Notes under the pieces: model-generated
What the model saw: only the letters and a program-made list of their open reading frames with translations
What the model was told of the DNA's origin: nothing
The model's database searches: none
Program-made: the position numbers and the translations under genes
Shown here: one piece after another, positions 1 to 64,000 of the stretch
How the letters are laid out: every line of letters starts with the position of its first letter
How positions within the stretch are numbered: the first letter of the stretch is position 1
Origin: a virus
Taxonomy: Duplodnaviria; Caudoviricetes
Strand: one strand, 5' to 3'
Virus record (IMG/VR): IMGVR_UViG_3300027759_000001
Length of the DNA: 64,000 nucleotides

Positions 1-2
1 CT

Positions 3-3000
3 TGGGATTTAAGGGAAAATAAATACAGACGACAAGCAATTTTTGGCAGTAATAGTAGTGCATTGAGTGTGGATGTTAAATCATCTACCCAAAATAATGA
101 ACCGATTTATCCTTGGCCTCAAGTTATTAAAGAAACTTTAGGTGATGATAAACAAGAGAAATTTGAAATTGTTTATCCGGGAGACAAATCAATTTCAACC
201 ATGACAAAGGCGTATATTCCTGAAATATGGCCTGAAGTTGAATTTGTTGAGGAATTTATTAAAGGTTATACTGATAGGGTACCTAAAAATCCTGATTATG
301 GTGATGAGTCTAATGTGGTTACAAGACCAAATAGATTAAGTTTAAATGCTCTTGATTTCCCTGTGACAAATGAGGTATTCCAAAACAAAGAAGAGATAAA
401 ATTCTTTTATGAGATTTATGAAAGGATTATGGTTAACACTTATTATTCTAAATTAAATAGACAATCAGGATATGATGCGAGCATCTTTATGGTTGAAGCG
501 GAAGACGAAAAGATTAATATACTTAAGAGTTTAGGTAATGATAATCCATTTTTAACTCAAAAACTAAAACGATACTTAATTGATCAAAATAATTTCTTAA
601 CATTTTTAAGACACATTTCAAATCAAGGAGAAGGTGAAAGTTGGCAAAAATTCATAAGAGGAGAATTCACAATAAATTACCTTAAGAATAAAACTAACGT
701 ACCTTTTGAATTATTTAATCAACAAATTTTAACAAATGAAAGATCTCAACCAAATGTTTCATTAACTGATGAATCAAAAATAATAGACTACATAGGGAAT
801 CAAACCTCTAGTAATGAATTTGATTTTTCTGATATGTACCCTATTACTAATTTTAATTGGTGTAAGAATTATCTTGCGGATGGGGAAGCACTTCAAAATG
901 TTAATTTGGCTTATAACACTAAAGACGTATTATCTTACAATACAACACATAAAACAATTTGTAATTTTAATAACGACGATACTAACGATAAGAAAAGACC
1001 TATAACTAACTTTAACTATAAGGCTGACGTATTTAGTCAAAATATTGACACTTCTAATTTCAAAACATTCTATAATAGTAGAAAAATTGAGGAACAATTC
1101 ACAACTGAAGGTAATTTAAATTACACTAACTATGATGGATTTGTAACCGACACTCAGACAACTTCAATATTGAACACACCTTATTTTATAAATGCAATTC
1201 AAAATGGTGTGTATAATTTTAGATATAAACCAAATGATTTATCATCTTATAAACAAGCTGCATATCTATTCTTAAATAGTTTACCACTAGCAAGTCTTAG
1301 AGAAAAATATAGATCATTTAACGAACCTAATGATTTAAGTTATATCTTATCAACCATTAAAAAATTTGGAGCGGTACATAAATTACCATACGCTTGGGTT
1401 GTTAAATATGGTTCCATATGGCATAGATATAAAACTTGGAATGATACTGGTGTAGATATATTAGATGAGGTTTGGAAAGATTTTGATTATTTAGGTAATT
1501 ATGATCCCGTAACATCAGCATCAACAAAAGTTTATTCTTTGAATATTGAAGGATTACAAAACAATATAGTTTTAGAAAATACAGTAAGTGCAACACCAAA
1601 CTTAGTTGCATATAATTCAACAACTATGAATACAGGGTTTTTCCCTAAGTTGTATGATGATATGAATGTATTCTTACAAGGATTACAATTATTTTCTGGA
1701 GCAACACAATTAAATGGTACTTGTAGTATTGTTGGAACAACATTAGACGTTTATACTATTAATGATAATAACTTGGCTCCTGGCGAAATATTAGCTGGAC
1801 CAACAGTAGATGTTAATACAACTATTGTATCCCAAATAAATGGAACAACAGGAGGTGTTGGTAAATATGTTGTTGATATATCTCAAAATACATCAATATT
1901 AAATGGTACGTGTAATGTTAATGGAACAACAATGGACGTTTTAACGTTTACGGGTGGTACATTATCCGCAGGACAAATTATTTCAGGTCCAACTCTTGCT
2001 CTTGGAACTAAAATTGTTAGTCAAGTGAGTGGTACTACAGGAGGTGTTGGACAATATATTATTGATATAACCCAAACACTTACAGGAGAAAACTTTACTG
2101 TGGTTACACCAAATATTTTTTATGTTACTAATTCAGCAACAGGGGGGTATTCACAAACTGAAATCCAAACATTAATTAATGATGGTAAAATGGTGATGAC
2201 AACAAATTCATCAGGTAAAATTATTGAAATAAGTGGTTTTGATCCTAACGATAATGATAGATCATTAAAAATAACACCTTGGTCAACAATAGTTAAAACT
2301 ACTGAAGGTGATAAATATTTTATAATGCCGTCTTTTGGTTATACAAAAAATCAAACAAAAGACGAGTGTTTTAAAAATAACAAAATGAAAGTAGAGGTTT
2401 CTAGTAATCCTGCGGTCTTTAACGGATCGGTTAGATTATTTTGGGGATCACCAAACTATGGTTATTTTGATAATACTAAAATTACAAAACCAAACCCTGA
2501 TTCATATTTGAAAGAAATATTGTCGGATAAGAAAACACAACAGAATTTTTCATTGAATGGTGATATTACAAAATACGATAAAATATCGGAAATGTTTACA
2601 ACATTTGATACGGAAATATTAGATTACTTTGAACAAGAGTTCTTAAATTTTAGTAGATCAATTTACGATTTTAAGACATTGGTTCCAAGTGATAAAGATG
2701 TTGAAACTGAATCTGAAAGATCATACAAGAACTTTCAATTATTAATGAGAGAATTATTAGTTGTTGAAAAACCATCTACCCTTAATTCCGAGGGGATGAT
2801 TAATTCTGTTATAGAAAAACAAAAAACAAATTTTCAAGGGATACTAACTAATTTCTTAGAATATAATGTTGTATTGAAAATGGGTAACCCATCTATGTTT
2901 GATAGAAGAACATTCTTAACATTCTCCACTAAATTCTTAATTGATCCTGTATCGTATCAAGGGTACAATCAAGGAACAACAGGAAGTTTACCATCAAATG

Positions 3001-5444
3001 GTGGAACCATTACATTGGCTCAATCTAAAACTGCAAACCCTGAAACATGGAAAACGTTGGAGAAATATGTTGGATTTTCTGAAATACCTGAGTTAGTCTA
3101 TTCCGATAATGGGTCATATATTACGGATTTCTTTATTGATTTGAATGTTCAATTTACGGAAAAAAATGTTAAAGATTTTGCTCCGTTGATTATGTTATAT
3201 GCAACTCAGAAACTTAATAATTTCAAAGTTCCAACAAATAACGTTGTGATACCAAATCCTGTACCTACACCCGTACCAAGTCCTCAAACACCTGGTGATT
3301 TATTAACTACAGTAACACTTAAAGATACTAAAACAATTTCCGTATACAAATTTGGACCACAAAAATATGGTGTTTATAAAGATGCAACAGGAACAATTTT
3401 ATTTACAGGACAACCTGTAAGCGCATCATTATACCCATTGAATGCTCCTATTGTTGATGCGATTATTATAAGTCAATACCCCCCTACAGGTTTATCATCA
3501 AACCCTAATGATCCTCAATTTATTGTTAGTACTGTTAATGTAACTACTTCACAAGTAACAACAACTACGACAACTCTTCCTATTGTACAAAATTTAGGTA
3601 ATAGTGTAGATGGTGTTAAGTTTTATGGTCTTATGGATGAATACCTTGATAAATCAGAAACTTATTTAAAAAATGTTATTTCTAATTTAATGACAGGTGT
3701 ACGAGCTGGCTTACCAAATATTACAATAGAAGGTGATAAAGGTAATAAGTCACAACTTGAGGGAGAACAAACAAGAGTTGAGATGTGGGAAACATTCAAA
3801 GCGTTCAATGATACATGGGTTGCCGGTGGTGACTTTAAATCAAAAACAATGTTTGAAGATGTTTTATTATTTGATAGGGCAAGTAGAGACGTTGGACAAA
3901 AAGTTTATGTTGACATCTTCAAAATTAAAGATTTAATTGAAGGTTCATTATACAAAAATAATATGTTAGATATTGTATCAACAATATTATCACAAAATAA
4001 TTTTACTTATTTCCCATTACCAGCTTACGCTAATTTCTATAACGCACAAGACGCAGAAAAAAATCCTGTACCAAGAAGTGAAGGATCAACTGAATTTGCT
4101 AACTCATTTTGGGGTACGTTCTTAAATGTGGATTATAGAAATACATCACCTAAGTTTTTATGTTATTATGCAAACAAACCTAGTCAGTATGTGGATATGA
4201 AGGACAATGTTGATTATAGATTTAGAGACGATGCGTTTGACCTTAGACGAGCAAGTGATAACCCATTAGTTGAGAGTCAATCTAACAAAAAGAATTGGGA
4301 TAAATCAAATAAGGTAGTTGGATTTAATATTGATATTAGTAATCAAAATCAACAAATATTTAAAAACTTTAGTGTTGGTCAAGATGTTGGAAAACCTACC
4401 GCAGAATCTTTGGAAATGTTAAATCAAATGGCAAATCAAAGTAGAAACAGAAGTACAGGATCTCAAAATGTATCTTTATATAACTTATATAGAAATAGAA
4501 GTTACGAATGTTCTGTTGATATGTTGGGTAATGCACTTATACAACCAATGATGTATTTTAATGTAAGAAACATACCTATGTTCTCAGGTCCATATATGAT
4601 TACTTCAGTAAGTCATAATATTAGTGATGGTGAATTTAGTACAACATTTAAAGGTACAAGACAACCTTTTTATAGTTTACCTAAAATTGATAGTTTTATA
4701 CAATCTTTAAGTTTGGACATAATATCTAAATTACAGGAACAAGTAAAAGCAAATGAGGAGAAATCTAAATCATCACCTGAAAACGTAATATTCCAAAAAA
4801 ATAATGTGGTTTCAAATGTAACTGGTACTGATACAATAACTAAAAATCAAGATTGTTCTGATAAAATTAATAGTGGTTATGTTGGATATACACCATTAGA
4901 TAATCCAACATCAACTCAAATATCATATAAGGACTTTAAAAAACTACTTGGAGATAGAATTGTCGCAAGTGGAATACCAAAAGAAACCACAAGTAATGGG
5001 GTGACAAAACTTACGGATAATTTTATAAATTTATCTTATTATTTATTCTCATTTATTTATTTAGACTCGGCATCATCAAGTGGAATGAAAGCTTATGAGA
5101 ATAATTATAGTACAATTAATTTAACTGAAACTTATGGGGCGGTACTTGCCACAACAACTAATAAAAAGTACTATTGTCTTTCAAGAGGTACTAATTTAAA
5201 CATACCAATTGTGTCATTTATATCTGCTGAAAAATTTGTGGATTTTGCAATTTCTAAATTTAAAGATAAATTATCTTTAATTAATACAAATCTTACTGCT
5301 CAAGAGGATATTGTTAAATTGTATGTTACAAAGTATCCAAGTACTCAACCTGATAATGTTTATACTGAAATGACAGAACAAGATAAAAATACATTACAAA
5401 ATAAAGTAAAACAGGCAATAGATATATATAACTCATTAAATTAA
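3..5444 (+). CDS. Large virion structural protein, baseplate hub (gp27/gpD-like) region near the C-terminus; 5'-truncated
   Basis: Frame is open from the window edge (WDLRENKYRRQAIFG...), so the TTG at 63 is not the true start. YECSVDMLGNALIQPMMYF...SGPYMITSVSHNISDGEFSTTFKGTR resembles the C-terminal beta-barrel of hub/late-control-D proteins. Confidence 0.6.
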   Translation, partial: WDLRENKYRRQAIFGSNSSALSVDVKSSTQNNEPIYPWPQVIKETLGDDKQEKFEIVYPGDKSISTMTKAYIPEIWPEVEFVEEFIKGYTDRVPKNPDYGDESNVVTRPNRLSLNALDFPVTNEVFQNKEEIKFFYEIYERIMVNTYYSKLNRQSGYDASIFMVEAEDEKINILKSLGNDNPFLTQKLKRYLIDQNNFLTFLRHISNQGEGESWQKFIRGEFTINYLKNKTNVPFELFNQQILTNERSQPNVSLTDESKIIDYIGNQTSSNEFDFSDMYPITNFNWCKNYLADGEALQNVNLAYNTKDVLSYNTTHKTICNFNNDDTNDKKRPITNFNYKADVFSQNIDTSNFKTFYNSRKIEEQFTTEGNLNYTNYDGFVTDTQTTSILNTPYFINAIQNGVYNFRYKPNDLSSYKQAAYLFLNSLPLASLREKYRSFNEPNDLSYILSTIKKFGAVHKLPYAWVVKYGSIWHRYKTWNDTGVDILDEVWKDFDYLGNYDPVTSASTKVYSLNIEGLQNNIVLENTVSATPNLVAYNSTTMNTGFFPKLYDDMNVFLQGLQLFSGATQLNGTCSIVGTTLDVYTINDNNLAPGEILAGPTVDVNTTIVSQINGTTGGVGKYVVDISQNTSILNGTCNVNGTTMDVLTFTGGTLSAGQIISGPTLALGTKIVSQVSGTTGGVGQYIIDITQTLTGENFTVVTPNIFYVTNSATGGYSQTEIQTLINDGKMVMTTNSSGKIIEISGFDPNDNDRSLKITPWSTIVKTTEGDKYFIMPSFGYTKNQTKDECFKNNKMKVEVSSNPAVFNGSVRLFWGSPNYGYFDNTKITKPNPDSYLKEILSDKKTQQNFSLNGDITKYDKISEMFTTFDTEILDYFEQEFLNFSRSIYDFKTLVPSDKDVETESERSYKNFQLLMRELLVVEKPSTLNSEGMINSVIEKQKTNFQGILTNFLEYNVVLKMGNPSMFDRRTFLTFSTKFLIDPVSYQGYNQGTTGSLPSNGGTITLAQSKTANPETWKTLEKYVGFSEIPELVYSDNGSYITDFFIDLNVQFTEKNVKDFAPLIMLYATQKLNNFKVPTNNVVIPNPVPTPVPSPQTPGDLLTTVTLKDTKTISVYKFGPQKYGVYKDATGTILFTGQPVSASLYPLNAPIVDAIIISQYPPTGLSSNPNDPQFIVSTVNVTTSQVTTTTTTLPIVQNLGNSVDGVKFYGLMDEYLDKSETYLKNVISNLMTGVRAGLPNITIEGDKGNKSQLEGEQTRVEMWETFKAFNDTWVAGGDFKSKTMFEDVLLFDRASRDVGQKVYVDIFKIKDLIEGSLYKNNMLDIVSTILSQNNFTYFPLPAYANFYNAQDAEKNPVPRSEGSTEFANSFWGTFLNVDYRNTSPKFLCYYANKPSQYVDMKDNVDYRFRDDAFDLRRASDNPLVESQSNKKNWDKSNKVVGFNIDISNQNQQIFKNFSVGQDVGKPTAESLEMLNQMANQSRNRSTGSQNVSLYNLYRNRSYECSVDMLGNALIQPMMYFNVRNIPMFSGPYMITSVSHNISDGEFSTTFKGTRQPFYSLPKIDSFIQSLSLDIISKLQEQVKANEEKSKSSPENVIFQKNNVVSNVTGTDTITKNQDCSDKINSGYVGYTPLDNPTSTQISYKDFKKLLGDRIVASGIPKETTSNGVTKLTDNFINLSYYLFSFIYLDSASSSGMKAYENNYSTINLTETYGAVLATTTNKKYYCLSRGTNLNIPIVSFISAEKFVDFAISKFKDKLSLINTNLTAQEDIVKLYVTKYPSTQPDNVYTEMTEQDKNTLQNKVKQAIDIYNSLN

Positions 5445-5462
5445 TTTTATTGAATAACTAGA

Positions 5463-5470
5463 TATTTATA
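5463..5470 (+). promoter_or_regulatory. Putative late promoter TATTTATA
   Basis: Recurrent TATTTAT motif, 13 nt upstream of ATG 5484. Confidence 0.6.
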
Positions 5471-5483
5471 AATAAAAACAATT

Positions 5484-5708
5484 ATGGATACAAAATTAAT
5501 TTTAGACAACTACTTGGGTAAAAACACAAGAGTGTCAGAGAAAGATAAAGGTAATGGGTACAAAGAAGTTTGTGACTTAGATACTGGAGATTGTTATACG
5601 CTTAGAATAAAAGACGGATTAATTGAGAGAGTTGATAATACTATGAACACATTCAAAAAAATCCAAGTTGAAACTAAAACAGGAATTAAACAATTATTAA
5701 ACGGATAA
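5484..5708 (+). CDS. Hypothetical protein (74 aa)
   Basis: Clean ORF following a TATTTAT motif. Confidence 0.8.
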   Translation: MDTKLILDNYLGKNTRVSEKDKGNGYKEVCDLDTGDCYTLRIKDGLIERVDNTMNTFKKIQVETKTGIKQLLNG

Positions 5709-5710
5709 CC

Positions 5711-6400
5711 ATGGCAATAGATAAAAAAATATTAAAAGAAATAAGTAGATTTAATTCTATTAACAAATACATAAGTGAACAAGTTGATCCTGCATTAGAC
5801 CCAGCGTTGGCACCACCTGCGGATCCTGCTTTAGCACCTGATCCTGCCGCTGGAGCTCCACCTGTTGATCCTAATGCACCTGTTGATCCTAATGCTGCAC
5901 CCGCAGACCCTAACGCAGTTGCTCCAATTCCACCGGCAGCACCTGTTGATATTGCAACCGATCCTGAGGTAGAAGAACTTGGTGCTGAGGGAGAAGAAGA
6001 AGAAAACAAAGAAGAATTGGATGTTACAGATTTAGTTGCAAGTCAAAAAAATATGGAACAAAAACAAGAAGAATATTTTGATAACCTATTCGCTCAACTA
6101 AAAACTCTTGAGGAAAAATTAGGTGAAATGGATGGTTTGGTAACAACCATAAATAACTTAGAAACTAAGTTTGATAAATTTAGACCAAAAACACCACAAG
6201 AAAAATTAGAACTAAGAAGTTTAGATTCAGGACCTTTTAACCAAAAATTATCTGATTTCTTTCAAGACAAAGAACCTGATATGGAAAAATCGGGTAAAAA
6301 TGAATATGTGTTAACAACTGATGATGCTAATAATTACTCAACAAATGATGTTGAAACTTCATTTAATGATTACGACGACGAAGACACAAATATGATGTAA
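5711..6400 (+). CDS. Pro/Ala-rich acidic coiled-coil protein, possible head scaffold/internal protein
   Basis: DPALAP/DPNAP low-complexity linker, acidic tract, coiled coil; N-terminal KKILKE...ISEQ. Confidence 0.5.
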   Translation: MAIDKKILKEISRFNSINKYISEQVDPALDPALAPPADPALAPDPAAGAPPVDPNAPVDPNAAPADPNAVAPIPPAAPVDIATDPEVEELGAEGEEEENKEELDVTDLVASQKNMEQKQEEYFDNLFAQLKTLEEKLGEMDGLVTTINNLETKFDKFRPKTPQEKLELRSLDSGPFNQKLSDFFQDKEPDMEKSGKNEYVLTTDDANNYSTNDVETSFNDYDDEDTNMM

Positions 6401-6407
6401 TACTTTA

Positions 6408-6442
6408 GAGAGGGACATCAATGTCCCTCTCAAGTTTTTTTT
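6408..6442 (+). terminator. Rho-independent terminator
   Basis: GAGAGGGACA-tcaa-TGTCCCTCTC 10-bp stem followed by aag and T8. Confidence 0.9.
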
Positions 6443-6452
6443 AAATATTTTA

Positions 6453-6481
6453 TTGACTACCCTACTTTTTATAACTATATT
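6453..6481 (+). promoter_or_regulatory. sigma70-type promoter TTGACT-17-TATATT
   Basis: Hexamers at 6453 and 6476, exact 17-nt spacer, upstream of SSB. Confidence 0.75.
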
Positions 6482-6513
6482 TTCTACGTAAACCTTTAAT
6501 AAATATATACAAA

Positions 6514-7377
6514 ATGGCGACAAACAATGTTTTAGATGCAGTTTTGGCTCAGTATGAGAGTTCAAAACAAAGTGGTTCTTCTTCCACTTCAAAATTCACA
6601 CAAGAAGAAAGAATGAAAAAGTATTTCGCAGCAATCCTTAAGGATAACGAAAAACAAGGTCAACGAACAATCCGTATTTTACCTACAACTGATGGATCAT
6701 CTCCTTTTAAGGAAGTTTGGTTTCACGAAATCAATGTTGATGGTAAATGGCAGAAGTTCTATGATCCAGGAAAAAATGACAACGAACGTTCACCTTTGAA
6801 TGAGGTATATGACGAGTTAATGTCAACAGGTCGTGAATCCGACAAACAATTAGCAACACAATACAAAGCACGTAAGTTTTATATTGTTAAAGTAATTGAC
6901 CGTGACCACGAAGAAGATGGTGTTAAATTTTGGAGATTTAAACACAATTACAAACAAGAAGGAATCCTTGACAAAATTATTCCGATTTGGAAAGCAAAAG
7001 GTGATGTTACTGACTCTGATACTGGTCGTGACTTAATCCTTGAACTTACAAAGGCAAAGACTCCAAAAGGAGCAACGTATACGGTTATTCAAACTGTTAT
7101 GTATGACGATCCAGCACCAACACATGAAGATGCTGAACAATCATCAGCATGGGTCAACAATGAGTTGACTTGGGAGGACGTATACTCTAAGAAACCTGTT
7201 GAATATCTTGAATCAATTGCAAGAGGTGAAACTCCACGTTGGGACACTGACGCAGGAAAATACATCTACTCAAATAATCAAGAAGAAGAGATTTCTATGG
7301 GTGGAAGTGTAAAGTCTGAAGTTAAAAAGGCTGATCCTCAGTCTAATCAAGAAGTTGACGAAGATTTACCATTCTAA
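6514..7377 (+). CDS. Single-stranded DNA-binding protein, T4 gp32-like
   Basis: IRILP...PFKEVWFH...RKFYIVKVIDRD...VKFWRF pattern; acidic tail ending DEDLPF. Confidence 0.8.
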   Translation: MATNNVLDAVLAQYESSKQSGSSSTSKFTQEERMKKYFAAILKDNEKQGQRTIRILPTTDGSSPFKEVWFHEINVDGKWQKFYDPGKNDNERSPLNEVYDELMSTGRESDKQLATQYKARKFYIVKVIDRDHEEDGVKFWRFKHNYKQEGILDKIIPIWKAKGDVTDSDTGRDLILELTKAKTPKGATYTVIQTVMYDDPAPTHEDAEQSSAWVNNELTWEDVYSKKPVEYLESIARGETPRWDTDAGKYIYSNNQEEEISMGGSVKSEVKKADPQSNQEVDEDLPF

Positions 7378-7389
7378 TTAAACTTTAAC

Positions 7390-7424
7390 ATGGACACTTG
7401 GAATACTGAGTGTCCATATTTTTT
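7390..7424 (+). terminator. Rho-independent terminator/attenuator after SSB
   Basis: ATGGACACT...AGTGTCCAT stem (extendable by G-U pairs) followed by T6. Confidence 0.8.
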
Positions 7425-7436
7425 AAAATCAAAAAA

Positions 7437-7667
7437 ATGAGCAAAATAGCAGAAAAAATGTATGAGGCATTGTCCTTAAAATATCGTAGTGAAATCGCTG
7501 AGGCGGAAGCAACATTATTAGTTTATTTAACTTCACCTGTCGGTATTGGTGAACACCCACAACATCTTGAAGAAATGGATAAGTTGGTTGAAAAATTCGC
7601 TAATGCACAAGATAAACTTGAGTCATTGGAAAAAATTCGTAAATATAATTCAGTAATTACACAATAA
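7437..7667 (+). CDS. Conserved phage hypothetical protein
   Basis: ATG 7437 preferred over GTG 7410, which lies inside the hairpin. The YLTSPVGIGEHP motif is recalled from T4-like phage hypotheticals. Confidence 0.7.
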   Translation: MSKIAEKMYEALSLKYRSEIAEAEATLLVYLTSPVGIGEHPQHLEEMDKLVEKFANAQDKLESLEKIRKYNSVITQ

Positions 7668-7668
7668 C

Positions 7669-8652
7669 ATGGCGATAAGAAAAAGAGAAATATCTTTAGA
7701 GACAATCAAAGGTAAGTACTCAACAAAAACAAAATACAAACCAGAAAGTTTTTATAATCTTGGGGAGGCTTTTTTGGGGTCATCTGGATTACCGGGACCC
7801 ATTATGGGGGGTATAAATATGTTTTTAGGTCACTCTAATACTTCAAAAACAACGGCAATGATCCTTGCTGCAGCAGACGCTCAAAAAAAAGGACATTTAC
7901 CTATTCTTATTATTACTGAGAAAAAATGGTCTTGGGAACACGCTATTGAATTAGGGTTACAGGCAGAAAAAAACGAACTTGGTGAGTATGATGGTATGTT
8001 TATTTTTAATGATTCGTTTGATGTGATTGAACAAGCAACTGAATTTATTAATGATATTCTTGATGCCCAAGAAAAAGGTGATATTCCTTATAGTTTATTA
8101 TTTTTGTGGGATAGTATCGGTAGTATACCTTGTCAGATGACTTTTGATGGTAAAGGTGGAGGAATGCACAACGCAAAAGTATTAGCGGATAAAATTGGTA
8201 TGGGAATTCATTCAAGAATCTCAAAATCTAAAAAAGAAGAATATCCGTATTACAACACTTTGGTTATTTTAAATCAACCTTGGGTGTTACTTCCTGATAA
8301 TCCATTTGGTCAACCTGAAATCAAAGCTAAAGGTGGTGAAGCGGTATGGTTGGCATCATCATTAGTGTTCTTATTTGGTAATCAGAAAAAGGCAGGTATT
8401 AGTCACATTGATGCGACTAAGAATGGTAGAAAAGTATCGTTTGCAATTAGAACTAAGATTTCAATATTAAAGAATCACGTTAATGGTCTTGGGTATAAAG
8501 ATGGTAAGATCATCGCAGTACCACAAGGTTATATTACAGACACAAAAGAATCTTTGGATAACTATAAGAAAGAATATTCTGATTATTGGGAAACAAAATT
8601 AGGGTATTCAGATTATTCTTTGGATGAATCTGATGATGACTCTGACGAGTAA
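7669..8652 (+). CDS. RecA/UvsX-like recombinase
   Basis: P-loop variant GHSNTSKT, Walker B LLFLWDSIGS, ILNQ, KAKGGEAVWLASSLV, KNHV. Confidence 0.85.
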   Translation: MAIRKREISLETIKGKYSTKTKYKPESFYNLGEAFLGSSGLPGPIMGGINMFLGHSNTSKTTAMILAAADAQKKGHLPILIITEKKWSWEHAIELGLQAEKNELGEYDGMFIFNDSFDVIEQATEFINDILDAQEKGDIPYSLLFLWDSIGSIPCQMTFDGKGGGMHNAKVLADKIGMGIHSRISKSKKEEYPYYNTLVILNQPWVLLPDNPFGQPEIKAKGGEAVWLASSLVFLFGNQKKAGISHIDATKNGRKVSFAIRTKISILKNHVNGLGYKDGKIIAVPQGYITDTKESLDNYKKEYSDYWETKLGYSDYSLDESDDDSDE

Positions 8653-8682
8653 AAAGTATTTCAAACGACTTAAAAATTTTAA

Positions 8683-9693
8683 ATGGTCAAAACATTAATT
8701 GTTGATGGTAACAATTTATTAAAAATAGGATTTCATGGGGTTAAGGATTTTTATAATAATGGGGAACACATTGGTGGGACTTGGTATTTTCTTAACACAA
8801 TTCGTAAATTTTTAGAAGAAACTAATTTTAATAAAGTTATGGTCTTTTGGGATAGTGATACAAACTCATCACAAAGAAAATTAATATATCCAAAATATAA
8901 GATGAATCGTAAATCTTCTCCTAATGATGAGGAGAAGACTGATTCATTTAACAAACAAAAAACAAGGGTTAAACAATATCTTGAAGAGATGTTTATAAGA
9001 CAATTAGAGGTTGAAAATTCGGAAGCGGATGATCTTATTGCCTACTATTGTCAAATCTCTTTAGATGAAGAGAAAACAATATTCTCAAGCGATAAAGACT
9101 TAACTCAATTAATTTCAGAAAAGGTATTAATCTATTCACCAAACTTAAAGTCGTATTATAGATTTGGGGACAACATTAAATTTAAAGATTGTTCTATTCC
9201 CCATTATAATGTTATGACATTTAAGCTCCTTGCTGGTGATACTTCGGATAATATTGACGGAATAAGTTTAATGGGTGAGAAAACTTTAATTAAGTTTTTC
9301 CCTGAAATACTTGATTCAGAGATATCTTTAACTGATATTTTAACAAAGGGTGAGTTATTGTTAAAAGAACAACAAAAAAATGTTGTTTTAGGAAATCTAC
9401 TCAGTGGAAAAACCAAAGAAGGTATTATGGGTGATGATTTTTTTAAAATCAATAAAAAACTCGTAGATTTGTCAGAACCTTTAATTGATGAAGAGGGTAA
9501 AGAAATGGTTAGGGAATATTATTCCGAATCGATGGATCCCGATGGGAGAGGACATAGAAACCTAATTAGAATGATGATGGATGACGGATTCTTCAAATAC
9601 CTACCAAAAGGTGATGACTCTTGGGTTAATTTTTTAAAACCATTTTTAAAATTATCAAGAAAAGAAAAAACAAAATTTAGAAACAAAAAGTAA
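8683..9693 (+). CDS. 5'-3' exonuclease / flap endonuclease (T4 RNase H, PolI N-terminal domain-like)
   Basis: LIVDGNNL, YKMNR, EADDLIA, SSDKDLTQL, LAGDTSDNIDGISLMGEKT. Confidence 0.93.
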   Translation: MVKTLIVDGNNLLKIGFHGVKDFYNNGEHIGGTWYFLNTIRKFLEETNFNKVMVFWDSDTNSSQRKLIYPKYKMNRKSSPNDEEKTDSFNKQKTRVKQYLEEMFIRQLEVENSEADDLIAYYCQISLDEEKTIFSSDKDLTQLISEKVLIYSPNLKSYYRFGDNIKFKDCSIPHYNVMTFKLLAGDTSDNIDGISLMGEKTLIKFFPEILDSEISLTDILTKGELLLKEQQKNVVLGNLLSGKTKEGIMGDDFFKINKKLVDLSEPLIDEEGKEMVREYYSESMDPDGRGHRNLIRMMMDDGFFKYLPKGDDSWVNFLKPFLKLSRKEKTKFRNKK

Positions 9694-9707
9694 AAACAAA
9701 AAAAAAG

Positions 9708-10157
9708 ATGAGAGATCAAGATGTAACAAAAGTTGAATTCCTATTAATGTGTAATGATAACATTGTAGTACAACGTTTTTTTAACGTTAAAGGATTTAAC
9801 AAAAACGCCCACAAATCTGAGGATTTTTATGACCATATGAGTATGGTATGTCGTAAATTAGAATATGATTTGAAAATGCGATCAGTGGTCTATATGTTAG
9901 ACAACAAATATGAAATTTCTGAGAACCCAGAAATTTTAAATACGTCAATTACTGACGGTGATGAAAATTTTAACCTATATATTAAGGTTGGAGACATGAC
10001 AATTTGTCAGAGAAGGTTTGATGCTAAAGTCTATCCACCAAAGGTAAGATATACCGTAGACCTACGCCCAAAGCTAAAAGGTATACTAAACGACCTGACT
10101 GACATTTTTTCAGGCAAAAATTTTAATTATTTTTACCCTGAATTTATCCAAAACTAA
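9708..10157 (+). CDS. Hypothetical protein in the replication cluster (149 aa)
   Basis: Clean ORF between exonuclease and helicase. Confidence 0.8.
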   Translation: MRDQDVTKVEFLLMCNDNIVVQRFFNVKGFNKNAHKSEDFYDHMSMVCRKLEYDLKMRSVVYMLDNKYEISENPEILNTSITDGDENFNLYIKVGDMTICQRRFDAKVYPPKVRYTVDLRPKLKGILNDLTDIFSGKNFNYFYPEFIQN

Positions 10158-10160
10158 TAG

Positions 10161-10168
10161 TATTTATC
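10161..10168 (+). promoter_or_regulatory. TATTTAT motif upstream of helicase
   Basis: Same motif as before structural genes; 21 nt upstream of ATG 10190. Confidence 0.4.
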
Positions 10169-10189
10169 TTTACTAACAGAAGGAAAATT

Positions 10190-11581
10190 ATGGCGACAAA
10201 CAAAAATTTTGAGTATCTAGGAAACACATTCCAATTACAATTACTTAATCAAATTATTTTAGATAAAGATTTTTCACATTCAATTATTGATGTGATTGAA
10301 AACAATTATTTTGAAAATAAATACTTTAAAATAATTACCCAAATGATCAGAGAGTATTATACAAAATATGATCACACACCATCATTTGAGACACTAGAAC
10401 AGATTACTAAATCTGAATTACAACAAGAGATTGCATCCAAGATAGTATTGGATACAATTAAGAAAATTAAGGACGCACCTATTGATGGTGTAGCTTTTGT
10501 ACAGGAAAAGGCGTTAAAATTCTGTAAACAACAGGAACTTCAAAAGGTTATGACCAAAGCTCAAAAAATCATTGATGGTGGTGAATTTGAGAACTATGAT
10601 GCCCTTGAGGAAATGGTTAGAGGAGCTTTACAAGTAGGAGCTAAAGACACAAGTTCAATGGATGTCTTCTCCAATATTGATCAAGTCCTTGATGAAGACT
10701 ACAGACACCCAATTCCAATGGGAATACCTGGTATTGATAGACTACTTAAAGGTGGTTTGGCTAAAGGTGAGATTGGGGTTATATTGGCACCAACGGGTGT
10801 GGGTAAATCTACAATCTTAACTAAAATCGCTAACCACGCATTTAACTTAGGAAACAACGTACTTCAGATCTTTTTTGAAGATAACCCAAAGGTGATTCAA
10901 AGAAAACATTATACACTTTGGACTAAGGTTCACCCTGATGAATTGTCAGAAAAAAGAGACGAAGTTATCAAAAAGGTTAAAGATATTGAGGAATCTATGC
11001 CAAATAAGTTAATTATGAATAAGTTACCATCTGATACGGTAACTATGTCACAAATTAAGAATCAGATTAGAAAGATGGTGGCAGATGGTAATAAGATTGA
11101 TATGGTATTACTTGATTACATTGACTGTGTTGTTCCTGATAAGAATTTAGGGGATGAATGGAAGAGTGAAGGATCTGTAATGAGAGCATTTGAAGCTATG
11201 TGTCACGAAATGGATTTAGTTGGATGGACCGCAACACAAGGTAATAGAAGTTCTATTTCTTCTGAGGTTGTAACAACTGATCAAATGGGTGGATCAATTA
11301 AAAAGGCACAAGTTGGTCACGTTATTATTACGGTTGCAAAAACACTTCAACAGAAAGAAATGAAATTAGCAACAATAGCAATTACAAAATCAAGGGTTGG
11401 TGATGACGGAGTTGTATTTGAGAATTGTAAATTTGATAATGCGATGTTAGACATTGACACCGATAGTTCTATGACTTTCTTAGGGTTGGAAGAACAAAAA
11501 GAAGAAAAACAACGAATGAGAGTTAAAGAGTTGTTAGAAAAAAGACAACAAAGACAAAAAGACGAAACAAAAACTAATTAA
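10190..11581 (+). CDS. dnaB: Replicative DNA helicase, DnaB/gp41 family
   Basis: Walker A APTGVGKS, Walker B VLLDYID, TATQGNR, KSRVG. Confidence 0.92.
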
Positions 11582-11595
11582 TTTTAATAAAAAAA

Positions 11596-12543
11596 ATGGA
11601 AAAAATATTAAAGGAAAACCCTAACAGGTTTGTTATCTTCCCTATAGAACACAATGACATATGGGAATACTACAAAATGCATCAGGCGGCGTTTTGGACG
11701 GCAGAAGAAGTAGATTTAACGAATGATATTCGTGATTGGGAAAAATTAACAGATAATGAAAAATTCTTTGTAAAGAATGTATTATCATTTTTTGCAGCTT
11801 CTGATGGGATTGTAAATGAAAATTTGGCGGAGAACTTTTATCGTGAAGTACAATATCCTGAGGCTAAGTTTTTCTACGGATTTCAGTTGGCGATGGAGAA
11901 TATTCACTCATTAATGTATTCGTTATTGATTGATACATACATTAGTAATCCAAAAGAAAAAGATGAGTGTTTTAATGCAATTGAGAACCTACCAGCGGTT
12001 AAGAAAAAAGCTACATGGGCTCTTGATTGGATTGATAATGGATCTTTCCAAGAAAGATTGGTGGCATTTGCTGCGGTTGAGGGTATATTCTTTTCAGGAT
12101 CATTCTGTTCAATATTTTGGATGAAATCAAGAGGAATAATGCAAGGGTTATGTAATGCAAATACACTTATCTTTAAAGATGAAAACTTACATTGTGATTT
12201 TGCAATTCACTTATTGAACAACCATTGTGAGGAAAAACCATCTGAAAAAAGAATTAAAGAGATTTTGTTATCGGCTTTAGAAATTGAAAAAGAATTCATT
12301 ACCGAGTCATTACCTGTATCATTGATTGGAATGAACTCAAACTTGATGAAACAATATTTGGAGTTTGTTGTTGATGGTCTTTTAGTTAAATTTGGATGTA
12401 GTAAAGAATTTAATGTTGAACAACCATTTAAATTCATGGAACAAATTGCAGTTGAAACAAAAGGTAATTTCTTTGAATCAAGAACAATGGAATACCAAAA
12501 AGCAAAATTGAACGAAACGATTACGTTTGAAGAAGATTTTTAA
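11596..12543 (+). CDS. nrdB: Ribonucleotide reductase class Ia beta subunit
   Basis: [51 protein letters not shown]. Confidence 0.97.
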
Positions 12544-12556
12544 ATATTAAAAAATT

Positions 12557-14986
12557 ATGATGTCACTTAAAATATTAAAACGAGATGGGGATAATGTAAC
12601 GTTTAACCCACAGAAAATTTACAACCGTGTTAAAAAAGCAGCAAAAGGATTGAATGTTAATTCAGATGAGATTTTTATTAAGGTTATTACTTCAGTACCA
12701 ACTGAGGGTGTAATAACAACAAAAGAATTAGATAAGTTAGTTTATGAGATTGCGGCATCTTACACTGGTAGTCACCACGATTACTCAAGATTAGCGTCTT
12801 CAGTTGCAATTTCTTCATACCATAAAGAAACCAATCCAAGTTTTTCAGAAACTATGAATTTGTTATTTGGTGATGGTATCATCAATGAAAAATTGATTGA
12901 GACCATTAAAGAATATGGTGAGGATAGTATTGATGAGGTAATTAATCACGATAATGATTATAATTTTGATTACTTTGCTTGGAGATCTTTACAAGAAATG
13001 TACTTGTTAAAAAGACCTAATGGTGTTGTAGTTGAAAGACCACAACATATGTATATGAGGGTCGCATTATGGGTTACAGATAACTTTGTGGAGGCGGTTG
13101 AGTACTACAAATCATTATCAAATCAACTTATCTCTAAGGCAACACCAATTATGATTAATGCGGGTACAAAGGTACCTCAATTAGCATCTTGTGTTTTACA
13201 CTATAATAATTCAGATTCAAGAAGTGGATTGTTAAATACATTAACGGATATATCAACTTATTCTTCAGACGCTGCAGGAATTGGACTATCAATAACTAAC
13301 ATTAGAAGTAAAGAAAGTAGAATATCAAGTTCAGGTGGTTATGCGGGTGGTTTATTAAAATACCTTAAAATAGTTAATGAATCTTTACGTTTCTTTAACC
13401 AACAAGGTCGTAGACCAGGGTCAGCGGCAATTTATCTTGAACCTTGGCATAAAGATATTTTTGATTTATTGGAAATTAAAAAGAACACAGGTGCTGAAGA
13501 ATTGAGAGCTAGAGATTTGTTTACGGCACTTTGGATTCCTGATAATTTCATGAGAGCGGTAAAAGACAATACTGAATGGTATTTATTCTGTCCTAACGAT
13601 ATTATTACTGCAGGTATCAAACCATTACAAGAATCATTTGGTGATGAGTATGAAGAAAATTACAATAAAGCGGTTTCTTTAGGGTTGGGTAAAAAAGTTA
13701 AGGCTCAAGACATTTGGTCTAAAATTATTGAATCACAAGTTGAAAGTGGTGTTCCTTATTTATGTTCTAAAGATAGTGCAAACAGAAAGACTAACCACCA
13801 AAACATCGGTGTGATCAAACAATCTAATCTTTGTAATGAGATTTATCAGTACACAGATGAAGAAACAACGGCTATCTGTACGTTATCTTCAATAGTACTT
13901 AAAAACTTTATCGCTAATGGTAAATTTGATTTCCAATTGTTGTTTAATGAAGTAAGAAAAGTAGTTAGAACTTTAAATAAAGTTGTAAATATTAATAATT
14001 ACTCAACACAAAAAGGATTAAAAGGTGGTTTAGAACAACGTGCAATTGCTATCGGAACACAAGGTTTGGCTGACGTATTTTACTTACTTGACTTAATCTT
14101 TACAGACGAAGAAGCAAAAATCTTGAACAAACAAATTTTTGAAACCATCTATTACGGAGCGGTATACGAAAGTAATGAGTTATGTAAAAATGGTAAACAC
14201 GAACCATACAAACACTTCAAGGGATCACCTATGTCTAAAGGTATTTTCCAATTTGATATGTGGGATTTGAATGAAAATGATTTGTCAGGATATTGGGATT
14301 GGAATAAATTAAAAGAAGATGTTAAAGAGTATGGGGTATGTAACTCATTATTCACGGCACAAATGCCTGTTGCATCTTCCGCTAAAATTACAGGATCATT
14401 TGAGATGACTGAACCGGCTCACTCAGCATTGTTTAACAGAAGAGTTGTTGGTGGTGAAATTATGATTGTGAATAAATACTTAATTTCTGACTTTGAGAAA
14501 ATTGGTATATGGTCTGAAGATTTGAAAAATGAAATTATTATGAATGAGGGTTCAATCCAAAACATTAATTTCAATAACTACTTAGATCCTGAAGACAAAC
14601 ATTATAATAAGAAAGTTAAAAGAATTGAGCATTTAATCCCTAAGTACAAAACTATTTGGGAGATCTCACAAAAAGAACTTATCAACATGGCGGCAGACAG
14701 AGCACCATTTATTGATCAATCACAATCAATGAATATCTATATGTCAAACCCAACATTGTCTAAGATTACCTCATCACACTTCCACTCTTGGGAGAAAGGT
14801 TTGAAAACACTTTGTTACTACGTTAGAACAAAGGCAATTTCAACAGGAGCGAAACACTTAGCATTGGATATGACAAAAAGAGAACCAATTAAAAAAGTAG
14901 AAACACCTAAAGTAGATTTTTCAAATATGGATTTACCACAAAAACCTGATAGTTCAGAGTTTGAATGTTTCGGATGTTCATCTTAG
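12557..14986 (+). CDS. nrdA: Ribonucleotide reductase class Ia alpha subunit with ATP cone
   Basis: KRDG ATP cone, ERPQHM, QLASC, SNLCNEI, AICTLSS, MPVASSA, YYVRT, C-terminal CFGC. Confidence 0.97.
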   Translation: MMSLKILKRDGDNVTFNPQKIYNRVKKAAKGLNVNSDEIFIKVITSVPTEGVITTKELDKLVYEIAASYTGSHHDYSRLASSVAISSYHKETNPSFSETMNLLFGDGIINEKLIETIKEYGEDSIDEVINHDNDYNFDYFAWRSLQEMYLLKRPNGVVVERPQHMYMRVALWVTDNFVEAVEYYKSLSNQLISKATPIMINAGTKVPQLASCVLHYNNSDSRSGLLNTLTDISTYSSDAAGIGLSITNIRSKESRISSSGGYAGGLLKYLKIVNESLRFFNQQGRRPGSAAIYLEPWHKDIFDLLEIKKNTGAEELRARDLFTALWIPDNFMRAVKDNTEWYLFCPNDIITAGIKPLQESFGDEYEENYNKAVSLGLGKKVKAQDIWSKIIESQVESGVPYLCSKDSANRKTNHQNIGVIKQSNLCNEIYQYTDEETTAICTLSSIVLKNFIANGKFDFQLLFNEVRKVVRTLNKVVNINNYSTQKGLKGGLEQRAIAIGTQGLADVFYLLDLIFTDEEAKILNKQIFETIYYGAVYESNELCKNGKHEPYKHFKGSPMSKGIFQFDMWDLNENDLSGYWDWNKLKEDVKEYGVCNSLFTAQMPVASSAKITGSFEMTEPAHSALFNRRVVGGEIMIVNKYLISDFEKIGIWSEDLKNEIIMNEGSIQNINFNNYLDPEDKHYNKKVKRIEHLIPKYKTIWEISQKELINMAADRAPFIDQSQSMNIYMSNPTLSKITSSHFHSWEKGLKTLCYYVRTKAISTGAKHLALDMTKREPIKKVETPKVDFSNMDLPQKPDSSEFECFGCSS

Positions 14987-15009
14987 TATGAATCTTATAT
15001 TACAATGGG

Positions 15010-15040
15010 AAATCACGGCTTAGGTCGTGATTTTTTATTT
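15010..15040 (+). terminator. Rho-independent terminator
   Basis: AAATCACGGC-ttag-GTCGTGATTT followed by a T-rich tail. Confidence 0.85.
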
Positions 15041-15072
15041 TATATGTATTTATTCAAAACACATAGATACTA

Positions 15073-15080
15073 TATTTATA
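15073..15080 (+). promoter_or_regulatory. Putative late promoter TATTTATA (second copy at 15047)
   Basis: Motif directly before the first baseplate gene. Confidence 0.6.
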
Positions 15081-15084
15081 AGAT

Positions 15085-15543
15085 ATGGCAAATGGAATAA
15101 CATATGGGGTAAATTTTCCTTTTAGGGAATCTTACGTTGGTAAATATTTAGATGTTTCTGATACAACTGAAGAGGAAGTAAGAAGTAATTTAATTCATTT
15201 ATTATTAACTAAAAAAGGATATAGATATTATCTTCCTGATTTTGGAACAAGATTGTATGAATATATTTTTGAACCTCTTGATGGGCCTACATTTAGTGAA
15301 ATTGAAGGCGAAATTAGGGATTCTGTTGAAAAATATATGCCTGGTGTACAGATAACAAATATTTCAATAACCGACGCTTCTTTAGGTGAAGAAGATAAGG
15401 GTACTTTTATTAATCCTGACGGAGAAAGAGAATTTAAAGTACAAGGTATAAGTGAAAAAGAACATACCGCAAAAATTAAAATAGACTATAAGGTCACAAA
15501 TCAAGCCTTTGAAAGTAGTGATTTTGTTATTATCAATATTTAA
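15085..15543 (+). CDS. Baseplate wedge protein, gp25/GPW-like
   Basis: VRSNLIHLLLTKKGYRYYLPDFGTRLYEYIFEP...IRDSVEKYMP. Confidence 0.9.
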   Translation: MANGITYGVNFPFRESYVGKYLDVSDTTEEEVRSNLIHLLLTKKGYRYYLPDFGTRLYEYIFEPLDGPTFSEIEGEIRDSVEKYMPGVQITNISITDASLGEEDKGTFINPDGEREFKVQGISEKEHTAKIKIDYKVTNQAFESSDFVIINI

Positions 15544-15549
15544 TAGTAT

Positions 15550-17388
15550 ATGGCTGAGAAAAAAATATCATACACGACTAGAGATTTCCAAGGAATAAGA
15601 ACTGAGTTAATTAACTTTACCCGTACTTATTATCCTGATTTAGTACAGAACTTTAACGATGCTGGGGTTTTCTCAGTAATGTTAGATTTAAATGCTGCCG
15701 TTACGGACAACCTACAATTTAATATTGATAGGAGTATTCAAGAAACGGTATTACAATATGCTCAACAAAAATCTTCAGTTTATAATATCGCTAAGACTTA
15801 CGGGTTAAAAATTCCGGGTCAAAGACCTTCGGTGGCATTAGTAGATTTCTCAATAACGGTTCCCGCATTTGGTGATAGAGAAGATTTAAGATATTGTGGT
15901 ATTCTAAGAAGAGGATCACAAGTAAGTGGTGCTGGTCAACCATTTGAAACCGTTTATGATATTGATTTTGCTTCAGCAATAAATTCTGAAGGAACATTAA
16001 ATAGATTAAAGATACCTAACTTTGATGCTAATGGTAAAATATTAAATTACAACATTGTAAAAAGGGAAGTTGTTGTAAACGGATTTACAAAAGTATTCAA
16101 ACGAGTTATTACACCAAACGATGTAAAACCATTCTTTGAATTATTCTTACCTGAAAAAAATGTTTTAGGTATAACAAGTGTCCTTTTAAAAGATGGGACT
16201 CAATTTAATACAATTCCAAATCCACAGGACTTTTTAGGGTTAAACGATAGATGGTATGAAGTTAAGGCACTTGCTGAAGACAGAGTATTCATTGAAGACC
16301 CAACTAAGGTTTCTGATCAACCTGGTACTAAGGTTGGTAAGTATATTTTAACTAACACTAAATTTACATCTGAGTATACACCTGAAGGTTATTTAAAAAT
16401 GACATTTGGTGGTGGTAATGTTTCTGCTGAAGAACAACTTAGAGATTTTGCAAGATCAGGTAAAGGATTTGATTTAAATAAATATTCTAATAATTTAGCT
16501 TTAGGTGCGGCTCTTAAGTCAAACACAACATTGTTTATACAATATAGAGTTGGTGGTGGACAAGCAACTAATTTAGGTGTTAATGTAATCAATCAAATTG
16601 GTACGGTTTCATTCTTTGTTAATGGTCCATCGGAAAGTATTAACAGATCTGTTATTAATACATTGAAATGTAATAACGTTACTGCGGCGATTGGAGGGGC
16701 AAACGCACCAACACTTGAAGAAGTAAGAAATATGGTATCCTATAACTTCTCAGCACAAAACAGAGCGGTTACAATAAATGACTACGAATCAATTATTAGA
16801 ACAATGCCATCTCAGTTCGGAGCACCTGCAAAAGTTGCAATTACTGAAGAGAATAATATGATAAAGATAAAAATGTTATCTTATGATACAAGTGGTAATT
16901 TAACTGACACGGTTTCTAATACATTAAAAAGTAATGTTGCAAACTACCTATCAAATTATAGGATGATTAACGACTACATTTCAATAGAAAGTGCAAACCC
17001 AATTGATTTGGCGGTTAATGTTGATGTTGTATTAGATGCTAGTCAAAACCAAGGTGCGGTTGTGTCTAAAATAATTGATATTATTTCAACATACTTTAGT
17101 CCTACAACAAGACAATTAGGTCAAAATGTTGTGGTATCTGAATTAAGAAGATTAATCCAAGCGGAAAATGGGATAATAAGTATTTCTGATATGGAATTCT
17201 TTAATAAAGTTGGGGGACAATACTCGTCAAATCAAACATCTCAAAAATATTCAGATCCGGCAACTAAACAAATTCAATTAATTGCTGATACAATTTTTGC
17301 TGAACCTACTCAAATCTACCAAATTAGATTTCCTAACAAAGATATCAATGTTAGGGTCATTAATTTAAGTACGGTTAATTTTTCCTAA
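15550..17388 (+). CDS. Baseplate wedge protein, T4 gp6/baseplate J-like
   Basis: YTTRDFQGIRTELI, SVYNIAKTYG, YRVGGG, AAIGGAN, QNRAVTINDY; follows gp25. Confidence 0.85.
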   Translation: MAEKKISYTTRDFQGIRTELINFTRTYYPDLVQNFNDAGVFSVMLDLNAAVTDNLQFNIDRSIQETVLQYAQQKSSVYNIAKTYGLKIPGQRPSVALVDFSITVPAFGDREDLRYCGILRRGSQVSGAGQPFETVYDIDFASAINSEGTLNRLKIPNFDANGKILNYNIVKREVVVNGFTKVFKRVITPNDVKPFFELFLPEKNVLGITSVLLKDGTQFNTIPNPQDFLGLNDRWYEVKALAEDRVFIEDPTKVSDQPGTKVGKYILTNTKFTSEYTPEGYLKMTFGGGNVSAEEQLRDFARSGKGFDLNKYSNNLALGAALKSNTTLFIQYRVGGGQATNLGVNVINQIGTVSFFVNGPSESINRSVINTLKCNNVTAAIGGANAPTLEEVRNMVSYNFSAQNRAVTINDYESIIRTMPSQFGAPAKVAITEENNMIKIKMLSYDTSGNLTDTVSNTLKSNVANYLSNYRMINDYISIESANPIDLAVNVDVVLDASQNQGAVVSKIIDIISTYFSPTTRQLGQNVVVSELRRLIQAENGIISISDMEFFNKVGGQYSSNQTSQKYSDPATKQIQLIADTIFAEPTQIYQIRFPNKDINVRVINLSTVNFS

Positions 17389-17438
17389 TAATTTATTTTT
17401 TTTTAATTAGAACTATTTTTTGAAAATAGGAAATAAAC

Positions 17439-17446
17439 TATTTATC
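17439..17446 (+). promoter_or_regulatory. Putative late promoter TATTTATC
   Basis: Motif 13 nt upstream of ATG 17460. Confidence 0.55.
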
Positions 17447-17459
17447 AAAAAAGACTTTA

Positions 17460-20400
17460 ATGCCAAAATCATATAGAATAAGGACTCAAGTAGGAGTTGA
17501 CAAATACATCAATGTAAAATTAGACCAAGATTTTGATTTTTTAGAGATCCTATCTTTAAAAATAAATCAATCAGACCTTTATACAAAGGTGTGTTCTGAC
17601 TATGGGGTTGTAGTTGGTAGAGTTCTTGTAAATGGTGGTTTTGGGTTACCAAATGCAAAAGTATCCATATTCATACCATTATCTAGTGAAGATGAATTAA
17701 ATCCCACAATATCTGAATTATATCCATATAAAACATTATCAGATAATAATGAGTTAGGGTATAGATATAATTTACTACCTCATGATCCATCATATAGTAT
17801 TCATGCTGCAACAGGGACATTTCCAAATAGAGAAGAAGTTTTAACAGACCAAACATATATTGAAGTTTATGACAAATATTACAAATATACCGTAAAAACA
17901 AACGATAGTGGTGACTATATGATTTTTGGGGTTCCAATTGGGACTCAAACCGTTTTTATGGATGTTGATTTATCGGATATTGGATGTTTTTCATTAACAC
18001 CACAAGATTTAATTAATGCGGGTCAAGCAACTCAAACACAAGTTAATGGATCAACATTCAAATCTTCAACAAATTTAAGTGAATTACCACAGATAAAAAC
18101 AGTAAATAGAAACGTTGATATATCACCTCTTTGGGGTCAAGAAGACATTTGTCAAATAGGTATTACAAGAGTTGATTTTGATTTAACTGCCGAAGCAAAC
18201 GTAACTATTAATCCTACCGCTATTTTCCTTGGATCTATTATTTCTACAACTAATGAAGATTCACTTAAAACAACTTGTAAACCAAAAAATAATACAGGAA
18301 ATTTATGTGAATTAATTGCGGGGCCTGGACAAATATTAGCTATTAGACAAACAATATACCCTGATAAAAATAATTTTCCACTTCTTGAACAATATAAATT
18401 TGAACAAGATGGTAAAATTATAGATGGTGACGGATCTTTTTTGGCAAATGTTCCGATGAATTTGGATTATATTATTACAAATGAATTTGGAGAACAAGTA
18501 ATTTCAAATGACCCAACAAAAGGTATCCCAACAAAGGGAAGATATAGATTTAAATTTAAATGGAGTAATGAAGGTGGGTTACAGAATGATTTTCAAAGAG
18601 CAAATTTTTTAGTTCCAAATATTAAAGAACATGGTTGGACTAACACTACAGACCCACTTGACCCTACTTCCAAAACACCATTTTTAATTATAATGCCATC
18701 AACATTTCCTGTTAATCCACCACAATATACAGGATCAACAACGGTAGCCTTAGATGGTGGGTTAACTTTTGATAATTCTGTTAACACTAAAATTTTCACT
18801 ATCTATATTGATAATGGTAGTGGACCTGAACCTTATTATGGTGATATAAGTGTAATACCTGTAAATGCTGGTGATATTGTTTTAGTAGTTTCAGAACCAT
18901 TAGATAACACACAACAACAAGAAGTTAATTTTACTTTTTATCCTAAAGGTTATTTTGATTTATTAAGATCATATACTTTTAGTTTAGATTGGGATGATTA
19001 TGTTGATCCAGTTTCAGCAATTAATTGTGAGGATACATTTTATGAAATGAACTACAATAAAGTTTATACTACGGCAATGTTCCTTGACAGATACAAAAAT
19101 GGGGTTGGAAGAGGAAGACACTTAGGTATTAAAGAAATTGATAATAGAGCTTGTAAATCAACGGTAAATACATTTCCATCTAACGACATTATTAAAAATT
19201 TTGACGCTATATTTTTTGTTTTTAATGTCTTTATGAGTATTTTGGCATACCCATTAATAGTATTGTTATTTGTTGCTCACTTTATCGCATGGATGTGGCC
19301 GGTATTAAAGTGGTTATTAATCATTTTAGGGATATATTTCCTTTATGATGCAATATCGGAAATGATTGATTGGATTAACTCGTTAATTGAGTTATTTGCT
19401 TTTTCGCCTTTAGGTGGTCCTGTAATTAATTTAGGTCTGATTTTAAGAATTGCGGCAAAGGCAATATCGTTTTTATTTAGAATCGCTTTTGCGATTGCAT
19501 TCATTGCTTTTACAATAAAATACCTTACTAGGATAAAAAATTTCCCAAGAATAGGTCTACCTATGATGTCTTATCCTGAATGTTCAAGTTGCGATTGTGA
19601 TTGCGGACCTGCAACTTTGGATGATGATATTGATCAAAATTCTGTTAATGATGCAATTGCTTCAGAGCAATCAACTAATAATCAACAAGAACTTGGTCAA
19701 GCTAAAGGATTTTTGGCTCCGGTTAATATGCCAAGTGCATATGAGGTTCAACATCCTAATGCCCAAAACAATCCTATTGAGGATGCAATGGAAAGAAATG
19801 ATGGTCCGTTTTGGGGGGGAGATTGTCTTGATAGTGCAACAAGCGGATGTTTAAATTGTGGAATACCATCGTTAAGTACTGCGGCAATGAAACAAGATAT
19901 TACACCTCAGGTTGCCGGAAGAGGTATTGCTGACTATAATAGAATTTTTTCGGGTTATGATATATTAAGTTCAACTGGAACGGTAAATGTGGATATGGTT
20001 TTTGGTAATGAATTTGCTTTGTATCACGCACCACAACCATTCCTATTTGCAGCTTGGGATAATAGTGGTAAAGACCCAAGAAATTGGGCTTTCCCTAAAA
20101 GTGCAACTTTTCCGCAAAGATTAAATGAATTTAACACAAGAGATAAATATTTTGATTCTTATGGTGGTGCAAATAGAATAAAAAGTTTTGTTAACCCATC
20201 TTTAAATGGTAATACTTTTTTTGAAGATCAAGTAATAGTTCTTTTAGCTAATCCGGGAACTAAAGATCAAATGCAAGTTGGTAAACCAATTAGTTTTAAT
20301 GACCCAACAAAATCCAATGGAAATGTTAATATTACGGGAGCTACATTAAATGAATTAGGTAATAACTCAATTACGGGTACAACAACAACAGGTCAAACAC

Positions 20401-22904
20401 CAATATTCGTTACTTATGCGAACCCTTCAAGTATTACTAGTACGGCACCTATTACAAAACCTTTTATAATTACCCAACCTGCAATTTCAAACATTCCGTC
20501 ATCAATTCCTGGTGATGAAGTTGGGAATCTTCAATACCCTACCGATGTGGAGTATTATCAGATGATAACAGGTATGACCGTTTCTGAATTTCTGACAATG
20601 TGTGGTACTAACTCAGGTACTTTTCCTACTAGTTTTTTAAAACATATAATTCATTTTGACTATTGTTGTAATGGTAATTATAAAGATTATACTGCTGGAG
20701 AGTGTTTAACTCAAATGACTAACTATACAGATTTTGAAATTATTATACTTAATAGAGGGGTTGACGTACATACCGCAACACAAAAAATAAAATACGATTT
20801 ATCAAGAATATTTGGTAAATCTTATGGTAATGTTATAACACCTGAGGGAGATTATTTTTTAAATGTTCCTATACGACCATCAGGATTAAAACCATCAAGT
20901 CATAACACCACAACAAACTCAGCGACCAATCTTTATTCCCCATCATATAACTTTGATATAGGACCTGCGAATGGAGCAAATCCTAACTATACTGCGTTTA
21001 CTTCAAACTATCCTTATTATTATTTATCTACGGATGATCTTAGTGTTGCCGATTACCAACCAGTTAGTGGATGGAAATTTATTGGAGATTCTTTTTTAAC
21101 TAATACTCCAAGAACGATATTACAATCAAGTTTCTATACGATACCAAGTTATACACCAAACTACATTGGAGGTGGTACATTTTTAGGGAAACAAAGTAAC
21201 GCTGGTTACCCTAGTTGTAATAATAATAGTGTAAATGCAGAAACTCCTGATAATGGAAAACCAGCTAAGGGTGAACTAGGTGATGTACCATCAAACCAAT
21301 TATCTGCGTTATATTCACCGGCATATTATAGATATACATTACCTGGTGTTAATTTTAACGATAAGACTAAAATGGTTATGAGAAGTGACCGACTACCGAC
21401 ATCCACAAAAACTGAAGATGGTGCAGGATCAAGAACAGGTTTCGCGGCACACCAAAATAATAATTTTACATTTTATACTGCCGATGGTAGTGAAGGTCAA
21501 GCAGGTACAGGTCTTTCAGTTGAGATAACGGGAGAACAATATGATAGTCCTACACAAACTTTTGATTGTGAAACTATGGTGTCATTACAATGTTATCAGG
21601 GATCTGGTAATAATGTGTCTATTATACCTCCAAATCAATGTATTGTTCCGGAAGGTAGAGTTAAAGGTGGTTGTTATTGTCTATTAAATAAAAAATATTT
21701 AACTGAATATAGTGAAGATGTTGCATTATTTTTAGAATGGAAAACAAGATTTACAATTACCTTTGCCGCTTGTCGTGGTATATTTGCGCAAGTATTCCAA
21801 AACAATTGGATAAATGGAACATTATATATGTTCTCATTTAATAAAACCACAACATATGCGGCCTTGTCTACTATACCAACATATAATTTTTGTGATGATG
21901 TTATTGTTTTTAATGAATTAACTAATGGTTTCTATTATAGATGTTCACCATGGAAACAAAGTACACAACAATTTATTGGTAAAGATAAACCTTTGGTTAA
22001 TCCAAACTGGCCATCATCAATAGTTACTGGATATCCTGGATTAGGTTATAATGAAAAACAAATCCAATTTCCAACAACAATTGCAGATTTAGGGCCTAGA
22101 GATGAGTTTATTACTGAGATATGTAATAGTTCAAATTTTAATAGTTACATAGTTGATCAAGTTAAATCTACTTCTTATCAAGATACATCAGATATAATCC
22201 AAATTGGATTTTTATCTAGATTATTAAATGATACATTTAGACAGTCAATCTTACCTATAACGGTAGGTGGGGGTACTACCGAAGGTAAGGGTATTATTCA
22301 ATTCTTTAATAGTAATAGAAAGGCGGATAGAATAGATGGTGATTTTGCTCAAGCTCTATCAATAAACTCTGAATGGAAAATTAACCCATTTATTTTTGAA
22401 AATTACCCTAATCCAAACTCTATATATTTTGGTGATGATAACTCATCACCACCAAGACCTGTATTTGGAATATTCTTTGAAACCCCAACTGATGAATATA
22501 AATATAGAAGAAGGTTTACTCCTGGTGTTGAAACATATAGTCAATCACCATTAATACAAGATTACTATGGTTTTCCAAAGACACAAGATGTTCCTCATTA
22601 TCAATGGAAGATAGAAACATCACCAAATATATTTGGGTCTGAAAATAATAATTGGTATACGTATTCACCTTTCTTTCATAAAGGGTATCAAAACTTAGAT
22701 TTTAATATTGACCCATATTTTCAATCATCAACCACAAAATTAGGTATGATTACCAATTTTGATGTTAATGGTAATCCATTACCAACACCACAAGTTGTAA
22801 ATAAAGTTTTAGTTGGGGCTCCATTCCATTTTTATTTTGGTTTAAATAATGGTAAAACCGCTATTAATAAATTTATTAAATTATATGTAACAGACGAAGG
22901 ATAA
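17460..22904 (+). CDS. Large baseplate/tail-associated protein with carboxypeptidase-regulatory-like Ig domain and internal hydrophobic segment
   Basis: GVVVGRV...LPNAKVSI...VKTNDSGDYMIFGVPIG; about 100-aa hydrophobic stretch; Cys clusters; position in the baseplate operon. Confidence 0.55.
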   Translation: MPKSYRIRTQVGVDKYINVKLDQDFDFLEILSLKINQSDLYTKVCSDYGVVVGRVLVNGGFGLPNAKVSIFIPLSSEDELNPTISELYPYKTLSDNNELGYRYNLLPHDPSYSIHAATGTFPNREEVLTDQTYIEVYDKYYKYTVKTNDSGDYMIFGVPIGTQTVFMDVDLSDIGCFSLTPQDLINAGQATQTQVNGSTFKSSTNLSELPQIKTVNRNVDISPLWGQEDICQIGITRVDFDLTAEANVTINPTAIFLGSIISTTNEDSLKTTCKPKNNTGNLCELIAGPGQILAIRQTIYPDKNNFPLLEQYKFEQDGKIIDGDGSFLANVPMNLDYIITNEFGEQVISNDPTKGIPTKGRYRFKFKWSNEGGLQNDFQRANFLVPNIKEHGWTNTTDPLDPTSKTPFLIIMPSTFPVNPPQYTGSTTVALDGGLTFDNSVNTKIFTIYIDNGSGPEPYYGDISVIPVNAGDIVLVVSEPLDNTQQQEVNFTFYPKGYFDLLRSYTFSLDWDDYVDPVSAINCEDTFYEMNYNKVYTTAMFLDRYKNGVGRGRHLGIKEIDNRACKSTVNTFPSNDIIKNFDAIFFVFNVFMSILAYPLIVLLFVAHFIAWMWPVLKWLLIILGIYFLYDAISEMIDWINSLIELFAFSPLGGPVINLGLILRIAAKAISFLFRIAFAIAFIAFTIKYLTRIKNFPRIGLPMMSYPECSSCDCDCGPATLDDDIDQNSVNDAIASEQSTNNQQELGQAKGFLAPVNMPSAYEVQHPNAQNNPIEDAMERNDGPFWGGDCLDSATSGCLNCGIPSLSTAAMKQDITPQVAGRGIADYNRIFSGYDILSSTGTVNVDMVFGNEFALYHAPQPFLFAAWDNSGKDPRNWAFPKSATFPQRLNEFNTRDKYFDSYGGANRIKSFVNPSLNGNTFFEDQVIVLLANPGTKDQMQVGKPISFNDPTKSNGNVNITGATLNELGNNSITGTTTTGQTPIFVTYANPSSITSTAPITKPFIITQPAISNIPSSIPGDEVGNLQYPTDVEYYQMITGMTVSEFLTMCGTNSGTFPTSFLKHIIHFDYCCNGNYKDYTAGECLTQMTNYTDFEIIILNRGVDVHTATQKIKYDLSRIFGKSYGNVITPEGDYFLNVPIRPSGLKPSSHNTTTNSATNLYSPSYNFDIGPANGANPNYTAFTSNYPYYYLSTDDLSVADYQPVSGWKFIGDSFLTNTPRTILQSSFYTIPSYTPNYIGGGTFLGKQSNAGYPSCNNNSVNAETPDNGKPAKGELGDVPSNQLSALYSPAYYRYTLPGVNFNDKTKMVMRSDRLPTSTKTEDGAGSRTGFAAHQNNNFTFYTADGSEGQAGTGLSVEITGEQYDSPTQTFDCETMVSLQCYQGSGNNVSIIPPNQCIVPEGRVKGGCYCLLNKKYLTEYSEDVALFLEWKTRFTITFAACRGIFAQVFQNNWINGTLYMFSFNKTTTYAALSTIPTYNFCDDVIVFNELTNGFYYRCSPWKQSTQQFIGKDKPLVNPNWPSSIVTGYPGLGYNEKQIQFPTTIADLGPRDEFITEICNSSNFNSYIVDQVKSTSYQDTSDIIQIGFLSRLLNDTFRQSILPITVGGGTTEGKGIIQFFNSNRKADRIDGDFAQALSINSEWKINPFIFENYPNPNSIYFGDDNSSPPRPVFGIFFETPTDEYKYRRRFTPGVETYSQSPLIQDYYGFPKTQDVPHYQWKIETSPNIFGSENNNWYTYSPFFHKGYQNLDFNIDPYFQSSTTKLGMITNFDVNGNPLPTPQVVNKVLVGAPFHFYFGLNNGKTAINKFIKLYVTDEG

Positions 22905-22905
22905 A

Positions 22906-24639
22906 ATGATAGACAACTCAACAAATATTGTATTAGGTAGTTTAAGATATAAAGGATCAAGTGATACCAATCTTTTTATTGATCTTCCATTGGAGCAAAC
23001 TGAAAAAGAAATTGTTGAATTTGATAGAAACGTTGATTTAAGTTTACAACAGGTTTTTGATGATGAAAGACAATCATCAACAATTTTTAGACCTGTTACC
23101 AAATACTCATTTATATTTAAAAATGAATACACTGGGTCAACAACTTATGTACCATTTAGAAATAATTTGTATTATACAAATGCAATTAATAACGCAATAT
23201 CTTACGCCACAAATCCTAATACCCCTTGGGAAGGTTACCCCCAATATTCTGAATTTGATTTTATTAGAGTTGATAATAATGTGGTAGGATATACTCAACC
23301 ACCAAATAACCACGTAACATTTATAAATAAAAGTGCCTCAACTTATAATTGGACTCATTATATGAGTTATGCGTATGGTAATGATTATACAAAACAATTA
23401 TCTGCGATTGATAGTGAAACTACCGCATCTTGGTTTTGGATGGCGTCAGATGGTATACCATTTGTGATAATATCAGGTAGTGATGACAATGGTAATTATA
23501 TTATGTTTAAATGTCCTATGAAACATGGGTTACTAACGGGAGAATTTGTTGAATTACCATTTAATTATAATGGTGAAACTATTTTCCAAGTTAATGGACT
23601 TGGTGATGATGGGTTTGGTAGTGAAGAATATATTTTTAAAATTTATAATGTTGGTTTTACTGGTACAACGTTCCAAAATGGGGTCTCAAGTACATTTAAA
23701 CGTATAATTAATAAAAGTAATAGTGGGGAAACAATGTCAGAATATTATGTTAGGAAACATAAAATTTTAACTAACTCAGAATGTGCTTTATTAATAAAGG
23801 CGGGATTTGAACAAAATATATTTGAATCAAAATCAAAATTTGAAAAAGATGTTATAACACCAAATAATACAAATAGGACTTCAGTTAAAGAAGGTAATCA
23901 ATCATATACTTTATCGTTTAATTGTGATATTGATATTAATCCATTACGTGATAATCAAAATAGACCCATATCTGAATTGTATTTTACTACAATATGGAAA
24001 GGTTATTTTGGATGGACTAAAGGTATGAAACAAGGGTGGGAATTTAATCAACCATTAGATAATGGTTTACCAAATTCTTGGTGGGATCAAAGTAATTTTC
24101 TTTCAAATACAAACATAACAGAAGGTCAATATAATTCAAATACATTACCACCTGTTGGCCCGTTTTACTATAATGAAGATTTAGTGACTGGAGACACTAT
24201 TGATGGGGATTTTTGTGAATGGAATGATTACGAACAAACGGAGAGAGTAATTTCAAAGTATAATAATAAGATAATTTTTAATGATTTAAAATTTAATGTT
24301 GAAACTGATGCTCAACCATCTAATGAATTTGGGTATTATTATTACCCCCATAGTCCAATTGTTATAAGAGAATATTCTGAATATATTGAAGAAGCCGACT
24401 CTAATTTAATATTAGATATTCCTGACTATGCATTTTATTCTAATTTATCAAATAGTTTCAGATGGAGAGATCTATATACTTATGGTTATATAGATACTAA
24501 TGGTGTTGGTGTTAACTATCCATTTATGAATGGTAAACATTACCCATATGTTAATACTATTTTTAGATTAACACCAGAAGGAATAGGAGTACAAAACATA
24601 AACGTTATTGCAGAACCTATAGTTGATGAGTGTGAATAA
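22906..24639 (+). CDS. Putative baseplate/tail structural protein (577 aa)
   Basis: Operonic, N/Y/T-rich beta-type composition. Confidence 0.55.
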   Translation: MIDNSTNIVLGSLRYKGSSDTNLFIDLPLEQTEKEIVEFDRNVDLSLQQVFDDERQSSTIFRPVTKYSFIFKNEYTGSTTYVPFRNNLYYTNAINNAISYATNPNTPWEGYPQYSEFDFIRVDNNVVGYTQPPNNHVTFINKSASTYNWTHYMSYAYGNDYTKQLSAIDSETTASWFWMASDGIPFVIISGSDDNGNYIMFKCPMKHGLLTGEFVELPFNYNGETIFQVNGLGDDGFGSEEYIFKIYNVGFTGTTFQNGVSSTFKRIINKSNSGETMSEYYVRKHKILTNSECALLIKAGFEQNIFESKSKFEKDVITPNNTNRTSVKEGNQSYTLSFNCDIDINPLRDNQNRPISELYFTTIWKGYFGWTKGMKQGWEFNQPLDNGLPNSWWDQSNFLSNTNITEGQYNSNTLPPVGPFYYNEDLVTGDTIDGDFCEWNDYEQTERVISKYNNKIIFNDLKFNVETDAQPSNEFGYYYYPHSPIVIREYSEYIEEADSNLILDIPDYAFYSNLSNSFRWRDLYTYGYIDTNGVGVNYPFMNGKHYPYVNTIFRLTPEGIGVQNINVIAEPIVDECE

Positions 24640-25435
24640 AATTAAAATAATAAGACCAACCACAGATAATTATGTGGATATTCCCATTGAAATGAAATGG
24701 GATTTTGCTGGTCATGACGATAGTATTTCGGAATACCAAAAAGATATCGTTAAGGAAATTATTGGATCACCAAATGACTTTGAGGTTAGTCGTTTTTCAC
24801 ATAATTCCAATAGGAATGAAGAAACGGATATTAATTATGAATTTTATTTTTATGATAATGTATCACCAATAACCGCAAATACAATTAATCAAACAAATTG
24901 GGGTATATCTTATATAAATGAAGGTTTTACAAACGATGAGGTATACTACTATACTAAACCTTTTACTAAATCATTCTTTAAGTTGGATTTTTATGATACT
25001 ACTGATGAAAAAACCCAACAAATTTATTTCACAATAATATTACCTGTACAACAAGGTGAATTTATGAGTGTGAATTTAAATGTGTTATTTCCAAATGTAG
25101 ATATTAGAAAACCTAAATTCAAATTGGATTATATTGGAGATAAAGAAGGGTTTTTCATTTATTGGTTAAGGGAAAGAAATTTCTATGATATAAATCAATT
25201 TTATATGTCCTCTAAATTTTTTGATGCAAAATTAGGTGTGTATGTTGTAATGACTAATACACCACAACCATTAATAACCCCAAATAAGTTTAATTTTTTA
25301 CCCCAAGACTATTTTTATTACAAAGTAAACTTAGATTATAATAACAAGACATATGAAGTGTCATCTACCTCAACAACATTAAGAGTTGGTGAGGCATTGA
25401 CACCAATAAAATGGTATGAATACGTAAACCCATAA
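24623..25435 (+). CDS. Putative structural protein (270 aa)
   Basis: Overlap-coupled within the structural operon. Confidence 0.55.
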   Translation: MMSVNKIKIIRPTTDNYVDIPIEMKWDFAGHDDSISEYQKDIVKEIIGSPNDFEVSRFSHNSNRNEETDINYEFYFYDNVSPITANTINQTNWGISYINEGFTNDEVYYYTKPFTKSFFKLDFYDTTDEKTQQIYFTIILPVQQGEFMSVNLNVLFPNVDIRKPKFKLDYIGDKEGFFIYWLRERNFYDINQFYMSSKFFDAKLGVYVVMTNTPQPLITPNKFNFLPQDYFYYKVNLDYNNKTYEVSSTSTTLRVGEALTPIKWYEYVNP

Positions 25436-26613
25436 TGGAAGAACAAAAATATTACTTTAAAATATCTCCCGAAAACATTTACGGAGATCTTAGATTGGTT
25501 CAGTACACAGGTGATACCGATATGTATGACATGACTGATCCTTGTTGTCCTATATTAACGGGGGAAACAAGTGTAACTGGTCTTGATAATATTGGAGTTT
25601 ATACCGGTATGACTTATGTGTTGTCGGGTGGTACAAACGGTGATTCACTTTTAACGGGATTAACTATATCATTATTATTTACTGAAACCGCAGTTGATAT
25701 GGGGTATTATTCGGTTTTTGATGGTGCGGTTTTACAAAAAGATGTAATTAATAACTTTTTATTTTCGGGAACCACGGGTAGTCCTTATACGTATTCTTTT
25801 TATAATACTTCGGACACCGAATTTATAAAATTCTTATCGTTAGTGACATATGTTGTTGATTGGGGTGACGGATCACCAAAAGTAACACTCACAAATACTT
25901 CACCAATTTCACATAATTACCCAACCTCAAATAGTGAGTATCATATAACTATGACCGCAACATCACCATGGGGTATTTCAAAAATAACTAAAACAATTAC
26001 TACACCATTTGATGATGTTATAATATCAAACCCTAATGGTACTGCAACATTTACACCGGCTGGCGGTAATTGGACAGGAACATCATTCAATTATGATTAC
26101 ATTTTTAGTGGGGATTCAAATACAGATATAAATGATTTCTTCAGTTACAATTATACAACCATACCATTCTTAATAACGGGATATACGGAATCAACAATAA
26201 ATGATTTAGCACAATATGGACCAAAGGGTAATCTTTATGGTGGTAAATTTAAGGTAGGGGTTCAGGTAACGGGAACTACAGGTAGTGTTGGTACTGTATG
26301 GGGTCCTGATCCAAATGGATTATATACCGCATATACAATAAATCAAATTGATTATTTTGATTACGAAGATTTTACACTTTTTATGGTGTATTCATCGGGA
26401 TTTACTCAAAATGATTTAATAATGACTGGTTTAACTAAAAACGAAGCATTAATAAATGTTATTGATCAACCTGAGGTTCAAACTAATGTTTTTATTGAAA
26501 GAGGTAAAAACTCTGCCTTAGAATATATTGAAAGGATGGGTGAGGTTGATAATGTTGGGGACTTAGAAAAATATGGGTATGGATTTTTTAATGTCAAAAA
26601 AGACCTTAGTTAA
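25435..26613 (+). CDS. Putative structural protein with PKD-like domain
   Basis: YVVDWGDGSP...SHNYP...YHITMTATS is a PKD signature. Confidence 0.6.
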   Translation: MEEQKYYFKISPENIYGDLRLVQYTGDTDMYDMTDPCCPILTGETSVTGLDNIGVYTGMTYVLSGGTNGDSLLTGLTISLLFTETAVDMGYYSVFDGAVLQKDVINNFLFSGTTGSPYTYSFYNTSDTEFIKFLSLVTYVVDWGDGSPKVTLTNTSPISHNYPTSNSEYHITMTATSPWGISKITKTITTPFDDVIISNPNGTATFTPAGGNWTGTSFNYDYIFSGDSNTDINDFFSYNYTTIPFLITGYTESTINDLAQYGPKGNLYGGKFKVGVQVTGTTGSVGTVWGPDPNGLYTAYTINQIDYFDYEDFTLFMVYSSGFTQNDLIMTGLTKNEALINVIDQPEVQTNVFIERGKNSALEYIERMGEVDNVGDLEKYGYGFFNVKKDLS

Positions 26614-26614
26614 G

Positions 26615-26622
26615 TATTTATT
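26615..26622 (+). promoter_or_regulatory. Putative late promoter TATTTATT
   Basis: Motif in the intergenic gap before GTG 26661. Confidence 0.5.
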
Positions 26623-26660
26623 AGGTAAGGAAAAATAAACTAAATATAAATTAAATTCTT

Positions 26661-27566
26661 GTGGCTACAGGTAATTACGGAACAATAAGAAGTGCGGACG
26701 TTAGTCCTGATGACGTAGAGATCATCTTGAATTATACTCCATCAAGGGATGAAACAGATAACTTTGTTTTAACTAAATTAGATGCAAAATCTATTTTAAG
26801 ACCATATTTTCACAATGCAACAACTGGTGGTAATTCAGGTGTTGAAATTTTAGGTGGTTTATATAACTTAAAATTACCAGCCGATCAATTTAATAAATTG
26901 GGTATATATACATTGTATATTAGACCGGCAGAAATTAGAACTAAAATAACAGATTGTGGTGTTCTATCTTCATTACCTAATGTTAAAGGTATTGTGGTTG
27001 ACTTAAATAATGTTCCATCACAATATAGAAATAAATTTGTTAATCAAGGTTTAATTGGTTTTAGGGTTGAATACTTAAATTCTGACGGAACTAAAATTCC
27101 TAATTTCTTTAGAATTATAACCTCATCATTTTATTGTGAACCTGTTGTGCAAAATTTAACAAATACATCACAAAAGGCTATTAGATATAGATATGTGGAA
27201 AGTACATCAAACTTACTTTTCTGCACACTTTCACCATCATCTTCTCCAACTAATAAACCAAGTGCAACACCATTTATTGGTCAACCTGATCAGAATATTA
27301 TTATAACTAATACATTTTTTAATCCTATAACTACAGAAGTTGAAATCGTAGAACACGATATATCAACATTGGCAATTGCCCTTTATGGTAATCAAACCAA
27401 ATCTATTGATGATGGTATTTACACAATCTACGATAGTGCTAATAACATTTACAAACAATACAACTTATTTGAAGTACGTGATCAATTTAATGAATTATTA
27501 TATGAGGTTAGACAAGATAGAAATAACAATATTGATTTTAGTAAAAGTTTTAACAACATAGTATAA
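26661..27566 (+). CDS. Putative structural protein (301 aa, GTG start)
   Basis: Clean ORF in the structural module. Confidence 0.6.
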   Translation: MATGNYGTIRSADVSPDDVEIILNYTPSRDETDNFVLTKLDAKSILRPYFHNATTGGNSGVEILGGLYNLKLPADQFNKLGIYTLYIRPAEIRTKITDCGVLSSLPNVKGIVVDLNNVPSQYRNKFVNQGLIGFRVEYLNSDGTKIPNFFRIITSSFYCEPVVQNLTNTSQKAIRYRYVESTSNLLFCTLSPSSSPTNKPSATPFIGQPDQNIIITNTFFNPITTEVEIVEHDISTLAIALYGNQTKSIDDGIYTIYDSANNIYKQYNLFEVRDQFNELLYEVRQDRNNNIDFSKSFNNIV

Positions 27567-27568
27567 AA

Positions 27569-30500
27569 ATGGCGGTAAAAAAATATACTTGTCCACCACA
27601 GTCCCCAAGCGGTCAAGGGACATTTTCTGACAACTTAGTTGGTTTACAACTTGTTGATGGTGGTGGTTTTACGCAAGCGAATTTTGAATTTACCACATCA
27701 ATTACCGAAAAACAAAATAGAAACTTTTCAATAGGGGCATTTTCAGAACCTATATCTTTAGATACGTTAAATATTGAAAGTGTTACCGAATCAAGAGTAA
27801 TACAAGCGAATAACTTTAAAGTTTATCCTAATTTTGATTTATCTCAAGTTACTAACTTTACATTATATGGTTCTTTAGTTAAAAGAATATCTACTTCTAT
27901 TTTACATATTATTAATTTCTTTCCTGGAGCATTAGAAATTACATCAGTTTTACCAAATTATACTACAAGTGAAACTGCTACAAACATTCTATATGATGCG
28001 GTTGAGGATGAAACAACATTTGATGTCTATATAAGTTCTTTAAGAAACCCATTTGATATTGATTATAGTTCAAATGCCAATAGAAATTTTGAACTACTTG
28101 AAATTGAAGTTTCATCTTTAAGGAATTTTACGGTAAATTACCCAAAATATTCATTGTTTATAAATGGTAGTGAATATCCTTTTATATTCTTTAGTCCTTC
28201 TAATAATACATCCACTACATTAAGTTTTGTTGTTAAAGGTAACCCATTCTCAGGTAATTCCATATCTTATGATTCGTTAGTTATTAGACCTAATGATATA
28301 TACGTCAATAAAACATTCAATGAAGCGATGGATGAGGTTGAACAATTTTTGTTAAACAGGTCTATTACTCCGATATATACATCAACATTTACAGTTCCAA
28401 AAGAAAATGAAGATGGAACAATTTATTTAACAACCCAAGCAATCACATTTCCTAAAAATGGTCAATGGAATTTAGATATATCATCATTAGCGTTTGATAA
28501 CTATCTTACTACTTTAAATGAATTTGCCGCTAATTTAGATTTATATCGTACTAATTTAATATCCCGTTTTTTAACAACAGGTGCTATTAAAGAATTTGAT
28601 ACTCCTGATCAAAAAATAGAGAAGGTATTACAGATATATGGTAGAAGTTTTGATGAAACTAAAAAGTTCATTTCGGCATTATCAAACATGAATAATGTTA
28701 ATTACAATATTAAAAATGATATACCATCTCAGTTGTTAAAGAATTTAGCTATGACATTAGGTTGGGATCCAAATATATCACCAATTACAAATGATCAATT
28801 ATTGGATTCTGTATTTAGCCCTGGAAGTAATAATTTTAGTGGTTTGTCGGTTGGTATGACACCTGAGGAACTTAACTACCAATATTATAGAAACTTAATT
28901 TTAAATTCGGCATACCTTTTTAAATCTAAAGGTACAAGAAAATCTATTGAAATATTATTAAGATTAATTGGAGCTCCAGAAGCTTTAATTGAATTTAATG
29001 AATATATCTACATTGCGGATCAAAAAATAAATATTGAGGAGTTTAATGGTCAATACGCTCAATTATCAGGGGGAACATATACTCAACAATTACCTGTTTT
29101 AGATACAACGGATATATACTCAATCCATGGACAACAATTTACAGGATTTACAACAACAAGTATTATAAGTGATGTAAATGTTTACCCTGAAGATTATCCA
29201 ATAGATGATTTTGGTTACCCAATGATGCCAACAACAAGTGATTCTTACTACTTCCAAATTGGAGGTGGTTGGTTTGAATCCACACCACAACATAGGATGC
29301 CGGAACAAGTAGATACTACGAATAGTGTATTTACAGGTGCTAACCCTAATTACCAAACAACATTATTACCATTTAACTATGGTGAAGAATATCTACAAAG
29401 ATATAGAACTTTTCCTTATATGAATTTGGGTTATAAATTACGTAGAATAGTTGATAATAAGAAAAGTTGGACAGATACTCAAACTGGTTTAAGAACTAAT
29501 TTTGATGGTAACTTCAACGCATATTATCCTGTTAATAGTGATAAATTAGTTATAAATGTTAAGAATGTTGACATATTTATGAATCCGGCTCAAGGTTTGG
29601 TTTATGATGTGTGGACTATGTCAAGGCAATATAACTACCCAATACCTAATCAAGGGTTAAACTATGTTGAACCAACACGTTGTAATCCAACACCAAATAC
29701 TCCATACCCACAAAGGGGTGGAATTGATTGGACGGTAATCAACCCAAAACCAAAAGAAAAAACATTTTTTGAATTTGCACAAACTTTTTGGCATAATACA
29801 ATTAATGTTAGAAATAGACAATTTATTACCGATGGTAAGACAGGTGGGTACCCAACCCTTCAATCTATCTATTGGAAATACTTAGAATCAGGTCAGGCAA
29901 TTAATGTCCCTAACGATAATTTTACATATCAAACAATGATTGATTATGTTAATGGTTTGGGTACTTATTGGATAAAATTAATTGAACAAATGGTTCCCGC
30001 AACCACAATATGGAATACAGGTACCAAATTAGAAAACTCAATTTTCCATAGACAAAAGTTTGTGTGGAGAAGACAAATGGGTTGTCAACTTGTACCAGTA
30101 CCGTGTGATCCTTGTTATGCAATTGGTCAGTTATTACCTTATGATTGTCCAATACAATCTGTTGAGTGTCCTATTTATCCTTGGGGGTCTAATCCTAACG
30201 TTAATTCATTTGGGGTTGTTTTAGGTGATGTTTTGACTACATATTTAAATGATAATGGTTATGATTTAAATAATGATTGTTTGGTTAACACATTAACATC
30301 TGAATGGTATGTTGATGTTAGATTAAATGGAAATCAAATTATAGATTATAAATTCTTTGATGGGTATGGTTATTCTGTTAGTGGAACAAGTTTCCCAACC
30401 CAAGTGAATTGGTTAAACGCCCTTTATGACTCATTACCACAAATGATTAATGAAGGTTTAACATTTAGTATTAATGAAACGACAAATGTTGTGACAATTA

Positions 30501-30586
30501 TTAATAATAATTGTATTTCACTTAATAACCAAAATAATTTTGAATTAAATGTGGGAATAAATTTTGATATAATATGTAATCAATAA
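27569..30586 (+). CDS. Baseplate wedge protein with P2 gpI/T4 gp7-like segment
   Basis: LLKNLAMTLGW...YYRNLILNSAYLFKSKGTRKSIEILLRLIG. Confidence 0.6.
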   Translation: MAVKKYTCPPQSPSGQGTFSDNLVGLQLVDGGGFTQANFEFTTSITEKQNRNFSIGAFSEPISLDTLNIESVTESRVIQANNFKVYPNFDLSQVTNFTLYGSLVKRISTSILHIINFFPGALEITSVLPNYTTSETATNILYDAVEDETTFDVYISSLRNPFDIDYSSNANRNFELLEIEVSSLRNFTVNYPKYSLFINGSEYPFIFFSPSNNTSTTLSFVVKGNPFSGNSISYDSLVIRPNDIYVNKTFNEAMDEVEQFLLNRSITPIYTSTFTVPKENEDGTIYLTTQAITFPKNGQWNLDISSLAFDNYLTTLNEFAANLDLYRTNLISRFLTTGAIKEFDTPDQKIEKVLQIYGRSFDETKKFISALSNMNNVNYNIKNDIPSQLLKNLAMTLGWDPNISPITNDQLLDSVFSPGSNNFSGLSVGMTPEELNYQYYRNLILNSAYLFKSKGTRKSIEILLRLIGAPEALIEFNEYIYIADQKINIEEFNGQYAQLSGGTYTQQLPVLDTTDIYSIHGQQFTGFTTTSIISDVNVYPEDYPIDDFGYPMMPTTSDSYYFQIGGGWFESTPQHRMPEQVDTTNSVFTGANPNYQTTLLPFNYGEEYLQRYRTFPYMNLGYKLRRIVDNKKSWTDTQTGLRTNFDGNFNAYYPVNSDKLVINVKNVDIFMNPAQGLVYDVWTMSRQYNYPIPNQGLNYVEPTRCNPTPNTPYPQRGGIDWTVINPKPKEKTFFEFAQTFWHNTINVRNRQFITDGKTGGYPTLQSIYWKYLESGQAINVPNDNFTYQTMIDYVNGLGTYWIKLIEQMVPATTIWNTGTKLENSIFHRQKFVWRRQMGCQLVPVPCDPCYAIGQLLPYDCPIQSVECPIYPWGSNPNVNSFGVVLGDVLTTYLNDNGYDLNNDCLVNTLTSEWYVDVRLNGNQIIDYKFFDGYGYSVSGTSFPTQVNWLNALYDSLPQMINEGLTFSINETTNVVTIINNNCISLNNQNNFELNVGINFDIICNQ

Positions 30587-33500
30587 TGGGTGCTATACTT
30601 ATAAGTCAATTTAATTTAACGGGGGATTGTACAAATGAAGGGTTAGGTGTTGTAACTTTTACTGTGACTGGAGATAGTCCCAATTGGTTAGTGACTGAAA
30701 CTCCTACTCCCGATGTTAATTTACCAACATCGGCATTAACAATATCTAATAATGTTTATTATTATTCAGGTTTAAGTCCGGGTAGTTATTTTTTACAAGT
30801 ATACGACTCAACATATAGTAATTATGAGGTTGTAAATTTTTATATATCTTCAGGTACCTGTGTTTCAATTAATACGACAGATACTACTTGTGGTTTTGAT
30901 AACGGAGGTATAACCGCAACAACAGAATATTATTATGGTGGTGGAGCAGGGGCGACTTTTGCTTTATATGATATTGGTGATAATTTTATTTCAAGTGGAA
31001 CTTCAATAAGTAATGAATATGTTTTTCCTCCTGTTTCTGGTGGAACTTATTATGTTGTTGCTAATGATGGGGGTGGTTGTACAGGTATAAGTCAATCCTG
31101 TATAATTAATGAATCAATACCATTTGATTATGGTTATTATGTTGTAAATGATGGAAGTTGTATAAGTAGTGATGGCAGTGGTAAAATATTTTTAACAGGT
31201 TTATCTGATCCAAGTTTATATACGGTTAATTGGTTAACGAGTGTTAATGGGCAAACTGGAACAACGGTAACAGGTTTAACTGCAGGTTTATATAATGTAG
31301 AAGTTACAAATAATGATGGTTGTGTTGCAAGTAAAATAATCACAATTACTGGTGTGGAACCATTGGGTATTGGTGGTTTTATGACATATCCACCTGATTG
31401 TTTTGTAAATAATGGTGAAATAAATATAATTGTAACAGGTGGAACCGCACCATATTATATTGGATGTTCTAATGGTGATAGTGCGATAATATTTAATAAT
31501 GAATATACTTTTACAGGTTTATTTTCGGGAACATACAATTTTAACATAATAGATGCCGGAGTATGTAAAGTATCTGGAACAACGTCTATCAATACTTCTA
31601 ATAGTTTTCAAGTATCAAGTATTAATACCGTAAATTCAACTTGTAATGATAATACAGGATCGGTAAATATTACTTTAATTGGATCAGGATTTTATACATA
31701 TATTTTAACTAACTCATTAAATGAAGGAGATCAAGTTGGGCCTACTCAAGATATAGTACAAAATTTTGATACATTATCTTCAGGTGATTATAATTTGGTA
31801 ATAACTGATGGTGTATGTACATATGAAAATACAATTACAATTCGTAATACCGAAAAATTCACAATTTCCGCAATCACACAAAATACTACTTGTGGATTAA
31901 ATAATGGATCAATACAATTATTGGCAAGTACGGGTGGAACATTACCTTATAGTTATCAGATTACAGGATTTCCGCCTTCATTAACAACTACTTTTAATAA
32001 TTTAGCACCTGGTAATTATGTAGGTACAGTAACTGATAGTACGGGTTGTTCACAAACTTTAAATATTTATATTAATAATTCTAATGGGGTATTATTTGAT
32101 TTAATTGTAACTCAACCAACAAGTGGTAATAATGGTCAAATTGATACTATTATATATAACGGAACACCAACATTTACATATGATTGGAGTCCAAACGTTA
32201 ATGGTCAAACAGGATCAACCGTTACATCATTAAGTGGTGGTACATATAGTTTGGAGTTAACAGATTCAAGTGGATGTACATATGTAAAAACGGTTACTTT
32301 AACAGGAACTAATAAAAAATTAAGTTATCAAACATATAACATATGTAATGATAATTTCCAAAATACGGGAATACTTGGTAAACGAGGTATGCAACAAATG
32401 TTATCCGAAGGTTTTGCAGATTTAACATATGATGATACTGGATGTGTTATTATTAGTGCTGATTTTATCGCGGATATTACCGTTGATGGTGTAAATACTC
32501 AAGAGTCCTTTTATGTTTCATCAGGATTAACGGATTATCCATCTGATTATACTTGGGGTCAAACTCTTATTGGAATTTTAGAAAGTTATGATGGTATCAG
32601 TAAAGTTGAAATAGATTATGCGACTAATGAAATAAAAATTTATAATAAATGTGTTGAAATTGATGAATGTCAACCTCAAACTATTTATTATTTATCTGAT
32701 GCAAATATTGTGATCAATTTGAAATTGGAATATAACATTTCTTGTTATCAATGTATTGTAACACCAACACCAACACCAACACAAACTTTAACACAAACAG
32801 TAACGCCAACACAAACTTTAACACCTACGCAAACATTAACGCAAACTTTAACACAAACGGTAACTCCAACACAAACTTTAACATCAACACCAGGGTTATC
32901 ACCTACGTCTACACCTACGCAAACATTAACACAAACGGTAGTACCAACGACTACACCTACGTTAACGCAAACGGTAACTCAAACATTAGATCCAACTGCA
33001 ACTCCAACACCTACACCTACATTAACACAAACATTAGCACCAACTGCAACTCCAACACCTACATTAACACAAACGTTAACACAAACATTAGCACCAACTG
33101 CAACTCCAACACCTACATTAACACAAACGTTAACGCAAACATTAGCACCAACTGCAACTCCAACACCTACATTAACACAAACGTTAACACAAACATTAGC
33201 ACCAACTGAGACTCCTACACCTACATTAACACAAACATTAACGCAAACAGTTACAAGAACTTTAACTCCAACTCCAACTAATACTCAGACATTAACACAA
33301 ACATTAGCGCCAACTGAGACTCCTACACCTACATTAACACAAACGTTAACACAAACATTAGCGCCAACTGAGACTCCTACACCTACATTAACACAAACAG
33401 TTACGCAAACATTAGCACCAACTGAGACTCCTACACCTACATTAACACAAACACCTACGCCTACATTATCACCAACGTCTACACCTACGCCTACATTAAC

Positions 33501-33966
33501 ACAAACGGTAACACCAACTCCAACACCAGCAACATTTGCTGATTGTATTGAAGGGACTATACCAAAGTATACTAATTACGACTATTACCCATGTTGTTAT
33601 CCTTACTCAAAAATAATTGGAACAACTGGTGGTTCTCCGGAGACTGTATGTTATAATCCTTTTTCTGCTTCCACAAATGTTACTCCAGTTTCACCTCAAG
33701 TAATTTGTAATATACCCCTATTAACTAGTTGTTGTCAAATTCAATTGGGTTACGATTTATCTGACAGTGTTGTGGCTTGTGGGGCGGTACAATCAACATA
33801 CTATATAAGTACCCCTTGTAAGGCTACTAGTTGTGATTTGAATGGTGCGTTCGCAATCTATACAGATAACTCTTGTACTACATTAGCACCTGACGGATAT
33901 TATTCGGATGGTATTGACTATGGATCACAATCTGGTGGAGTTTTTGCTTTTGTTGGTCCATGTTAA
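30586..33966 (+). CDS. Tail fibre/adhesin-like protein: SprB-like repeats, mucin-like Thr/Pro stalk, Cys-rich tip
   Basis: Repeats such as TTCGLNNGSIQL...GGTLPYSY...NLAPGNYVGTVTDSTGC; about 255-aa T/P/Q/L tract; Cys-rich C-terminus. Confidence 0.7.
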   Translation: MGAILISQFNLTGDCTNEGLGVVTFTVTGDSPNWLVTETPTPDVNLPTSALTISNNVYYYSGLSPGSYFLQVYDSTYSNYEVVNFYISSGTCVSINTTDTTCGFDNGGITATTEYYYGGGAGATFALYDIGDNFISSGTSISNEYVFPPVSGGTYYVVANDGGGCTGISQSCIINESIPFDYGYYVVNDGSCISSDGSGKIFLTGLSDPSLYTVNWLTSVNGQTGTTVTGLTAGLYNVEVTNNDGCVASKIITITGVEPLGIGGFMTYPPDCFVNNGEINIIVTGGTAPYYIGCSNGDSAIIFNNEYTFTGLFSGTYNFNIIDAGVCKVSGTTSINTSNSFQVSSINTVNSTCNDNTGSVNITLIGSGFYTYILTNSLNEGDQVGPTQDIVQNFDTLSSGDYNLVITDGVCTYENTITIRNTEKFTISAITQNTTCGLNNGSIQLLASTGGTLPYSYQITGFPPSLTTTFNNLAPGNYVGTVTDSTGCSQTLNIYINNSNGVLFDLIVTQPTSGNNGQIDTIIYNGTPTFTYDWSPNVNGQTGSTVTSLSGGTYSLELTDSSGCTYVKTVTLTGTNKKLSYQTYNICNDNFQNTGILGKRGMQQMLSEGFADLTYDDTGCVIISADFIADITVDGVNTQESFYVSSGLTDYPSDYTWGQTLIGILESYDGISKVEIDYATNEIKIYNKCVEIDECQPQTIYYLSDANIVINLKLEYNISCYQCIVTPTPTPTQTLTQTVTPTQTLTPTQTLTQTLTQTVTPTQTLTSTPGLSPTSTPTQTLTQTVVPTTTPTLTQTVTQTLDPTATPTPTPTLTQTLAPTATPTPTLTQTLTQTLAPTATPTPTLTQTLTQTLAPTATPTPTLTQTLTQTLAPTETPTPTLTQTLTQTVTRTLTPTPTNTQTLTQTLAPTETPTPTLTQTLTQTLAPTETPTPTLTQTVTQTLAPTETPTPTLTQTPTPTLSPTSTPTPTLTQTVTPTPTPATFADCIEGTIPKYTNYDYYPCCYPYSKIIGTTGGSPETVCYNPFSASTNVTPVSPQVICNIPLLTSCCQIQLGYDLSDSVVACGAVQSTYYISTPCKATSCDLNGAFAIYTDNSCTTLAPDGYYSDGIDYGSQSGGVFAFVGPC
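32760..33530 (+). repeat. Coding tandem repeats (54-nt / 18-aa unit LAPT[AE]TPTPTLTQTLTQT and variants)
   Basis: acattaacacaaacgttaacacaaacattagcaccaactgcaactccaacacct recurs imperfectly. Confidence 0.9.
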
Positions 33967-34015
33967 AAATATAATTAAATATTTGTAATGTCGTAATTTC
34001 ATTATCAAAACCTTT

Positions 34016-34044
34016 TTGATATAAAATTCACTTTTATTTATTAT
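34016..34044 (+). promoter_or_regulatory. sigma70-type promoter TTGATA-17-TATTAT (overlaps TATTTAT at 34035)
   Basis: Exact 17-nt spacer; upstream of the glycosyltransferase. Confidence 0.5.
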
Positions 34045-34061
34045 ATAATATCTTTTAATAT

Positions 34062-35036
34062 ATGGAAAATATTCTTTTTGTAACCGCACAACCTGACGTA
34101 CCTTATTTTCATTGGCAAGTAAAATTATATACTCATAATTTTATTGATAAAGGAATTAAACCTTGTCAGATCCATGTAATTTTTGGATTACAAAAAAAAC
34201 AACAACCATCAAAAGGAGCATTAGAATTATGTGATTATGGTTACAATGTTCATTTCTACGATGACGACAGAGATAATAAATCTTATATACCAAGTATTAA
34301 ACCATATTTAATTTACCAATGGTTAAAGGAGTATCCTGAAAATAGTAAATTGTTTTTTCTTCATGATTCTGATATTATATTCAATAGATTACCTGATTTT
34401 GATAAATTATTAAATGATAATATTTCTTATTTATCTGACACCATAGGGTATATTGGTTACAACTACATTAAAGATTGTTGTGATAGATATGAGAAACAAC
34501 ACCCATCATCAAACAAAGAACAATTATTTCAAGAAATGGCTGACATAATTGGAATTGATGTTGATCTAATTAAACAAAATCAAGAAAATTCAGGTGGAGG
34601 TCAATACCTAATCAAAAATACGGATCCACTATTATGGGCTAAGATTTATGATGATTGTACACCATTATATAACCAAATGTTAGATTATCAAAAAAGATTT
34701 CCAATCAACCCTGGTCAAATACAATTTTGGACTGCAGAAATGTGGTCATTATTATGGAATATGTGGAATTCGGGATATAAGACAAAAATCACAAATGAAT
34801 TTGATTTTTCTTGGGCAACTGACGATATTAATATTTATAATGAAAAACCAATATTACATATGGCAGGTGTGACTGACCAATTAAAAACTACAAAATTTTA
34901 TAAGGGAGATTTCATAAACAGGAATCCAATTGAGGATTTAAGGAATGATAGTAGTTACTTCAATTATGTGGATAAAAATAGTTCCACAATTAAATATATT
35001 GAAGTAATGGAGTCATTTTTAGAAAAAAATAAATAA
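34062..35036 (+). CDS. GT-A fold glycosyltransferase resembling plant HPAT (GT95) / peptidyl-serine galactosyltransferase (GT96)
   Basis: PYFHWQ, YIPSIKP...QWL, DxD in HDSDIIF, WTAEMW, PILHMAG. Confidence 0.7.
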   Translation: MENILFVTAQPDVPYFHWQVKLYTHNFIDKGIKPCQIHVIFGLQKKQQPSKGALELCDYGYNVHFYDDDRDNKSYIPSIKPYLIYQWLKEYPENSKLFFLHDSDIIFNRLPDFDKLLNDNISYLSDTIGYIGYNYIKDCCDRYEKQHPSSNKEQLFQEMADIIGIDVDLIKQNQENSGGGQYLIKNTDPLLWAKIYDDCTPLYNQMLDYQKRFPINPGQIQFWTAEMWSLLWNMWNSGYKTKITNEFDFSWATDDINIYNEKPILHMAGVTDQLKTTKFYKGDFINRNPIEDLRNDSSYFNYVDKNSSTIKYIEVMESFLEKNK

Positions 35037-35041
35037 CTGAT

Positions 35042-35049
35042 TATTTATT
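35042..35049 (+). promoter_or_regulatory. Putative late promoter TATTTATT
   Basis: Motif just upstream of ATG 35054. Confidence 0.5.
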
Positions 35050-35053
35050 AGTA

Positions 35054-36379
35054 ATGGGAACTCAACCGATAATAGTAAAACCTGTAAATGAATGTGCAAT
35101 AATAACGTTATTTCCAATGACGGCTATATGTAATAGTATTAATCCAAGTACACCACAATCTTACGATGGATCAGTTAGTGTTTTGGTTAGTGGTGGTACT
35201 CCACCATATAATATTACTTGGGAAGAAGGTGGATCTGGACCAACAAAGTCTAATATTGGTGTTGGTAATTATCACGCAACCATAGTTGATTTTTATGGTG
35301 ATTTTACTGCAAATACAATATGTAGTTTAACTGCGGAAACAACCACAACCACAACTTCCACTTCAACAACTACTTTACCTGTTTATAGTGGTTTATGTAT
35401 GTATTTTACAAATACACATGGACCTAACTCGGAGACACATCAATTTTTATTTAATGGGTATTTAAATGGACAACCTACTTGGAAATCTGATGATAATTTA
35501 TATGATATATATTGGAGTACAGGAACAACAAATCAATGGTTAGTTGATGGATGGAGTAATGGTATTATTTATAATTCAAATACATCCACACCTCCATTAA
35601 CAGGATGGCAATTCTTAGGTGGAAGTTATTCTGCGTCATATGTAATTACTGTATTGGAAGGGGTTTGTGTGAGTAATCCTATGATTAATATGTCAATAAG
35701 TAAACAAGCACCAACTTGTGTTAATAATGGTAGTATTATTATAACTGCAAATGGTGGAACACCGGCATACCAATATTCAATTAATGGAGGAACTACGTAT
35801 CAATCAAGTCCGGTATTTAGTAATTTAGGTAGTGGTATTTATAGTGTTATGGCTAAAGATTCAAATAATATAACCACAACACAAAGTGTTACATTAACAT
35901 CAGCATCTGTTATTAACACTTATCAAATTCAATTACTTTTAACTGGTCCTAATTCTTTTAATATTCTAGTAACACCTACATTACCTAGTGGTACGTTTAT
36001 TACTTTTAATTTAACACATAATAGTACATTTAAATTAGCTCCTTCACCAACTGTGGCAACATATAATAATTTAGTTACGGTTATTGTTAATGGGACTCCA
36101 ATAACAACACCATCACCTATCTTAACTACAAGTACAACGTTTAATCCTTGTGATTCAGGATCAATTTACACAAAGATTAATGTAACTAATTGGAATACAA
36201 TAACATTTAATTCGTCAACTACAATAAGTGGTACTTTTACAAATACTATAAACCCAATAACACCTTTAGTTAATTGTTATAATGTTAGTGGTCAAAGTAA
36301 AATATTAATTAATAATGCTAAGTTGAATAAATGTGAATGTTGTAATCTTATAGTTAAAAATCCATCATATAATAAATAA
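35054..36379 (+). CDS. SprB-repeat protein with Thr-rich linker, putative virion fibre component
   Basis: YDGSVSVLVSGGTPPYNITW; PTCVNNGSIIITANGGTPAYQYSINGG; TTTTTSTSTTT. Confidence 0.65.
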   Translation: MGTQPIIVKPVNECAIITLFPMTAICNSINPSTPQSYDGSVSVLVSGGTPPYNITWEEGGSGPTKSNIGVGNYHATIVDFYGDFTANTICSLTAETTTTTTSTSTTTLPVYSGLCMYFTNTHGPNSETHQFLFNGYLNGQPTWKSDDNLYDIYWSTGTTNQWLVDGWSNGIIYNSNTSTPPLTGWQFLGGSYSASYVITVLEGVCVSNPMINMSISKQAPTCVNNGSIIITANGGTPAYQYSINGGTTYQSSPVFSNLGSGIYSVMAKDSNNITTTQSVTLTSASVINTYQIQLLLTGPNSFNILVTPTLPSGTFITFNLTHNSTFKLAPSPTVATYNNLVTVIVNGTPITTPSPILTTSTTFNPCDSGSIYTKINVTNWNTITFNSSTTISGTFTNTINPITPLVNCYNVSGQSKILINNAKLNKCECCNLIVKNPSYNK

Positions 36380-36395
36380 AAATTAACTAATAAAC

Positions 36396-36403
36396 TATTT
36401 ATT
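36396..36403 (+). promoter_or_regulatory. Putative late promoter TATTTATT
   Basis: Motif 6 nt upstream of ATG 36410. Confidence 0.5.
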
Positions 36404-36409
36404 GATTAA

Positions 36410-38923
36410 ATGAGTTATATATTAAAAAATACATCAGGGTTAGTTAACACTAGGATTACTGATACCGGAAGGTTAAAATTATCACAAGGTAATTTTAACA
36501 TATCTTATTTCCAAATTGGAGATAGTGAAGTGTCATATAATGAATTACCAAACACTTATAATCAATCAAATAGTGTTGTTTTAGAACCAAGTTTTAATAG
36601 TCAAAATAATGCTGGATCTCCTGAATCAAACAAACAAAATATTAAATACCCATATTATGTTGATGACAATAATAGTAATACTTATGGTATACCATTTATG
36701 GATTCTGTTATTGAACCTGTTTATAATAGAGCCCCACTAAGAGGATTTTTTACAGGTAATACAACTGCATCAACAATTAATTATAGTGCATTTACAGGAT
36801 CAAAATATGTTGTCACATCCAATTATATTGTTGATATGTCAACATTAGATGGTTCAAATCAAATAACAATTATTCAAGATATATGCGACCCAACAAATAC
36901 CAGTAAACCTGGTGTTGGAGATTTTATTACAATATATTATGATGGTTTAGCAAAATACGATTGTTCTTGTGTTAATTTACCGACACCGACACCAACGGCA
37001 ACAATAGGTACTACACCAACATTAACTAATACTCCCACTGCGTCAAATACTAATCTTGACCCGTGTGCGTCACCAACACCAACACCAACTCCATCGGCAA
37101 CACCTTGTTTGACACCATCAAATAAACCCGTTTGTCCTATACCACCTGACCCTTCATGTGTTAAACCTGTTCATTCATGTTTTCCAATATTAACATATCG
37201 GATTATTGATATATGTGAGAATAATGTGACTTTGGATAGACCAACACCTAATTATATTGGGTTAAGTACATATTGTTTTGGTAGAGTATTGGTATATCCA
37301 CCAAATATGACAACAATATACGATAGTATCACACCTCGTCCACATTGGTCAGATGATGTTATTAATTTTGAGTCAATTTGTGATATTGATCAGTTTGATG
37401 TGAAAGTATGGAATATGAATATTCCTTGGACGGAAAGTCCTGCGGGGTTAAGATCTACTGAATATGAAGATTATACTTATTTTGGTTCTATTGATTATAT
37501 TGGTAGTAAAGAATATTTTGGATACAATTCTACATCAGGACAAACTGATACAAGTTATGTGTATTATTATAACTCATTTGATGAAATTGTTCAGGTTAAA
37601 CCTGAGGAACAGAAGGCAATTGCAATTATACATTATACAAATCAAACTATAGATTTCTTCTATGGTGAGAAATTTGCGTTAGAACCTTATAATAACTCAA
37701 ACCCTGAAGATACAACAGGACAAGCAAGAAACTTTAAATTACATATGCCTACATTAATGTGGCATAAAAATCCTGAGTGTTGTTATGGTCAAACATTTTG
37801 GGTTGATCCTCCGGGATTTGAAGAAAAAGGTTTATTCCAAGTTCAATATATTAAGTCAACTAAGAATACTGATATGAATCAACCTGGTATTCGTTATTAT
37901 CACTTGTGGGACACTAATGCAAATGCGGATGGATTACCAAGTAGAGTTGGTAAAGTATTCCCTGATAGTAAATTAATTATTATTGATGATGAGGAAATTA
38001 TTGCGGCGTTATCATACAAGTCAAATAGAAACTGGACATTACCGGCACCACAGGTGTCTTTAATAACTCCTAATACTTGTGGTTTAACTACCTCAACAAC
38101 TGAAGGTATTTTAACAGGTAGTAGTGAAACTATGTTTGTTACTTATAGATTAAGTAATCCTTATAATTTTACTAATTCATTACATTCTAATTATTATTCT
38201 AAAATAATGGGTAATAATAATGATTGTAATCCTGACACATCTAAAAATGTAGCAGTTAGATTTGGTGCTGAGTTTAAATGTTTAACACAACCTGGATATA
38301 ATCCTGTTACAACTACAACAACTTATTCTCCATTAACAACTACTACAACTTATTTACCATTAACGACTACTACGACAACACATTGTCCAACTACTTGTGA
38401 TACACCTAATGGATTCTTTGCGACTAACTTCCAAGTAATTGCACAAAAAGTGGTAACAGGACAAAGACCTGATCCATCTAAATGGAAAGTTATTGACTAC
38501 ACTAGTTCGTTATCGGCAACAACAATAAATGGGTATATAACTGAAGATGGTTTAACTGGAACAACATTTGTTATTACACCTGATCTTTATAATAATTCAC
38601 CATATTATAATCTTAATAATTTTATTCCATTAACACCACTTGGTACTACCACACCTAATCTTAATTTTGGTGATGAGTACTATTTCTATGGGTCTTTTGA
38701 AAGTGATATACAGGCAACAATTTATGAGATGAGGTATAAAGTAAATTTAAGTTTCGCTGAATTCCAAACCACAACAAATCCTACATGGAAAAAAGGATCT
38801 AATTCTTATGTCACTGAGATTGCGTTACTTGATAGTAATAAAGATGTTATGGTTGTTTCTAAGATGCAATCACCGGTATTAAGACAAGGTATACAACAGT
38901 TTGTGGTTAAGTTAGATTTGTAA
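36410..38923 (+). CDS. Baseplate/tail-collar-like structural protein with Thr/Pro insertions
   Basis: N-terminal TRITDTGRLKLSQGNFNISYFQIGDSEVSY; C-terminal YVTEIALLDSNKDVMVVSKMQSPV (tail-collar-like). Confidence 0.55.
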   Translation: MSYILKNTSGLVNTRITDTGRLKLSQGNFNISYFQIGDSEVSYNELPNTYNQSNSVVLEPSFNSQNNAGSPESNKQNIKYPYYVDDNNSNTYGIPFMDSVIEPVYNRAPLRGFFTGNTTASTINYSAFTGSKYVVTSNYIVDMSTLDGSNQITIIQDICDPTNTSKPGVGDFITIYYDGLAKYDCSCVNLPTPTPTATIGTTPTLTNTPTASNTNLDPCASPTPTPTPSATPCLTPSNKPVCPIPPDPSCVKPVHSCFPILTYRIIDICENNVTLDRPTPNYIGLSTYCFGRVLVYPPNMTTIYDSITPRPHWSDDVINFESICDIDQFDVKVWNMNIPWTESPAGLRSTEYEDYTYFGSIDYIGSKEYFGYNSTSGQTDTSYVYYYNSFDEIVQVKPEEQKAIAIIHYTNQTIDFFYGEKFALEPYNNSNPEDTTGQARNFKLHMPTLMWHKNPECCYGQTFWVDPPGFEEKGLFQVQYIKSTKNTDMNQPGIRYYHLWDTNANADGLPSRVGKVFPDSKLIIIDDEEIIAALSYKSNRNWTLPAPQVSLITPNTCGLTTSTTEGILTGSSETMFVTYRLSNPYNFTNSLHSNYYSKIMGNNNDCNPDTSKNVAVRFGAEFKCLTQPGYNPVTTTTTYSPLTTTTTYLPLTTTTTTHCPTTCDTPNGFFATNFQVIAQKVVTGQRPDPSKWKVIDYTSSLSATTINGYITEDGLTGTTFVITPDLYNNSPYYNLNNFIPLTPLGTTTPNLNFGDEYYFYGSFESDIQATIYEMRYKVNLSFAEFQTTTNPTWKKGSNSYVTEIALLDSNKDVMVVSKMQSPVLRQGIQQFVVKLDL

Positions 38924-38974
38924 AAAACTTTAGTTTTAACATCTTACTATTATATTATAATAAAACAATCTTTT

Positions 38975-39583
38975 ATGAGGACACCAATGAAAAATTCACC
39001 TAAAGTATTGGGATTAGACATCTCAACTAAAACAATAGGGTGGGCACTCTTTGATATTAAAACACAAGATTTATTAGAATTAACTCACGTATCTCCAAGA
39101 CCTAAAAATAAAGATACTGAGGAAAATAAGATGTTAGAATTAATATTAAAATCTGAAGTATTCAAAACTAAATTAGAGGATTATAAAAAATTAGGGATTG
39201 TAAGTGTTATTATTGAAGAACCATTATTAAACTCTAATAATGTTTATACAATCCAAACTTTATTAAGATTTAATACGTTAATATGTAAAACAATTTATGA
39301 TGTGTTAGGTATTGTTCCTGAATTTATATCAACTTATAACTCAAGAAAATTTGCATTCCCCGAATTAGTTCAAGAAAATGATAAAAAGAAACACGTTTTA
39401 TTTGGAGGACTTCCTAAGGACATTGATAAGAAAATGATCATATGGGAGTTGGTTGCAAAAAAAGAACCTCAGATCCAATGGCAATATACAAGAAACAATA
39501 CTTTGAAGAAAGAAAACTTTGACCAAACAGATGCTTATGCTTGTGTGTTAGGTTATATGAGAAGTAAAGAAATTTGGAATTAA
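38975..39583 (+). CDS. RuvC-like Holliday junction resolvase
   Basis: VLGLDISTKTIGWA, VIIEEP, DQTDAYAC. Confidence 0.8.
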   Translation: MRTPMKNSPKVLGLDISTKTIGWALFDIKTQDLLELTHVSPRPKNKDTEENKMLELILKSEVFKTKLEDYKKLGIVSVIIEEPLLNSNNVYTIQTLLRFNTLICKTIYDVLGIVPEFISTYNSRKFAFPELVQENDKKKHVLFGGLPKDIDKKMIIWELVAKKEPQIQWQYTRNNTLKKENFDQTDAYACVLGYMRSKEIWN

Positions 39584-39609
39584 TATCGTTTAATTTACCG
39601 ATAATTTAG

Positions 39610-39640
39610 AATATCGTCTTTTCGGACGATATTTTTTTTT
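39610..39640 (+). terminator. Terminator between convergent genes
   Basis: AATATCGTC...GACGATATT stem followed by a long T run. Confidence 0.85.
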
Positions 39641-39651
39641 ATTTATAAATT

Positions 39652-41934
39652 TTAATTAGTTGCACAATACCCACCAACTACTACAGTGATTATAACAAAA
39701 CTTGATGTTGATGTTGGTACGGAACTTGAACACGTTTTATTATACTTTTGAGAATTAATAGTTTGTATTATTGGTAAACCTGTGCCACAGTCGGTATATG
39801 TATATGTTAAAGGTTGAATAAAAGTGTTATTTATTAAGTATTGTATACAAGCAGGACGTGTTAATGTAGGTGTTGGTGTTGGCGTACCTGTTGGTGTTGG
39901 TGTTGGTGTTTGAGTGTTTACAATTAAACATTGTGAACAATACCCTTCAGATTCAGGACCTAAAATATTTGTTAAAACTATAGTACTAACACCACCAATA
40001 TCACTTACAAATCCATCATACACAACACAAGTAGATATACCATTAATAAATGATTCATATACATATCCTTTATCTGGTGTATTACCTAAAGGATCTAAAA
40101 CAACATCTGTTGTGTAATATAAGAACCCTGTATTACATTCTTTAAAACGTTTACTACCATTACATATAATATAATCGTCAAACGTGTTAAACACGACTGA
40201 CCCATCAAAATTACAATTATATTGTGGTGATGGGGTTGGAGTTGCAATCATTTTACCACTTGTTGCGGTAGGTGTCGGTGTTAATACATTTGCAGTTACC
40301 GATATTCCTTTACCACCACAAATTTCAGTTGCGGTAGGTGTTTGGGTTGGTGTAGGTGTTGGAGTTCCAGTTACGGTTGCCGTCGGGGTTAAAGGTAACT
40401 CACAATCAAACGCAGCTTCAAAAGATATTGGTTGACAATATTGTGTTGGTGTTGGAGTTGGAGTAGGACAAGATCCATTAGTGAAAAAATCATCACATAA
40501 ATCAGGACAATCAGTATTACAAGGTGATGGACCAAATAAATAACAATCACCATCTAATGAGTCTGACAAACACCAACGATTGCTATCTGATGAAAAATAA
40601 ATAACTAAACCATTTGTTTGACCAAGCCAAAAAAGTTGTTCATTCCATGTACCACCACTAATATATGTATCATCATAAGCAATGTCACCTGTTGAAATAC
40701 AATAAGATTCATAAGGACATATAATTGGTGGTTCGGGGCAAATATCGCAAAAATTATATTTAACACAGGTATTATCACAAGAATTATAAATATAACCTGA
40801 TGAGCAAGTGTAACCTGAAGTTGAATATACACCAGCATTAGATTGTACTAAAGTTGCTTGGGTTTTACCCGACGATGTAAATAAAATATTAAGATCCGAA
40901 TATAATGTTGCGGAATTTAATTCGGGTAATGTGTTATCATAAATTTCACAACCAAAACCACCATATGAATCATCATTTCGGCCATATAATTCAATAATGT
41001 GGTTACCTGAATTCAAAGTTAACGGGTAAATATTCCATCTTTTATATGTCTTACCCGCGGAGTCCCAATATGTTGATAAACTAGAGTCAACAATTGTGGT
41101 ACCATCAATTTTTAATTTAAAATCATTATCACCACCAATACCTATATAATATGTTTTTGTTTCTTCTATATCAATACATTGACTGAAACCAAGCCATACA
41201 TCATATGGAGGTGCGACAGTTGGATAACTAACAGTCCATACACCACATCTATTTAATGGGCCACCAGTGGTATTAAATAAGGGATTATCCCATAAAGTAT
41301 TTGAAGGTAATAGTACATAATCACCACCACCTGGGTTCGTAAAACCTAAAATACTATAACCTGGATTATAAACAAATGACCCATATACACTATATTGTGA
41401 ATACCCTATATCAACAAAAGATATTGGTGTTAAAGGAGCGGTTGCGGAAACAACCTCCAATGAATAACACTGAGTTTCACTATAAGCCGAATAACTTGGG
41501 CCGCATTCTATACAACTACCTGTACAAATTGTTGTTGGGGTAGGTGTTGGAGTAGGTGTTGATGTTAATACAGGTGTTGATATTGTTGCCGTTGGTGTTA
41601 GTGTTGGTGTTAGTGTTGGTGTCGGTGTTGGAGTACTTGTTTCTCTTGATGATGATGTTGTTGGTGTTGGTGTTGTTGTTAGTGTTGGGGTTGGGGTATT
41701 AGTTAAACAAGGATCAATATCGTCTATTCCTCCTTTAATATGATCAAGGTGGTAAAGATTAGTGCCGTTAGAATACCATGATAAATCAGTTGCCTGAGTT
41801 GAACAACCAGGGTTTGTATATAACATTTGTCCAATACTTAAACTATTACCATAAAGGGTAAGAGTAAATGGTCCTGAACACAACCCTGTTGGAGATGCGT
41901 TTCCAACTGTAAACGTTCCTAAATTAACACACAT
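39652..41934 (-). CDS. Cys-rich, Thr/Pro-repeat protein with PA14-like carbohydrate-binding domain
   Basis: YYIGIGGDNDFKLKIDG...LTLNSGNHIIELY; four TPTPTP tracts; many Cys. Confidence 0.6.
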   Translation of the reverse strand: MCVNLGTFTVGNASPTGLCSGPFTLTLYGNSLSIGQMLYTNPGCSTQATDLSWYSNGTNLYHLDHIKGGIDDIDPCLTNTPTPTLTTTPTPTTSSSRETSTPTPTPTLTPTLTPTATISTPVLTSTPTPTPTPTTICTGSCIECGPSYSAYSETQCYSLEVVSATAPLTPISFVDIGYSQYSVYGSFVYNPGYSILGFTNPGGGDYVLLPSNTLWDNPLFNTTGGPLNRCGVWTVSYPTVAPPYDVWLGFSQCIDIEETKTYYIGIGGDNDFKLKIDGTTIVDSSLSTYWDSAGKTYKRWNIYPLTLNSGNHIIELYGRNDDSYGGFGCEIYDNTLPELNSATLYSDLNILFTSSGKTQATLVQSNAGVYSTSGYTCSSGYIYNSCDNTCVKYNFCDICPEPPIICPYESYCISTGDIAYDDTYISGGTWNEQLFWLGQTNGLVIYFSSDSNRWCLSDSLDGDCYLFGPSPCNTDCPDLCDDFFTNGSCPTPTPTPTQYCQPISFEAAFDCELPLTPTATVTGTPTPTPTQTPTATEICGGKGISVTANVLTPTPTATSGKMIATPTPSPQYNCNFDGSVVFNTFDDYIICNGSKRFKECNTGFLYYTTDVVLDPLGNTPDKGYVYESFINGISTCVVYDGFVSDIGGVSTIVLTNILGPESEGYCSQCLIVNTQTPTPTPTGTPTPTPTLTRPACIQYLINNTFIQPLTYTYTDCGTGLPIIQTINSQKYNKTCSSSVPTSTSSFVIITVVVGGYCATN

Positions 41935-42155
41935 TATAAATTAATATTTTCTATTATCACACAATCATTATCATCAATCACTTTAACCACAAAACTTGTA
42001 AATGAGGAAAAAATTGATGGAATCATAAAAGAATACGGTAAATTACCACTATTGATAGTTGATACATAAATACAAGTTGTGTATCCTGTATCACATACGT
42101 AAACATCATAAGGTGATATTCCGGTAATAGAAGTGATTGTAATGTTTGTATCCAT
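41934..42155 (-). CDS. Small beta-rich hypothetical protein (73 aa)
   Basis: TAATG coupling to the 760-aa gene; preceded by TATTTATA on the minus strand. Confidence 0.75.
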   Translation of the reverse strand: MDTNITITSITGISPYDVYVCDTGYTTCIYVSTINSGNLPYSFMIPSIFSSFTSFVVKVIDDNDCVIIENINL

Positions 42156-42172
42156 ATATTTTTATTCTATTG

Positions 42173-42180
42173 TATAAATA
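42173..42180 (-). promoter_or_regulatory. Putative late promoter TATTTATA (minus strand)
   Basis: 17 nt upstream of ATG 42155. Confidence 0.55.
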
Positions 42181-42205
42181 TAGTGGGAATGAAAAACTTG
42201 TGAAG

Positions 42206-42234
42206 TTGATTAACCGAATTAATTTACCTATATT
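42206..42234 (+). promoter_or_regulatory. sigma70-type promoter TTGATT-17-TATATT
   Basis: Exact spacing; -10 ends 7 nt before ATG 42242. Confidence 0.7.
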
Positions 42235-42241
42235 ACTAAAG

Positions 42242-43141
42242 ATGGAAGAAAATGATGCGATTGTTGAATTATTGGAGGACCTTTTAGGTGACCACGGACT
42301 GCACTACCCCAATAAGGGTCAGATATCTTTCAATTGCCCTGTCTGTGATGATGATAGAAATAAACATAATTTAGAAATAAATTACGTAAACAATGTTTAT
42401 AAATGTTGGTCTTGTGGTGATGTGGATGGTACTCACGGATCTTTGGGAAAACTTTTTGATAAGTACGGAAACAAGAAATTAAAGAAACTATATAATGTCT
42501 TAAAACCTGAGACGGTACAACCAAGACAAAAAAGAACAAAAAAATTAACACTTCCTGAAGGGTTCACGTTATTTACGGAGTCAAGTCCGGTATACCCAGT
42601 AAGAAGACAAGCATATAATTATTTAAAAAGTAGGGGAATAACAGATGAAATCATTAAGAAATATAATATTGGCTTTTGTGATCGTGGTAGTCATACAGGT
42701 CGCATTGTCGTCCCATCATATAATAGTGAAGGAGAATTAAATTATTATGTTGCTCGTAGTTGGGACACAAAAAGTAAATTTAAATATAAAAACCCTGAGG
42801 CAGAGAAAGATATAATAATCTTCAATGAAAGATTGATTGATTGGGATAAAGACATCTATTTGGTTGAAGGTGTATTTGACGGATTCTTCTTGGATAATTC
42901 AATTCCGATGTTAGGTAAACATATGTCGGAAATTCTATTTGAAAAAATATATATGAAATCTAAGGGAGACGTTATTATTGCTTTAGACGGTGATGCTTGG
43001 GATAATGCAATTAAACTATATCGTGAACTTAATGGTGGTGAGTTATATGAACGAATTAAGATTGTTCATTTACCTATGGACCAAGATGTATGTGATTTAA
43101 GAGGGAATATAAACGAATACTTCGTAAAATTAAAAGATTAA
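42242..43141 (+). CDS. DNA primase (zinc-binding domain + TOPRIM)
   Basis: FNCPVCD...CWSC, YLVEGVFD, IALDGDA. Start moved from 42146 to 42242 because a promoter lies within the extension. Confidence 0.9.
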   Translation: MEENDAIVELLEDLLGDHGLHYPNKGQISFNCPVCDDDRNKHNLEINYVNNVYKCWSCGDVDGTHGSLGKLFDKYGNKKLKKLYNVLKPETVQPRQKRTKKLTLPEGFTLFTESSPVYPVRRQAYNYLKSRGITDEIIKKYNIGFCDRGSHTGRIVVPSYNSEGELNYYVARSWDTKSKFKYKNPEAEKDIIIFNERLIDWDKDIYLVEGVFDGFFLDNSIPMLGKHMSEILFEKIYMKSKGDVIIALDGDAWDNAIKLYRELNGGELYERIKIVHLPMDQDVCDLRGNINEYFVKLKD

Positions 43142-43995
43142 TGGATTTAAAAAAAATATCTGAAGAGATCAGAGAAATCATATCAGAAAAACAAAAAGAG
43201 TTTCAATTAACATTTGAGGAAGATACTCACAAATATACTATGTTAGATATAACTGGTAAATTAAGAGATGATTTCCCGTCTGTTTCTAAATTGATGAAAT
43301 ATTTCTATACGGAATTTGATTCTGAAGGAATTTCATTTAGGAAAGCGAATGGTGATCCTTATGAACAACAACGATTATTGGAAGAATGGGCGGCTGCTGG
43401 AACATACTCAACAAACATGGGTTCTCGTGTTCACTTCTTATTAGAGAAACATACATTAGAAGAATTTGGTATTGGTAAAGAAGTGAGACAACCAATTTAT
43501 GAATGTGATGCAGAACAGATTGTAAAAGGTGATACTATGGTTGTTGCTGGCAAACAATACATTGATTTACTTAAAGAACGTAATTGTATATTACTTGATA
43601 CGGAGATGGTTTTAGGTCACCCTGAATTGGGATATACAGGACAACCAGATAAGGTATGGTTAATTATTGGTACAAATGGTGATCTTGGTATTTTGATTAC
43701 GGATTGGAAAACAAACAAACCTAAAAACTTTGAAAAGAATAAGTTTACAAAACCAATGAAGAAACCATTTGAAGATTTACCTGATAATGCTCTTGGTCAC
43801 TACAACACACAATTACCATTTTATGGTAAACTATTATTAAAGATGTTGGAAGGAACAAAATATGAGAATATCAAACTGATGGGTTGTATTGTTGTGTTAT
43901 TAACGGAAGAAAGAGAATTTGTTGAACATAGAGTCGCAAAAAAAACTATTAATACAATTCTTGAAATGGATATGAAAAAGTATTTGACAAAATAA
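43141..43995 (+). CDS. PD-(D/E)XK exonuclease
   Basis: PSVSKL, GSRVH, TEMVL, TGQPDK, ITDWKT, QLPFY. Confidence 0.85.
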   Translation: MDLKKISEEIREIISEKQKEFQLTFEEDTHKYTMLDITGKLRDDFPSVSKLMKYFYTEFDSEGISFRKANGDPYEQQRLLEEWAAAGTYSTNMGSRVHFLLEKHTLEEFGIGKEVRQPIYECDAEQIVKGDTMVVAGKQYIDLLKERNCILLDTEMVLGHPELGYTGQPDKVWLIIGTNGDLGILITDWKTNKPKNFEKNKFTKPMKKPFEDLPDNALGHYNTQLPFYGKLLLKMLEGTKYENIKLMGCIVVLLTEEREFVEHRVAKKTINTILEMDMKKYLTK

Positions 43996-44012
43996 ATAAA
44001 TTAAACTATATT
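43984..44012 (+). promoter_or_regulatory. sigma70-type promoter TTGACA-17-TATATT
   Basis: Consensus -35, exact spacer. Confidence 0.8.
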
Positions 44013-44017
44013 ATAGT

Positions 44018-44107
44018 ATGGAAATGACAATTACACCAATTTGGTACACCAACACTAGTTGGGACACTGAAAAAATTAAAATAAACGTTAAATATATAAT
44101 AAAATGA
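44018..44107 (+). CDS. Small leaderless ORF (29 aa, MEMTITPIWYTNTSWDTEKIKINVKYIIK)
   Basis: ATG 5 nt after the -10; stop overlaps the next ATG (ATGA); not in the ORF track. Confidence 0.5.
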   Translation: MEMTITPIWYTNTSWDTEKIKINVKYIIK

Positions 44108-44322
44108 GTGATGATAACATCATAAGACCTAAGATTAATCTTAGGGAACAACCAACTATCGTTTGTGAGGAGTGTGGTTCAAGATTCTTCAAAGAAGTAA
44201 CTATGTTGAAGAAAGTGCCTAAATTGTTAACAGGAAGTCCGGAAGATACAATCGTACCTTTTCCAACTTATATGTGTAATAGTTGTGGATTCGTAAATGA
44301 AGAATTCTTAATTTTTGAATAG
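44104..44322 (+). CDS. Zinc-ribbon protein
   Basis: CEEC...CNSC. Confidence 0.8.
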   Translation: MSDDNIIRPKINLREQPTIVCEECGSRFFKEVTMLKKVPKLLTGSPEDTIVPFPTYMCNSCGFVNEEFLIFE

Positions 44323-44468
44323 TGGAAATCGGTAAAATGACATTAAATGAAGCTTATCCTCACCTTAAAAGTGTGGCATTGGCTTATGGTCTAAACTTAA
44401 ATAGAGTTAAAGAATTTAGGTTTGCAAGAATTATTTTAGTAAACCTATATAATAGAGAATTAGTATGA
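44322..44468 (+). CDS. Small hypothetical protein (48 aa, GTG start)
   Basis: MEIGKMTLNEAYPHLKSVALAYG...; fills the gap and overlaps both neighbours; not in the track. Confidence 0.6.
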   Translation: MEIGKMTLNEAYPHLKSVALAYGLNLNRVKEFRFARIILVNLYNRELV

Positions 44469-44680
44469 CACATAAAGAATTTTACATTTGGTTAGAAGGT
44501 TACTTGTATGGTAAACTTGAAAATAAACACATAGAAATTACTCCTATTGTAGAAAAAATGGGTCAAGTAAAAGATAATGAATTTAAAAGTAATATGTTAC
44601 CTTTTCAAAATATACCTATTCCAGTAAATCCATTTAAATCAGAAGATGATTTGGGATATCCACCAAAAATAGTAATGTAA
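44465..44680 (+). CDS. Hypothetical protein (71 aa)
   Basis: MTHKEFYIWLEGY-type small phage ORF. Confidence 0.75.
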   Translation: MTHKEFYIWLEGYLYGKLENKHIEITPIVEKMGQVKDNEFKSNMLPFQNIPIPVNPFKSEDDLGYPPKIVM

Positions 44681-44682
44681 TT

Positions 44683-45015
44683 ATGATTGAAGATATTAAA
44701 GTTATACACCTTAAGAGTAACGCACAACAACTTGAAACATGGATTGCCATGTTAAATGGTGAAATTATAGGTCACATATATATGGAACGAGAAGAAAGTA
44801 ATAAAATAAAATTTTTAGATGCTTGGGTGCACGAAGAACATAGACTAAAAGGTGTTTTTAGAATGTTGTGGGATACTAGATGGGAATATGTTAAAACCCG
44901 TTATAGTGGATTTACTGTATATGCTTGGTGTAAACCAGGTTCATTACCATTATTAATTGAAAAAGGATTCACTGAAGGTGAGACATCAACTTATGTTGAA
45001 AAAACAATAACATAA
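44683..45015 (+). CDS. GNAT-family acetyltransferase
   Basis: WVHEEHRLKGVFRML motif A; PLLIEKGF. Confidence 0.75.
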   Translation: MIEDIKVIHLKSNAQQLETWIAMLNGEIIGHIYMEREESNKIKFLDAWVHEEHRLKGVFRMLWDTRWEYVKTRYSGFTVYAWCKPGSLPLLIEKGFTEGETSTYVEKTIT

Positions 45016-45028
45016 ATAAATTAAAACT

Positions 45029-45364
45029 ATGAAAAACTTATTAACCATCATTGTTAGTACATCAATTCTTATTGGTATATTTGCGCCCATTATTAATAAT
45101 AGAGCGAATAACAAATTCAGTGGAGTAATAAAAGATAAAGAAAAAATAATTGACAGTCTTAAAAAAAATCCTCATGTAGATACTCTATGGTTATCATTAC
45201 CTGAAGATTCCATCAAGGTTGAAATAGGAAAACAATTAAAAAAAATACAATCCCAAAGGGATAAAAATAAAGCGTTGAAAGAATATATAATTTTCTTAGA
45301 AAATGAAAACCAATTTTTAGGTAGTGTTCTTGCAGAGAAAGAGTTAGAAGACGGTATTGAATAA
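45029..45364 (+). CDS. Membrane-anchored coiled-coil protein
   Basis: N-terminal hydrophobic helix followed by heptads. Confidence 0.65.
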   Translation: MKNLLTIIVSTSILIGIFAPIINNRANNKFSGVIKDKEKIIDSLKKNPHVDTLWLSLPEDSIKVEIGKQLKKIQSQRDKNKALKEYIIFLENENQFLGSVLAEKELEDGIE

Positions 45365-45391
45365 CAAATAAAGTATTAAAAATTAAAACCT

Positions 45392-45766
45392 ATGAAATCA
45401 AGTATAATATTAGCCATCCTTCTGTTTTTTATTACATTCACATCTGTATCTCAGATAATAGGAACAACATATAAACTTAATAATATAGAAATTGCACAAT
45501 TTGATTTACCCACAGAGGTAACATGGTATAATGCTAAAAGAGAGTGTAACGAATTGGGTAAAGATTGGAGATTACCAACTAAAGAGGAATTAGACGAAAT
45601 GTATAACAATAAGGATCTTATAGGTAATTTTGTTAACACTAATTATTGGAGTTCTACAGAGTATAATTCTAATTATGTTTGGATGGAGGTGTTTACACAC
45701 AGGTCTATTGCGATAACATTAAAAGAAGGACATATTAATGCTAGAGCAGTTAAAACAATTAAATAA
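45392..45766 (+). CDS. Secreted DUF1566 (C-type-lectin-like) protein
   Basis: Signal peptide SVS|Q; TWYNAKREC...DWRLPTKEEL...YWSSTE...RAVK. Confidence 0.8.
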   Translation: MKSSIILAILLFFITFTSVSQIIGTTYKLNNIEIAQFDLPTEVTWYNAKRECNELGKDWRLPTKEELDEMYNNKDLIGNFVNTNYWSSTEYNSNYVWMEVFTHRSIAITLKEGHINARAVKTIK

Positions 45767-45874
45767 TATGATATATAAATTAAGATACAAATTATTAAAA
45801 TATATTTTAAGAAAACTTAGATAACCAAAATTTTTTTTGTGTATTGAAGATATAAAAATAAAACAATATAAATA

Positions 45875-46090
45875 ATGAAAAGATACCCCGCATTATTCAT
45901 TAAATGGTTATCTAACCGTTTTGGATACAAAATAGGAATGATTAAAATTGATGGTAATAGGAAAAATGATAGAGGAAAATCTTTCATACCTCACACAATA
46001 ATTGAGGGTGATTTAGAGATATTGAGATATTTGGATATCTCAGGATACCTCTTTAAAAAAGAACCATTTAATAGAAGTAAAAATGATTAA
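45875..46090 (+). CDS. Hypothetical protein (71 aa)
   Basis: ORF preceded by possible TTGAAG-17-TATAAA. Confidence 0.65.
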   Translation: MKRYPALFIKWLSNRFGYKIGMIKIDGNRKNDRGKSFIPHTIIEGDLEILRYLDISGYLFKKEPFNRSKND

Positions 46091-46862
46091 AACTTTAGTA
46101 CACTTTTCTGATTTACATATCAGATTATATAAAGATCACGACTTATACCGATCAATATTGGAAACGGCAATTGAACAATGGAAAGAATTGTCTCCTGACC
46201 GTATTATATTTACGGGTGATTTAGTTCATTCTAAAAACCAAATGACACCTGAACTTATTGAATTTGTTGCTTGGATTTTAACTGAATGTTCATCAATTGC
46301 TAAAACAATTATTATACCAGGTAACCACGACTTTTTGGTAAATAATACCGAAAGATTGGACGCACTTACACCTATCATTAACTCTTTAAATAATCATAAT
46401 ATTGTATACTACAGAGATAGAGGTGTGTATGAGGATGATAACATTAGTTGGTGTGTATATTCACAATACCAAGGAAATATTCCTCCTGATATTATTGAAG
46501 GTAAGGGTAGAAAAATTGGGTTATTTCACGGACCTATTTCAGGTTTAAAAACAGATCTTGGATTTGAGTTTGGTGAAGAGGCGTATGATATTGAAAAGTT
46601 TGATGGGTTGGAAACCGTATTATGTGGTGATATTCATAAACGAGCTGAGTTCCAAATTAAAGGAGGTAAAGGTTATATGATTGGATCAACCATTCAAAAC
46701 AACATTGGCGAAAGTATAGGTAGACATGGATATGGTATATATGATGTTGAAACAAAGGAGTATAATTATACTGATTTACCTAATCCAAAACCATTTTTAA
46801 AGTTCTCCATTAAATCATTTGAAGATATTGAGAATGGAACAGAAAGACTCCAAAATATTTAA
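46083..46862 (+). CDS. SbcD/Mre11/gp47-like metallophosphoesterase nuclease (short)
   Basis: SDLH, FTGDLVH, PGNHD, LFHG, GDIHK. Confidence 0.9.
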   Translation: MIKTLVHFSDLHIRLYKDHDLYRSILETAIEQWKELSPDRIIFTGDLVHSKNQMTPELIEFVAWILTECSSIAKTIIIPGNHDFLVNNTERLDALTPIINSLNNHNIVYYRDRGVYEDDNISWCVYSQYQGNIPPDIIEGKGRKIGLFHGPISGLKTDLGFEFGEEAYDIEKFDGLETVLCGDIHKRAEFQIKGGKGYMIGSTIQNNIGESIGRHGYGIYDVETKEYNYTDLPNPKPFLKFSIKSFEDIENGTERLQNI

Positions 46863-47490
46863 TAAAGAAACTCTCAGCAGCGTTGAGAGTTTTTGTGAAC
46901 TCAATAATATTGAGGATAAGGAAGATTTCATCTACCTTTGTTTCAAACAAGGTTTTGACATTAAGAAGTTTGGTCTTTTGGGAGAAACACTTAATGAAGG
47001 TGAAAAACACTTAAAAACGGGTGGGATTGAAGAAAAACGGGTGGAAATTGAGGTAATACGAGAAATACGGGTGGAAGTACCAGTTGAGAAGATAGTTGAA
47101 CGAATTGTTAATGTAACTGATGATACTAAAATAAATGAACTGTTGTTAAAAATACAACAGTTGGAAAATGTCACAGAAGATGTCACAGAAATAGAATGTA
47201 TTTGTGACAAAAATATTGAAAATGAACTTGGCGAAAAAATTGCCAAGTTGGAAGAGGAAATGTCTAAAAAGGATGAAGAATTAGACGAACTTAGACGTAA
47301 TTTAGACATTCCTGTAACAAATAATAAGTTAAATATGTTACAAGATACTTTACAGAATTTAAGAAATGACTTATCATTGAAGAACGATAAAATAAATGAA
47401 TTAGAAAAAATAAACCAGGAACTACAAAGAACGGCAAATTTACAAAACGCCATTTATATGAAAGGTTCCAATTTAAATAGTAGAATATGA
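46834..47490 (+). CDS. Coiled-coil hypothetical protein
   Basis: VEVPVEKIVERIV motif and long heptads; ATG 46834 preferred. Confidence 0.7.
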   Translation: MEQKDSKIFNKETLSSVESFCELNNIEDKEDFIYLCFKQGFDIKKFGLLGETLNEGEKHLKTGGIEEKRVEIEVIREIRVEVPVEKIVERIVNVTDDTKINELLLKIQQLENVTEDVTEIECICDKNIENELGEKIAKLEEEMSKKDEELDELRRNLDIPVTNNKLNMLQDTLQNLRNDLSLKNDKINELEKINQELQRTANLQNAIYMKGSNLNSRI

Positions 47491-47840
47491 TACAATTAGT
47501 AATGTTTATGATCGCGGCATATGGAATGACGACGATCTTAGTGTATGGATCCATTTTCAATGGATTAAGAGATAAAATTAAAATTGCAGGTGGAGATAAA
47601 GGTTATTTTTTAACTAGACCTACATTTAAATTCATATCAGATTTGATATCTTGTATATTATGTACGGGTACTTGGGTTGGATTTGTCTTATCCTTATTTT
47701 ATTTTTCACCGGCTCATGAATTTATTGGACTTAATAAGTTTTTATCCGTATTTTTTGATGGAATGTTGTCCGCAGGTGCGGTATGGGCAATCAATAGTAT
47801 AATTGAATGGTTTGAAGAAAATAGACCAAGTAATAAATAA
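47487..47840 (+). CDS. DUF1360-like membrane protein
   Basis: Three hydrophobic helices, SCILCTGTWVG. Confidence 0.6.
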   Translation: MIQLVMFMIAAYGMTTILVYGSIFNGLRDKIKIAGGDKGYFLTRPTFKFISDLISCILCTGTWVGFVLSLFYFSPAHEFIGLNKFLSVFFDGMLSAGAVWAINSIIEWFEENRPSNK

Positions 47841-47855
47841 AAACAAATATAAAAA

Positions 47856-48194
47856 ATGGGAAAAAAGGACAAAGAACACAGAGCAAAAGTTGCAAAAAGA
47901 AACAAACGTATAAACCAAGAAAAATCAGGAATGCAAAAAGCTTTTGATAAATTAATGGAAGAACAAATTCAAAAATTAAAAACCGATGAAGGTTTAAATG
48001 TAGGTTTATCTGGTAGTACAATGCCATTTGAAATTTTTGATAAAGATCAATTAGATTCAATTGTGGACTTTAAATCAAAACACCCCGAATTAATCATGGG
48101 TAATGACGAGGAATTAACAGAAGAATTCCCACTTAACATTGAAGGAGATGATATTCCTTTAGGTGTTGATACAACAGAAGAAGAACAAAAATAA
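47856..48194 (+). CDS. Hypothetical protein, basic N-terminus and acidic C-terminus
   Basis: Clean ORF. Confidence 0.7.
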   Translation: MGKKDKEHRAKVAKRNKRINQEKSGMQKAFDKLMEEQIQKLKTDEGLNVGLSGSTMPFEIFDKDQLDSIVDFKSKHPELIMGNDEELTEEFPLNIEGDDIPLGVDTTEEEQK

Positions 48195-48197
48195 TGA

Positions 48198-50570
48198 ATG
48201 GACTTGTTCAACCCACCAAGATTATTTAATTACAATATAATGATAAAAGATTTAGACTTTTCAAAGTACGAAAATCCTACAATACAAGTTGTATGGGAAG
48301 ACCTACAAGAAAATTTCACACAAGATAAGATTAAGAGTGTTAAACATTATTTCCAAAAGAAATATAACACTACCAATGTGAATGTATTAACCAAGGTTAA
48401 AAACGTTGAGACAGATACAATGCAAAGTATTGATGTGTCTGTTAATGTAACTGATGTTAATTATCAACTTGATCTATTAAAGAAATTTTTAGAGTCTAAA
48501 GGGTATACTGACTATACTGAAGATATTTTAGGTATCAACAGAATGGTTGAGAACCGAATGAAAGAGGATGAAACTGAAACAACACAATTCAAAAAGTGGT
48601 ATATCAGAAACATTGAGTTTTCAAACTTCTTATCATATGGTGAGAATCAAAGAATGGATTTTGATAAATGCAACGGGGTTGTCGTTGTTGAATCAGATCC
48701 ACCTAACTTTGGTGGGAAGACCGTTCTTTCTGTGGATTTGTTGTTGTTCTTATTCTTTAATGAGACAACAAAGACTACAAAGGCTGAAGAAATCTTTAAC
48801 CGATTTACCGATAAAGACTCGGTAGTTGTTAAAGGTGAAGTTACAATTGATGGGGAAGATTATATTATCCTTAGAAAGATTGAAAGAAAACTTTCTAAAA
48901 AAGGAGAATGGAATGTGAAAACAGAATTGGACTTCTTCAAAAAAATGACCGATGGTAGTTTATTAAATTTCACGGGGGAACAAAGAAGGGAAACTGAGGC
49001 GTTCATTAAAAATTCCATTGGAACCAAAGAAGATTTCTTAATGACCATACTTACAACCGCAACCAATCTTGAGGAGTTATTGGAGTCAAAACCAACCGCA
49101 AGAGGACAGGTGTTGTCAAGATTTATGGGACTTGAGTTTTTAAAACGGAAAGAGGAAGTTGGTAAAGAGATTTATTCTGAATTTAATAAATCAAAGATGT
49201 CTAACATTTATAATTCGGAAGAATTAAAAGGTGATAACGGATCTTTAACAACAAAAATCGGTGAATTAAATGATCAAATTGATTTAATCAAATTGGAACT
49301 TAACGATATTGATGATAAAATCGTTAAGGGAAAAGAATATCGTGATGATATGTTGAAGAAGAAACACGGAGACATTGATAAGGAAATCAGTTTGATGAAC
49401 CCGGTTAAGACTCAAGAAGAAATCAATGGTTTTGAAATAGAAAAGACAACGTTCCAACAAAATTTAGGTGAACTTAAAGTTGTTGAACCAAAAGAATTTT
49501 ATCATGAGGATGATCACGATAAAATTAAAGAGGAATACAATGACGTGTTCAAATCTAAAATTGAACTTGAGACACAGATAAGAGAAATTGAGAAATTGAA
49601 GAGTTCTGTGAGTGATGGTATTAAATGTGAACATTGTGGAATTGAGTTAATGAATGCATCAATAACCCAACAAAAAATTGCCGAACTTGATGGTTATATC
49701 GTGCATAAAGACCAAAAAGATGGGTTAATGCAGGTTTTAACAGGCAAAGAACAAGCTTTTGTTCAGTTAAAGAAAGACTTTGATGAGTATGAGAAAAACA
49801 AACTTATCAAAGAGAAATACGAATTAAGTATTGAAAGTTGTGATTTAAAGATTGGAGTTTTAAAAGGTAAGTTGGATCGTTGGGGTGATGTTCAGGATAA
49901 GATTAAAGAGAACACACAGATTGATTCAATGTTGATTAAGGCGGATTTAAGGTTGGATGAACTTGATCATCTTAAAAGACAAAAAAACACAAACATTACA
50001 AACAATGAATACCAAATCAAAACTTGTAATGAAAATATTGAAAACAATGAAAAGTTAATTGTTAAGATCAAAGAGGAAGAGGAGAAGGAAAGAATATACA
50101 AAATCTATATGGAAGCCTTTGGTAAAAATGGATTATCAAAAATCATTATGAAAACAATGATGCCTTTGATTAACTCTGAATTACAAAGATTGATGGAAGA
50201 TAGTTGTTACTTTAAATTATTGATTAATATAAATGACAAAAATGATGTTGAATTCTTAATGATTGATAATAGTACTGGTATTGAAAAATTAATGGTTTCA
50301 GGATCAGGATATGAAAGAACAATTGCATCATTAGCATTACGATCGGTACTTAGTAAGGTATGTACTTTACCTAAACCAAACATCGTAGTTTTTGATGAGG
50401 TATTTGGGAAAATATCAAATGATAACCTTGAAATGGTATCTGAGTTTTTCCAAAAAATTAAAGAATATTTTGATAAAGTTTTCCTTATTAGTCATAACCC
50501 AATGATTAGTCAATGGTCGGATACTATCGTTAAAATCAAAAAAGAAAATAATATATCAAAAGTTTTGTAG
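48198..50570 (+). CDS. SbcC/Rad50/gp46-like ATPase with N-terminal extension
   Basis: IEFSNFLSYG, PNFGGKT, Zn hook CEHC, SGYE signature, VFDEVF, ISH. Confidence 0.92.
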   Translation: MDLFNPPRLFNYNIMIKDLDFSKYENPTIQVVWEDLQENFTQDKIKSVKHYFQKKYNTTNVNVLTKVKNVETDTMQSIDVSVNVTDVNYQLDLLKKFLESKGYTDYTEDILGINRMVENRMKEDETETTQFKKWYIRNIEFSNFLSYGENQRMDFDKCNGVVVVESDPPNFGGKTVLSVDLLLFLFFNETTKTTKAEEIFNRFTDKDSVVVKGEVTIDGEDYIILRKIERKLSKKGEWNVKTELDFFKKMTDGSLLNFTGEQRRETEAFIKNSIGTKEDFLMTILTTATNLEELLESKPTARGQVLSRFMGLEFLKRKEEVGKEIYSEFNKSKMSNIYNSEELKGDNGSLTTKIGELNDQIDLIKLELNDIDDKIVKGKEYRDDMLKKKHGDIDKEISLMNPVKTQEEINGFEIEKTTFQQNLGELKVVEPKEFYHEDDHDKIKEEYNDVFKSKIELETQIREIEKLKSSVSDGIKCEHCGIELMNASITQQKIAELDGYIVHKDQKDGLMQVLTGKEQAFVQLKKDFDEYEKNKLIKEKYELSIESCDLKIGVLKGKLDRWGDVQDKIKENTQIDSMLIKADLRLDELDHLKRQKNTNITNNEYQIKTCNENIENNEKLIVKIKEEEEKERIYKIYMEAFGKNGLSKIIMKTMMPLINSELQRLMEDSCYFKLLININDKNDVEFLMIDNSTGIEKLMVSGSGYERTIASLALRSVLSKVCTLPKPNIVVFDEVFGKISNDNLEMVSEFFQKIKEYFDKVFLISHNPMISQWSDTIVKIKKENNISKVL

Positions 50571-50596
50571 TTAATTAGATTTTATTTGTATATTTG
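50564..50596 (+). promoter_or_regulatory. Bacteroidota-type promoter TTTG-21-TATATTTG
   Basis: Matches the -33/-7 consensus TTTG/TAnnTTTG; heads the operon containing the sigma factor. Confidence 0.7.
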
Positions 50597-50618
50597 TAAA
50601 ACAATTTAAAACACACAT

Positions 50619-51146
50619 ATGAATTACTTACTTTTTGTATACCACAATGAAGATATGAAAAACCCCGATGAGACAACTGCAAACATTGGGGCTGAGTTAT
50701 CAAAGATTATGTCATCAAACCAAGTTAAGTTTATGTTTGGTGATAAACATTCAATTTTCCACTTTGCAAGTGATTTCTCCGTTGATGAGATTGATGACTT
50801 CTTATGTTTAGTGTCTGTAGAATTTGAAAACTTTAATTATTTTCTAACACAAAAGACTAAAAATGTAGCATCTAACTTTGATGAAGACAACTTATTACAT
50901 TTACTTACGTTAAGAAATACCAATAAGAAAAAACAAACTCCACCTAAAAGTTTTGAATTTAAAATGGATTTTGGTAGTAATGAGGAGTTTGCTCGTATGT
51001 CAGAAACCATTATGGGTTTTGCACCTAAAAAAGTATGTACATTAACAATTGACGAACTTTTAGATAAGATAAACGATCAGGGGATCAATTCATTGACTGA
51101 AGAAGAAAAAAACAAATTAGACGAATATTCAAAAACAATTAATTAA
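50619..51146 (+). CDS. Hypothetical protein with C-terminal DUF6576-like helix pair
   Basis: IDELLDKINDQGINSLTEEEKNKL. Confidence 0.65.
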   Translation: MNYLLFVYHNEDMKNPDETTANIGAELSKIMSSNQVKFMFGDKHSIFHFASDFSVDEIDDFLCLVSVEFENFNYFLTQKTKNVASNFDEDNLLHLLTLRNTNKKKQTPPKSFEFKMDFGSNEEFARMSETIMGFAPKKVCTLTIDELLDKINDQGINSLTEEEKNKLDEYSKTIN

Positions 51147-51150
51147 ACAT

Positions 51151-51951
51151 ATGAAAGACAAAAATTTAGGGATTCCGATTAACCAAGAAGAGATTCAACA
51201 TTATCTAAAAGATATTCGTAGAATTAAAGTAATGACACCTGACAGAGAAAAAGAACTGGCGGTTAAGATGAAGGCTGATGATACTCCTAAACGTGAAAGG
51301 GAAAAAATTGAATCCGAGTTATTAGTTGGTAATTTACGTTTTGTAATTACGGTGGCCAAACAATATCAGAATCAAGGTTTGGATTTATCTGATCTAATTG
51401 CTGAAGGTAATTTGGGTTTGATGAAAGCGATTAAAAACTTTGATTGGCATAAAGATCTACGTTTTATATCATACGCAGTTTGGTGGGTTAAACAATCTAT
51501 CATCCAGTCGTTGAATGATAACGCAAGAACGATCAGACTTCCAGTTAATGTTGTTCAGGACCTACATAAGGCTAAGAAAGAAATTGCGATTACAGGTAAA
51601 GAATTAGAATTAAAGTTTTCATCATTACCGTCTATGATTGATTTGGATATGACAATCAATGATGAAGGTGACACATTGGTTGATATGATTGCTAATCCTA
51701 ACGCACTTGCTCCTGATGCGGGATTCAACACTAAAGATATGTTAAAGAACAAATTAATATCTTTATTAAATGTGTTAGATGAAAGAGAAAAAGTGATAAT
51801 TGAGGATTATTTTGGATTAAGTGGAACACCAAGAACACTTGAAGACATTGGTGGAGATTTTGGTTTAACTAAAGAACGAGTTAGACAGATTAAGGAAAGA
51901 GCCCTTAGAAGATTGAGAAATGAAAGTTCAGAACTATTTGATTACTTATAA
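51151..51951 (+). CDS. RNA polymerase sigma70 factor, Bacteroidota primary-sigma-like
   Basis: NLRFVITVAKQYQNQG, DLIAEGNLGL, FISYAVWW, TLEDIG..FGLTKERVRQI. Confidence 0.95.
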   Translation: MKDKNLGIPINQEEIQHYLKDIRRIKVMTPDREKELAVKMKADDTPKREREKIESELLVGNLRFVITVAKQYQNQGLDLSDLIAEGNLGLMKAIKNFDWHKDLRFISYAVWWVKQSIIQSLNDNARTIRLPVNVVQDLHKAKKEIAITGKELELKFSSLPSMIDLDMTINDEGDTLVDMIANPNALAPDAGFNTKDMLKNKLISLLNVLDEREKVIIEDYFGLSGTPRTLEDIGGDFGLTKERVRQIKERALRRLRNESSELFDYL

Positions 51952-51966
51952 AAAAAATAAAAAAAC

Positions 51967-52413
51967 ATGGGAAGTGTAATTGATTATATTGAATGTCCAA
52001 ATTGTAAACAAGAAGCGTTTAGCGATTTCTATTACAAAACAGGTGAAGATTATATAAATTGTGGTAGTTGTGGGTACCATTATGCTCAAACATTAAAAAG
52101 AGATGAGGATGGAAAATTTGTAACCGAAGATGGTACTGATAATTATAACTTTGATAATCTTATTATGGAAGTTTCGGAACTTAAAAATCCATTTGGTTCG
52201 TATCGTTTAAAAGTTTATCAGTCACCGGCAACTCAAGTTGGGTCATTTGAAACTGAGGAACAATATAATGAGTTTAAGTTACAAATTGAAGGGGATGTTG
52301 AAATTGAATTCTGTTCTGTGTCAAGATTTGTTGATGGTGAAATCAAAGTTGAAATGATAATTGATAATGGACCTAAGGTTGATTCTGCTGGATTTACAAT
52401 TGAGGATCGTTAA
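51967..52413 (+). CDS. Zinc-finger hypothetical protein
   Basis: CPNC...CGSC. Confidence 0.75.
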   Translation: MGSVIDYIECPNCKQEAFSDFYYKTGEDYINCGSCGYHYAQTLKRDEDGKFVTEDGTDNYNFDNLIMEVSELKNPFGSYRLKVYQSPATQVGSFETEEQYNEFKLQIEGDVEIEFCSVSRFVDGEIKVEMIIDNGPKVDSAGFTIEDR

Positions 52414-52424
52414 TTTAAAAAAGA

Positions 52425-52456
52425 TTTGGCAGATTGAAATAAAATACTTATATTTG
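52425..52456 (+). promoter_or_regulatory. Bacteroidota-type promoter TTTG-20-TATATTTG (also reads TTGGCA-17-TATATT)
   Basis: Upstream of a gene-free GC-rich tract. Confidence 0.7.
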
Positions 52457-52462
52457 TAAGAC

Positions 52463-52602
52463 AAACGAAAAGGGTTGAACCGAGATTACCCTTACAACTC
52501 GGCGGAATGAGACACGATGTTCTCTGGGTGAAAATCCTCAATCTTACTCGTGATGTAAGATGAAATTACACTCCCCCATTGGTACCAGTGGGGGTTTATT
52601 TT
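52463..52602 (+). ncRNA. Candidate structured small RNA (H-type pseudoknot plus hairpins)
   Basis: Flanked by promoter and terminator; 44% GC (62/140 nt in 52461-52600); AAGGGT/ACCCTT crossed by CCGAG/CTCGG. Confidence 0.55.
52573..52602 (+). terminator. Rho-independent terminator, possibly bidirectional
   Basis: CCCCCATTG-gtac-CAGTGGGGG followed by TTTATTTT. Confidence 0.9.
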
Positions 52603-53015
52603 GCGGTAATAACTAGTTGACCTCTACCGACATAAAAATCAGACTTCCGCATAACGGTTTTAATAATAAGATTAAATTCGTAAGGATTAACTTCTTGTAT
52701 TAGAATTGGAATATTAAGAAGGTTTGATTCATCTTTAATTACAAACTCAACACCATCATATAATTCACCAATGACAATATATTGTACGATATCATCCTTT
52801 ACCTTATCTACTGATTTTAAGATATCATAATCTCTAATTGCATCACCACCTTCTGAAAAATGTCTTGTTTTTCTCGTTTCCGCATGGGACTTCATTCCAG
52901 GTACATTTCCACGTTGGTATCTTAAATTCATGGTAACAGTAAGGTTTGCTTTGATCTCAGCAATCTTCTTTTCTAAGATTAAAATTTTACGTATTGATTC
53001 TCTAAGTAATGACAT
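52596..53015 (-). CDS. Hypothetical protein (139 aa), possible head-targeted protein
   Basis: N-terminal LLRESIRKILILE; TATTTATA on the minus strand at 53021-53028. Confidence 0.7.
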   Translation of the reverse strand: MSLLRESIRKILILEKKIAEIKANLTVTMNLRYQRGNVPGMKSHAETRKTRHFSEGGDAIRDYDILKSVDKVKDDIVQYIVIGELYDGVEFVIKDESNLLNIPILIQEVNPYEFNLIIKTVMRKSDFYVGRGQLVITAK

Positions 53016-53020
53016 AATTA

Positions 53021-53047
53021 TATAAATACCTTATATTGATATTTATA
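53021..53047. promoter_or_regulatory. Back-to-back putative late promoters (TATTTATA minus 53021-53028, plus 53040-53047)
   Basis: Divergent gene pair, each with the motif. Confidence 0.55.
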
Positions 53048-53064
53048 AATACAAAACAATTACT

Positions 53065-54288
53065 ATGAAAGAAAAATTTTTACCTTGGTTTTTATTATTT
53101 TGTGCTCTTGGTCTATCAGGAACTGCCGCTTATTATAGTGTGGTAGGATTATCAGTGGTATTTGTTGGTGTTGCGTTACCTGTAATCATTATGGGATCTT
53201 TTCTTGAGGTATCTAAGATTGCAATTGCCACATACTTACACGACAAGTGGAAAGAAACATACGGAGTCTTAAAGATATACCTTACAATCGCTCTAATAAC
53301 TTTATCTCTTATTACTTCACTTGGTATCTATGGTTTATTGAGTACTGGGTTTCAGGGGAATATTGCAAAACTTGAGATTAATCAAAAAAAGATTGCAAAT
53401 GTTGAAGTAAAGAAAACAAGATTTATTGAAATAAAAAACGAACAACAGAAAGAGAAAGATGTATTAGATAAGGACATTTCAAAGTTAAGAGATGGATTAT
53501 CTACCAATACCACAACACAATCTGTAGATAGAAAAACAGGTCAACTTATTACAAAGGCAAATAATGCTAACCGTAAATCATTTGAGGATCAATTAAAACT
53601 TACCACAGAAAATAGAGATAAGGTATCCACTCGTATTGATGGTATGAATGATAGTATAACTAAATTAGATATTGAAATACTTAATATGGAATCTGCTGAG
53701 TTGGAAGGTAGTGAGTTAGGATCTATTAAATACATTAGTGAGATTTCAGGTTGGGATATTAAACAAGTTGCAAACCTTTTCATTTTACTTTTAATTTTTG
53801 TATTTGATCCATTAGCAATTACATTAGTTATTGCGACTAACCAAGCATTTAAAAAAAATAAAAAAGAAAGTAGTACCATACATGATACCATACATGATAC
53901 CATACATGATGAGGTTGAAGTTCCTGAAAGTTACTTTCATAATTATACCCCCCAAGTCACCCCCCAAGTCACCCCCCAAGTCACCCCCCAAGTTACCCCC
54001 CAAGTTGAACCAATTGTAGTTGAAAAAATTGTTGAAGTTATTAAGGAAGTGGAGAAGATTGTTGAGGTCATTAAGGAAGTAGAAAAAATTGTTGAAGTAC
54101 CTGTAATAGTACATAGAGATCCATTAAATATTATTGAGGTAAATACTTGGGAACCAACATTTGCTGATAATATGTCTGAGGAAACTGAATATGATATGAT
54201 TAGTAATGGAACGGGTGGTGAGTCAACAACTACCACAACAACTGATGATGGTATTAAAAGATTAGTTTATAAAAAGAACGATGAATGA
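53065..54288 (+). CDS. Multi-pass membrane coiled-coil protein with repeat-rich tail
   Basis: Three N-terminal TM helices, coiled coil, fourth TM, IHDT/TPQV/EKIVEV repeats. Confidence 0.75.
   Translation: MKEKFLPWFLLFCALGLSGTAAYYSVVGLSVVFVGVALPVIIMGSFLEVSKIAIATYLHDKWKETYGVLKIYLTIALITLSLITSLGIYGLLSTGFQGNIAKLEINQKKIANVEVKKTRFIEIKNEQQKEKDVLDKDISKLRDGLSTNTTTQSVDRKTGQLITKANNANRKSFEDQLKLTTENRDKVSTRIDGMNDSITKLDIEILNMESAELEGSELGSIKYISEISGWDIKQVANLFILLLIFVFDPLAITLVIATNQAFKKNKKESSTIHDTIHDTIHDEVEVPESYFHNYTPQVTPQVTPQVTPQVTPQVEPIVVEKIVEVIKEVEKIVEVIKEVEKIVEVPVIVHRDPLNIIEVNTWEPTFADNMSEETEYDMISNGTGGESTTTTTTDDGIKRLVYKKNDE
53874..54006 (+). repeat. Two 12-nt VNTRs: TACCATACATGA x3 (53874-53909) and ACCCCCCAAGTY x5 (53947-54006)
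   Basis: Read directly from the sequence. Confidence 0.95.
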
Positions 54289-54883
54289 TGAAAACGTTAT
54301 AAAATTCGGAGACTTCAATTATGAAGGTGAGGAAAAAAATAAAAGTCAAATTATTTTATCACACACTTCAAGGGTTGCAACAGATTATATAAATGCGTTA
54401 AAATATAGGTACGGTAAGAAATACAATAAAGTTCCTAATTATATAATCACTCGTGATGGTAAGATAATAGAACTATTGGAACCAAAAAAATACTCCAAAT
54501 ATATAAATGATGAGAACATATCCAAGAAATCAATAACGGTTTCTTTGGAAAATTTAGGTTGGTTAGAAAAAGAACCATTAAAAAATAGATACATTAACTG
54601 GATTGGTAATATTTATAATGGAAAGGCTTTTGAACGTAAGTGGAGAGATTATTTTTTATGGCAACCTTATACTGAAGTTCAAATTGATAGTACCATACTA
54701 ATATGTAAAAAACTAATGGAAGATTTTAACATTAGTAAAAAATGTGTAGGTCACAACACCAAAGTAAATGGTGTGAATCAATTTGATGGTATTGTTACCA
54801 GAAGCAATTACACCACAGATGTTACGGATCTAAGTCCGGCATTTGATTTTGATTATTTTAAAAAAAATATAGAAGATGAATAG
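54281..54883 (+). CDS. N-acetylmuramoyl-L-alanine amidase (amidase_2 fold), partly degenerate
   Basis: IILSHT, YIITRDGKI, SITVSLEN, YTEVQ, TDLSPAFDF. Confidence 0.75.
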   Translation: MNDENVIKFGDFNYEGEEKNKSQIILSHTSRVATDYINALKYRYGKKYNKVPNYIITRDGKIIELLEPKKYSKYINDENISKKSITVSLENLGWLEKEPLKNRYINWIGNIYNGKAFERKWRDYFLWQPYTEVQIDSTILICKKLMEDFNISKKCVGHNTKVNGVNQFDGIVTRSNYTTDVTDLSPAFDFDYFKKNIEDE

Positions 54884-55475
54884 ACACGATGAAATAAAAA
54901 ATTTAATAGAGGCATCTAAAAAATTATTAAATAAAAATTTAATTACTGAGGATATTAACCGTATCAGAAAAAATCACGGATTAATATTGGAACAAGGTGA
55001 GCAAGGACCAACCGAAGATCAACCTAAAAACTATGAGACCGCAGAAGATGGGATGGGAGATAAAGAAGAAAATACGGATGTTGTAAAAACTGACAAGTCA
55101 AAGGGTTATAGAATATCTGGTGGTATTATTGTTATTCATGGTAAAGATAAATCTGACTTACAATTAACTACTGACGATAAGAAGGCGTTCCAAGAAACTA
55201 TGGATGATTTTGTTACTGAGGTATCTGAAATTGTAGACTTTAATAAATTAAATCTATACTCAAACAATGTTGAGTGGTCAGGTAAGATTACTGAATTGGA
55301 TGTTGAGTTTTTCTATTCAATCGGGGAAACAAATGGTATATACATAAACGGTACAATGACTAAGATTGATGACGATTATTTAGAATTCTTAAATAAGTTG
55401 AAACAATACTATGAGAAATTCAAATCTAAGTGGTCTAAAGTAATTGCATCAAGAAAGAAAACTCCTGAGTCATGA
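54876..55475 (+). CDS. Hypothetical protein (199 aa), possible internal head protein
   Basis: LITEDINRIRKNHGLILEQ N-terminus. Confidence 0.6.
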   Translation: MNRHDEIKNLIEASKKLLNKNLITEDINRIRKNHGLILEQGEQGPTEDQPKNYETAEDGMGDKEENTDVVKTDKSKGYRISGGIIVIHGKDKSDLQLTTDDKKAFQETMDDFVTEVSEIVDFNKLNLYSNNVEWSGKITELDVEFFYSIGETNGIYINGTMTKIDDDYLEFLNKLKQYYEKFKSKWSKVIASRKKTPES

Positions 55476-55825
55476 AAAAGTTTTTAAATGATAATTTCAA
55501 GTACATTTTAATTGTTGTTGGTGCGGTGGTATTATACGTATTACTATTGGATCTAATGAAACCATCAAATGGTATGACTAAAGAAGATCTAAAGAAAATA
55601 GAACAAATAGATAAAGACATTAATTTGTTGATTGAAAGTCAAAAGAAATTAGACGAATCAATTAATGAGTATAAAAAACAAATTGAGAAAATTGATTCAA
55701 CAATATCTAACATCAAAGTTAAAAAGGAAGTAGTAAATAATTACTACGAACAAAAAGGGAAAGAGATTAAAGATGCTAATGTTAAACAAGTTGATAGTTT
55801 ATTAAGATCAAGATATAAATTTTAA
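55472..55825 (+). CDS. N-terminally anchored coiled-coil protein (i-spanin-like)
   Basis: One TM helix plus coiled coil, near the amidase. Confidence 0.45.
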   Translation: MKKFLNDNFKYILIVVGAVVLYVLLLDLMKPSNGMTKEDLKKIEQIDKDINLLIESQKKLDESINEYKKQIEKIDSTISNIKVKKEVVNNYYEQKGKEIKDANVKQVDSLLRSRYKF

Positions 55826-55827
55826 GT

Positions 55828-56238
55828 ATGAAAAATATAATATCAGTATTATTTCTTTTGGTGTCGTTGACATCATTTAGTCAAATCAAAAAAGTTGACA
55901 CAACTGAAATATGTTTACCTTATAGTGTTGGTAAACAAATTATGTTGGATCTAAATAGATTAGATTCCACAACGGCAATCCTTAAATTAACTGAGACTGA
56001 AGTTATTGAATTAAATAAAAAAATAGATGCTCAACAAGGAATTATTGGGAATTTAGAAGATAAAGTTAAGATAGGTGATACAATAGTTCAAAAAACTAAT
56101 GAGAAATTTGATATCGTTGATAAAATAAATAAAGATTTAGTTACCGATAACAAAAAATTAAGAAGAAAGAATGTAATTATAGAAATAGTCTCAGGTATTT
56201 TAATTGGGGCATTAACCTATCAAGTAGTAACACAATAA
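55828..56238 (+). CDS. Signal-peptide coiled-coil protein with C-terminal TM (spanin-like?)
   Basis: SFS|Q signal; C-terminal IIEIVSGILIGALTY. Confidence 0.45.
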   Translation: MKNIISVLFLLVSLTSFSQIKKVDTTEICLPYSVGKQIMLDLNRLDSTTAILKLTETEVIELNKKIDAQQGIIGNLEDKVKIGDTIVQKTNEKFDIVDKINKDLVTDNKKLRRKNVIIEIVSGILIGALTYQVVTQ

Positions 56239-56483
56239 TGGCATTAACACAAACAGATAAAAAAGAAATTGAAACTTTAATTAGAAAAGAAATGAAAGAT
56301 TTCTTGGGATCTACTACTGCCAAACAATTTGAAGATAAATTAATTGAAAAAGTCTCTAAAGACATGAAAAGAGGTAAACTAGAAGGTGATATTAAAGATA
56401 TCGTTGTGAAATCATTCAGAGAATTTTTTACAATGATGTTCCATCAAAGAAGTTTCTGGGAATCTAAATTTAGAAGTTCATAA
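56238..56483 (+). CDS. Hypothetical protein (81 aa)
   Basis: TAATG coupling. Confidence 0.75.
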   Translation: MALTQTDKKEIETLIRKEMKDFLGSTTAKQFEDKLIEKVSKDMKRGKLEGDIKDIVVKSFREFFTMMFHQRSFWESKFRSS

Positions 56484-57259
56484 TGGATGAGATAACTGCA
56501 AAAATTAGAGATATGATATCTAGTCAGACTTCGGGTAATCCTGAAGCGAGAACAAATGCTTTAAAAGGTCTTAAAAATGTTAAAGAAAATGATGAGGGGG
56601 AAAAAAGAAATGCTCCACAAGATTATTTAAAAGATCCAAATGGGTTAAAGTTAGTTTTTGAATTAGCAAAACAAAAAAAAACTAATAAGGCAACAATAAG
56701 AAGAGAGATAAAGAAATTGTTAAAAAATCCTGAAGAGATTAATGATTTTTTAAATTCAATACTTTCATTCGTTAAATCTAAAAAAAGTAACGATAAAGAA
56801 GAAACAAAAGAAATGACAGGGTCAGGTAGTGCGGGTGGTTATTCGGCTCCATTATTTGGTCGTGAAATGAAAGAAAGTGTTTGTAAGATTTGTGGTATGA
56901 AAAACTGCAAATGTCAGGACAAAAAACATGGTAATACACCAAGAAGAGAAACAAAAGAGGCCACAGGATCGGCATCATCGGGTCAATACTCAGGACCCTC
57001 GGTATGGGCAAAATCAACCAACAAAAAAGATTGGGGAACAAAACGTAAAACACAAATACCTGGAGGTAAGTTTGTTCAAGTTAAGAAAAAGTGTAAAAAG
57101 TTTCCTTATTGTAATCAGGGGGATATTAACGCACTTAGAATCTTTGAAAACGAGACTCTTTCAAAAGTAATAAACGATTTATCAGATAGATACCAAATTC
57201 ATGAAGATTTCATAAAAGAAATAATCTTCAATGAGATGTCAAAAAGGAATTTAATGTGA
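56483..57259 (+). CDS. Hypothetical protein, probable internal head protein
   Basis: Twin KE(M/A)TGS.S.G.Y..P motifs; CKICGMKNCKC. Confidence 0.55.
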   Translation: MDEITAKIRDMISSQTSGNPEARTNALKGLKNVKENDEGEKRNAPQDYLKDPNGLKLVFELAKQKKTNKATIRREIKKLLKNPEEINDFLNSILSFVKSKKSNDKEETKEMTGSGSAGGYSAPLFGREMKESVCKICGMKNCKCQDKKHGNTPRRETKEATGSASSGQYSGPSVWAKSTNKKDWGTKRKTQIPGGKFVQVKKKCKKFPYCNQGDINALRIFENETLSKVINDLSDRYQIHEDFIKEIIFNEMSKRNLM

Positions 57260-57267
57260 TATTTATT
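57260..57267 (+). promoter_or_regulatory. Putative late promoter TATTTATT
   Basis: 14 nt upstream of ATG 57282. Confidence 0.55.
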
Positions 57268-57281
57268 AAATAAAAATAACT

Positions 57282-58589
57282 ATGAACAATTATTTAAAAA
57301 ATAAAATTCAAAAACTTATCAACGAAACTTTAGAAGATAAGGCAAATGAAGTTATGGAAAAATTAAAATTTAACAAACCTGGTAGCTCTTTTGACTACGT
57401 TGAAGAAGCTGAATGCTCAGAATGTGGTGGAATGGTTAGAGAAGGTGAATGTTCAGAATGTGGATATATGTCCGAAGGTGACTCACAAGAATGTAATGAA
57501 TGTGGTGGTGAAATGAGAGAAGGTGAATGTTCTGAATGTGGATCCAAAGGTGGTGAAATGATGGAAGATGACGAAATGGATTTTAAAACTCCTATGAGAG
57601 ATGCTATTAGATCACATAAAGGTAAATTTAGAACTCCTATGAGAGATGCTATTAGATCTAATAAAGGTAGATTTAAAACTCCTATGAGAGATGCTATGGC
57701 TATGAGATCTCGTAAAGACAGACATAATGATGTTGAAGATGACATGAACGAAGTTGAGTTGGATGAAAAATTATACGGAAACCAAAAAAGAATTGATAAA
57801 AACCATAATGGAAGATTAGATTCGCAGGACTTCAAAATGTTAAGAAAAGACAAAAAAGAAGATGTAAATGAAAATGTGTTTTATGAATTAACAACTGCAG
57901 TAAATGGTAAAAGAGAAAAACTTTTATTTAATGAAAGTCAGTTTGAAGAAATGATTGAAAATATTGTTTTAAAAGAAGAAGGAAAATTCAATAAAGGTAA
58001 GACACCGGCTGGGTATGCTGAATATGAAAGATCTATTAAAACGTCAAAAAAAAATGAAGAAGGTTATATGAAAGATTTAACCAAAAAAATGAAAGATTAT
58101 TTGAAAGACGGATCTAAAGGCAAATATGAAATGTCACCAAAACATTTTCCAAAAGGAAATGGTGAATTAGAAGAAATGTCTAAAAAAGCTTATGTTGCTT
58201 CAGGTGCAATTGAAGATTATATTGATAACTTCACTGCCGCTGGTTTGGAAAACTTAGATTATGATGAAATCCATCCTGATGAAGATTGGGTAACTGACAA
58301 CGTTGTTGGGTCTTCAAGAACGGGTAATAATCCTGAATGGGCAAACGCAGTTGAGACACCAAATAACGAGAAGAGAAATAAGATTAGAAAAGATAATATG
58401 TTGGCTAAACTTAAGCGTAAGGCTTACAATAAAGCGCCTCAACCAGTTGTAACTGATAAGTCAAGTGGCGGTAAGGCTGATAGTATTATGACTAAGTTAG
58501 AATCTATTGATGAAAAGAAAAAACAAAAAATCAATGAGGATTTTACACGTATTATGGATTTAATGTCTTATAAGAAAAACACCCAATAA
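57282..58589 (+). CDS. Probable internal head protein with CxxC repeats, 15-aa repeats and an EF-hand-like loop
   Basis: EC[SN]ECG x4; F[KR]TPMRDA x3; DKNHNGRLDSQD. Confidence 0.6.
   Translation: MNNYLKNKIQKLINETLEDKANEVMEKLKFNKPGSSFDYVEEAECSECGGMVREGECSECGYMSEGDSQECNECGGEMREGECSECGSKGGEMMEDDEMDFKTPMRDAIRSHKGKFRTPMRDAIRSNKGRFKTPMRDAMAMRSRKDRHNDVEDDMNEVELDEKLYGNQKRIDKNHNGRLDSQDFKMLRKDKKEDVNENVFYELTTAVNGKREKLLFNESQFEEMIENIVLKEEGKFNKGKTPAGYAEYERSIKTSKKNEEGYMKDLTKKMKDYLKDGSKGKYEMSPKHFPKGNGELEEMSKKAYVASGAIEDYIDNFTAAGLENLDYDEIHPDEDWVTDNVVGSSRTGNNPEWANAVETPNNEKRNKIRKDNMLAKLKRKAYNKAPQPVVTDKSSGGKADSIMTKLESIDEKKKQKINEDFTRIMDLMSYKKNTQ
57582..57697 (+). repeat. 45-nt coding tandem repeat x2.6
   Basis: ttta[ag]aactcctatgagagatgctat starts at 57582, 57627 and 57672. 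Confidence 0.9.
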
Positions 58590-58618
58590 TTTACAATTAC
58601 ATAGTTAGGTATTATCAT
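58590..58618 (+). promoter_or_regulatory. sigma70-type promoter TTTACA-17-TATCAT
   Basis: Exact spacing; upstream of 58640. Confidence 0.55.
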
Positions 58619-58639
58619 TGTCCATAGGTATTATAATCT

Positions 58640-59107
58640 ATGGACAATTTTTTTAACTACATATCAAAACAATTAAAACAGGAAGATATTGAGATTTGGT
58701 TTAGCATCAACAATATCATTCCTGAGAAGATGGAATTATATTATGATTTCTCTATATCTATACATAAATTAATTTTAGAGACTTATCTTGGTGATGACGA
58801 TGGTTTTAATGAAACCAAAGTATTGATGACCGAAGAGGATAAGAATAAACACTTTGATTGGTGTTGGGATAAAACAATAGATAGTTTTAATTTAGAAAAC
58901 ATAACATTCAACAAAAAGGGTGAACATTATGATCACTTCCAATCATTTTTTTCTGAAATATATTATAACCAAGTTGATAAAAAAATTAAAGATTCTATTA
59001 ATGTTTTCTTTAGAGATGTGTTTGATTTAGAAAAACCATTTACCCAATCTGATTTAGATATGATACTTAATATTTACAGGAGTTTGGATAAAAATTTGGT
59101 ACTATAG
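58640..59107 (+). CDS. Hypothetical protein (155 aa)
   Basis: Clean ORF. Confidence 0.75.
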   Translation: MDNFFNYISKQLKQEDIEIWFSINNIIPEKMELYYDFSISIHKLILETYLGDDDGFNETKVLMTEEDKNKHFDWCWDKTIDSFNLENITFNKKGEHYDHFQSFFSEIYYNQVDKKIKDSINVFFRDVFDLEKPFTQSDLDMILNIYRSLDKNLVL

Positions 59108-59109
59108 TA

Positions 59110-59138
59110 TTTACTAAGGTAAGTTAGTTAGGTATAAT
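59110..59138 (+). promoter_or_regulatory. sigma70-type promoter TTTACT-17-TATAAT
   Basis: Exact spacing; upstream of the Hc1-like ORF. Confidence 0.65.
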
Positions 59139-59171
59139 TAAATTACATAAACAATAAAATACATTTAAAAA

Positions 59172-59345
59172 ATGGAAACGTTAGAACAAATTAAAACACT
59201 AGTTGAACTATTAAGTGCTGACACGACTAAGTTTTTTGCAGGAAATAAAAGTGCAGGAACAAGAGCAAGAAAAACATCTCAAGAATTAAAAGCATTATTG
59301 CAAACATTAAGAGGTGAAATCTTAGATTCTAAGAAAAATGACTAA
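59172..59345 (+). CDS. Histone H1-like (Hc1-family) protein, 57 aa
   Basis: Not in the ORF track; GNKSAGTRARKTSQEL matches the GNKxAGTRARK signature recalled from Bacteroidota Hc1-like proteins. Confidence 0.8.
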   Translation: METLEQIKTLVELLSADTTKFFAGNKSAGTRARKTSQELKALLQTLRGEILDSKKND

Positions 59346-59532
59346 TATTGATACTTTATATCTTTTTATATTCATTTTTTCAGCTCTGTCAGTTTTTAGA
59401 GTTGTTGTAAAATTTATATTTTCCCTATTACAAACTTTACCTGAAAGATTGGTGATGAGTAATAGGGAAATATTATTCCAAGGTATTTCATTGTCTTATG
59501 TTATAACTTACACAATACAAAATTTTTTATGA
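59338..59532 (+). CDS. Small membrane protein (64 aa)
   Basis: Two hydrophobic segments. Confidence 0.65.
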   Translation: MTNIDTLYLFIFIFSALSVFRVVVKFIFSLLQTLPERLVMSNREILFQGISLSYVITYTIQNFL

Positions 59533-59957
59533 GTTTTTTTACTGAATTTAATACTTTATCACCATACTTACAATCCGTAAGAAAGTTGAAAACATATCTT
59601 TCATTTGACATACATTTTCCTAACACATGGAAAATACCAAAAAAGTTTGTTGATGAAGAAACGTTATTAGAAAATGAATCTACTGAAACAGGTAAAAGAT
59701 TCTTTTCATTTGTTAGTACCTTTAATGAAGAAGAGGTTGAAAAGATTTTTAACAATCTCAGAAACATTATTAAATATAATAAAGAAAGAGAGGAAAAGGA
59801 TAAACTGTTCCAAACCAAAGTTAATGAGTTAAAATCTATTTTTGAAAAACAAAATTTAGATAATCTACAAGCATTAAAATTTGAAATTTCCGATGATCAA
59901 AAAATTGAATTAGAAGATGGAGAAGAAAATACAAACCCAGTTAGAAACTCAAATTGA
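59529..59957 (+). CDS. Hypothetical protein (142 aa)
   Basis: ATGA-coupled ORF. Confidence 0.7.
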   Translation: MSFFTEFNTLSPYLQSVRKLKTYLSFDIHFPNTWKIPKKFVDEETLLENESTETGKRFFSFVSTFNEEEVEKIFNNLRNIIKYNKEREEKDKLFQTKVNELKSIFEKQNLDNLQALKFEISDDQKIELEDGEENTNPVRNSN

Positions 59958-60117
59958 GTGGTTAAATAATGAATTGGAAAAAGATAAGATTGAAGTTGAA
60001 AGAAATAAAAGTAAATTTATCAATCAAATCAAACAATTAAAGAAAGAAGACATTGTAAAAGTCAATGTTGAGAAAATGACATTATGGAAGAGAATAAAGA
60101 AAGTATTGTTGGGATAA
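59917..60117 (+). CDS. Small coiled-coil protein (66 aa)
   Basis: Ends in TLWKRIKKVLLG amphipathic helix. Confidence 0.65.
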   Translation: MEKKIQTQLETQIEWLNNELEKDKIEVERNKSKFINQIKQLKKEDIVKVNVEKMTLWKRIKKVLLG

Positions 60118-60395
60118 TGGAAAAATTGGCAATGATTACAGATGCCACCCAATCTTTATTTCCCGATGGTAAAACGGCAATAGTGTTTGAATTACCGGAA
60201 GTTGATTTTAAAGAAGTCCAAAAAAACTTTAGAGAAATTGATAGTAACTATACTAAATTTAAAATTGATCTTTCTGGTGTTGAGGTAATATTCATCTTAG
60301 AAAATTCATATGAAGAAGAAAAACCTATTGAAGAACCTGTTGTGGTTAAAAAAGAAAGTTGGATTAAAAGAGCAATAAAAAGTTATTTAAAATAA
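60117..60395 (+). CDS. Hypothetical protein
   Basis: TAATG start at 60117 preferred to 60084. Confidence 0.65.
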   Translation: MEKLAMITDATQSLFPDGKTAIVFELPEVDFKEVQKNFREIDSNYTKFKIDLSGVEVIFILENSYEEEKPIEEPVVVKKESWIKRAIKSYLK

Positions 60396-61031
60396 CTACC
60401 TTTTGTATGTTGTATATGTTCTATACAACTTTGATTTAGGGATTCCCCCTTTTTCTAAAATATCATAAATGTATTTCTTTTGTGACTTACTTGAGTCAGG
60501 AACCAATATACAATCCATTCTATTTTTATCCTGTAGAAATTTACCTAATACGTCAAGGAACCTACCAGATTCATTAACAGACTTCAAAGAGAAACAATTA
60601 AACTTATCGTCATTTTGAACCACAATCTTATTGTTAATTTTAGATACAAGTTTCAACCCATCTTTAGGTAGATAGGTTTTAACAAACTTATCAAATGAAA
60701 TTTTAGATGAGGTTTGTATATCGTAAATTAATTCCTCCATTAATAATTCAGAAACAGAAAGTATTGTATAATCACTATTATCCAAGTCCACTTTTATTTG
60801 GCGACCTAGTTCATCCTTAATGAAGTATGAATCAAAATTCTTAGAGTTCTTTTCAAGTAAACCAATTTCAAATGAACAGGATTTCCCGTTTTCAAATAAG
60901 GTGTTGAATCTAATGTCTTTATTACCTACTATTTTACCATCGTAGAACTTTTTAGCGTTCTCGTAAGTCTTAAACGACTTTATTATTTTTTTTCTTTCTT
61001 TATTTTTGAATAGTACGATTAAATAGTTCAT
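60396..61031 (-). CDS. Hypothetical protein
   Basis: Long ORF; ATG 61031 (MNYLIVLFK) preferred. Confidence 0.7.
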   Translation of the reverse strand: MNYLIVLFKNKERKKIIKSFKTYENAKKFYDGKIVGNKDIRFNTLFENGKSCSFEIGLLEKNSKNFDSYFIKDELGRQIKVDLDNSDYTILSVSELLMEELIYDIQTSSKISFDKFVKTYLPKDGLKLVSKINNKIVVQNDDKFNCFSLKSVNESGRFLDVLGKFLQDKNRMDCILVPDSSKSQKKYIYDILEKGGIPKSKLYRTYTTYKR

Positions 61032-61076
61032 AATATTGATCACTCTTTAATTAAGTATATTAATTTTTTTTTATAA

Positions 61077-61985
61077 ATGAATAATGAAAACTATTACGGG
61101 GTTTTAGGTGTTGATGAAAAGGCAACACAAGAAGACATCAAGAAGGCATATAGAAACCTAGCAAAAGAAAATCATCCTGACAAAGGTGGGGATGAAGAAA
61201 AGTTTAAGAAGATCACTGAGGCGTATGATACGATTGGAGACGCAAATAAACGAAGTCAATACGATAATCAACGGAGTAACCCATTTGGTGGTAATTTTGC
61301 TGATATGTTTCATTCATTCAATCAACAACGACAAAGACAAGATACTCACACTAGTGTGATTACGGTGAACATAGGGGTGTTGGATTCATATTTAGGTAGG
61401 AATAAACAAATTACATATAAGAGAAAGACTAGTTGTAATGTTTGTAGTGGATCAGGAGGGGAGAAGAAGGTATGTACTACCTGTAATGGTATTGGTAGTG
61501 TTATGAAACAAATGGGTACGGGTATGTTCGTACAAGTTGTTAATATGATGTGTGATACTTGTTCAGGTACTGGTAAAATTACTATAAATGCTTGTTATTC
61601 GTGTAATGGATCGGAGACTAAAGATGAAATGAAAACATTGGATGTTAAAATACCTCATGGGTTAGAGGATGGTCAGTTCATAAGAATGTCAAATGTTGGT
61701 GATTTTAGAAATGGTAGATTTGGGGATTTGGTTATAAGGGTTAATTTAATGGAAGAAAATGGTTTCTTTAAGAACGGACCACATTTAATATATAACTCTT
61801 ATTTAAACTATGAAGATCTTATAAAGGAGGATATAAACATACCTCATCCTGATGGTGAGTTAAATATTAAATTACCTAAGTTATTTGATTCCTCAAAACC
61901 TTTGAGAGTTAAAGGTAAAGGATTTAAGGTAGATCAAATTGGGGATCTATTAATTAATCGGATTGTTAGGTTTGAAAGACCTTAA
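61077..61985 (+). CDS. dnaJ: DnaJ chaperone (J-domain, four CxxCxGxG-type repeats, C-terminal domain)
   Basis: YYGVLGV...HPDK; [32 protein letters not shown]. Confidence 0.93.
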
Positions 61986-62158
61986 AATAAGGACATGATA
62001 TCTTTATATAGAGCTATTGCACCATATATTGATAGGGCAAACATAATACCACCAGTGATAAAAACAAATTTTTGCGTTTTACCTGTTGTTTGATTACACT
62101 TTTTGCATCCCGTTACTTGAGTTGCTTCTGTTTTGTTGTTGTATGTTTCTTCTTCCAT
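61982..62158 (-). CDS. Small membrane protein with CxxC (58 aa)
   Basis: Not in the track; MEEETYNNK...GCKKC...[21 protein letters not shown]; has its own promoter. Confidence 0.65.
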
Positions 62159-62178
62159 AATTTTTTGTTATAATAATA

Positions 62179-62207
62179 ATTATACATTAAAACAATTTAT
62201 AAGTGAA
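62179..62207 (-). promoter_or_regulatory. sigma70-type promoter TTCACT-17-TATAAT (minus strand)
   Basis: Exact spacing; upstream of ATG 62158. Confidence 0.6.
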
Positions 62208-62218
62208 TAATTTTTGAA

Positions 62219-62247
62219 TTGACATATCATCATAGAATTCGTATATT
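62219..62247 (+). promoter_or_regulatory. sigma70-type promoter TTGACA-17-TATATT
   Basis: Consensus -35, exact spacer, upstream of the methyltransferase. Confidence 0.8.
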
Positions 62248-62262
62248 TCTAATAAAAAAACT

Positions 62263-63102
62263 ATGTTATCATATATTGGAGGAAAAAGTAAGATAGGAAA
62301 GTGGATAGTCCCTTTCTATGATAAAGATATGGAAACATATGTTGAAACATTCGGTGGGATGTTTTGGTGTTTCTTTAATATGGATCTAAGTCAGTTCCCT
62401 AATCTTAAGAAAGTTATATATAATGACTTCAACCCACTTAACCATAATCTATTTGAATGTATTAAGAATCCTGAAAGATTATTGGAATCAATCAACGCAA
62501 TCCCATGTCAACAATTTGGTGTGGAAATTACACCATCAATATATAAAGAACAATTTATCAGCTTTCAGGCTGAAATATTTGATGAAAATTTCAGGGTAGA
62601 ACCTGGTAATTATGATGTTGCAGCTAAATATGCGTATGTTTTAACACAAGTGTTCTCAGGATCTAAACCTGAAAAAAGTTCTTTCATTGACTTAAAAGGT
62701 AAGTACAAATCTAAATACTTAACATTCCGAGATAAATTAATAAAACCTGATTGGGTTGAACATTTCTTAAGAATAAGTGATGTGGAGAATATGGATTTTG
62801 CTGAGGTGATTGAAAAGTATGATTCACCAACAACTTACTTCTATGTTGATCCACCTTATTGGAAGACTGAAAACTATTATTCTAATCACGATTTTGATAG
62901 GGAAGACCACGAGAGACTTTCAAAGTCATTAATAAATATGGAAGGTAAATTCAGTTTATCGTACTATGATTTTGAATTATTACACGAATGGTTTCCTGAA
63001 GATCAGTACAAATGGGAGAAAAAAGAGTTTGCTAAAGCGGCAGCGGCAAAAAAGGGAACAAAACAAAATATGGGTGAGGAATTATTAATAATGAATTACT
63101 AA
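62263..63102 (+). CDS. dam: DNA adenine methyltransferase (Dam/D12 class)
   Basis: SYIGGKS, YNDFN, FYVDPPY, ELLIMNY; target sequence not determinable from the sequence alone. Confidence 0.9.
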   Translation: MLSYIGGKSKIGKWIVPFYDKDMETYVETFGGMFWCFFNMDLSQFPNLKKVIYNDFNPLNHNLFECIKNPERLLESINAIPCQQFGVEITPSIYKEQFISFQAEIFDENFRVEPGNYDVAAKYAYVLTQVFSGSKPEKSSFIDLKGKYKSKYLTFRDKLIKPDWVEHFLRISDVENMDFAEVIEKYDSPTTYFYVDPPYWKTENYYSNHDFDREDHERLSKSLINMEGKFSLSYYDFELLHEWFPEDQYKWEKKEFAKAAAAKKGTKQNMGEELLIMNY

Positions 63103-63124
63103 TCATTTTTTTATACTATTGGAA

Positions 63125-63132
63125 TATTTATA
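63125..63132 (+). promoter_or_regulatory. Putative late promoter TATTTATA
   Basis: 13 nt upstream of ATG 63146. Confidence 0.55.
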
Positions 63133-63145
63133 TTAAAAACTTATT

Positions 63146-64000
63146 ATGGAATTAATTAAGGTATTAACATCTGTCATAAAAGAAAATACAAACGGTAAAC
63201 GTATTGTAAGTGAGGCAATGTCTGAAAAAGTCATTAAATTTTTAATTGACAAATTTAAACCTACAACTAGAGATACTGAAGAACAAATTACGGCAGTTAT
63301 TAACGCATTTGAGAAATATAAAAATGGGTTACCTCAAGATCAAAGAGATATCACCAAATTAACTTATACTATTGTTAAGAACATTGTTTTATCAAAAGAG
63401 ATTAAAAAACAAGAAAAAAGTATATTCAAAAAATATATGGAAGCCAATAAAGGTGCCGACAAAAATGCGGTTAAATTGGCATTACGTAAGTTTTACGAAT
63501 TGTTTCCAATCCTACCTATAAATCAAAGAGACGTTCTTAAAATGCCTTATTTGAAATTGGTTGAGTTTTTACAGAGTAAGTTTAATACTATGTTAACATC
63601 AGCGGCACTTAAGAAATTTAAAGATGATAAGGTTAATGTAACACCTGAACAATTAATTTATTATGTTTCAACATATTTGGATCTATATCATAGGTTACCT
63701 GCAAATTTACCACCATTGTTGTTTATGAGTTTTGATGAACTTGAACATACATTAGATGGTATGGGAGATTTAACTGATGACATTAAAGATACAAAAGATG
63801 ATTATTCTGACATTGAAACAATATATGATGATGATAACTTATTAATCTTCAAACCAAGTGGTAAGGAACAATGTATTAAATTGGCTAACGGAAGAAGTTG
63901 GTGTATATCTAAATCAGGTGGTGGTAATATGTATTACAATTATCGTTTGGGTAATAACTTAACAATTTATTATGTTATTGATAAAGATAAACCATTTGGT
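63146..64000 (+). CDS. Hypothetical protein, 3'-truncated
   Basis: Open to the window end (absent from the track); MELIKVLTSVIKE...; SWCISKSGGGNMYYNY...IYYVIDK. Confidence 0.8.
   Translation, partial: MELIKVLTSVIKENTNGKRIVSEAMSEKVIKFLIDKFKPTTRDTEEQITAVINAFEKYKNGLPQDQRDITKLTYTIVKNIVLSKEIKKQEKSIFKKYMEANKGADKNAVKLALRKFYELFPILPINQRDVLKMPYLKLVEFLQSKFNTMLTSAALKKFKDDKVNVTPEQLIYYVSTYLDLYHRLPANLPPLLFMSFDELEHTLDGMGDLTDDIKDTKDDYSDIETIYDDDNLLIFKPSGKEQCIKLANGRSWCISKSGGGNMYYNYRLGNNLTIYYVIDKDKPFG

Follow-up and report, generated by a model that had tools for sequence, protein, structure and literature searches.

Organization of the locus

The window analysed here is the whole 64,000-nt stretch of DNA taken from a large, uncultured tailed virus (Duplodnaviria; Caudoviricetes; IMG/VR record IMGVR_UViG_3300027759_000001), in which four ORFs neighbouring a gene for a putative glycosyltransferase carry Thr/Pro tracts (Table 1). 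These five ORFs, the tracts and the HDSD motif of the enzyme had been pointed out in a preliminary description and were all recovered from the ORF list and a tract scan. The same description placed the enzyme and the tract genes on one strand, which is correct for the genes of the 1126-, 441- and 837-aa proteins but not for that of the 760-aa protein; a shared strand is thus true only for three of the four substrate candidates.

Table 1. Features of the glycosyltransferase locus and of the proteins proposed as its substrates.
Feature	Position	Strand	Basis or remark
Tail-module protein, 1126 aa, candidate acceptor	30586-33966	+	SprB-type repeats (Pfam SprB E 3e-8) and Cys-rich C-terminal domain
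Thr-Pro/TQTLTQT (TPTPT-type) repeats, ~263 aa, aa 723-985 of the 1126-aa protein	32752-33540	+	54-nt tandem unit
Soluble GT-A glycosyltransferase (predicted), 324 aa, phrog_4417	34062-35036	+	Profile match and AlphaFold (AF2) model
HDSD, putative DxD metal/nucleotide-sugar motif (D102, D104; residues 101-104)	34362-34373	+	Directly after strand 97-100
His266 codon (ILHMAG), C-terminal His	34857-34859	+	End of strand 264-266
All-beta multidomain tail protein, 441 aa, candidate acceptor	35054-36379	+	Directly 3' of enzyme; Pfam SprB E 3.5e-10
Thr run ETTTTTTSTSTTTL = ETTTTTTSTSTTT, aa 95-107 of the 441-aa protein	35336-35374	+	Predicted disordered linker joining beta domains 1 and 2
Tail-fibre-like protein, 837 aa, candidate acceptor	36410-38923	+	Conserved in clade, tracts at same places
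PTPTPT-type tracts, aa 190-236 of the 837-aa protein	36977-37117	+	Tract scan
Three TTTTT(Y) units and TTTTTT, aa 630-666 of the 837-aa protein	38297-38407	+	27-nt repeat
Cys-rich protein, 760 aa, candidate acceptor, weak PA14-like stretch	39652-41934	-	Pfam and tract scan
Four TP tracts of the 760-aa protein, aa 75-141, 484-502, 514-538, 671-696	41512-41712, 40429-40485, 40321-40395, 39847-39924	-	Tract scan

Most tract residues in the window belong to Thr-Pro or TQTL repeats. The 1126-aa protein is 20% Thr overall, and its array comprises 10.6 copies of the unit with 83% matches according to a tandem-repeat finder. The Thr run of the 441-aa protein is encoded by mixed ACA/ACC/ACT codons, and the alignment consensus has a Thr run at the corresponding place in relatives as distant as 35% identity. 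The AF2 model of this protein consists of all-beta domains (mean pLDDT 80.5), with pLDDT below 50 exactly at residues 96-107, and the run is predicted to be a disordered interdomain linker. Runs of this kind are the hallmark of the enzyme family as a whole. Equivalents of the tracts in the 837- and 760-aa proteins also recur in relatives of the virus, one of which (L008) has TP and poly-Thr tracts at positions equivalent to those of the 837-aa protein, and a homologous minus-strand gene with TP tracts is found in clade relatives at the place matching that of the 760-aa protein.

Positions 30000-42000 gave no match to cultured phages by megablast, and the 837-aa protein gave none by tblastn. 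A Bacteroidota host is weakly supported by the putative SprB repeats and by a 25%-identical baseplate protein in Flavobacterium phages. Pfam searches detected no further glycosyltransferase or sugar-nucleotide gene among the 38 other window ORFs of at least 100 aa, and the window ORFs gave no match to the hydroxymethyl-pyrimidine pathway. A separate promoter class for the enzyme gene relative to its neighbours was considered and dropped, since TTATTTATT is found some 20 nt 5' of the enzyme gene and also of the gene that follows it, and WTATTTATT shows no enrichment in the window (18 matches observed against 16.3 expected).

The enzyme and its family

The 324-aa ORF belongs to phrog_4417, a family of unknown function, by a full-length profile match (E 2.2e-70; ORF residues 6-317 on profile positions 3-289 of 293). 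No Pfam family was assigned to it or to 51 relatives, and searches of PDB sequences with phmmer or a profile returned nothing. Homologues are nevertheless numerous, with 837 matches at E <= 0.001 among 1.84 billion representative proteins and 77 cultured-phage records. The family is uncharacterised and resides mostly in phages.

The AF2 model of the enzyme (pLDDT 97.6, pTM 0.94) alternates strands and helices in the manner of a single-domain, Rossmann-like alpha/beta/alpha GT-A fold built on a central mixed sheet, and all 337 PDB fold matches inspected at E <= 0.001 (Foldseek) are GT-A enzymes. The DxD motif after the fourth strand and a C-terminal His are both in the positions expected of such enzymes, metal binding itself being inferred. 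D102, D104 and H266 are invariant in alignments of 51 diverse, 43 distant and 80 multidomain homologues, and G269, F279 and K281, downstream of His266, are invariant in the diverse and distant sets. We take His266 for the C-terminal His usual in metal-dependent GT-A enzymes; its catalytic role is presumed from general knowledge of this fold. The protein starts with MENILFVTAQP, strand 1 spans residues 5-11 and no hydrophobic segment precedes it, in agreement with the solubility proposed earlier. Likewise, the motifs YFHWQ, YIPSIKP..QWL, DSDII, WTAEMW and PILH, listed previously as a plant-like series, are all present in that order. Predicted fold and conserved residues together point to a soluble, cytoplasmic GT-A glycosyltransferase, for which no activity has been observed. 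Detectable fusion partners of longer family members are mostly other glycosyltransferases: among 80 such proteins, Glyco_transf_7C (8), GT60 'GlcNAc' (3), GT6 (2), GT2 (2), GT25 (1) and protein O-FucT (1) were identified.

Structural relatives

The top Swiss-Prot fold match is Arabidopsis SGT1 (Q8VYF9, GT96; E 1.9e-10, TM 0.62, plant residues 394-699), and eight HPAT-type enzymes of GT95 are among the top matches (TM 0.59-0.64, E 1.5e-9 to 2e-7), while Chlamydomonas SGT1 scores TM 0.56 (Foldseek). The GT95/GT96 match covers approximately residues 4-320 of the enzyme, so that the fold is shared with both families. Among 2.3 million AFDB clusters, proteins annotated with an 'HPAT-like domain' come directly after the family's own clusters. 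The ESM atlas adds a viral cluster close by in which 10% of the members carry PF23452 HPAT, and a haptophyte HPAT cluster with a score of 0.87. By comparison, GT8, GT24, GT6 and LPS enzymes reach only TM 0.35-0.48 (GT8/GT24 about 0.38-0.48), and the matches in the PDB, which include the polysaccharide enzymes WbbM and LgtC as well as hyaluronan synthases, only 0.35-0.46. The structural search proposed in the preliminary description has hence come out in favour of GT95/GT96.

At the sequence level membership of GT95 fails. It calls for significant similarity to HPATs, gauged with Pfam PF23452 at a cut-off of 23.9 bits, and this HPAT model did not match the ORF at E <= 1 and reached E 0.38 in only one of 51 relatives. 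It found nothing in a near-relative record either, but this is weak negative evidence because the controls did not match. Of the suggested parallel with GT95 and GT96, the fold-level part stands, these being the best named matches, and membership of GT95 by sequence does not.

Both of these plant and algal families place the first sugar of O-glycans on hydroxy-amino acids of extended, repetitive peptides rich in Pro, and they are related to each other (PMC8012813). The residues used are Ser or Hyp in Pro-rich wall proteins, and GT95 enzymes move L-arabinofuranose onto hydroxyproline. Their members (in GT95 the hydroxyproline O-arabinosyltransferases HPAT1-3, RDN1, PLENTY and NOD3; in GT96 the peptidyl-serine alpha-galactosyltransferase SGT1/SERGT1) have a GT-A-type core like the phage enzyme, with only 13-16% sequence identity to it (Foldseek). 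They are Golgi/ER membrane proteins, HPAT having a type II anchor (PMC8012813), whereas the phage enzyme appears soluble and lacks the anchor that marks GT95. The likely acceptor also differs, being Thr in poly-Thr or Thr-Pro tracts rather than Hyp or Ser, as does the setting, which would be the bacterial cytoplasm during phage assembly. We know of no bacteria that make peptidyl-Hyp tracts of the kind used by HPAT. Among solved structures, GT8/GT24 enzymes (glycogenin, LgtC, galactinol synthase, the catalytic domain of UGGT) are the closest and share the GT-A fold, the DxD and a C-terminal His-x-x-Gly...Lys, but their insertions and helical lid regions are unlike those of the phage enzyme, and Pfam Glyco_transf_8 (PF01501), the model for GT8, did not match the ORF or its relatives. 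Two of these enzymes, glycogenin and UGGT, likewise use acceptors linked to protein.

Co-occurrence with Thr-rich virion proteins

The co-occurrence of the enzyme with Thr-rich genes across phages, which the preliminary description had called for, was borne out. Runs of at least five Thr occur in another ORF at 60 of 80 loci with distant homologues and at none of 80 random viral loci (Fisher 1e-26), and at 51 of the 80 it is the ORF directly 5' of the enzyme that carries one. Thr makes up 326 of the approximately 350 homopolymer runs in the homologue loci. The runs are found in 36% of ORFs adjacent to the enzyme, compared with 1.7% of ORFs at distances above 6 kb and 0 of 836 ORFs at the random loci. 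Since the loci are not phylogenetically independent, Fisher values overstate the significance and cluster counts are safer: the association is present in 14 of 15 enzyme clusters (55% identity). A reverse test recovered the enzyme at 7 of 81 loci with in-frame poly-Thr and at none of 120 random loci. No Thr run was seen at 20 of the 80 distant loci in the DNA examined, part of which was short. Ten poly-Thr proteins encoded upstream of distant homologues contained no Pfam domains, and four of them are major tail or virion structural proteins according to PHROGs. The association between the enzyme and poly-Thr virion proteins is tight and lineage-independent.

In the clade of the window virus, Thr/Pro tracts beside the enzyme are kept in 79 of 80 relatives, and Thr/Pro/Ser-rich (TPS) tracts occur in 23% of ORFs near the enzyme against 1.3% of ORFs at the 80 random loci. 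The conserved partner signature across the family is poly-Thr rather than Thr-Pro, and glycosylation of the long Thr-Pro arrays in the window is less certain for this reason.

Cultured phages allow a closer comparison. The enzyme gene is located 3' of the major capsid gene in iLp84 and VPE25 and 3' of the major tail gene in phiCTP1 and PMBT8, and in Bacillota phages with the enzyme, runs of 5-16 Thr form the C-terminus of capsid or tail-tube proteins or of the products of small ORFs nearby. Chryseobacterium phage MA9V-3 also carries a member of the family. The capsid protein of iLp84 terminates in ...QAKVLVPTTTTTTTSK. Homologous capsid proteins of Abouo, phiS11, LPCPA58 and Streptococcus thermophilus phage 93, all without the enzyme, stop just short of this tail, and no run of four or more Thr was found in the modules of these phages. 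Both lytic and temperate phages have the enzyme gene in virion modules. In Lactobacillus phage Semele it is near recA and a sigma factor, outside the annotated structural module, where the two ORFs just upstream carry Thr runs. As for annotation, one database record labels the homologue gp49 of phiFL2B a 'major tail protein', and a literature search with another homologue label, 'prophage pi2 protein 34', gave only an unrelated paper.

Comparison with known glycosylation systems

Dense O-glycosylation of low-complexity Ser/Thr(/Pro) tracts is carried out by animal GalNAc-transferases (GT27) and by streptococcal GtfA/B on SRR adhesins, and it yields extended, protease-resistant stalks on surface structures. 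These systems are functional analogues of the one proposed here in the kind of tract they target, but GT27, with its lectin domain, and the GT-B enzymes GtfA/B belong to unrelated families and are absent from the top fold matches.

In mycobacteriophage Che8 and its relatives, phage-encoded glycosyltransferases decorate the phage's own virion proteins, and capsid and tail-tube subunits carry the glycans at their C-termini, as related in PMC12619734 and PMC11256854 for the work of Freeman et al. (2023). These sites are the positions at which poly-Thr tails occur in Bacillota phages with the phrog_4417 enzyme. The putative glycosyltransferase genes of Maravista, a close relative of Che8, are near the right genome end, outside the structural module (PMC11256854). 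There is no mycobacteriophage among the 77 phage records with an enzyme homologue, and the mycobacteriophage enzyme family is probably a different one.

Proposed function and alternatives

Given the fold and the strong co-occurrence with Thr runs, O-glycosylation of virion proteins, as the preliminary description had inferred, remains the best reading, although no glycan has been shown. A phage glycosyltransferase accompanied by virion proteins with dedicated acceptor tails is what virion glycosylation calls for, and both are indicated by adjacency and co-variation. Late in infection, the enzyme would take a nucleotide sugar of the host and move the sugar onto Thr hydroxyl groups of tail and fibre proteins made by the phage itself, at sites within Thr-rich linkers that are exposed and disordered. 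As acceptors, the Thr runs of the 441- and 837-aa proteins would be the firmest candidates; the Thr-Pro arrays of the 1126- and 760-aa proteins are probable but less certain ones. The outcome would be mucin-like, glycan-coated linkers on the virion. We put the probability that the phrog_4417 GT-A enzyme, nearest in fold to GT96 SGT1 and GT95 HPAT, O-glycosylates Thr-rich linkers of its own tail and fibre proteins at about 0.72. The evidence is entirely comparative or predicted, with no glycan, activity or donor observed. Only inference supports protein Thr as the acceptor, and the same is true of the donor sugar, the timing, the anomeric outcome and any benefit of the glycan to the phage, as well as of stiffening, protease resistance and adhesion as its roles.

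It is possible, though we consider it unlikely, that only the pure Thr runs of the 441- and 837-aa proteins are glycosylated and that the Thr-Pro/TQTL arrays of the other two proteins are ordinary flexible linkers without sugar, in which case the picture of a bottle-brush stalk would be wrong for most of the tract length. The conserved partner in distant lineages is indeed a run of at least five Thr, Thr/Pro/Ser-rich tracts also occur at 11 of 80 (14%) random viral loci without the enzyme, and the 263-aa array looks like a young 54-nt tandem expansion (83% matches), a pattern typical of length-variable linkers. This is opposed by the preference of the nearest characterised relatives for hydroxy-amino acids in Pro-rich peptides (PMC8012813), by the enrichment of TPS tracts near the enzyme in the clade (23% versus 1.3%) and by the recurrence of TP tracts at the same positions in relatives whose enzymes are 60-72% identical.

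More doubtful is a non-protein acceptor, either LPS, capsule or teichoic acid of the host (for exclusion or receptor masking) or the bases of phage DNA, with the Thr tracts as unrelated linkers. Most characterised phage glycosyltransferases do modify DNA or host surface polymers, as reviewed in PMC12619734, and WbbM, LgtC and hyaluronan synthases among the PDB matches together with the position of the Semele gene would suit such a role. It leaves unexplained, however, the Thr runs in 36% of adjacent ORFs against 0% in random loci and the missing Thr tails on capsid homologues of enzyme-less phages. The PDB scores are also low (TM 0.35-0.46, compared with 0.59-0.64 for peptide O-glycosyltransferases), the gene belongs to virion modules whether the phage is lytic or temperate, even Semele has its two upstream ORFs with Thr runs, and the window lacks a detectable hydroxymethyl-pyrimidine pathway gene. 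A DNA glycosyltransferase or a host-surface seroconversion enzyme was rejected as the main reading on the strength of Thr-run adjacency, capsid tails and fold scores. Hardly credible is a protein without catalysis, a chaperone or virion component that has kept a glycosyltransferase fold and binds the Thr-rich tails while virions are assembled; the record of phiFL2B gp49 and the constant location of the gene in assembly modules would fit it, but DxD, the C-terminal His and about 12 more residues are invariant from 30% identity up across hundreds of lineages, which is the pattern of a conserved active site, and the fusions join other catalytic glycosyltransferase domains. An inactive structural protein was rejected as the main reading on these two grounds.

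Beyond O-glycosylation by the window enzyme itself, the family's place beside capsid, tail or fibre proteins with Thr runs in unrelated phages suggests a widespread and undescribed sugar-coating of virions. On this view, Thr runs would be appended to capsid, tail-tube, decoration and fibre proteins and then glycosylated by the cytoplasmic enzyme, a remote relative of the extensin-glycosylating GT95/GT96 enzymes, and the Thr-Pro stalks of the window phage, hundreds of residues long, would be part of the system. We lean slightly towards the view that phrog_4417 is the writer of a portable poly-Thr 'glyco-tag', giving mucin-like brushes in phages of at least two bacterial phyla and expanded here into Thr-Pro fibre stalks.

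Significance

Mycobacteriophages are, to our knowledge, the only phages for which experiments have demonstrated virion glycosylation encoded by the phage itself, a modification that protects their particles from antibodies. The present data suggest a second virion glycosylation system that uses a different enzyme and is apparently much more widespread. No paper in the searched literature links the phrog_4417 family, GT95/GT96 or poly-Thr tails to phage virions, consistent with the earlier statement that this plant-like enzyme family had not been described in this context. The poly-Thr signature is simple and can be read directly from genomes, and cultured phages of Enterococcus, Lactobacillus, Lactococcus, Staphylococcus, Clostridium and Chryseobacterium are at hand as test subjects.

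If O-glycosylation is confirmed, it would bear on phage host range, stability, mucus adherence and immune recognition, including those of therapeutic Enterococcus and Staphylococcus phages, and would provide a compact enzyme-plus-tag pair for glyco-engineering in bacteria. GT95 and GT96 are, as far as we know, plant-restricted and without a solved structure, and the phage enzymes would be their first soluble microbial relatives for structural work. Should the glyco-tag reading hold as well, self-encoded virion O-glycosylation would be common rather than a peculiarity of mycobacteriophages, and the plant GT95/GT96 enzymes would have a deep viral or bacterial sister group.

Association of the enzyme gene with threonine-rich virion proteins

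The best-supported reading makes the 324-aa enzyme encoded by ORF 34062-35036 an O-glycosyltransferase acting on Thr-rich tracts in virion proteins of the phage itself. A probability of roughly 0.72 is assigned to this reading, and no glycan has been observed. The co-occurrence of enzyme and Thr tracts, which the preliminary description had suggested checking, held across distant relatives. Runs of at least five Thr in an ORF other than the enzyme were counted in 80 IMG/VR loci of the window's own clade (enzyme 58-98% identical), in 80 distant IMG/VR loci (42-75% identical to a distant member, ~35% to the window enzyme) and in 80 of 120 random viral loci retrieved through an arbitrary 14-mer. 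Such runs were present in 73/80 clade loci (143/1155 ORFs) and 60/80 distant loci (82/1237 ORFs), as against 0/80 random loci (0/836 ORFs). The difference between distant and random loci gives 1e-26 in Fisher's test; the loci are related and not independent. Because of this relatedness, enzyme clusters were also counted, and the association was seen in 14/15 clusters at 55% identity and in 43-44/48 at 70%. Among homopolymer runs of at least five residues in the distant loci, Thr accounted for 326 and the next residue, Gly, for nine.

The association is also local. Thr runs become less frequent with distance from the enzyme gene, occurring in 36% of adjacent ORFs (≤100 bp), 4% within 3 kb, 2.4% at 3-6 kb and 1.7% beyond 6 kb, and in 51 of the 80 distant loci the run is carried by the next same-strand ORF upstream. 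Those upstream proteins that could be classified were either 'virion structural proteins' or major tail proteins extended at the C-terminus. Thr runs in the upstream proteins are spaced at 75-100 residues, as linkers joining small domains would be. In the reverse test, 81 viral loci were chosen solely for an in-frame run of at least seven Thr, and the enzyme was found in 7/81 within the short stretch fetched vs 0/120 random loci (p = 0.0015). The remaining 74 poly-Thr loci, several of them giant-virus contigs (GVMAG), showed no family member within that stretch; their tracts may be served by other glycosyltransferase families, or the fetched DNA may not reach as far as the enzyme gene.

Using tblastn, 77 phage records with a family member were found, all below 40% identity, from phages of Lactobacillus, Enterococcus, Staphylococcus, Lactococcus and Clostridium, plus one Chryseobacterium phage. 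In siphophages the enzyme gene lies within the structural module: in iLp84 and VPE25 it directly follows the capsid region, in phiCTP1 and PMBT8 the major tail protein gene. Poly-Thr was present on neighbouring virion proteins in 6/6 loci examined. In iLp84 the capsid protein ends in PTTTTTTTSK and the tail protein in ETTTTTTTSK; the tail protein of VPE25 ends in TTTDTTTTTTTTTTAGK and that of PMBT8 in 16 Thr; gp11 and gp18 of phiCTP1 have C-terminal Thr runs; and in Semele and Chryseobacterium phage MA9V-3 both upstream ORFs contain Thr/Ser runs. Small ORFs (117-125 aa) directly precede the enzyme gene in iLp84 (gp8, 6504-6881 of the fetched locus, 125 aa, mostly runs of 7-12 Thr) and Semele (5637-5990), and consist largely of Thr runs with VKP/AP spacers. 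They may serve as dedicated carriers of glycan or as decoration proteins.

A natural experiment is provided by the iLp84 capsid protein. Its homologues in phages without the enzyme include those of Brevibacillus phage Abouo (55% identity) and Oenococcus phage phiS11 (54%) and, more distantly, Clostridium phage LPCPA58 (41%) and S. thermophilus phage 93 (32%). The iLp84, Abouo and phiS11 proteins have in common the C-terminal motif ...ATALPSFP...EV.QAQ, and the other two stop at the corresponding position. Where all four homologues end, the iLp84 protein runs on with VLVPTTTTTTTSK. Neither a run of at least four Thr nor an enzyme homologue was found in the 13-15 kb structural modules of the four phages. 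Across these phages, Thr tail and enzyme therefore come and go together.

Fold and family of the enzyme

The enzyme matched no Pfam family and, as single sequence or profile, no PDB sequence, and was matched end to end by phrog_4417 (function unknown; E 2e-70). Homologues are numerous. A word-indexed search yielded 1366 matches, and when 1.84 billion representatives were searched exhaustively, 837 matched, 309 with E below 1e-30. Across 51 diverse aligned members (30-73% identity), 14 positions are invariant, including D102 and D104 of the DxD and H266, which are invariant among distant and multidomain subsets too. The AlphaFold2 model built from this alignment is very confident (pLDDT 97.6, pTM 0.94) and adopts a GT-A-type alpha/beta fold, in which strand 97-100 is followed by the DxD and H266 closes strand 264-266. 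Although no activity has been observed, the ORF almost certainly encodes an active GT-A glycosyltransferase. Since an N-terminal hydrophobic segment is absent, the enzyme should be soluble and cytoplasmic.

From its motif order, the preliminary description had likened the enzyme to the plant families GT96 (SGT1, peptidyl-serine galactosyltransferase) and GT95 (HPAT, hydroxyproline O-arabinosyltransferase). These have been described as mutually related (PMC8012813), and GT95 is predicted to be GT-A-like (PMC8476585). The parallel stands at the level of fold. Among Swiss-Prot AlphaFold models the best match was Arabidopsis SGT1 (E 1.9e-10, TM 0.62), and eight of the next nine were hydroxyproline O-arabinosyltransferases (TM 0.59-0.64), with GT8 galactinol synthases, yeast Gnt1, UGGT and others ranking lower (TM 0.39-0.48). 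Among 2.3 million AFDB clusters, three unnamed clusters of the enzyme's own family came first (TM 0.81-0.95), followed by a nucleotide-sugar transferase and many 'hydroxyproline O-arabinosyltransferase-like domain' proteins (TM 0.52-0.65), which here too outranked GT8. No GT95/96 structure is found in the PDB, where the best matches (WbbM, the UGGT catalytic domain, LARGE1, XXYLT1, GT6 and GT8) all had TM ≤0.46. Independently of these comparisons, protein-language-model neighbours include a haptophyte HPAT cluster and a viral cluster, 10% of whose members carry the Pfam HPAT domain. At the sequence level, however, the parallel failed: the Pfam HPAT model matched neither the enzyme nor its 51 relatives (best E 0.38, in one only). 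It also found nothing in a near-relative virus record, a weak negative as the controls were silent too. Lacking this link, the family belongs to neither GT95 nor GT96 and is a separate one whose fold resembles both.

Lengths of 450-1400 aa are common in the family. In 80 such members, the partner domains occurring more than once were Glyco_transf_7C (8), GT60 'GlcNAc' (3), GT6 (2), GT2 (2) and F5/8 type C carbohydrate-binding (2), all glycosyltransferases except the last; GT25 and protein O-fucosyltransferase occurred once each, and radical-SAM or methyltransferase domains were isolated cases. GT60 comprises cytoplasmic Skp1-Hyp and trypanosome mucin-Thr GlcNAc transferases. One representative (P0177, 1369 aa) combines protein O-fucosyltransferase, GT60 GlcNAc-transferase, F5/8 type C lectin and the family domain in one chain, and another (P0221, 658 aa) joins the family domain to radical-SAM/SPASM. 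The glycosyltransferase partners are consistent with an initiating role for the enzyme, to whose product a second transferase would add in some lineages. Pfam searches of the other window ORFs of at least 100 aa found no second glycosyltransferase or sugar-nucleotide gene.

Threonine-rich proteins and genomic setting in the window

The ORFs named in the preliminary description have exactly the coordinates it gave, the HDSD motif lies where it was placed, and Thr-rich tracts are present in all four candidate acceptors. These were said to share the enzyme gene's strand, which is true of all except 39652-41934.

Features of the window
Feature	Coordinates	Strand	Remarks
Baseplate wedge gene, T4-type	15550-17388		
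Tail-module ORF	30586-33966	+	TPTPT/TQTLTQT repeats, ~263 aa; SprB-type repeats, E 3e-8
Thr-Pro/TQTL array	32953-33518		54-nt tandem repeat, 10.6 copies, 83% matches
Enzyme gene	34062-35036	+	324 aa
HDSD motif	34362-34373		
Tail-module ORF	35054-36379	+	Thr run ETTTTTTSTSTTT; SprB-type repeats, E 3.5e-10
Thr-tract ORF	36410-38923	+	PTPTPT tracts and three TTTTT(Y) units
RuvC-like Holliday-junction resolvase	38975-39583		phrog_159/827
Thr-tract ORF	39652-41934	-	four Thr-Pro tracts (TP linkers); Cys 4.9%
Sigma-70 family factor	51151-51951		regions 1.2, 2 and 4
DnaJ co-chaperone	61077-61985		full three-domain
Dam-type N6-adenine methyltransferase	62263-63102		

The Thr-Pro/TQTL array has the appearance of a recent expansion at DNA level, and its length probably differs among strains; clade relatives carry tracts of other lengths at the same place. 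Their Thr-Pro tracts occupy equivalent positions, with differing sequence and length. Thr runs typical of the family occur in both ORFs immediately downstream of the enzyme gene. The run in 35054-36379 is encoded by mixed Thr codons, and its position is conserved down to 35% identity. The AlphaFold model of this protein, with 25 clade homologues in its input alignment, consists of consecutive beta domains, and its confidence collapses exactly at the run (residues 96-107). The run is thus predicted to be an exposed linker following the first SprB-type domain.

In this region only 39652-41934 is encoded on the minus strand. Its product resembles PA14 weakly over one stretch (E 0.04), and homologues from relatives vary in length between 350 and 1164 aa, indicating a fast-evolving, modular protein, possibly a receptor-binding or carbohydrate-binding fibre. 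The resolvase gene sits between the tail-fibre genes and 39652-41934, a placement conserved in two clade relatives (L007 and L008), where the corresponding ORF has 199 aa.

The window is part of a large phage genome with low GC (~30%), and also encodes ribonucleotide reductase, a DnaB-like helicase and a gp32-like protein. Among 38 other window ORFs, one weakly matched the CAP12/Pycsar-effector TIR domain in Pfam (E 7e-4), and others matched the Lcl C-terminal domain (E 7e-10) and DUF6576 (E 7e-13). The phage has no close cultured relative: Megablast of 30000-42000 against cultured phages yielded no match at all, and the baseplate wedge protein is just 25% identical to those of Flavobacterium myophages. 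SprB repeats (Pfam PF13573) are known from the Flavobacterium gliding adhesin; together with the baseplate resemblance they are the only hint, a sequence-based one, of a Bacteroidota host.

Substrates and significance

Whether the long Thr-Pro arrays of the window are glycosylated as well is close to an even bet. They and the TQTL arrays are less certain substrates, because poly-Thr is the family-wide signature and 14% of random, enzyme-free loci contain Thr-Pro-type tracts. As a counterpoint in their favour, the plant relatives act in Pro-rich contexts (PMC8012813).

Mycobacteriophages provide the known precedent for virion glycosylation, and the enzymes there probably differ from the present family (PMC12619734, PMC11256854). 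No earlier description of the present system was found in the searchable literature. For O-glycosylation of Thr-rich virion tracts by this enzyme, donor sugar and linkage are still inferred, as is any benefit to the phage, which may lie in shielding, protease resistance, stiffening or adhesion.

What the first reader, a model, noticed from the sequence alone, without database searches (positions are those of the whole stretch)
52463..52602. Independently transcribed, pseudoknotted small RNA of no family I recognise
Seen: a 140-nt tract of 44% GC (other spacers are strongly AT-rich) lies between a host-type promoter (52425-52456) and a strong terminator (52573-52602). It has an H-type pseudoknot: AAGGGT 52470-75 pairs with ACCCTT 52488-93, crossed by CCGAG 52480-84 with CTCGG 52498-502 (loops of 4, 3 and 4 nt). 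Downstream are a GGGU-GAAA-AUCC tetraloop hairpin (52526-37) and an ATCTTAC/GTAAGAT stem (52541-61). An 18-codon ORF (MRHDVLWVKILNLTRDVR, 52507-52563) starts 4 nt after the pseudoknot and stops at the end of the last stem, loosely like the PK1-tag layout of tmRNA. Inference: an early-expressed functional RNA, or a structured leader driving a micropeptide.
Basis: partly seen in the sequence, partly recalled or inferred. Interest (0 to 1): 0.72.

Follow-up and report, generated by a model that had tools for sequence, protein, structure and literature searches.

The report
Phage pseudoknotted small RNA family
This is a real, strongly conserved structured small RNA of about 140 nt from uncultured freshwater Bacteroidetes phages that matches no family in the RNA database; it often lies tail-to-tail with a small RelE-like RNase gene whose relatives always have some small-RNA gene beside them, so the two probably work as a pair.

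Summary
Window 52461-52602 (+) carries a Bacteroidetes-type promoter (TTTG ... TAtaTTTG), a structured core of about 110 nt at 45% GC against about 30% in the flanks, and an intrinsic terminator.

- **Family:** it matches nothing in Rfam 15. I collected 123 distinct homologues from viral and metagenome contigs and two Bacteroidetes MAG contigs.
- **Structure:** three hairpins covary strongly. P1 has one covarying pair. The pseudoknot stem is almost invariant, with two compensatory and seven wobble changes.
- **ORF:** the 18-codon ORF is not conserved, because 41 of 123 homologues lack the ATG. The tmRNA analogy fails.

The new result concerns the convergent 139-aa neighbour (52596-53015, minus strand).

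- Its predicted fold is closest to RelE/HigB/ParE/RegB-type RNases, at Z 5-6.
- All 38 homologue loci with enough downstream DNA have a convergent small-RNA-like region directly after the stop codon.
- These RNAs fall into at least four unrelated classes. This RNA is class A.
- The link is not reciprocal: about half of class A RNAs, including those in two near-complete genomes, have no such RNase.

My best reading, at about 0.4, is an RNA partner of the RNase, either an antitoxin-like inhibitor or a cofactor. The main rival is a stand-alone phage sRNA with another target.

First readers of this scan noted the same element in four other genomes.

The parts
52425..52456 (+). Bacteroidetes-type promoter: -33 TTTG (52425-52428) and -7 TATATTTG (52449-52456)
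   Evidence: Pattern match and sigma-70 scan 10/12. Conserved in L005, L006, L082, L059 and L080. Functionally equivalent promoters stand in front of divergent copies L083, L087, L098 and L114. 85% identical to tRNA-gene promoters in LR745206.1.
52461..52602 (+). Class A small RNA, about 140 nt. The 5' end is inferred from the promoter and the 3' end from the terminator.
   Evidence: Covariance model R1 scores 120 bits, E 5e-28, at 52468-52575, and it is the only copy in the window. 123 distinct homologues. RNA-library contigs from four studies cover it.
52470..52493 (+). P1: AAGGGT (52470-52475) pairs with ACCCTT (52488-52493)
   Evidence: The GGGU/ACCC core is invariant. The next pair out switches A-U to U-A in 50 versus 47 sequences; the outermost pair is weak.
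52480..52502 (+). Pseudoknot stem: CCGAG (52480-52484) pairs with CTCGG (52498-52502), crossing P1. Loops are UGAA, AUU and ACAA.
   Evidence: 99.8% of cells paired. C-G to U-A in the L118/L186/L249 lineage; G-C to U-A in L180/L278; A-U to G-U in 6 distinct sequences; G-C to G-U in 1; otherwise invariant.
52509..52524 (+). P3 hairpin: GAGA/TCTC with the conserved loop CACGAnGU
   Evidence: Three pairs carry 43-57 double changes each, GAGA/UCUC to GGGA/UCCC to GGUG/CACC.
52526..52538 (+). P4 hairpin: GGG/CCT with the 7-nt loop UGAAAAU
   Evidence: The closing pair is A-U in 68, G-U in 32 and G-C in 20 sequences; two G-C pairs are near-invariant. The stem is lengthened in L083 and L098/L123.
52541..52561 (+). 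P5 hairpin: ATCTTAC/GTAAGAT
   Evidence: Six of eight pairs have compensatory changes, for example C-G in 53 against U-A in 46 sequences. Already visible against G001, where CTTAC/GTAAG becomes CTTGTC/GACAAG.
52562..52572 (+). Conserved single-stranded linker GAAAYUACAC
   Evidence: Near-invariant columns in A2 and A6. No excess of complementary sites in the window.
52573..52602 (+). Intrinsic terminator: 9-bp stem, GTAC loop and T-run. The T-run overlaps the stop codon of the convergent gene.
   Evidence: Terminator scan. Compensatory changes occur in the stem. One RNA contig of run X2 ends at 52598.
52596..53015 (-). Convergent 139-aa protein (P0001), predicted RelE/BECR-fold RNase-like; candidate partner of the RNA
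   Evidence: AF2 model with pLDDT 77. The top structural matches are almost all RelE/HigB/ParE/YoeB/colicin E5/BrnT/RegB/CdiA-CT RNases, Z 4.8-6.2. No Pfam, PADLOC or PHROG function. Adjacent in 48 of 98 class A loci. All 38 homologue loci with enough downstream DNA carry a convergent small-RNA-like region.

Best explanation
The element is a gene for a stable, compactly folded small RNA of about 140 nt. It belongs to a lineage of large, uncultured freshwater phages whose promoters are of the Bacteroidetes type.

The RNA consists of an H-type pseudoknot (P1 plus the crossing CCGAG/CUCGG stem, with conserved A-rich loops), three hairpins (P3, P4, P5), a conserved single-stranded linker and an intrinsic terminator. 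In this phage it is made from its own strong host-type promoter. In many relatives it is the 3' end of the sigma-factor transcript.

I propose that it works in trans as the RNA partner of the RelE-fold endoribonuclease encoded tail-to-tail with it (52596-53015, minus strand). The folded RNA would bind that protein and hold it in check, or direct it, in the way the RNA antitoxin of a type III toxin-antitoxin pair does. Because the two genes converge, any RNase transcript that reads past its stop codon would also be antisense to the RNA. Copies without an adjacent RNase would then be orphan partners, or would serve a second target that the RNase exploits.

Shown: the RNA family, its structure, its promoter and terminator, and the genetic linkage.
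Inferred: RNase activity of the neighbour, binding between the two, and the direction of control.
For: 1. It is a real structured RNA.
- No Rfam match.
- 123 distinct homologues. 93% of cells are paired against 85% in shuffles, with 347 double-change cells against 123 expected, and 0 of 500 shuffles reach the observed covariation score.
- The plus strand folds better than shuffles (z -2.5); the minus strand does not.

2. It is an independent gene. Bacteroidetes-type promoters stand about 20 nt upstream in this window and in divergent copies with different neighbours.

3. It is linked to the RNase.
- The 139-aa neighbour has a RelE/BECR-like predicted fold.
- The tail-to-tail pair persists in divergent lineages that lack the sigma gene: 14 of 98 loci, including L083, L098 and L123.
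- I fetched 40 loci through the protein alone. All 38 with enough downstream DNA have a convergent small-RNA-like region right after the stop. Every one printed except L317 shows a Bacteroidetes-type promoter.
- Those RNAs fall into classes A, A+C, B, C and D, which share no detectable homology.
- A distant family member (L336) has yet another one.
- Class B is itself structured, with 9 of 34 pairs compensatory.

4. In complete genomes the classes replace one another at the same position. G010 has class B plus the RNase and no class A.

5. RNA-library contigs from four studies cover the RNA.

6. The T4 review PMC3014915 notes that the RelE-like phage RNase RegB might have an undiscovered antitoxin-like partner.
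Against: - Half of the class A RNAs have no adjacent RNase: 37 of 98 have nothing, and 13 of 98 have an unrelated 179-aa ORF.
- Two near-complete genomes (93% and 99%) carry the RNA once and no detectable RNase, with a working positive control. The RNA therefore has, or can have, a function without this protein.
- The fold match of the protein is only middling (Z 5-6) and there is no sequence-level match to any RNase family.
- Known type III systems have tandem-repeat RNAs upstream of the toxin on the same strand and ToxN-type toxins. None of that applies here.
- No binding or activity data exist. Contigs cannot show transcript ends or strand.
Confidence: 0.4

Rival explanations
1. It is a stand-alone phage regulatory or decoy RNA whose folded pseudoknot core binds something other than the neighbouring protein, such as a host protein (for example RNA polymerase, the ribosome or S1, or a host nuclease) or a small ligand. 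The RNase gene sits beside it only through shared ancestry of the locus, or because small-RNA genes are convenient insertion points.
For: The RNA is present without the RNase in 37-50 of 98 loci and in two near-complete genomes. The pseudoknot core and several loops are far more conserved than the hairpins, as in protein- or ligand-binding aptamers. In most relatives it follows the sigma-factor gene directly.
Against: This does not explain why every RNase homologue examined has some convergent small RNA of unrelated sequence. It also does not explain why the pair persists where all other neighbours differ. No gene lies downstream on the same strand, so it is not a classical riboswitch. No Rfam aptamer matches.
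Confidence: 0.3
2. It is a type I-like antisense regulator. Convergent transcription makes the RNA complementary to the 3' untranslated end of the RNase mRNA, and duplex formation triggers decay or blocks expression. The conserved fold serves only stability.
For: The RNase stop codon lies inside the T-run of the RNA's terminator. On the minus strand the hairpin is followed by a poor U-run, so read-through into the antisense of the RNA gene is plausible. The tail-to-tail layout is constant at 127-140 nt, or 189-191 nt in the A+C hybrids.
Against: Antisense action needs no conserved pseudoknot, no conserved loops and no covariation across 123 sequences. The RNA also occurs without any convergent gene. 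Known type I toxins are small hydrophobic peptides, not 139-aa soluble proteins (my knowledge of the class).
Confidence: 0.1
3. It is a cis-acting 3' element of the sigma-factor operon: a structure that stabilises the transcript, blocks exonucleases or directs 3' end processing. In this phage it acquired a promoter secondarily.
For: In about half of the relatives it begins 2-4 nt after the stop codon of the sigma gene or of another ORF and ends in the terminator. An RNA contig from a relative in run X2 joins the upstream ORF to the RNA without the promoter.
Against: Divergent copies have their own promoters and no sigma gene upstream. A terminator hairpin alone would protect a 3' end, whereas 110 nt of conserved tertiary-type structure is far more than that needs.
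Confidence: 0.1
4. It is a self-cleaving ribozyme, or a leader for the 18-codon micropeptide (tmRNA-like).
For: The fold is compact and pseudoknotted with conserved unpaired nucleotides. The ORF exists in this window.
Against: No ribozyme or tmRNA model matches, even at E up to 10. The ATG is absent in 41 of 123 homologues and the frame is broken by indels. Variation follows base pairing, not codons.
Confidence: 0.03

Closest known systems
Type III toxin-antitoxin systems (ToxIN, CptIN, TenpIN; PMC3401426, PMC5086642)
   Same: A small endoribonuclease gene is tightly linked to a gene for a structured, pseudoknot-forming non-coding RNA with its own terminator. The RNA classes differ between protein clades. 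One of the RNA classes found next to homologues (class D, L325-L326) even has two direct repeats.
   Different: The protein here has a RelE/BECR-like predicted fold, not the ToxN/Kid-like fold, and gets no PADLOC hit. The class A RNA has no tandem repeats. The genes converge instead of lying RNA-terminator-toxin on one strand. The module is in phage genomes, and the RNA often occurs alone.
Phage T4 RegB endoribonuclease and the RelE/YoeB family (PDB 2hx6; PMC3014915)
   Same: The neighbour is a phage-encoded basic protein of similar size (139 against 153 aa). It has an extra N-terminal helix in front of a RelE-like helix-sheet core, and a structural match at Z 4.8 over 91 residues.
   Different: There is no sequence similarity (hhalign probability 0.2). 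No partner RNA is known for RegB. The catalytic residues cannot be aligned.
Type I toxin-antitoxin pairs with 3'-overlapping convergent RNAs (for example txpA/RatA and bsrG/SR4 of Bacillus prophage regions; recalled from the literature, not checked here)
   Same: Tail-to-tail gene pair in which a small RNA gene and a protein gene share or overlap their 3' ends, in mobile-element DNA.
   Different: Those toxins are short membrane peptides, and the RNAs act by long antisense duplexes without conserved tertiary structure.
Phage-encoded antitoxin mimic (pseudo-ToxI of phage PhiTE; PMC3594212)
   Same: A phage carries an RNA that can neutralise an RNase, which could explain orphan copies of the RNA.
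   Different: Pseudo-ToxI is a repeat array homologous to a host antitoxin. No host homologue of this RNA was found in 185,579 species genomes beyond two phage-like MAG contigs.
Catalogue of about 10,000 candidate structured RNAs from IMG/VR (PMC10690425)
   Same: Same data source and the same kind of object (covarying phage RNA motifs, many with terminators). This motif may well be among them.
   Different: The paper's text names no such motif, and its supplementary files are not held here, so overlap could not be checked.

Membership tests
Any Rfam 15 family | Covariance-model score at or above the family's gathering threshold | tested here: not met
   No hits over the whole window. In 52300-52750 at E up to 10 there were only chance snoRNA, NsiR1 and promoter hits, 13-21 bits against thresholds of 39-55.
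tmRNA | tRNA-like acceptor/T-arm domain plus a tag reading frame | tested here: not met
   ARAGORN finds no tmRNA or tRNA in the window. The ORF's ATG is missing in 41 of 123 homologues.
H-type pseudoknot | Two stems in which the loop of the first pairs with sequence 3' of it, both supported by comparative data | tested here: met
   P1 has 3 invariant G-C pairs, a U-A pair kept in 120 of 123 sequences and one pair with an A-U/U-A swap (50 versus 47). The second stem is 99.8% paired, with two compensatory pairs (each in one lineage) and seven wobble-compatible single changes. Support for the second stem is real but thin, because it is nearly invariant.
Bacteroidetes primary-sigma promoter | -33 TTTG and -7 TAnnTTTG at about 19-21 nt spacing upstream of the transcript | tested here: met
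   TTTG-N20-TATATTTG at 52425-52456. The same layout stands before divergent copies and before tRNA genes of LR745206.1. Promoter activity itself is not testable here.
Intrinsic terminator | GC-rich hairpin followed by a U-run | tested here: met
   9-bp stem with 6 G-C pairs plus TTTATTTT. The stem covaries.
Type III toxin-antitoxin system | Antitoxin made of tandem direct repeats (about 34-37 nt) upstream of the toxin on the same strand | tested here: not met
   No tandem repeat in 52380-52680. The genes are convergent.
Type III toxin-antitoxin system | Toxin of the ToxN/AbiQ/CptN/TenpN family | tested here: not met
   No PADLOC or Pfam hit for seven family members. The best structural matches are RelE/ParE-superfamily and other BECR RNases, not ToxN-type.
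Type III toxin-antitoxin system | The RNA binds and inhibits the toxin protein | not testable with these tools
   Needs co-expression and binding assays.
RelE/ParE (BECR-fold) RNase superfamily, for the neighbour | Two helices packed on a four-stranded antiparallel sheet, with sequence or profile match and catalytic residues | tested here: inconclusive
   About 30 of the top 50 structural rows are RelE, HigB, ParE, YoeB, YafQ, BrnT, colicin E5, CdiA-CT or RegB, at Z 3.0-6.2 over 63-91 residues. There is no Pfam or PDB profile hit. E15 and H44 are invariant and R51 near-invariant in A4, but they are not mapped to an active site.
T4 RegB family, for the neighbour | Sequence homology to RegB with catalytic His48/His68 | tested here: not met
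   hhalign probability 0.2. There is only fold-level likeness, Z 4.8.
Type I toxin-antitoxin system | Small hydrophobic toxin peptide whose mRNA is bound by an antisense RNA | tested here: not met
   The partner is a 139-aa soluble-looking protein. Only the 3' ends overlap, by a few bases, in the annotated parts.

The most novel reading that the evidence does not exclude
A previously unrecognised kind of two-gene RNA-protein module in phages: a RelE-fold endoribonuclease that always travels with a convergently transcribed, non-repetitive, tertiary-folded small RNA. The RNA comes in at least four or five unrelated classes and acts as the RNase's antitoxin or specificity subunit. Class A RNAs also circulate as orphan 'immunity' RNAs in related phages.
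Probability: 0.3. Interest if true: 0.85.

Novelty: new variant of a known kind. Interest (0 to 1): 0.72.

Why it matters
Structured non-coding RNAs of phages are almost unexplored, and very few have a known partner.

If the RNA controls the RelE-like RNase, three things would follow:
- RNA-antitoxin logic would extend to a different toxin fold and gene layout.
- It would suggest an answer to the old question of whether phage RNases of the RegB type have dedicated inhibitors.
- It would give a set of interchangeable RNA-protein pairs useful for studying RNA-protein recognition.

If the RNA acts alone, its near-invariant core suggests an unknown host target of freshwater Bacteroidetes phages.

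Tried and rejected
- **Rfam:** gathering threshold on the whole window and E up to 10 locally gave nothing. Classes B, C and D also gave nothing. The only hit was an unrelated DUF805 RNA in L173.
- **tRNA/tmRNA scan:** none.
- **18-codon ORF and a second ORF-like reading from ATGAAA (52561):** rejected, because variation follows base pairs and the ATG is not conserved.
- **Alternative folds** suggested by the single-sequence MFE and by other first readers: an outer stem GGUUGA/UCAAUC, and UUACCC with GGGUGA. The outer stem is 95% compatible and the second helix 86%, but neither has compensatory changes and both are indistinguishable from shuffles. The outer stem also competes with the well-supported P5.
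- **Seed-target search** for the complement of the conserved linker: 8 sites against 6.3 expected.
- **Second copy in the window:** only a 14.6-bit hit inside coding sequence at 7158-7269.
- **179-aa ORF upstream of some copies** as a distant RNase relative: hhalign probability 0.3, so treated as unrelated.
- **Sequence link of the neighbour** to T4 RegB or to any PDB chain: none.
- **ESM Atlas look-alikes:** none.
- **Cultured phages:** no copy of the RNA. The only protein hit is a weak one in uncultured LR745206.1.
- **Bacterial genomes:** two phage-like Bacteroidetes MAG contigs and two chance matches in Rhodobacterales.
- **Context of distant protein relatives:** the contigs were mostly too short.
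- **RNA-library contigs:** they show presence only. They give no ends, strand or level, and DNA carry-over cannot be excluded. One contig starts upstream of the promoter.
- **GTATTTATA upstream of the RNase** as a phage-specific promoter: not enriched as a 9-mer. The shorter TATTTAT is enriched before ORF starts, but that is confounded by AT-rich spacers.

Full report
**1. What is in the window**

Positions 52414-52595 are the spacer between two convergent genes: a plus-strand 148-aa ORF (51967-52413) and a minus-strand 139-aa ORF (52596-53015).

Upstream on the plus strand lie an SbcC-like gene, a DUF6576 protein and a sigma-70-family factor (51151-51951). The window is therefore phage DNA.

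The spacer holds three features:
- TTTG-N20-TATATTTG at 52425-52456. The sigma-70 scan also scores this 10/12.
- A tract of 45% GC in a region of about 30% GC.
- A 9-bp GC-rich hairpin with a T-run at 52573-52602.

The plus strand folds better than shuffled sequence (z -2.5); the minus strand does not (z -0.7).

**2. It matches no known RNA family**

- Rfam 15 gives no hit at gathering thresholds over the whole window. It gives only chance hits at E up to 10 locally.
- ARAGORN finds no tRNA or tmRNA.

**3. It is a large, conserved family**

I collected homologues in three ways:
- The sigma protein retrieved 80 related IMG/VR loci, and blastn found the RNA in 44 of them.
- The same pattern over one genome for each of 185,579 species found only two Bacteroidetes MAG contigs plus two chance matches.

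After removing duplicates and chance hits there are 123 distinct sequences (alignment A6). All sources are freshwater, lake or sediment metagenomes. No cultured phage holds the RNA.

A covariance model built from A6 scores the window copy at 120 bits and finds it once per window. It also finds it once in each of the four genome records that hold it; two of those are 93% and 99% complete.

**4. Structure**

I counted pairs on A6 for the model P1 + pseudoknot + P3 + P4 + P5.

| Measure | Observed | Control |
|---|---|---|
| Cells forming a standard pair | 93.4% | 85.0% in column shuffles; 35-48% with partners slid by 1-3 columns |
| Cells with changes on both sides | 347 | 123 expected |
| Shuffles reaching the covariation score | 0 of 500 | |

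Support for each helix:
- **P3:** three pairs with 43-57 double changes each.
- **P5:** six of eight pairs compensatory.
- **P4:** closing pair A-U in 68, G-U in 32 and G-C in 20 sequences.
- **Terminator stem:** covaries.
- **P1:** three invariant G-C pairs, a U-A pair kept in 120 of 123 sequences, and one pair that swaps A-U with U-A (50 versus 47 sequences).
- **Pseudoknot stem CCGAG/CUCGG:** almost invariant. The exceptions fit pairing:
 - C-G to U-A in the L118/L186/L249 lineage.
 - G-C to U-A in L180/L278, a somewhat degenerate copy that also has one mismatch.
 - A-U to G-U in six distinct sequences.
 - G-C to G-U in one.

The pseudoknot is therefore supported but rests on few events.

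I also tested two alternative helices proposed by the MFE fold and by other first readers. The outer stem is 95% compatible and the second helix 86%. Neither has compensatory changes, and both are indistinguishable from shuffles. The outer stem also clashes with P5, whose columns truly covary.

Two further points:
- The pseudoknot core, its three loops, the P3 loop (C..GA.G) and the linker GAAAYUACAC are much more conserved than the stems. That is typical of RNAs that form tertiary contacts or bind a partner.

**5. The ORF and the tmRNA idea fail**

- The T of the ATG is absent in 41 of 123 sequences (the GAA-GGUGCC variants).
- One-base indels shift the frame.
- Substitutions follow base pairing rather than codons.

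**6. How it is expressed**

This window, its near relatives and several divergent copies have a TTTG/TAnnTTTG promoter whose -7 box ends about 14 to 25 nt upstream of P1. The divergent copies include L083/L089, L087, L098/L123/L154 and L114. The window's promoter is 85% identical to promoters in front of tRNA genes in the 635-kb uncultured phage LR745206.1.

In about half of the relatives there is no promoter. The RNA then starts 2-4 nt after the stop codon of the sigma gene, or of the 148-aa or a 179-aa ORF. The constant unit is the RNA plus its terminator, supplied either by its own promoter or as the tail of an upstream transcript.

RNA-library contigs from four studies cover it:
- One is a 187-nt contig, 100% identical, at 52380-52566.
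- Another, from a relative without the promoter, ends at 52598.

These are assembled contigs, so they cannot prove transcription, strand or ends.

**7. The neighbour is the main clue**

The convergent 139-aa protein (P0001) has no Pfam, PHROG or PADLOC assignment.

Its AlphaFold model has pLDDT 77 and consists of an N-terminal helix followed by a helix-sheet core. It finds no significant Foldseek match in the PDB. In the exhaustive VIA search, however, about 30 of the top 50 rows are RNases of the RelE/ParE superfamily or related BECR-fold toxins. These include CdiA-CT, RelE, HigB, ParE, YoeB, YafQ, BrnT, colicin E5 and T4 RegB, at Z 3.0-6.2. Such Z values are middling; the consistency of the list is what counts.

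- E15 and H44 are invariant and R51 is near-invariant in the 17-sequence alignment A4.
- There is no sequence-level link to RegB or to any PDB chain.
- The family is broad: 247 clusters at 50% identity.

**8. Linkage, tested from both sides**

*From the RNA.* Among 98 non-redundant class A loci with enough flanking DNA:

| Neighbour | Loci |
|---|---|
| This RNase adjacent | 48 |
| Of those, no sigma gene nearby | 14 |
| Unrelated 179-aa ORF upstream (hhalign probability 0.3) | 13 |
| Neither | 37 |

Two near-complete genomes (93% and 99%) have the RNA and no detectable RNase. The same search found the RNase in 4 of 4 positive controls.

*From the protein.* I fetched 40 loci by the protein alone. 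All 38 with enough downstream DNA have a convergent non-coding stretch immediately after the stop codon. Every one printed except L317 shows a Bacteroidetes-type promoter. The RNA differs between loci:

| Class | Loci | Features |
|---|---|---|
| A | 16 | This RNA |
| A + C hybrid | 4 | Class A core with a class C 3' extension |
| B | 14 | About 130 nt; includes the variant L324 |
| C | 1 | |
| D | 3 | In L325 and L326, two repeats of ACGAUU(C/A/U)AGAUACAA |

- Model R1 does not detect classes B, C or D, and Rfam does not know them.
- Class B is itself structured, with 9 of 34 pairs compensatory among 8 distinct sequences.
- A distant family member on an 800-bp contig (L336) again has a promoter, an RNA of about 85 nt and a terminator, convergent with its stop codon.
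- In the complete genome G010 the RNase comes with class B and there is no class A.

So the protein appears never to occur without a small RNA gene, whereas class A RNA can occur without the protein.

**9. Interpretation**

The one-sided dependence is what a toxin/antitoxin-like or enzyme/RNA-subunit relation predicts: the RNase always has an RNA, the RNA classes are interchangeable, and orphan RNAs exist. My best reading, at about 0.4, is therefore that the RNA is the trans-acting partner of the RelE-fold RNase.

This reading works like a type III toxin-antitoxin pair but is not a member of that family. The toxin fold is different, class A has no tandem repeats, and the genes converge.

The T4 literature explicitly raises the possibility of an unknown anti-RegB partner for a RelE-like phage RNase (PMC3014915). 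Phage-encoded RNAs that neutralise RNases are also known (PMC3594212).

The rivals, with my odds:
- A stand-alone sRNA with another target (0.3). It is favoured by the orphan copies and the near-invariant core.
- A type I-like antisense effect from the 3' overlap (0.1).
- A cis-acting 3' element of the sigma operon (0.1).
- A ribozyme or micropeptide leader (0.03).

A search for targets complementary to the conserved linker gave nothing above chance.

**10. Novelty**

- No Rfam family matches.
- The text of the 2023 IMG/VR catalogue of candidate structured RNAs names no such motif, and its supplements could not be checked here.
- First readers of this scan noted the same element in four other genomes. 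One noted a BECR-like gene between two structured RNAs. Those notes were untested; I tested their fold proposals.

I rate the RNA itself as certainly real and new as a family. I rate the module as a new variant of RNA-protein toxin-antitoxin-like systems, still unproven.

Noticed in passing
L308, L313-L315, L317, L322-L324, L329, L330 (about 130 nt convergent with the RNase homologue; for example L330 about 2912-3060, minus strand): Class B small RNA: GGGUUAAAAGUCAC ... GAAGACGAUUCAGAUAC ... CCUACUUAAUCAACCC. It has a multi-stem fold with 9 of 34 pairs compensatory and no Rfam match. It replaces class A at the same place after the sigma gene.
   Followed up: partly
L325-L327 (class D), L328 (class C), L098/L123/L154 and L331-L334 (class A + C hybrids): Further promoter-driven small RNAs next to RNase homologues. 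In L325 and L326, class D has two direct repeats of ACGAUU(C/A/U)AGAUACAA plus a terminator. Class C (GACAACCGAUAAGUUCACAAG...) also occurs as a 3' extension fused to a class A core.
   Followed up: partly
L336 415-520 (minus strand): A distant relative of the RNase (P0100, 128 aa) is followed by a TAtaTTTG promoter, an RNA of about 85 nt and a terminator, convergent with its stop codon. This is one more RNA class.
   Followed up: no
L001 (LR745206.1, 417034-423087), locus positions about 2700-3300; also LR745206.1 315352-315612: The 635-kb uncultured phage uses near-identical TTTGG...TAtcTTTGTAAGAC promoters in front of individual tRNA-like genes. It also has a weak (35% identity, E 7e-3) match to the RNase family elsewhere in the genome.
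   Followed up: no
L010, L011, L015, L023, L024, L058, L065 (directly after the sigma stop codon); L062 and L047 likewise: The site after the sigma gene is a hot spot. Some relatives carry a gene there that starts MNVLSLFDGMSCGQIALN (it looks like a C5 cytosine methyltransferase; not tested). L062 has a promoter followed by another long non-coding, structured-looking stretch, and L047 has a promoter-like stretch followed by non-coding DNA.
   Followed up: no
L173 6484-6553 (minus strand): A DUF805 RNA motif (RF03081, 66 bits) lies about 1 kb from the class A RNA on a Bacteroidetes MAG contig.
   Followed up: no
window 53021-53052 (minus strand), 53040 and 15073 (plus strand): TATTTATA lies 4-28 nt upstream of four ORF starts, including two copies before the RNase ATG. 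TATTTAT is enriched before ORF starts (11 against about 1 expected, confounded by AT-rich spacers). It may be a phage-specific promoter or initiation motif, which would mean the RNase and the RNA are transcribed by different promoter types.
   Followed up: partly
P0161 (379 aa; Logan contig of 3006 bp): One family member has the RNase-like domain fused behind a Zeta-toxin/AAA_33 P-loop kinase domain. It lies next to a T4 gp13-like gene.
   Followed up: no
window 51967-52413 (+): The 148-aa ORF between the sigma gene and the RNA has a weak Lar-like zinc-ribbon hit (E 2e-3). It is an optional insert, absent in most relatives, where the RNA abuts the sigma gene.
   Followed up: no
L050, L097, L136 (ORF ending at the first base of the RNA): A conserved 178-179-aa protein (MNLLSVLKNI...STHHQRKERFG...) sits directly upstream of the RNA on the same strand in 13 of 98 loci. 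It has no detectable relation to the RNase family and only a weak MuF_C hit.
   Followed up: partly
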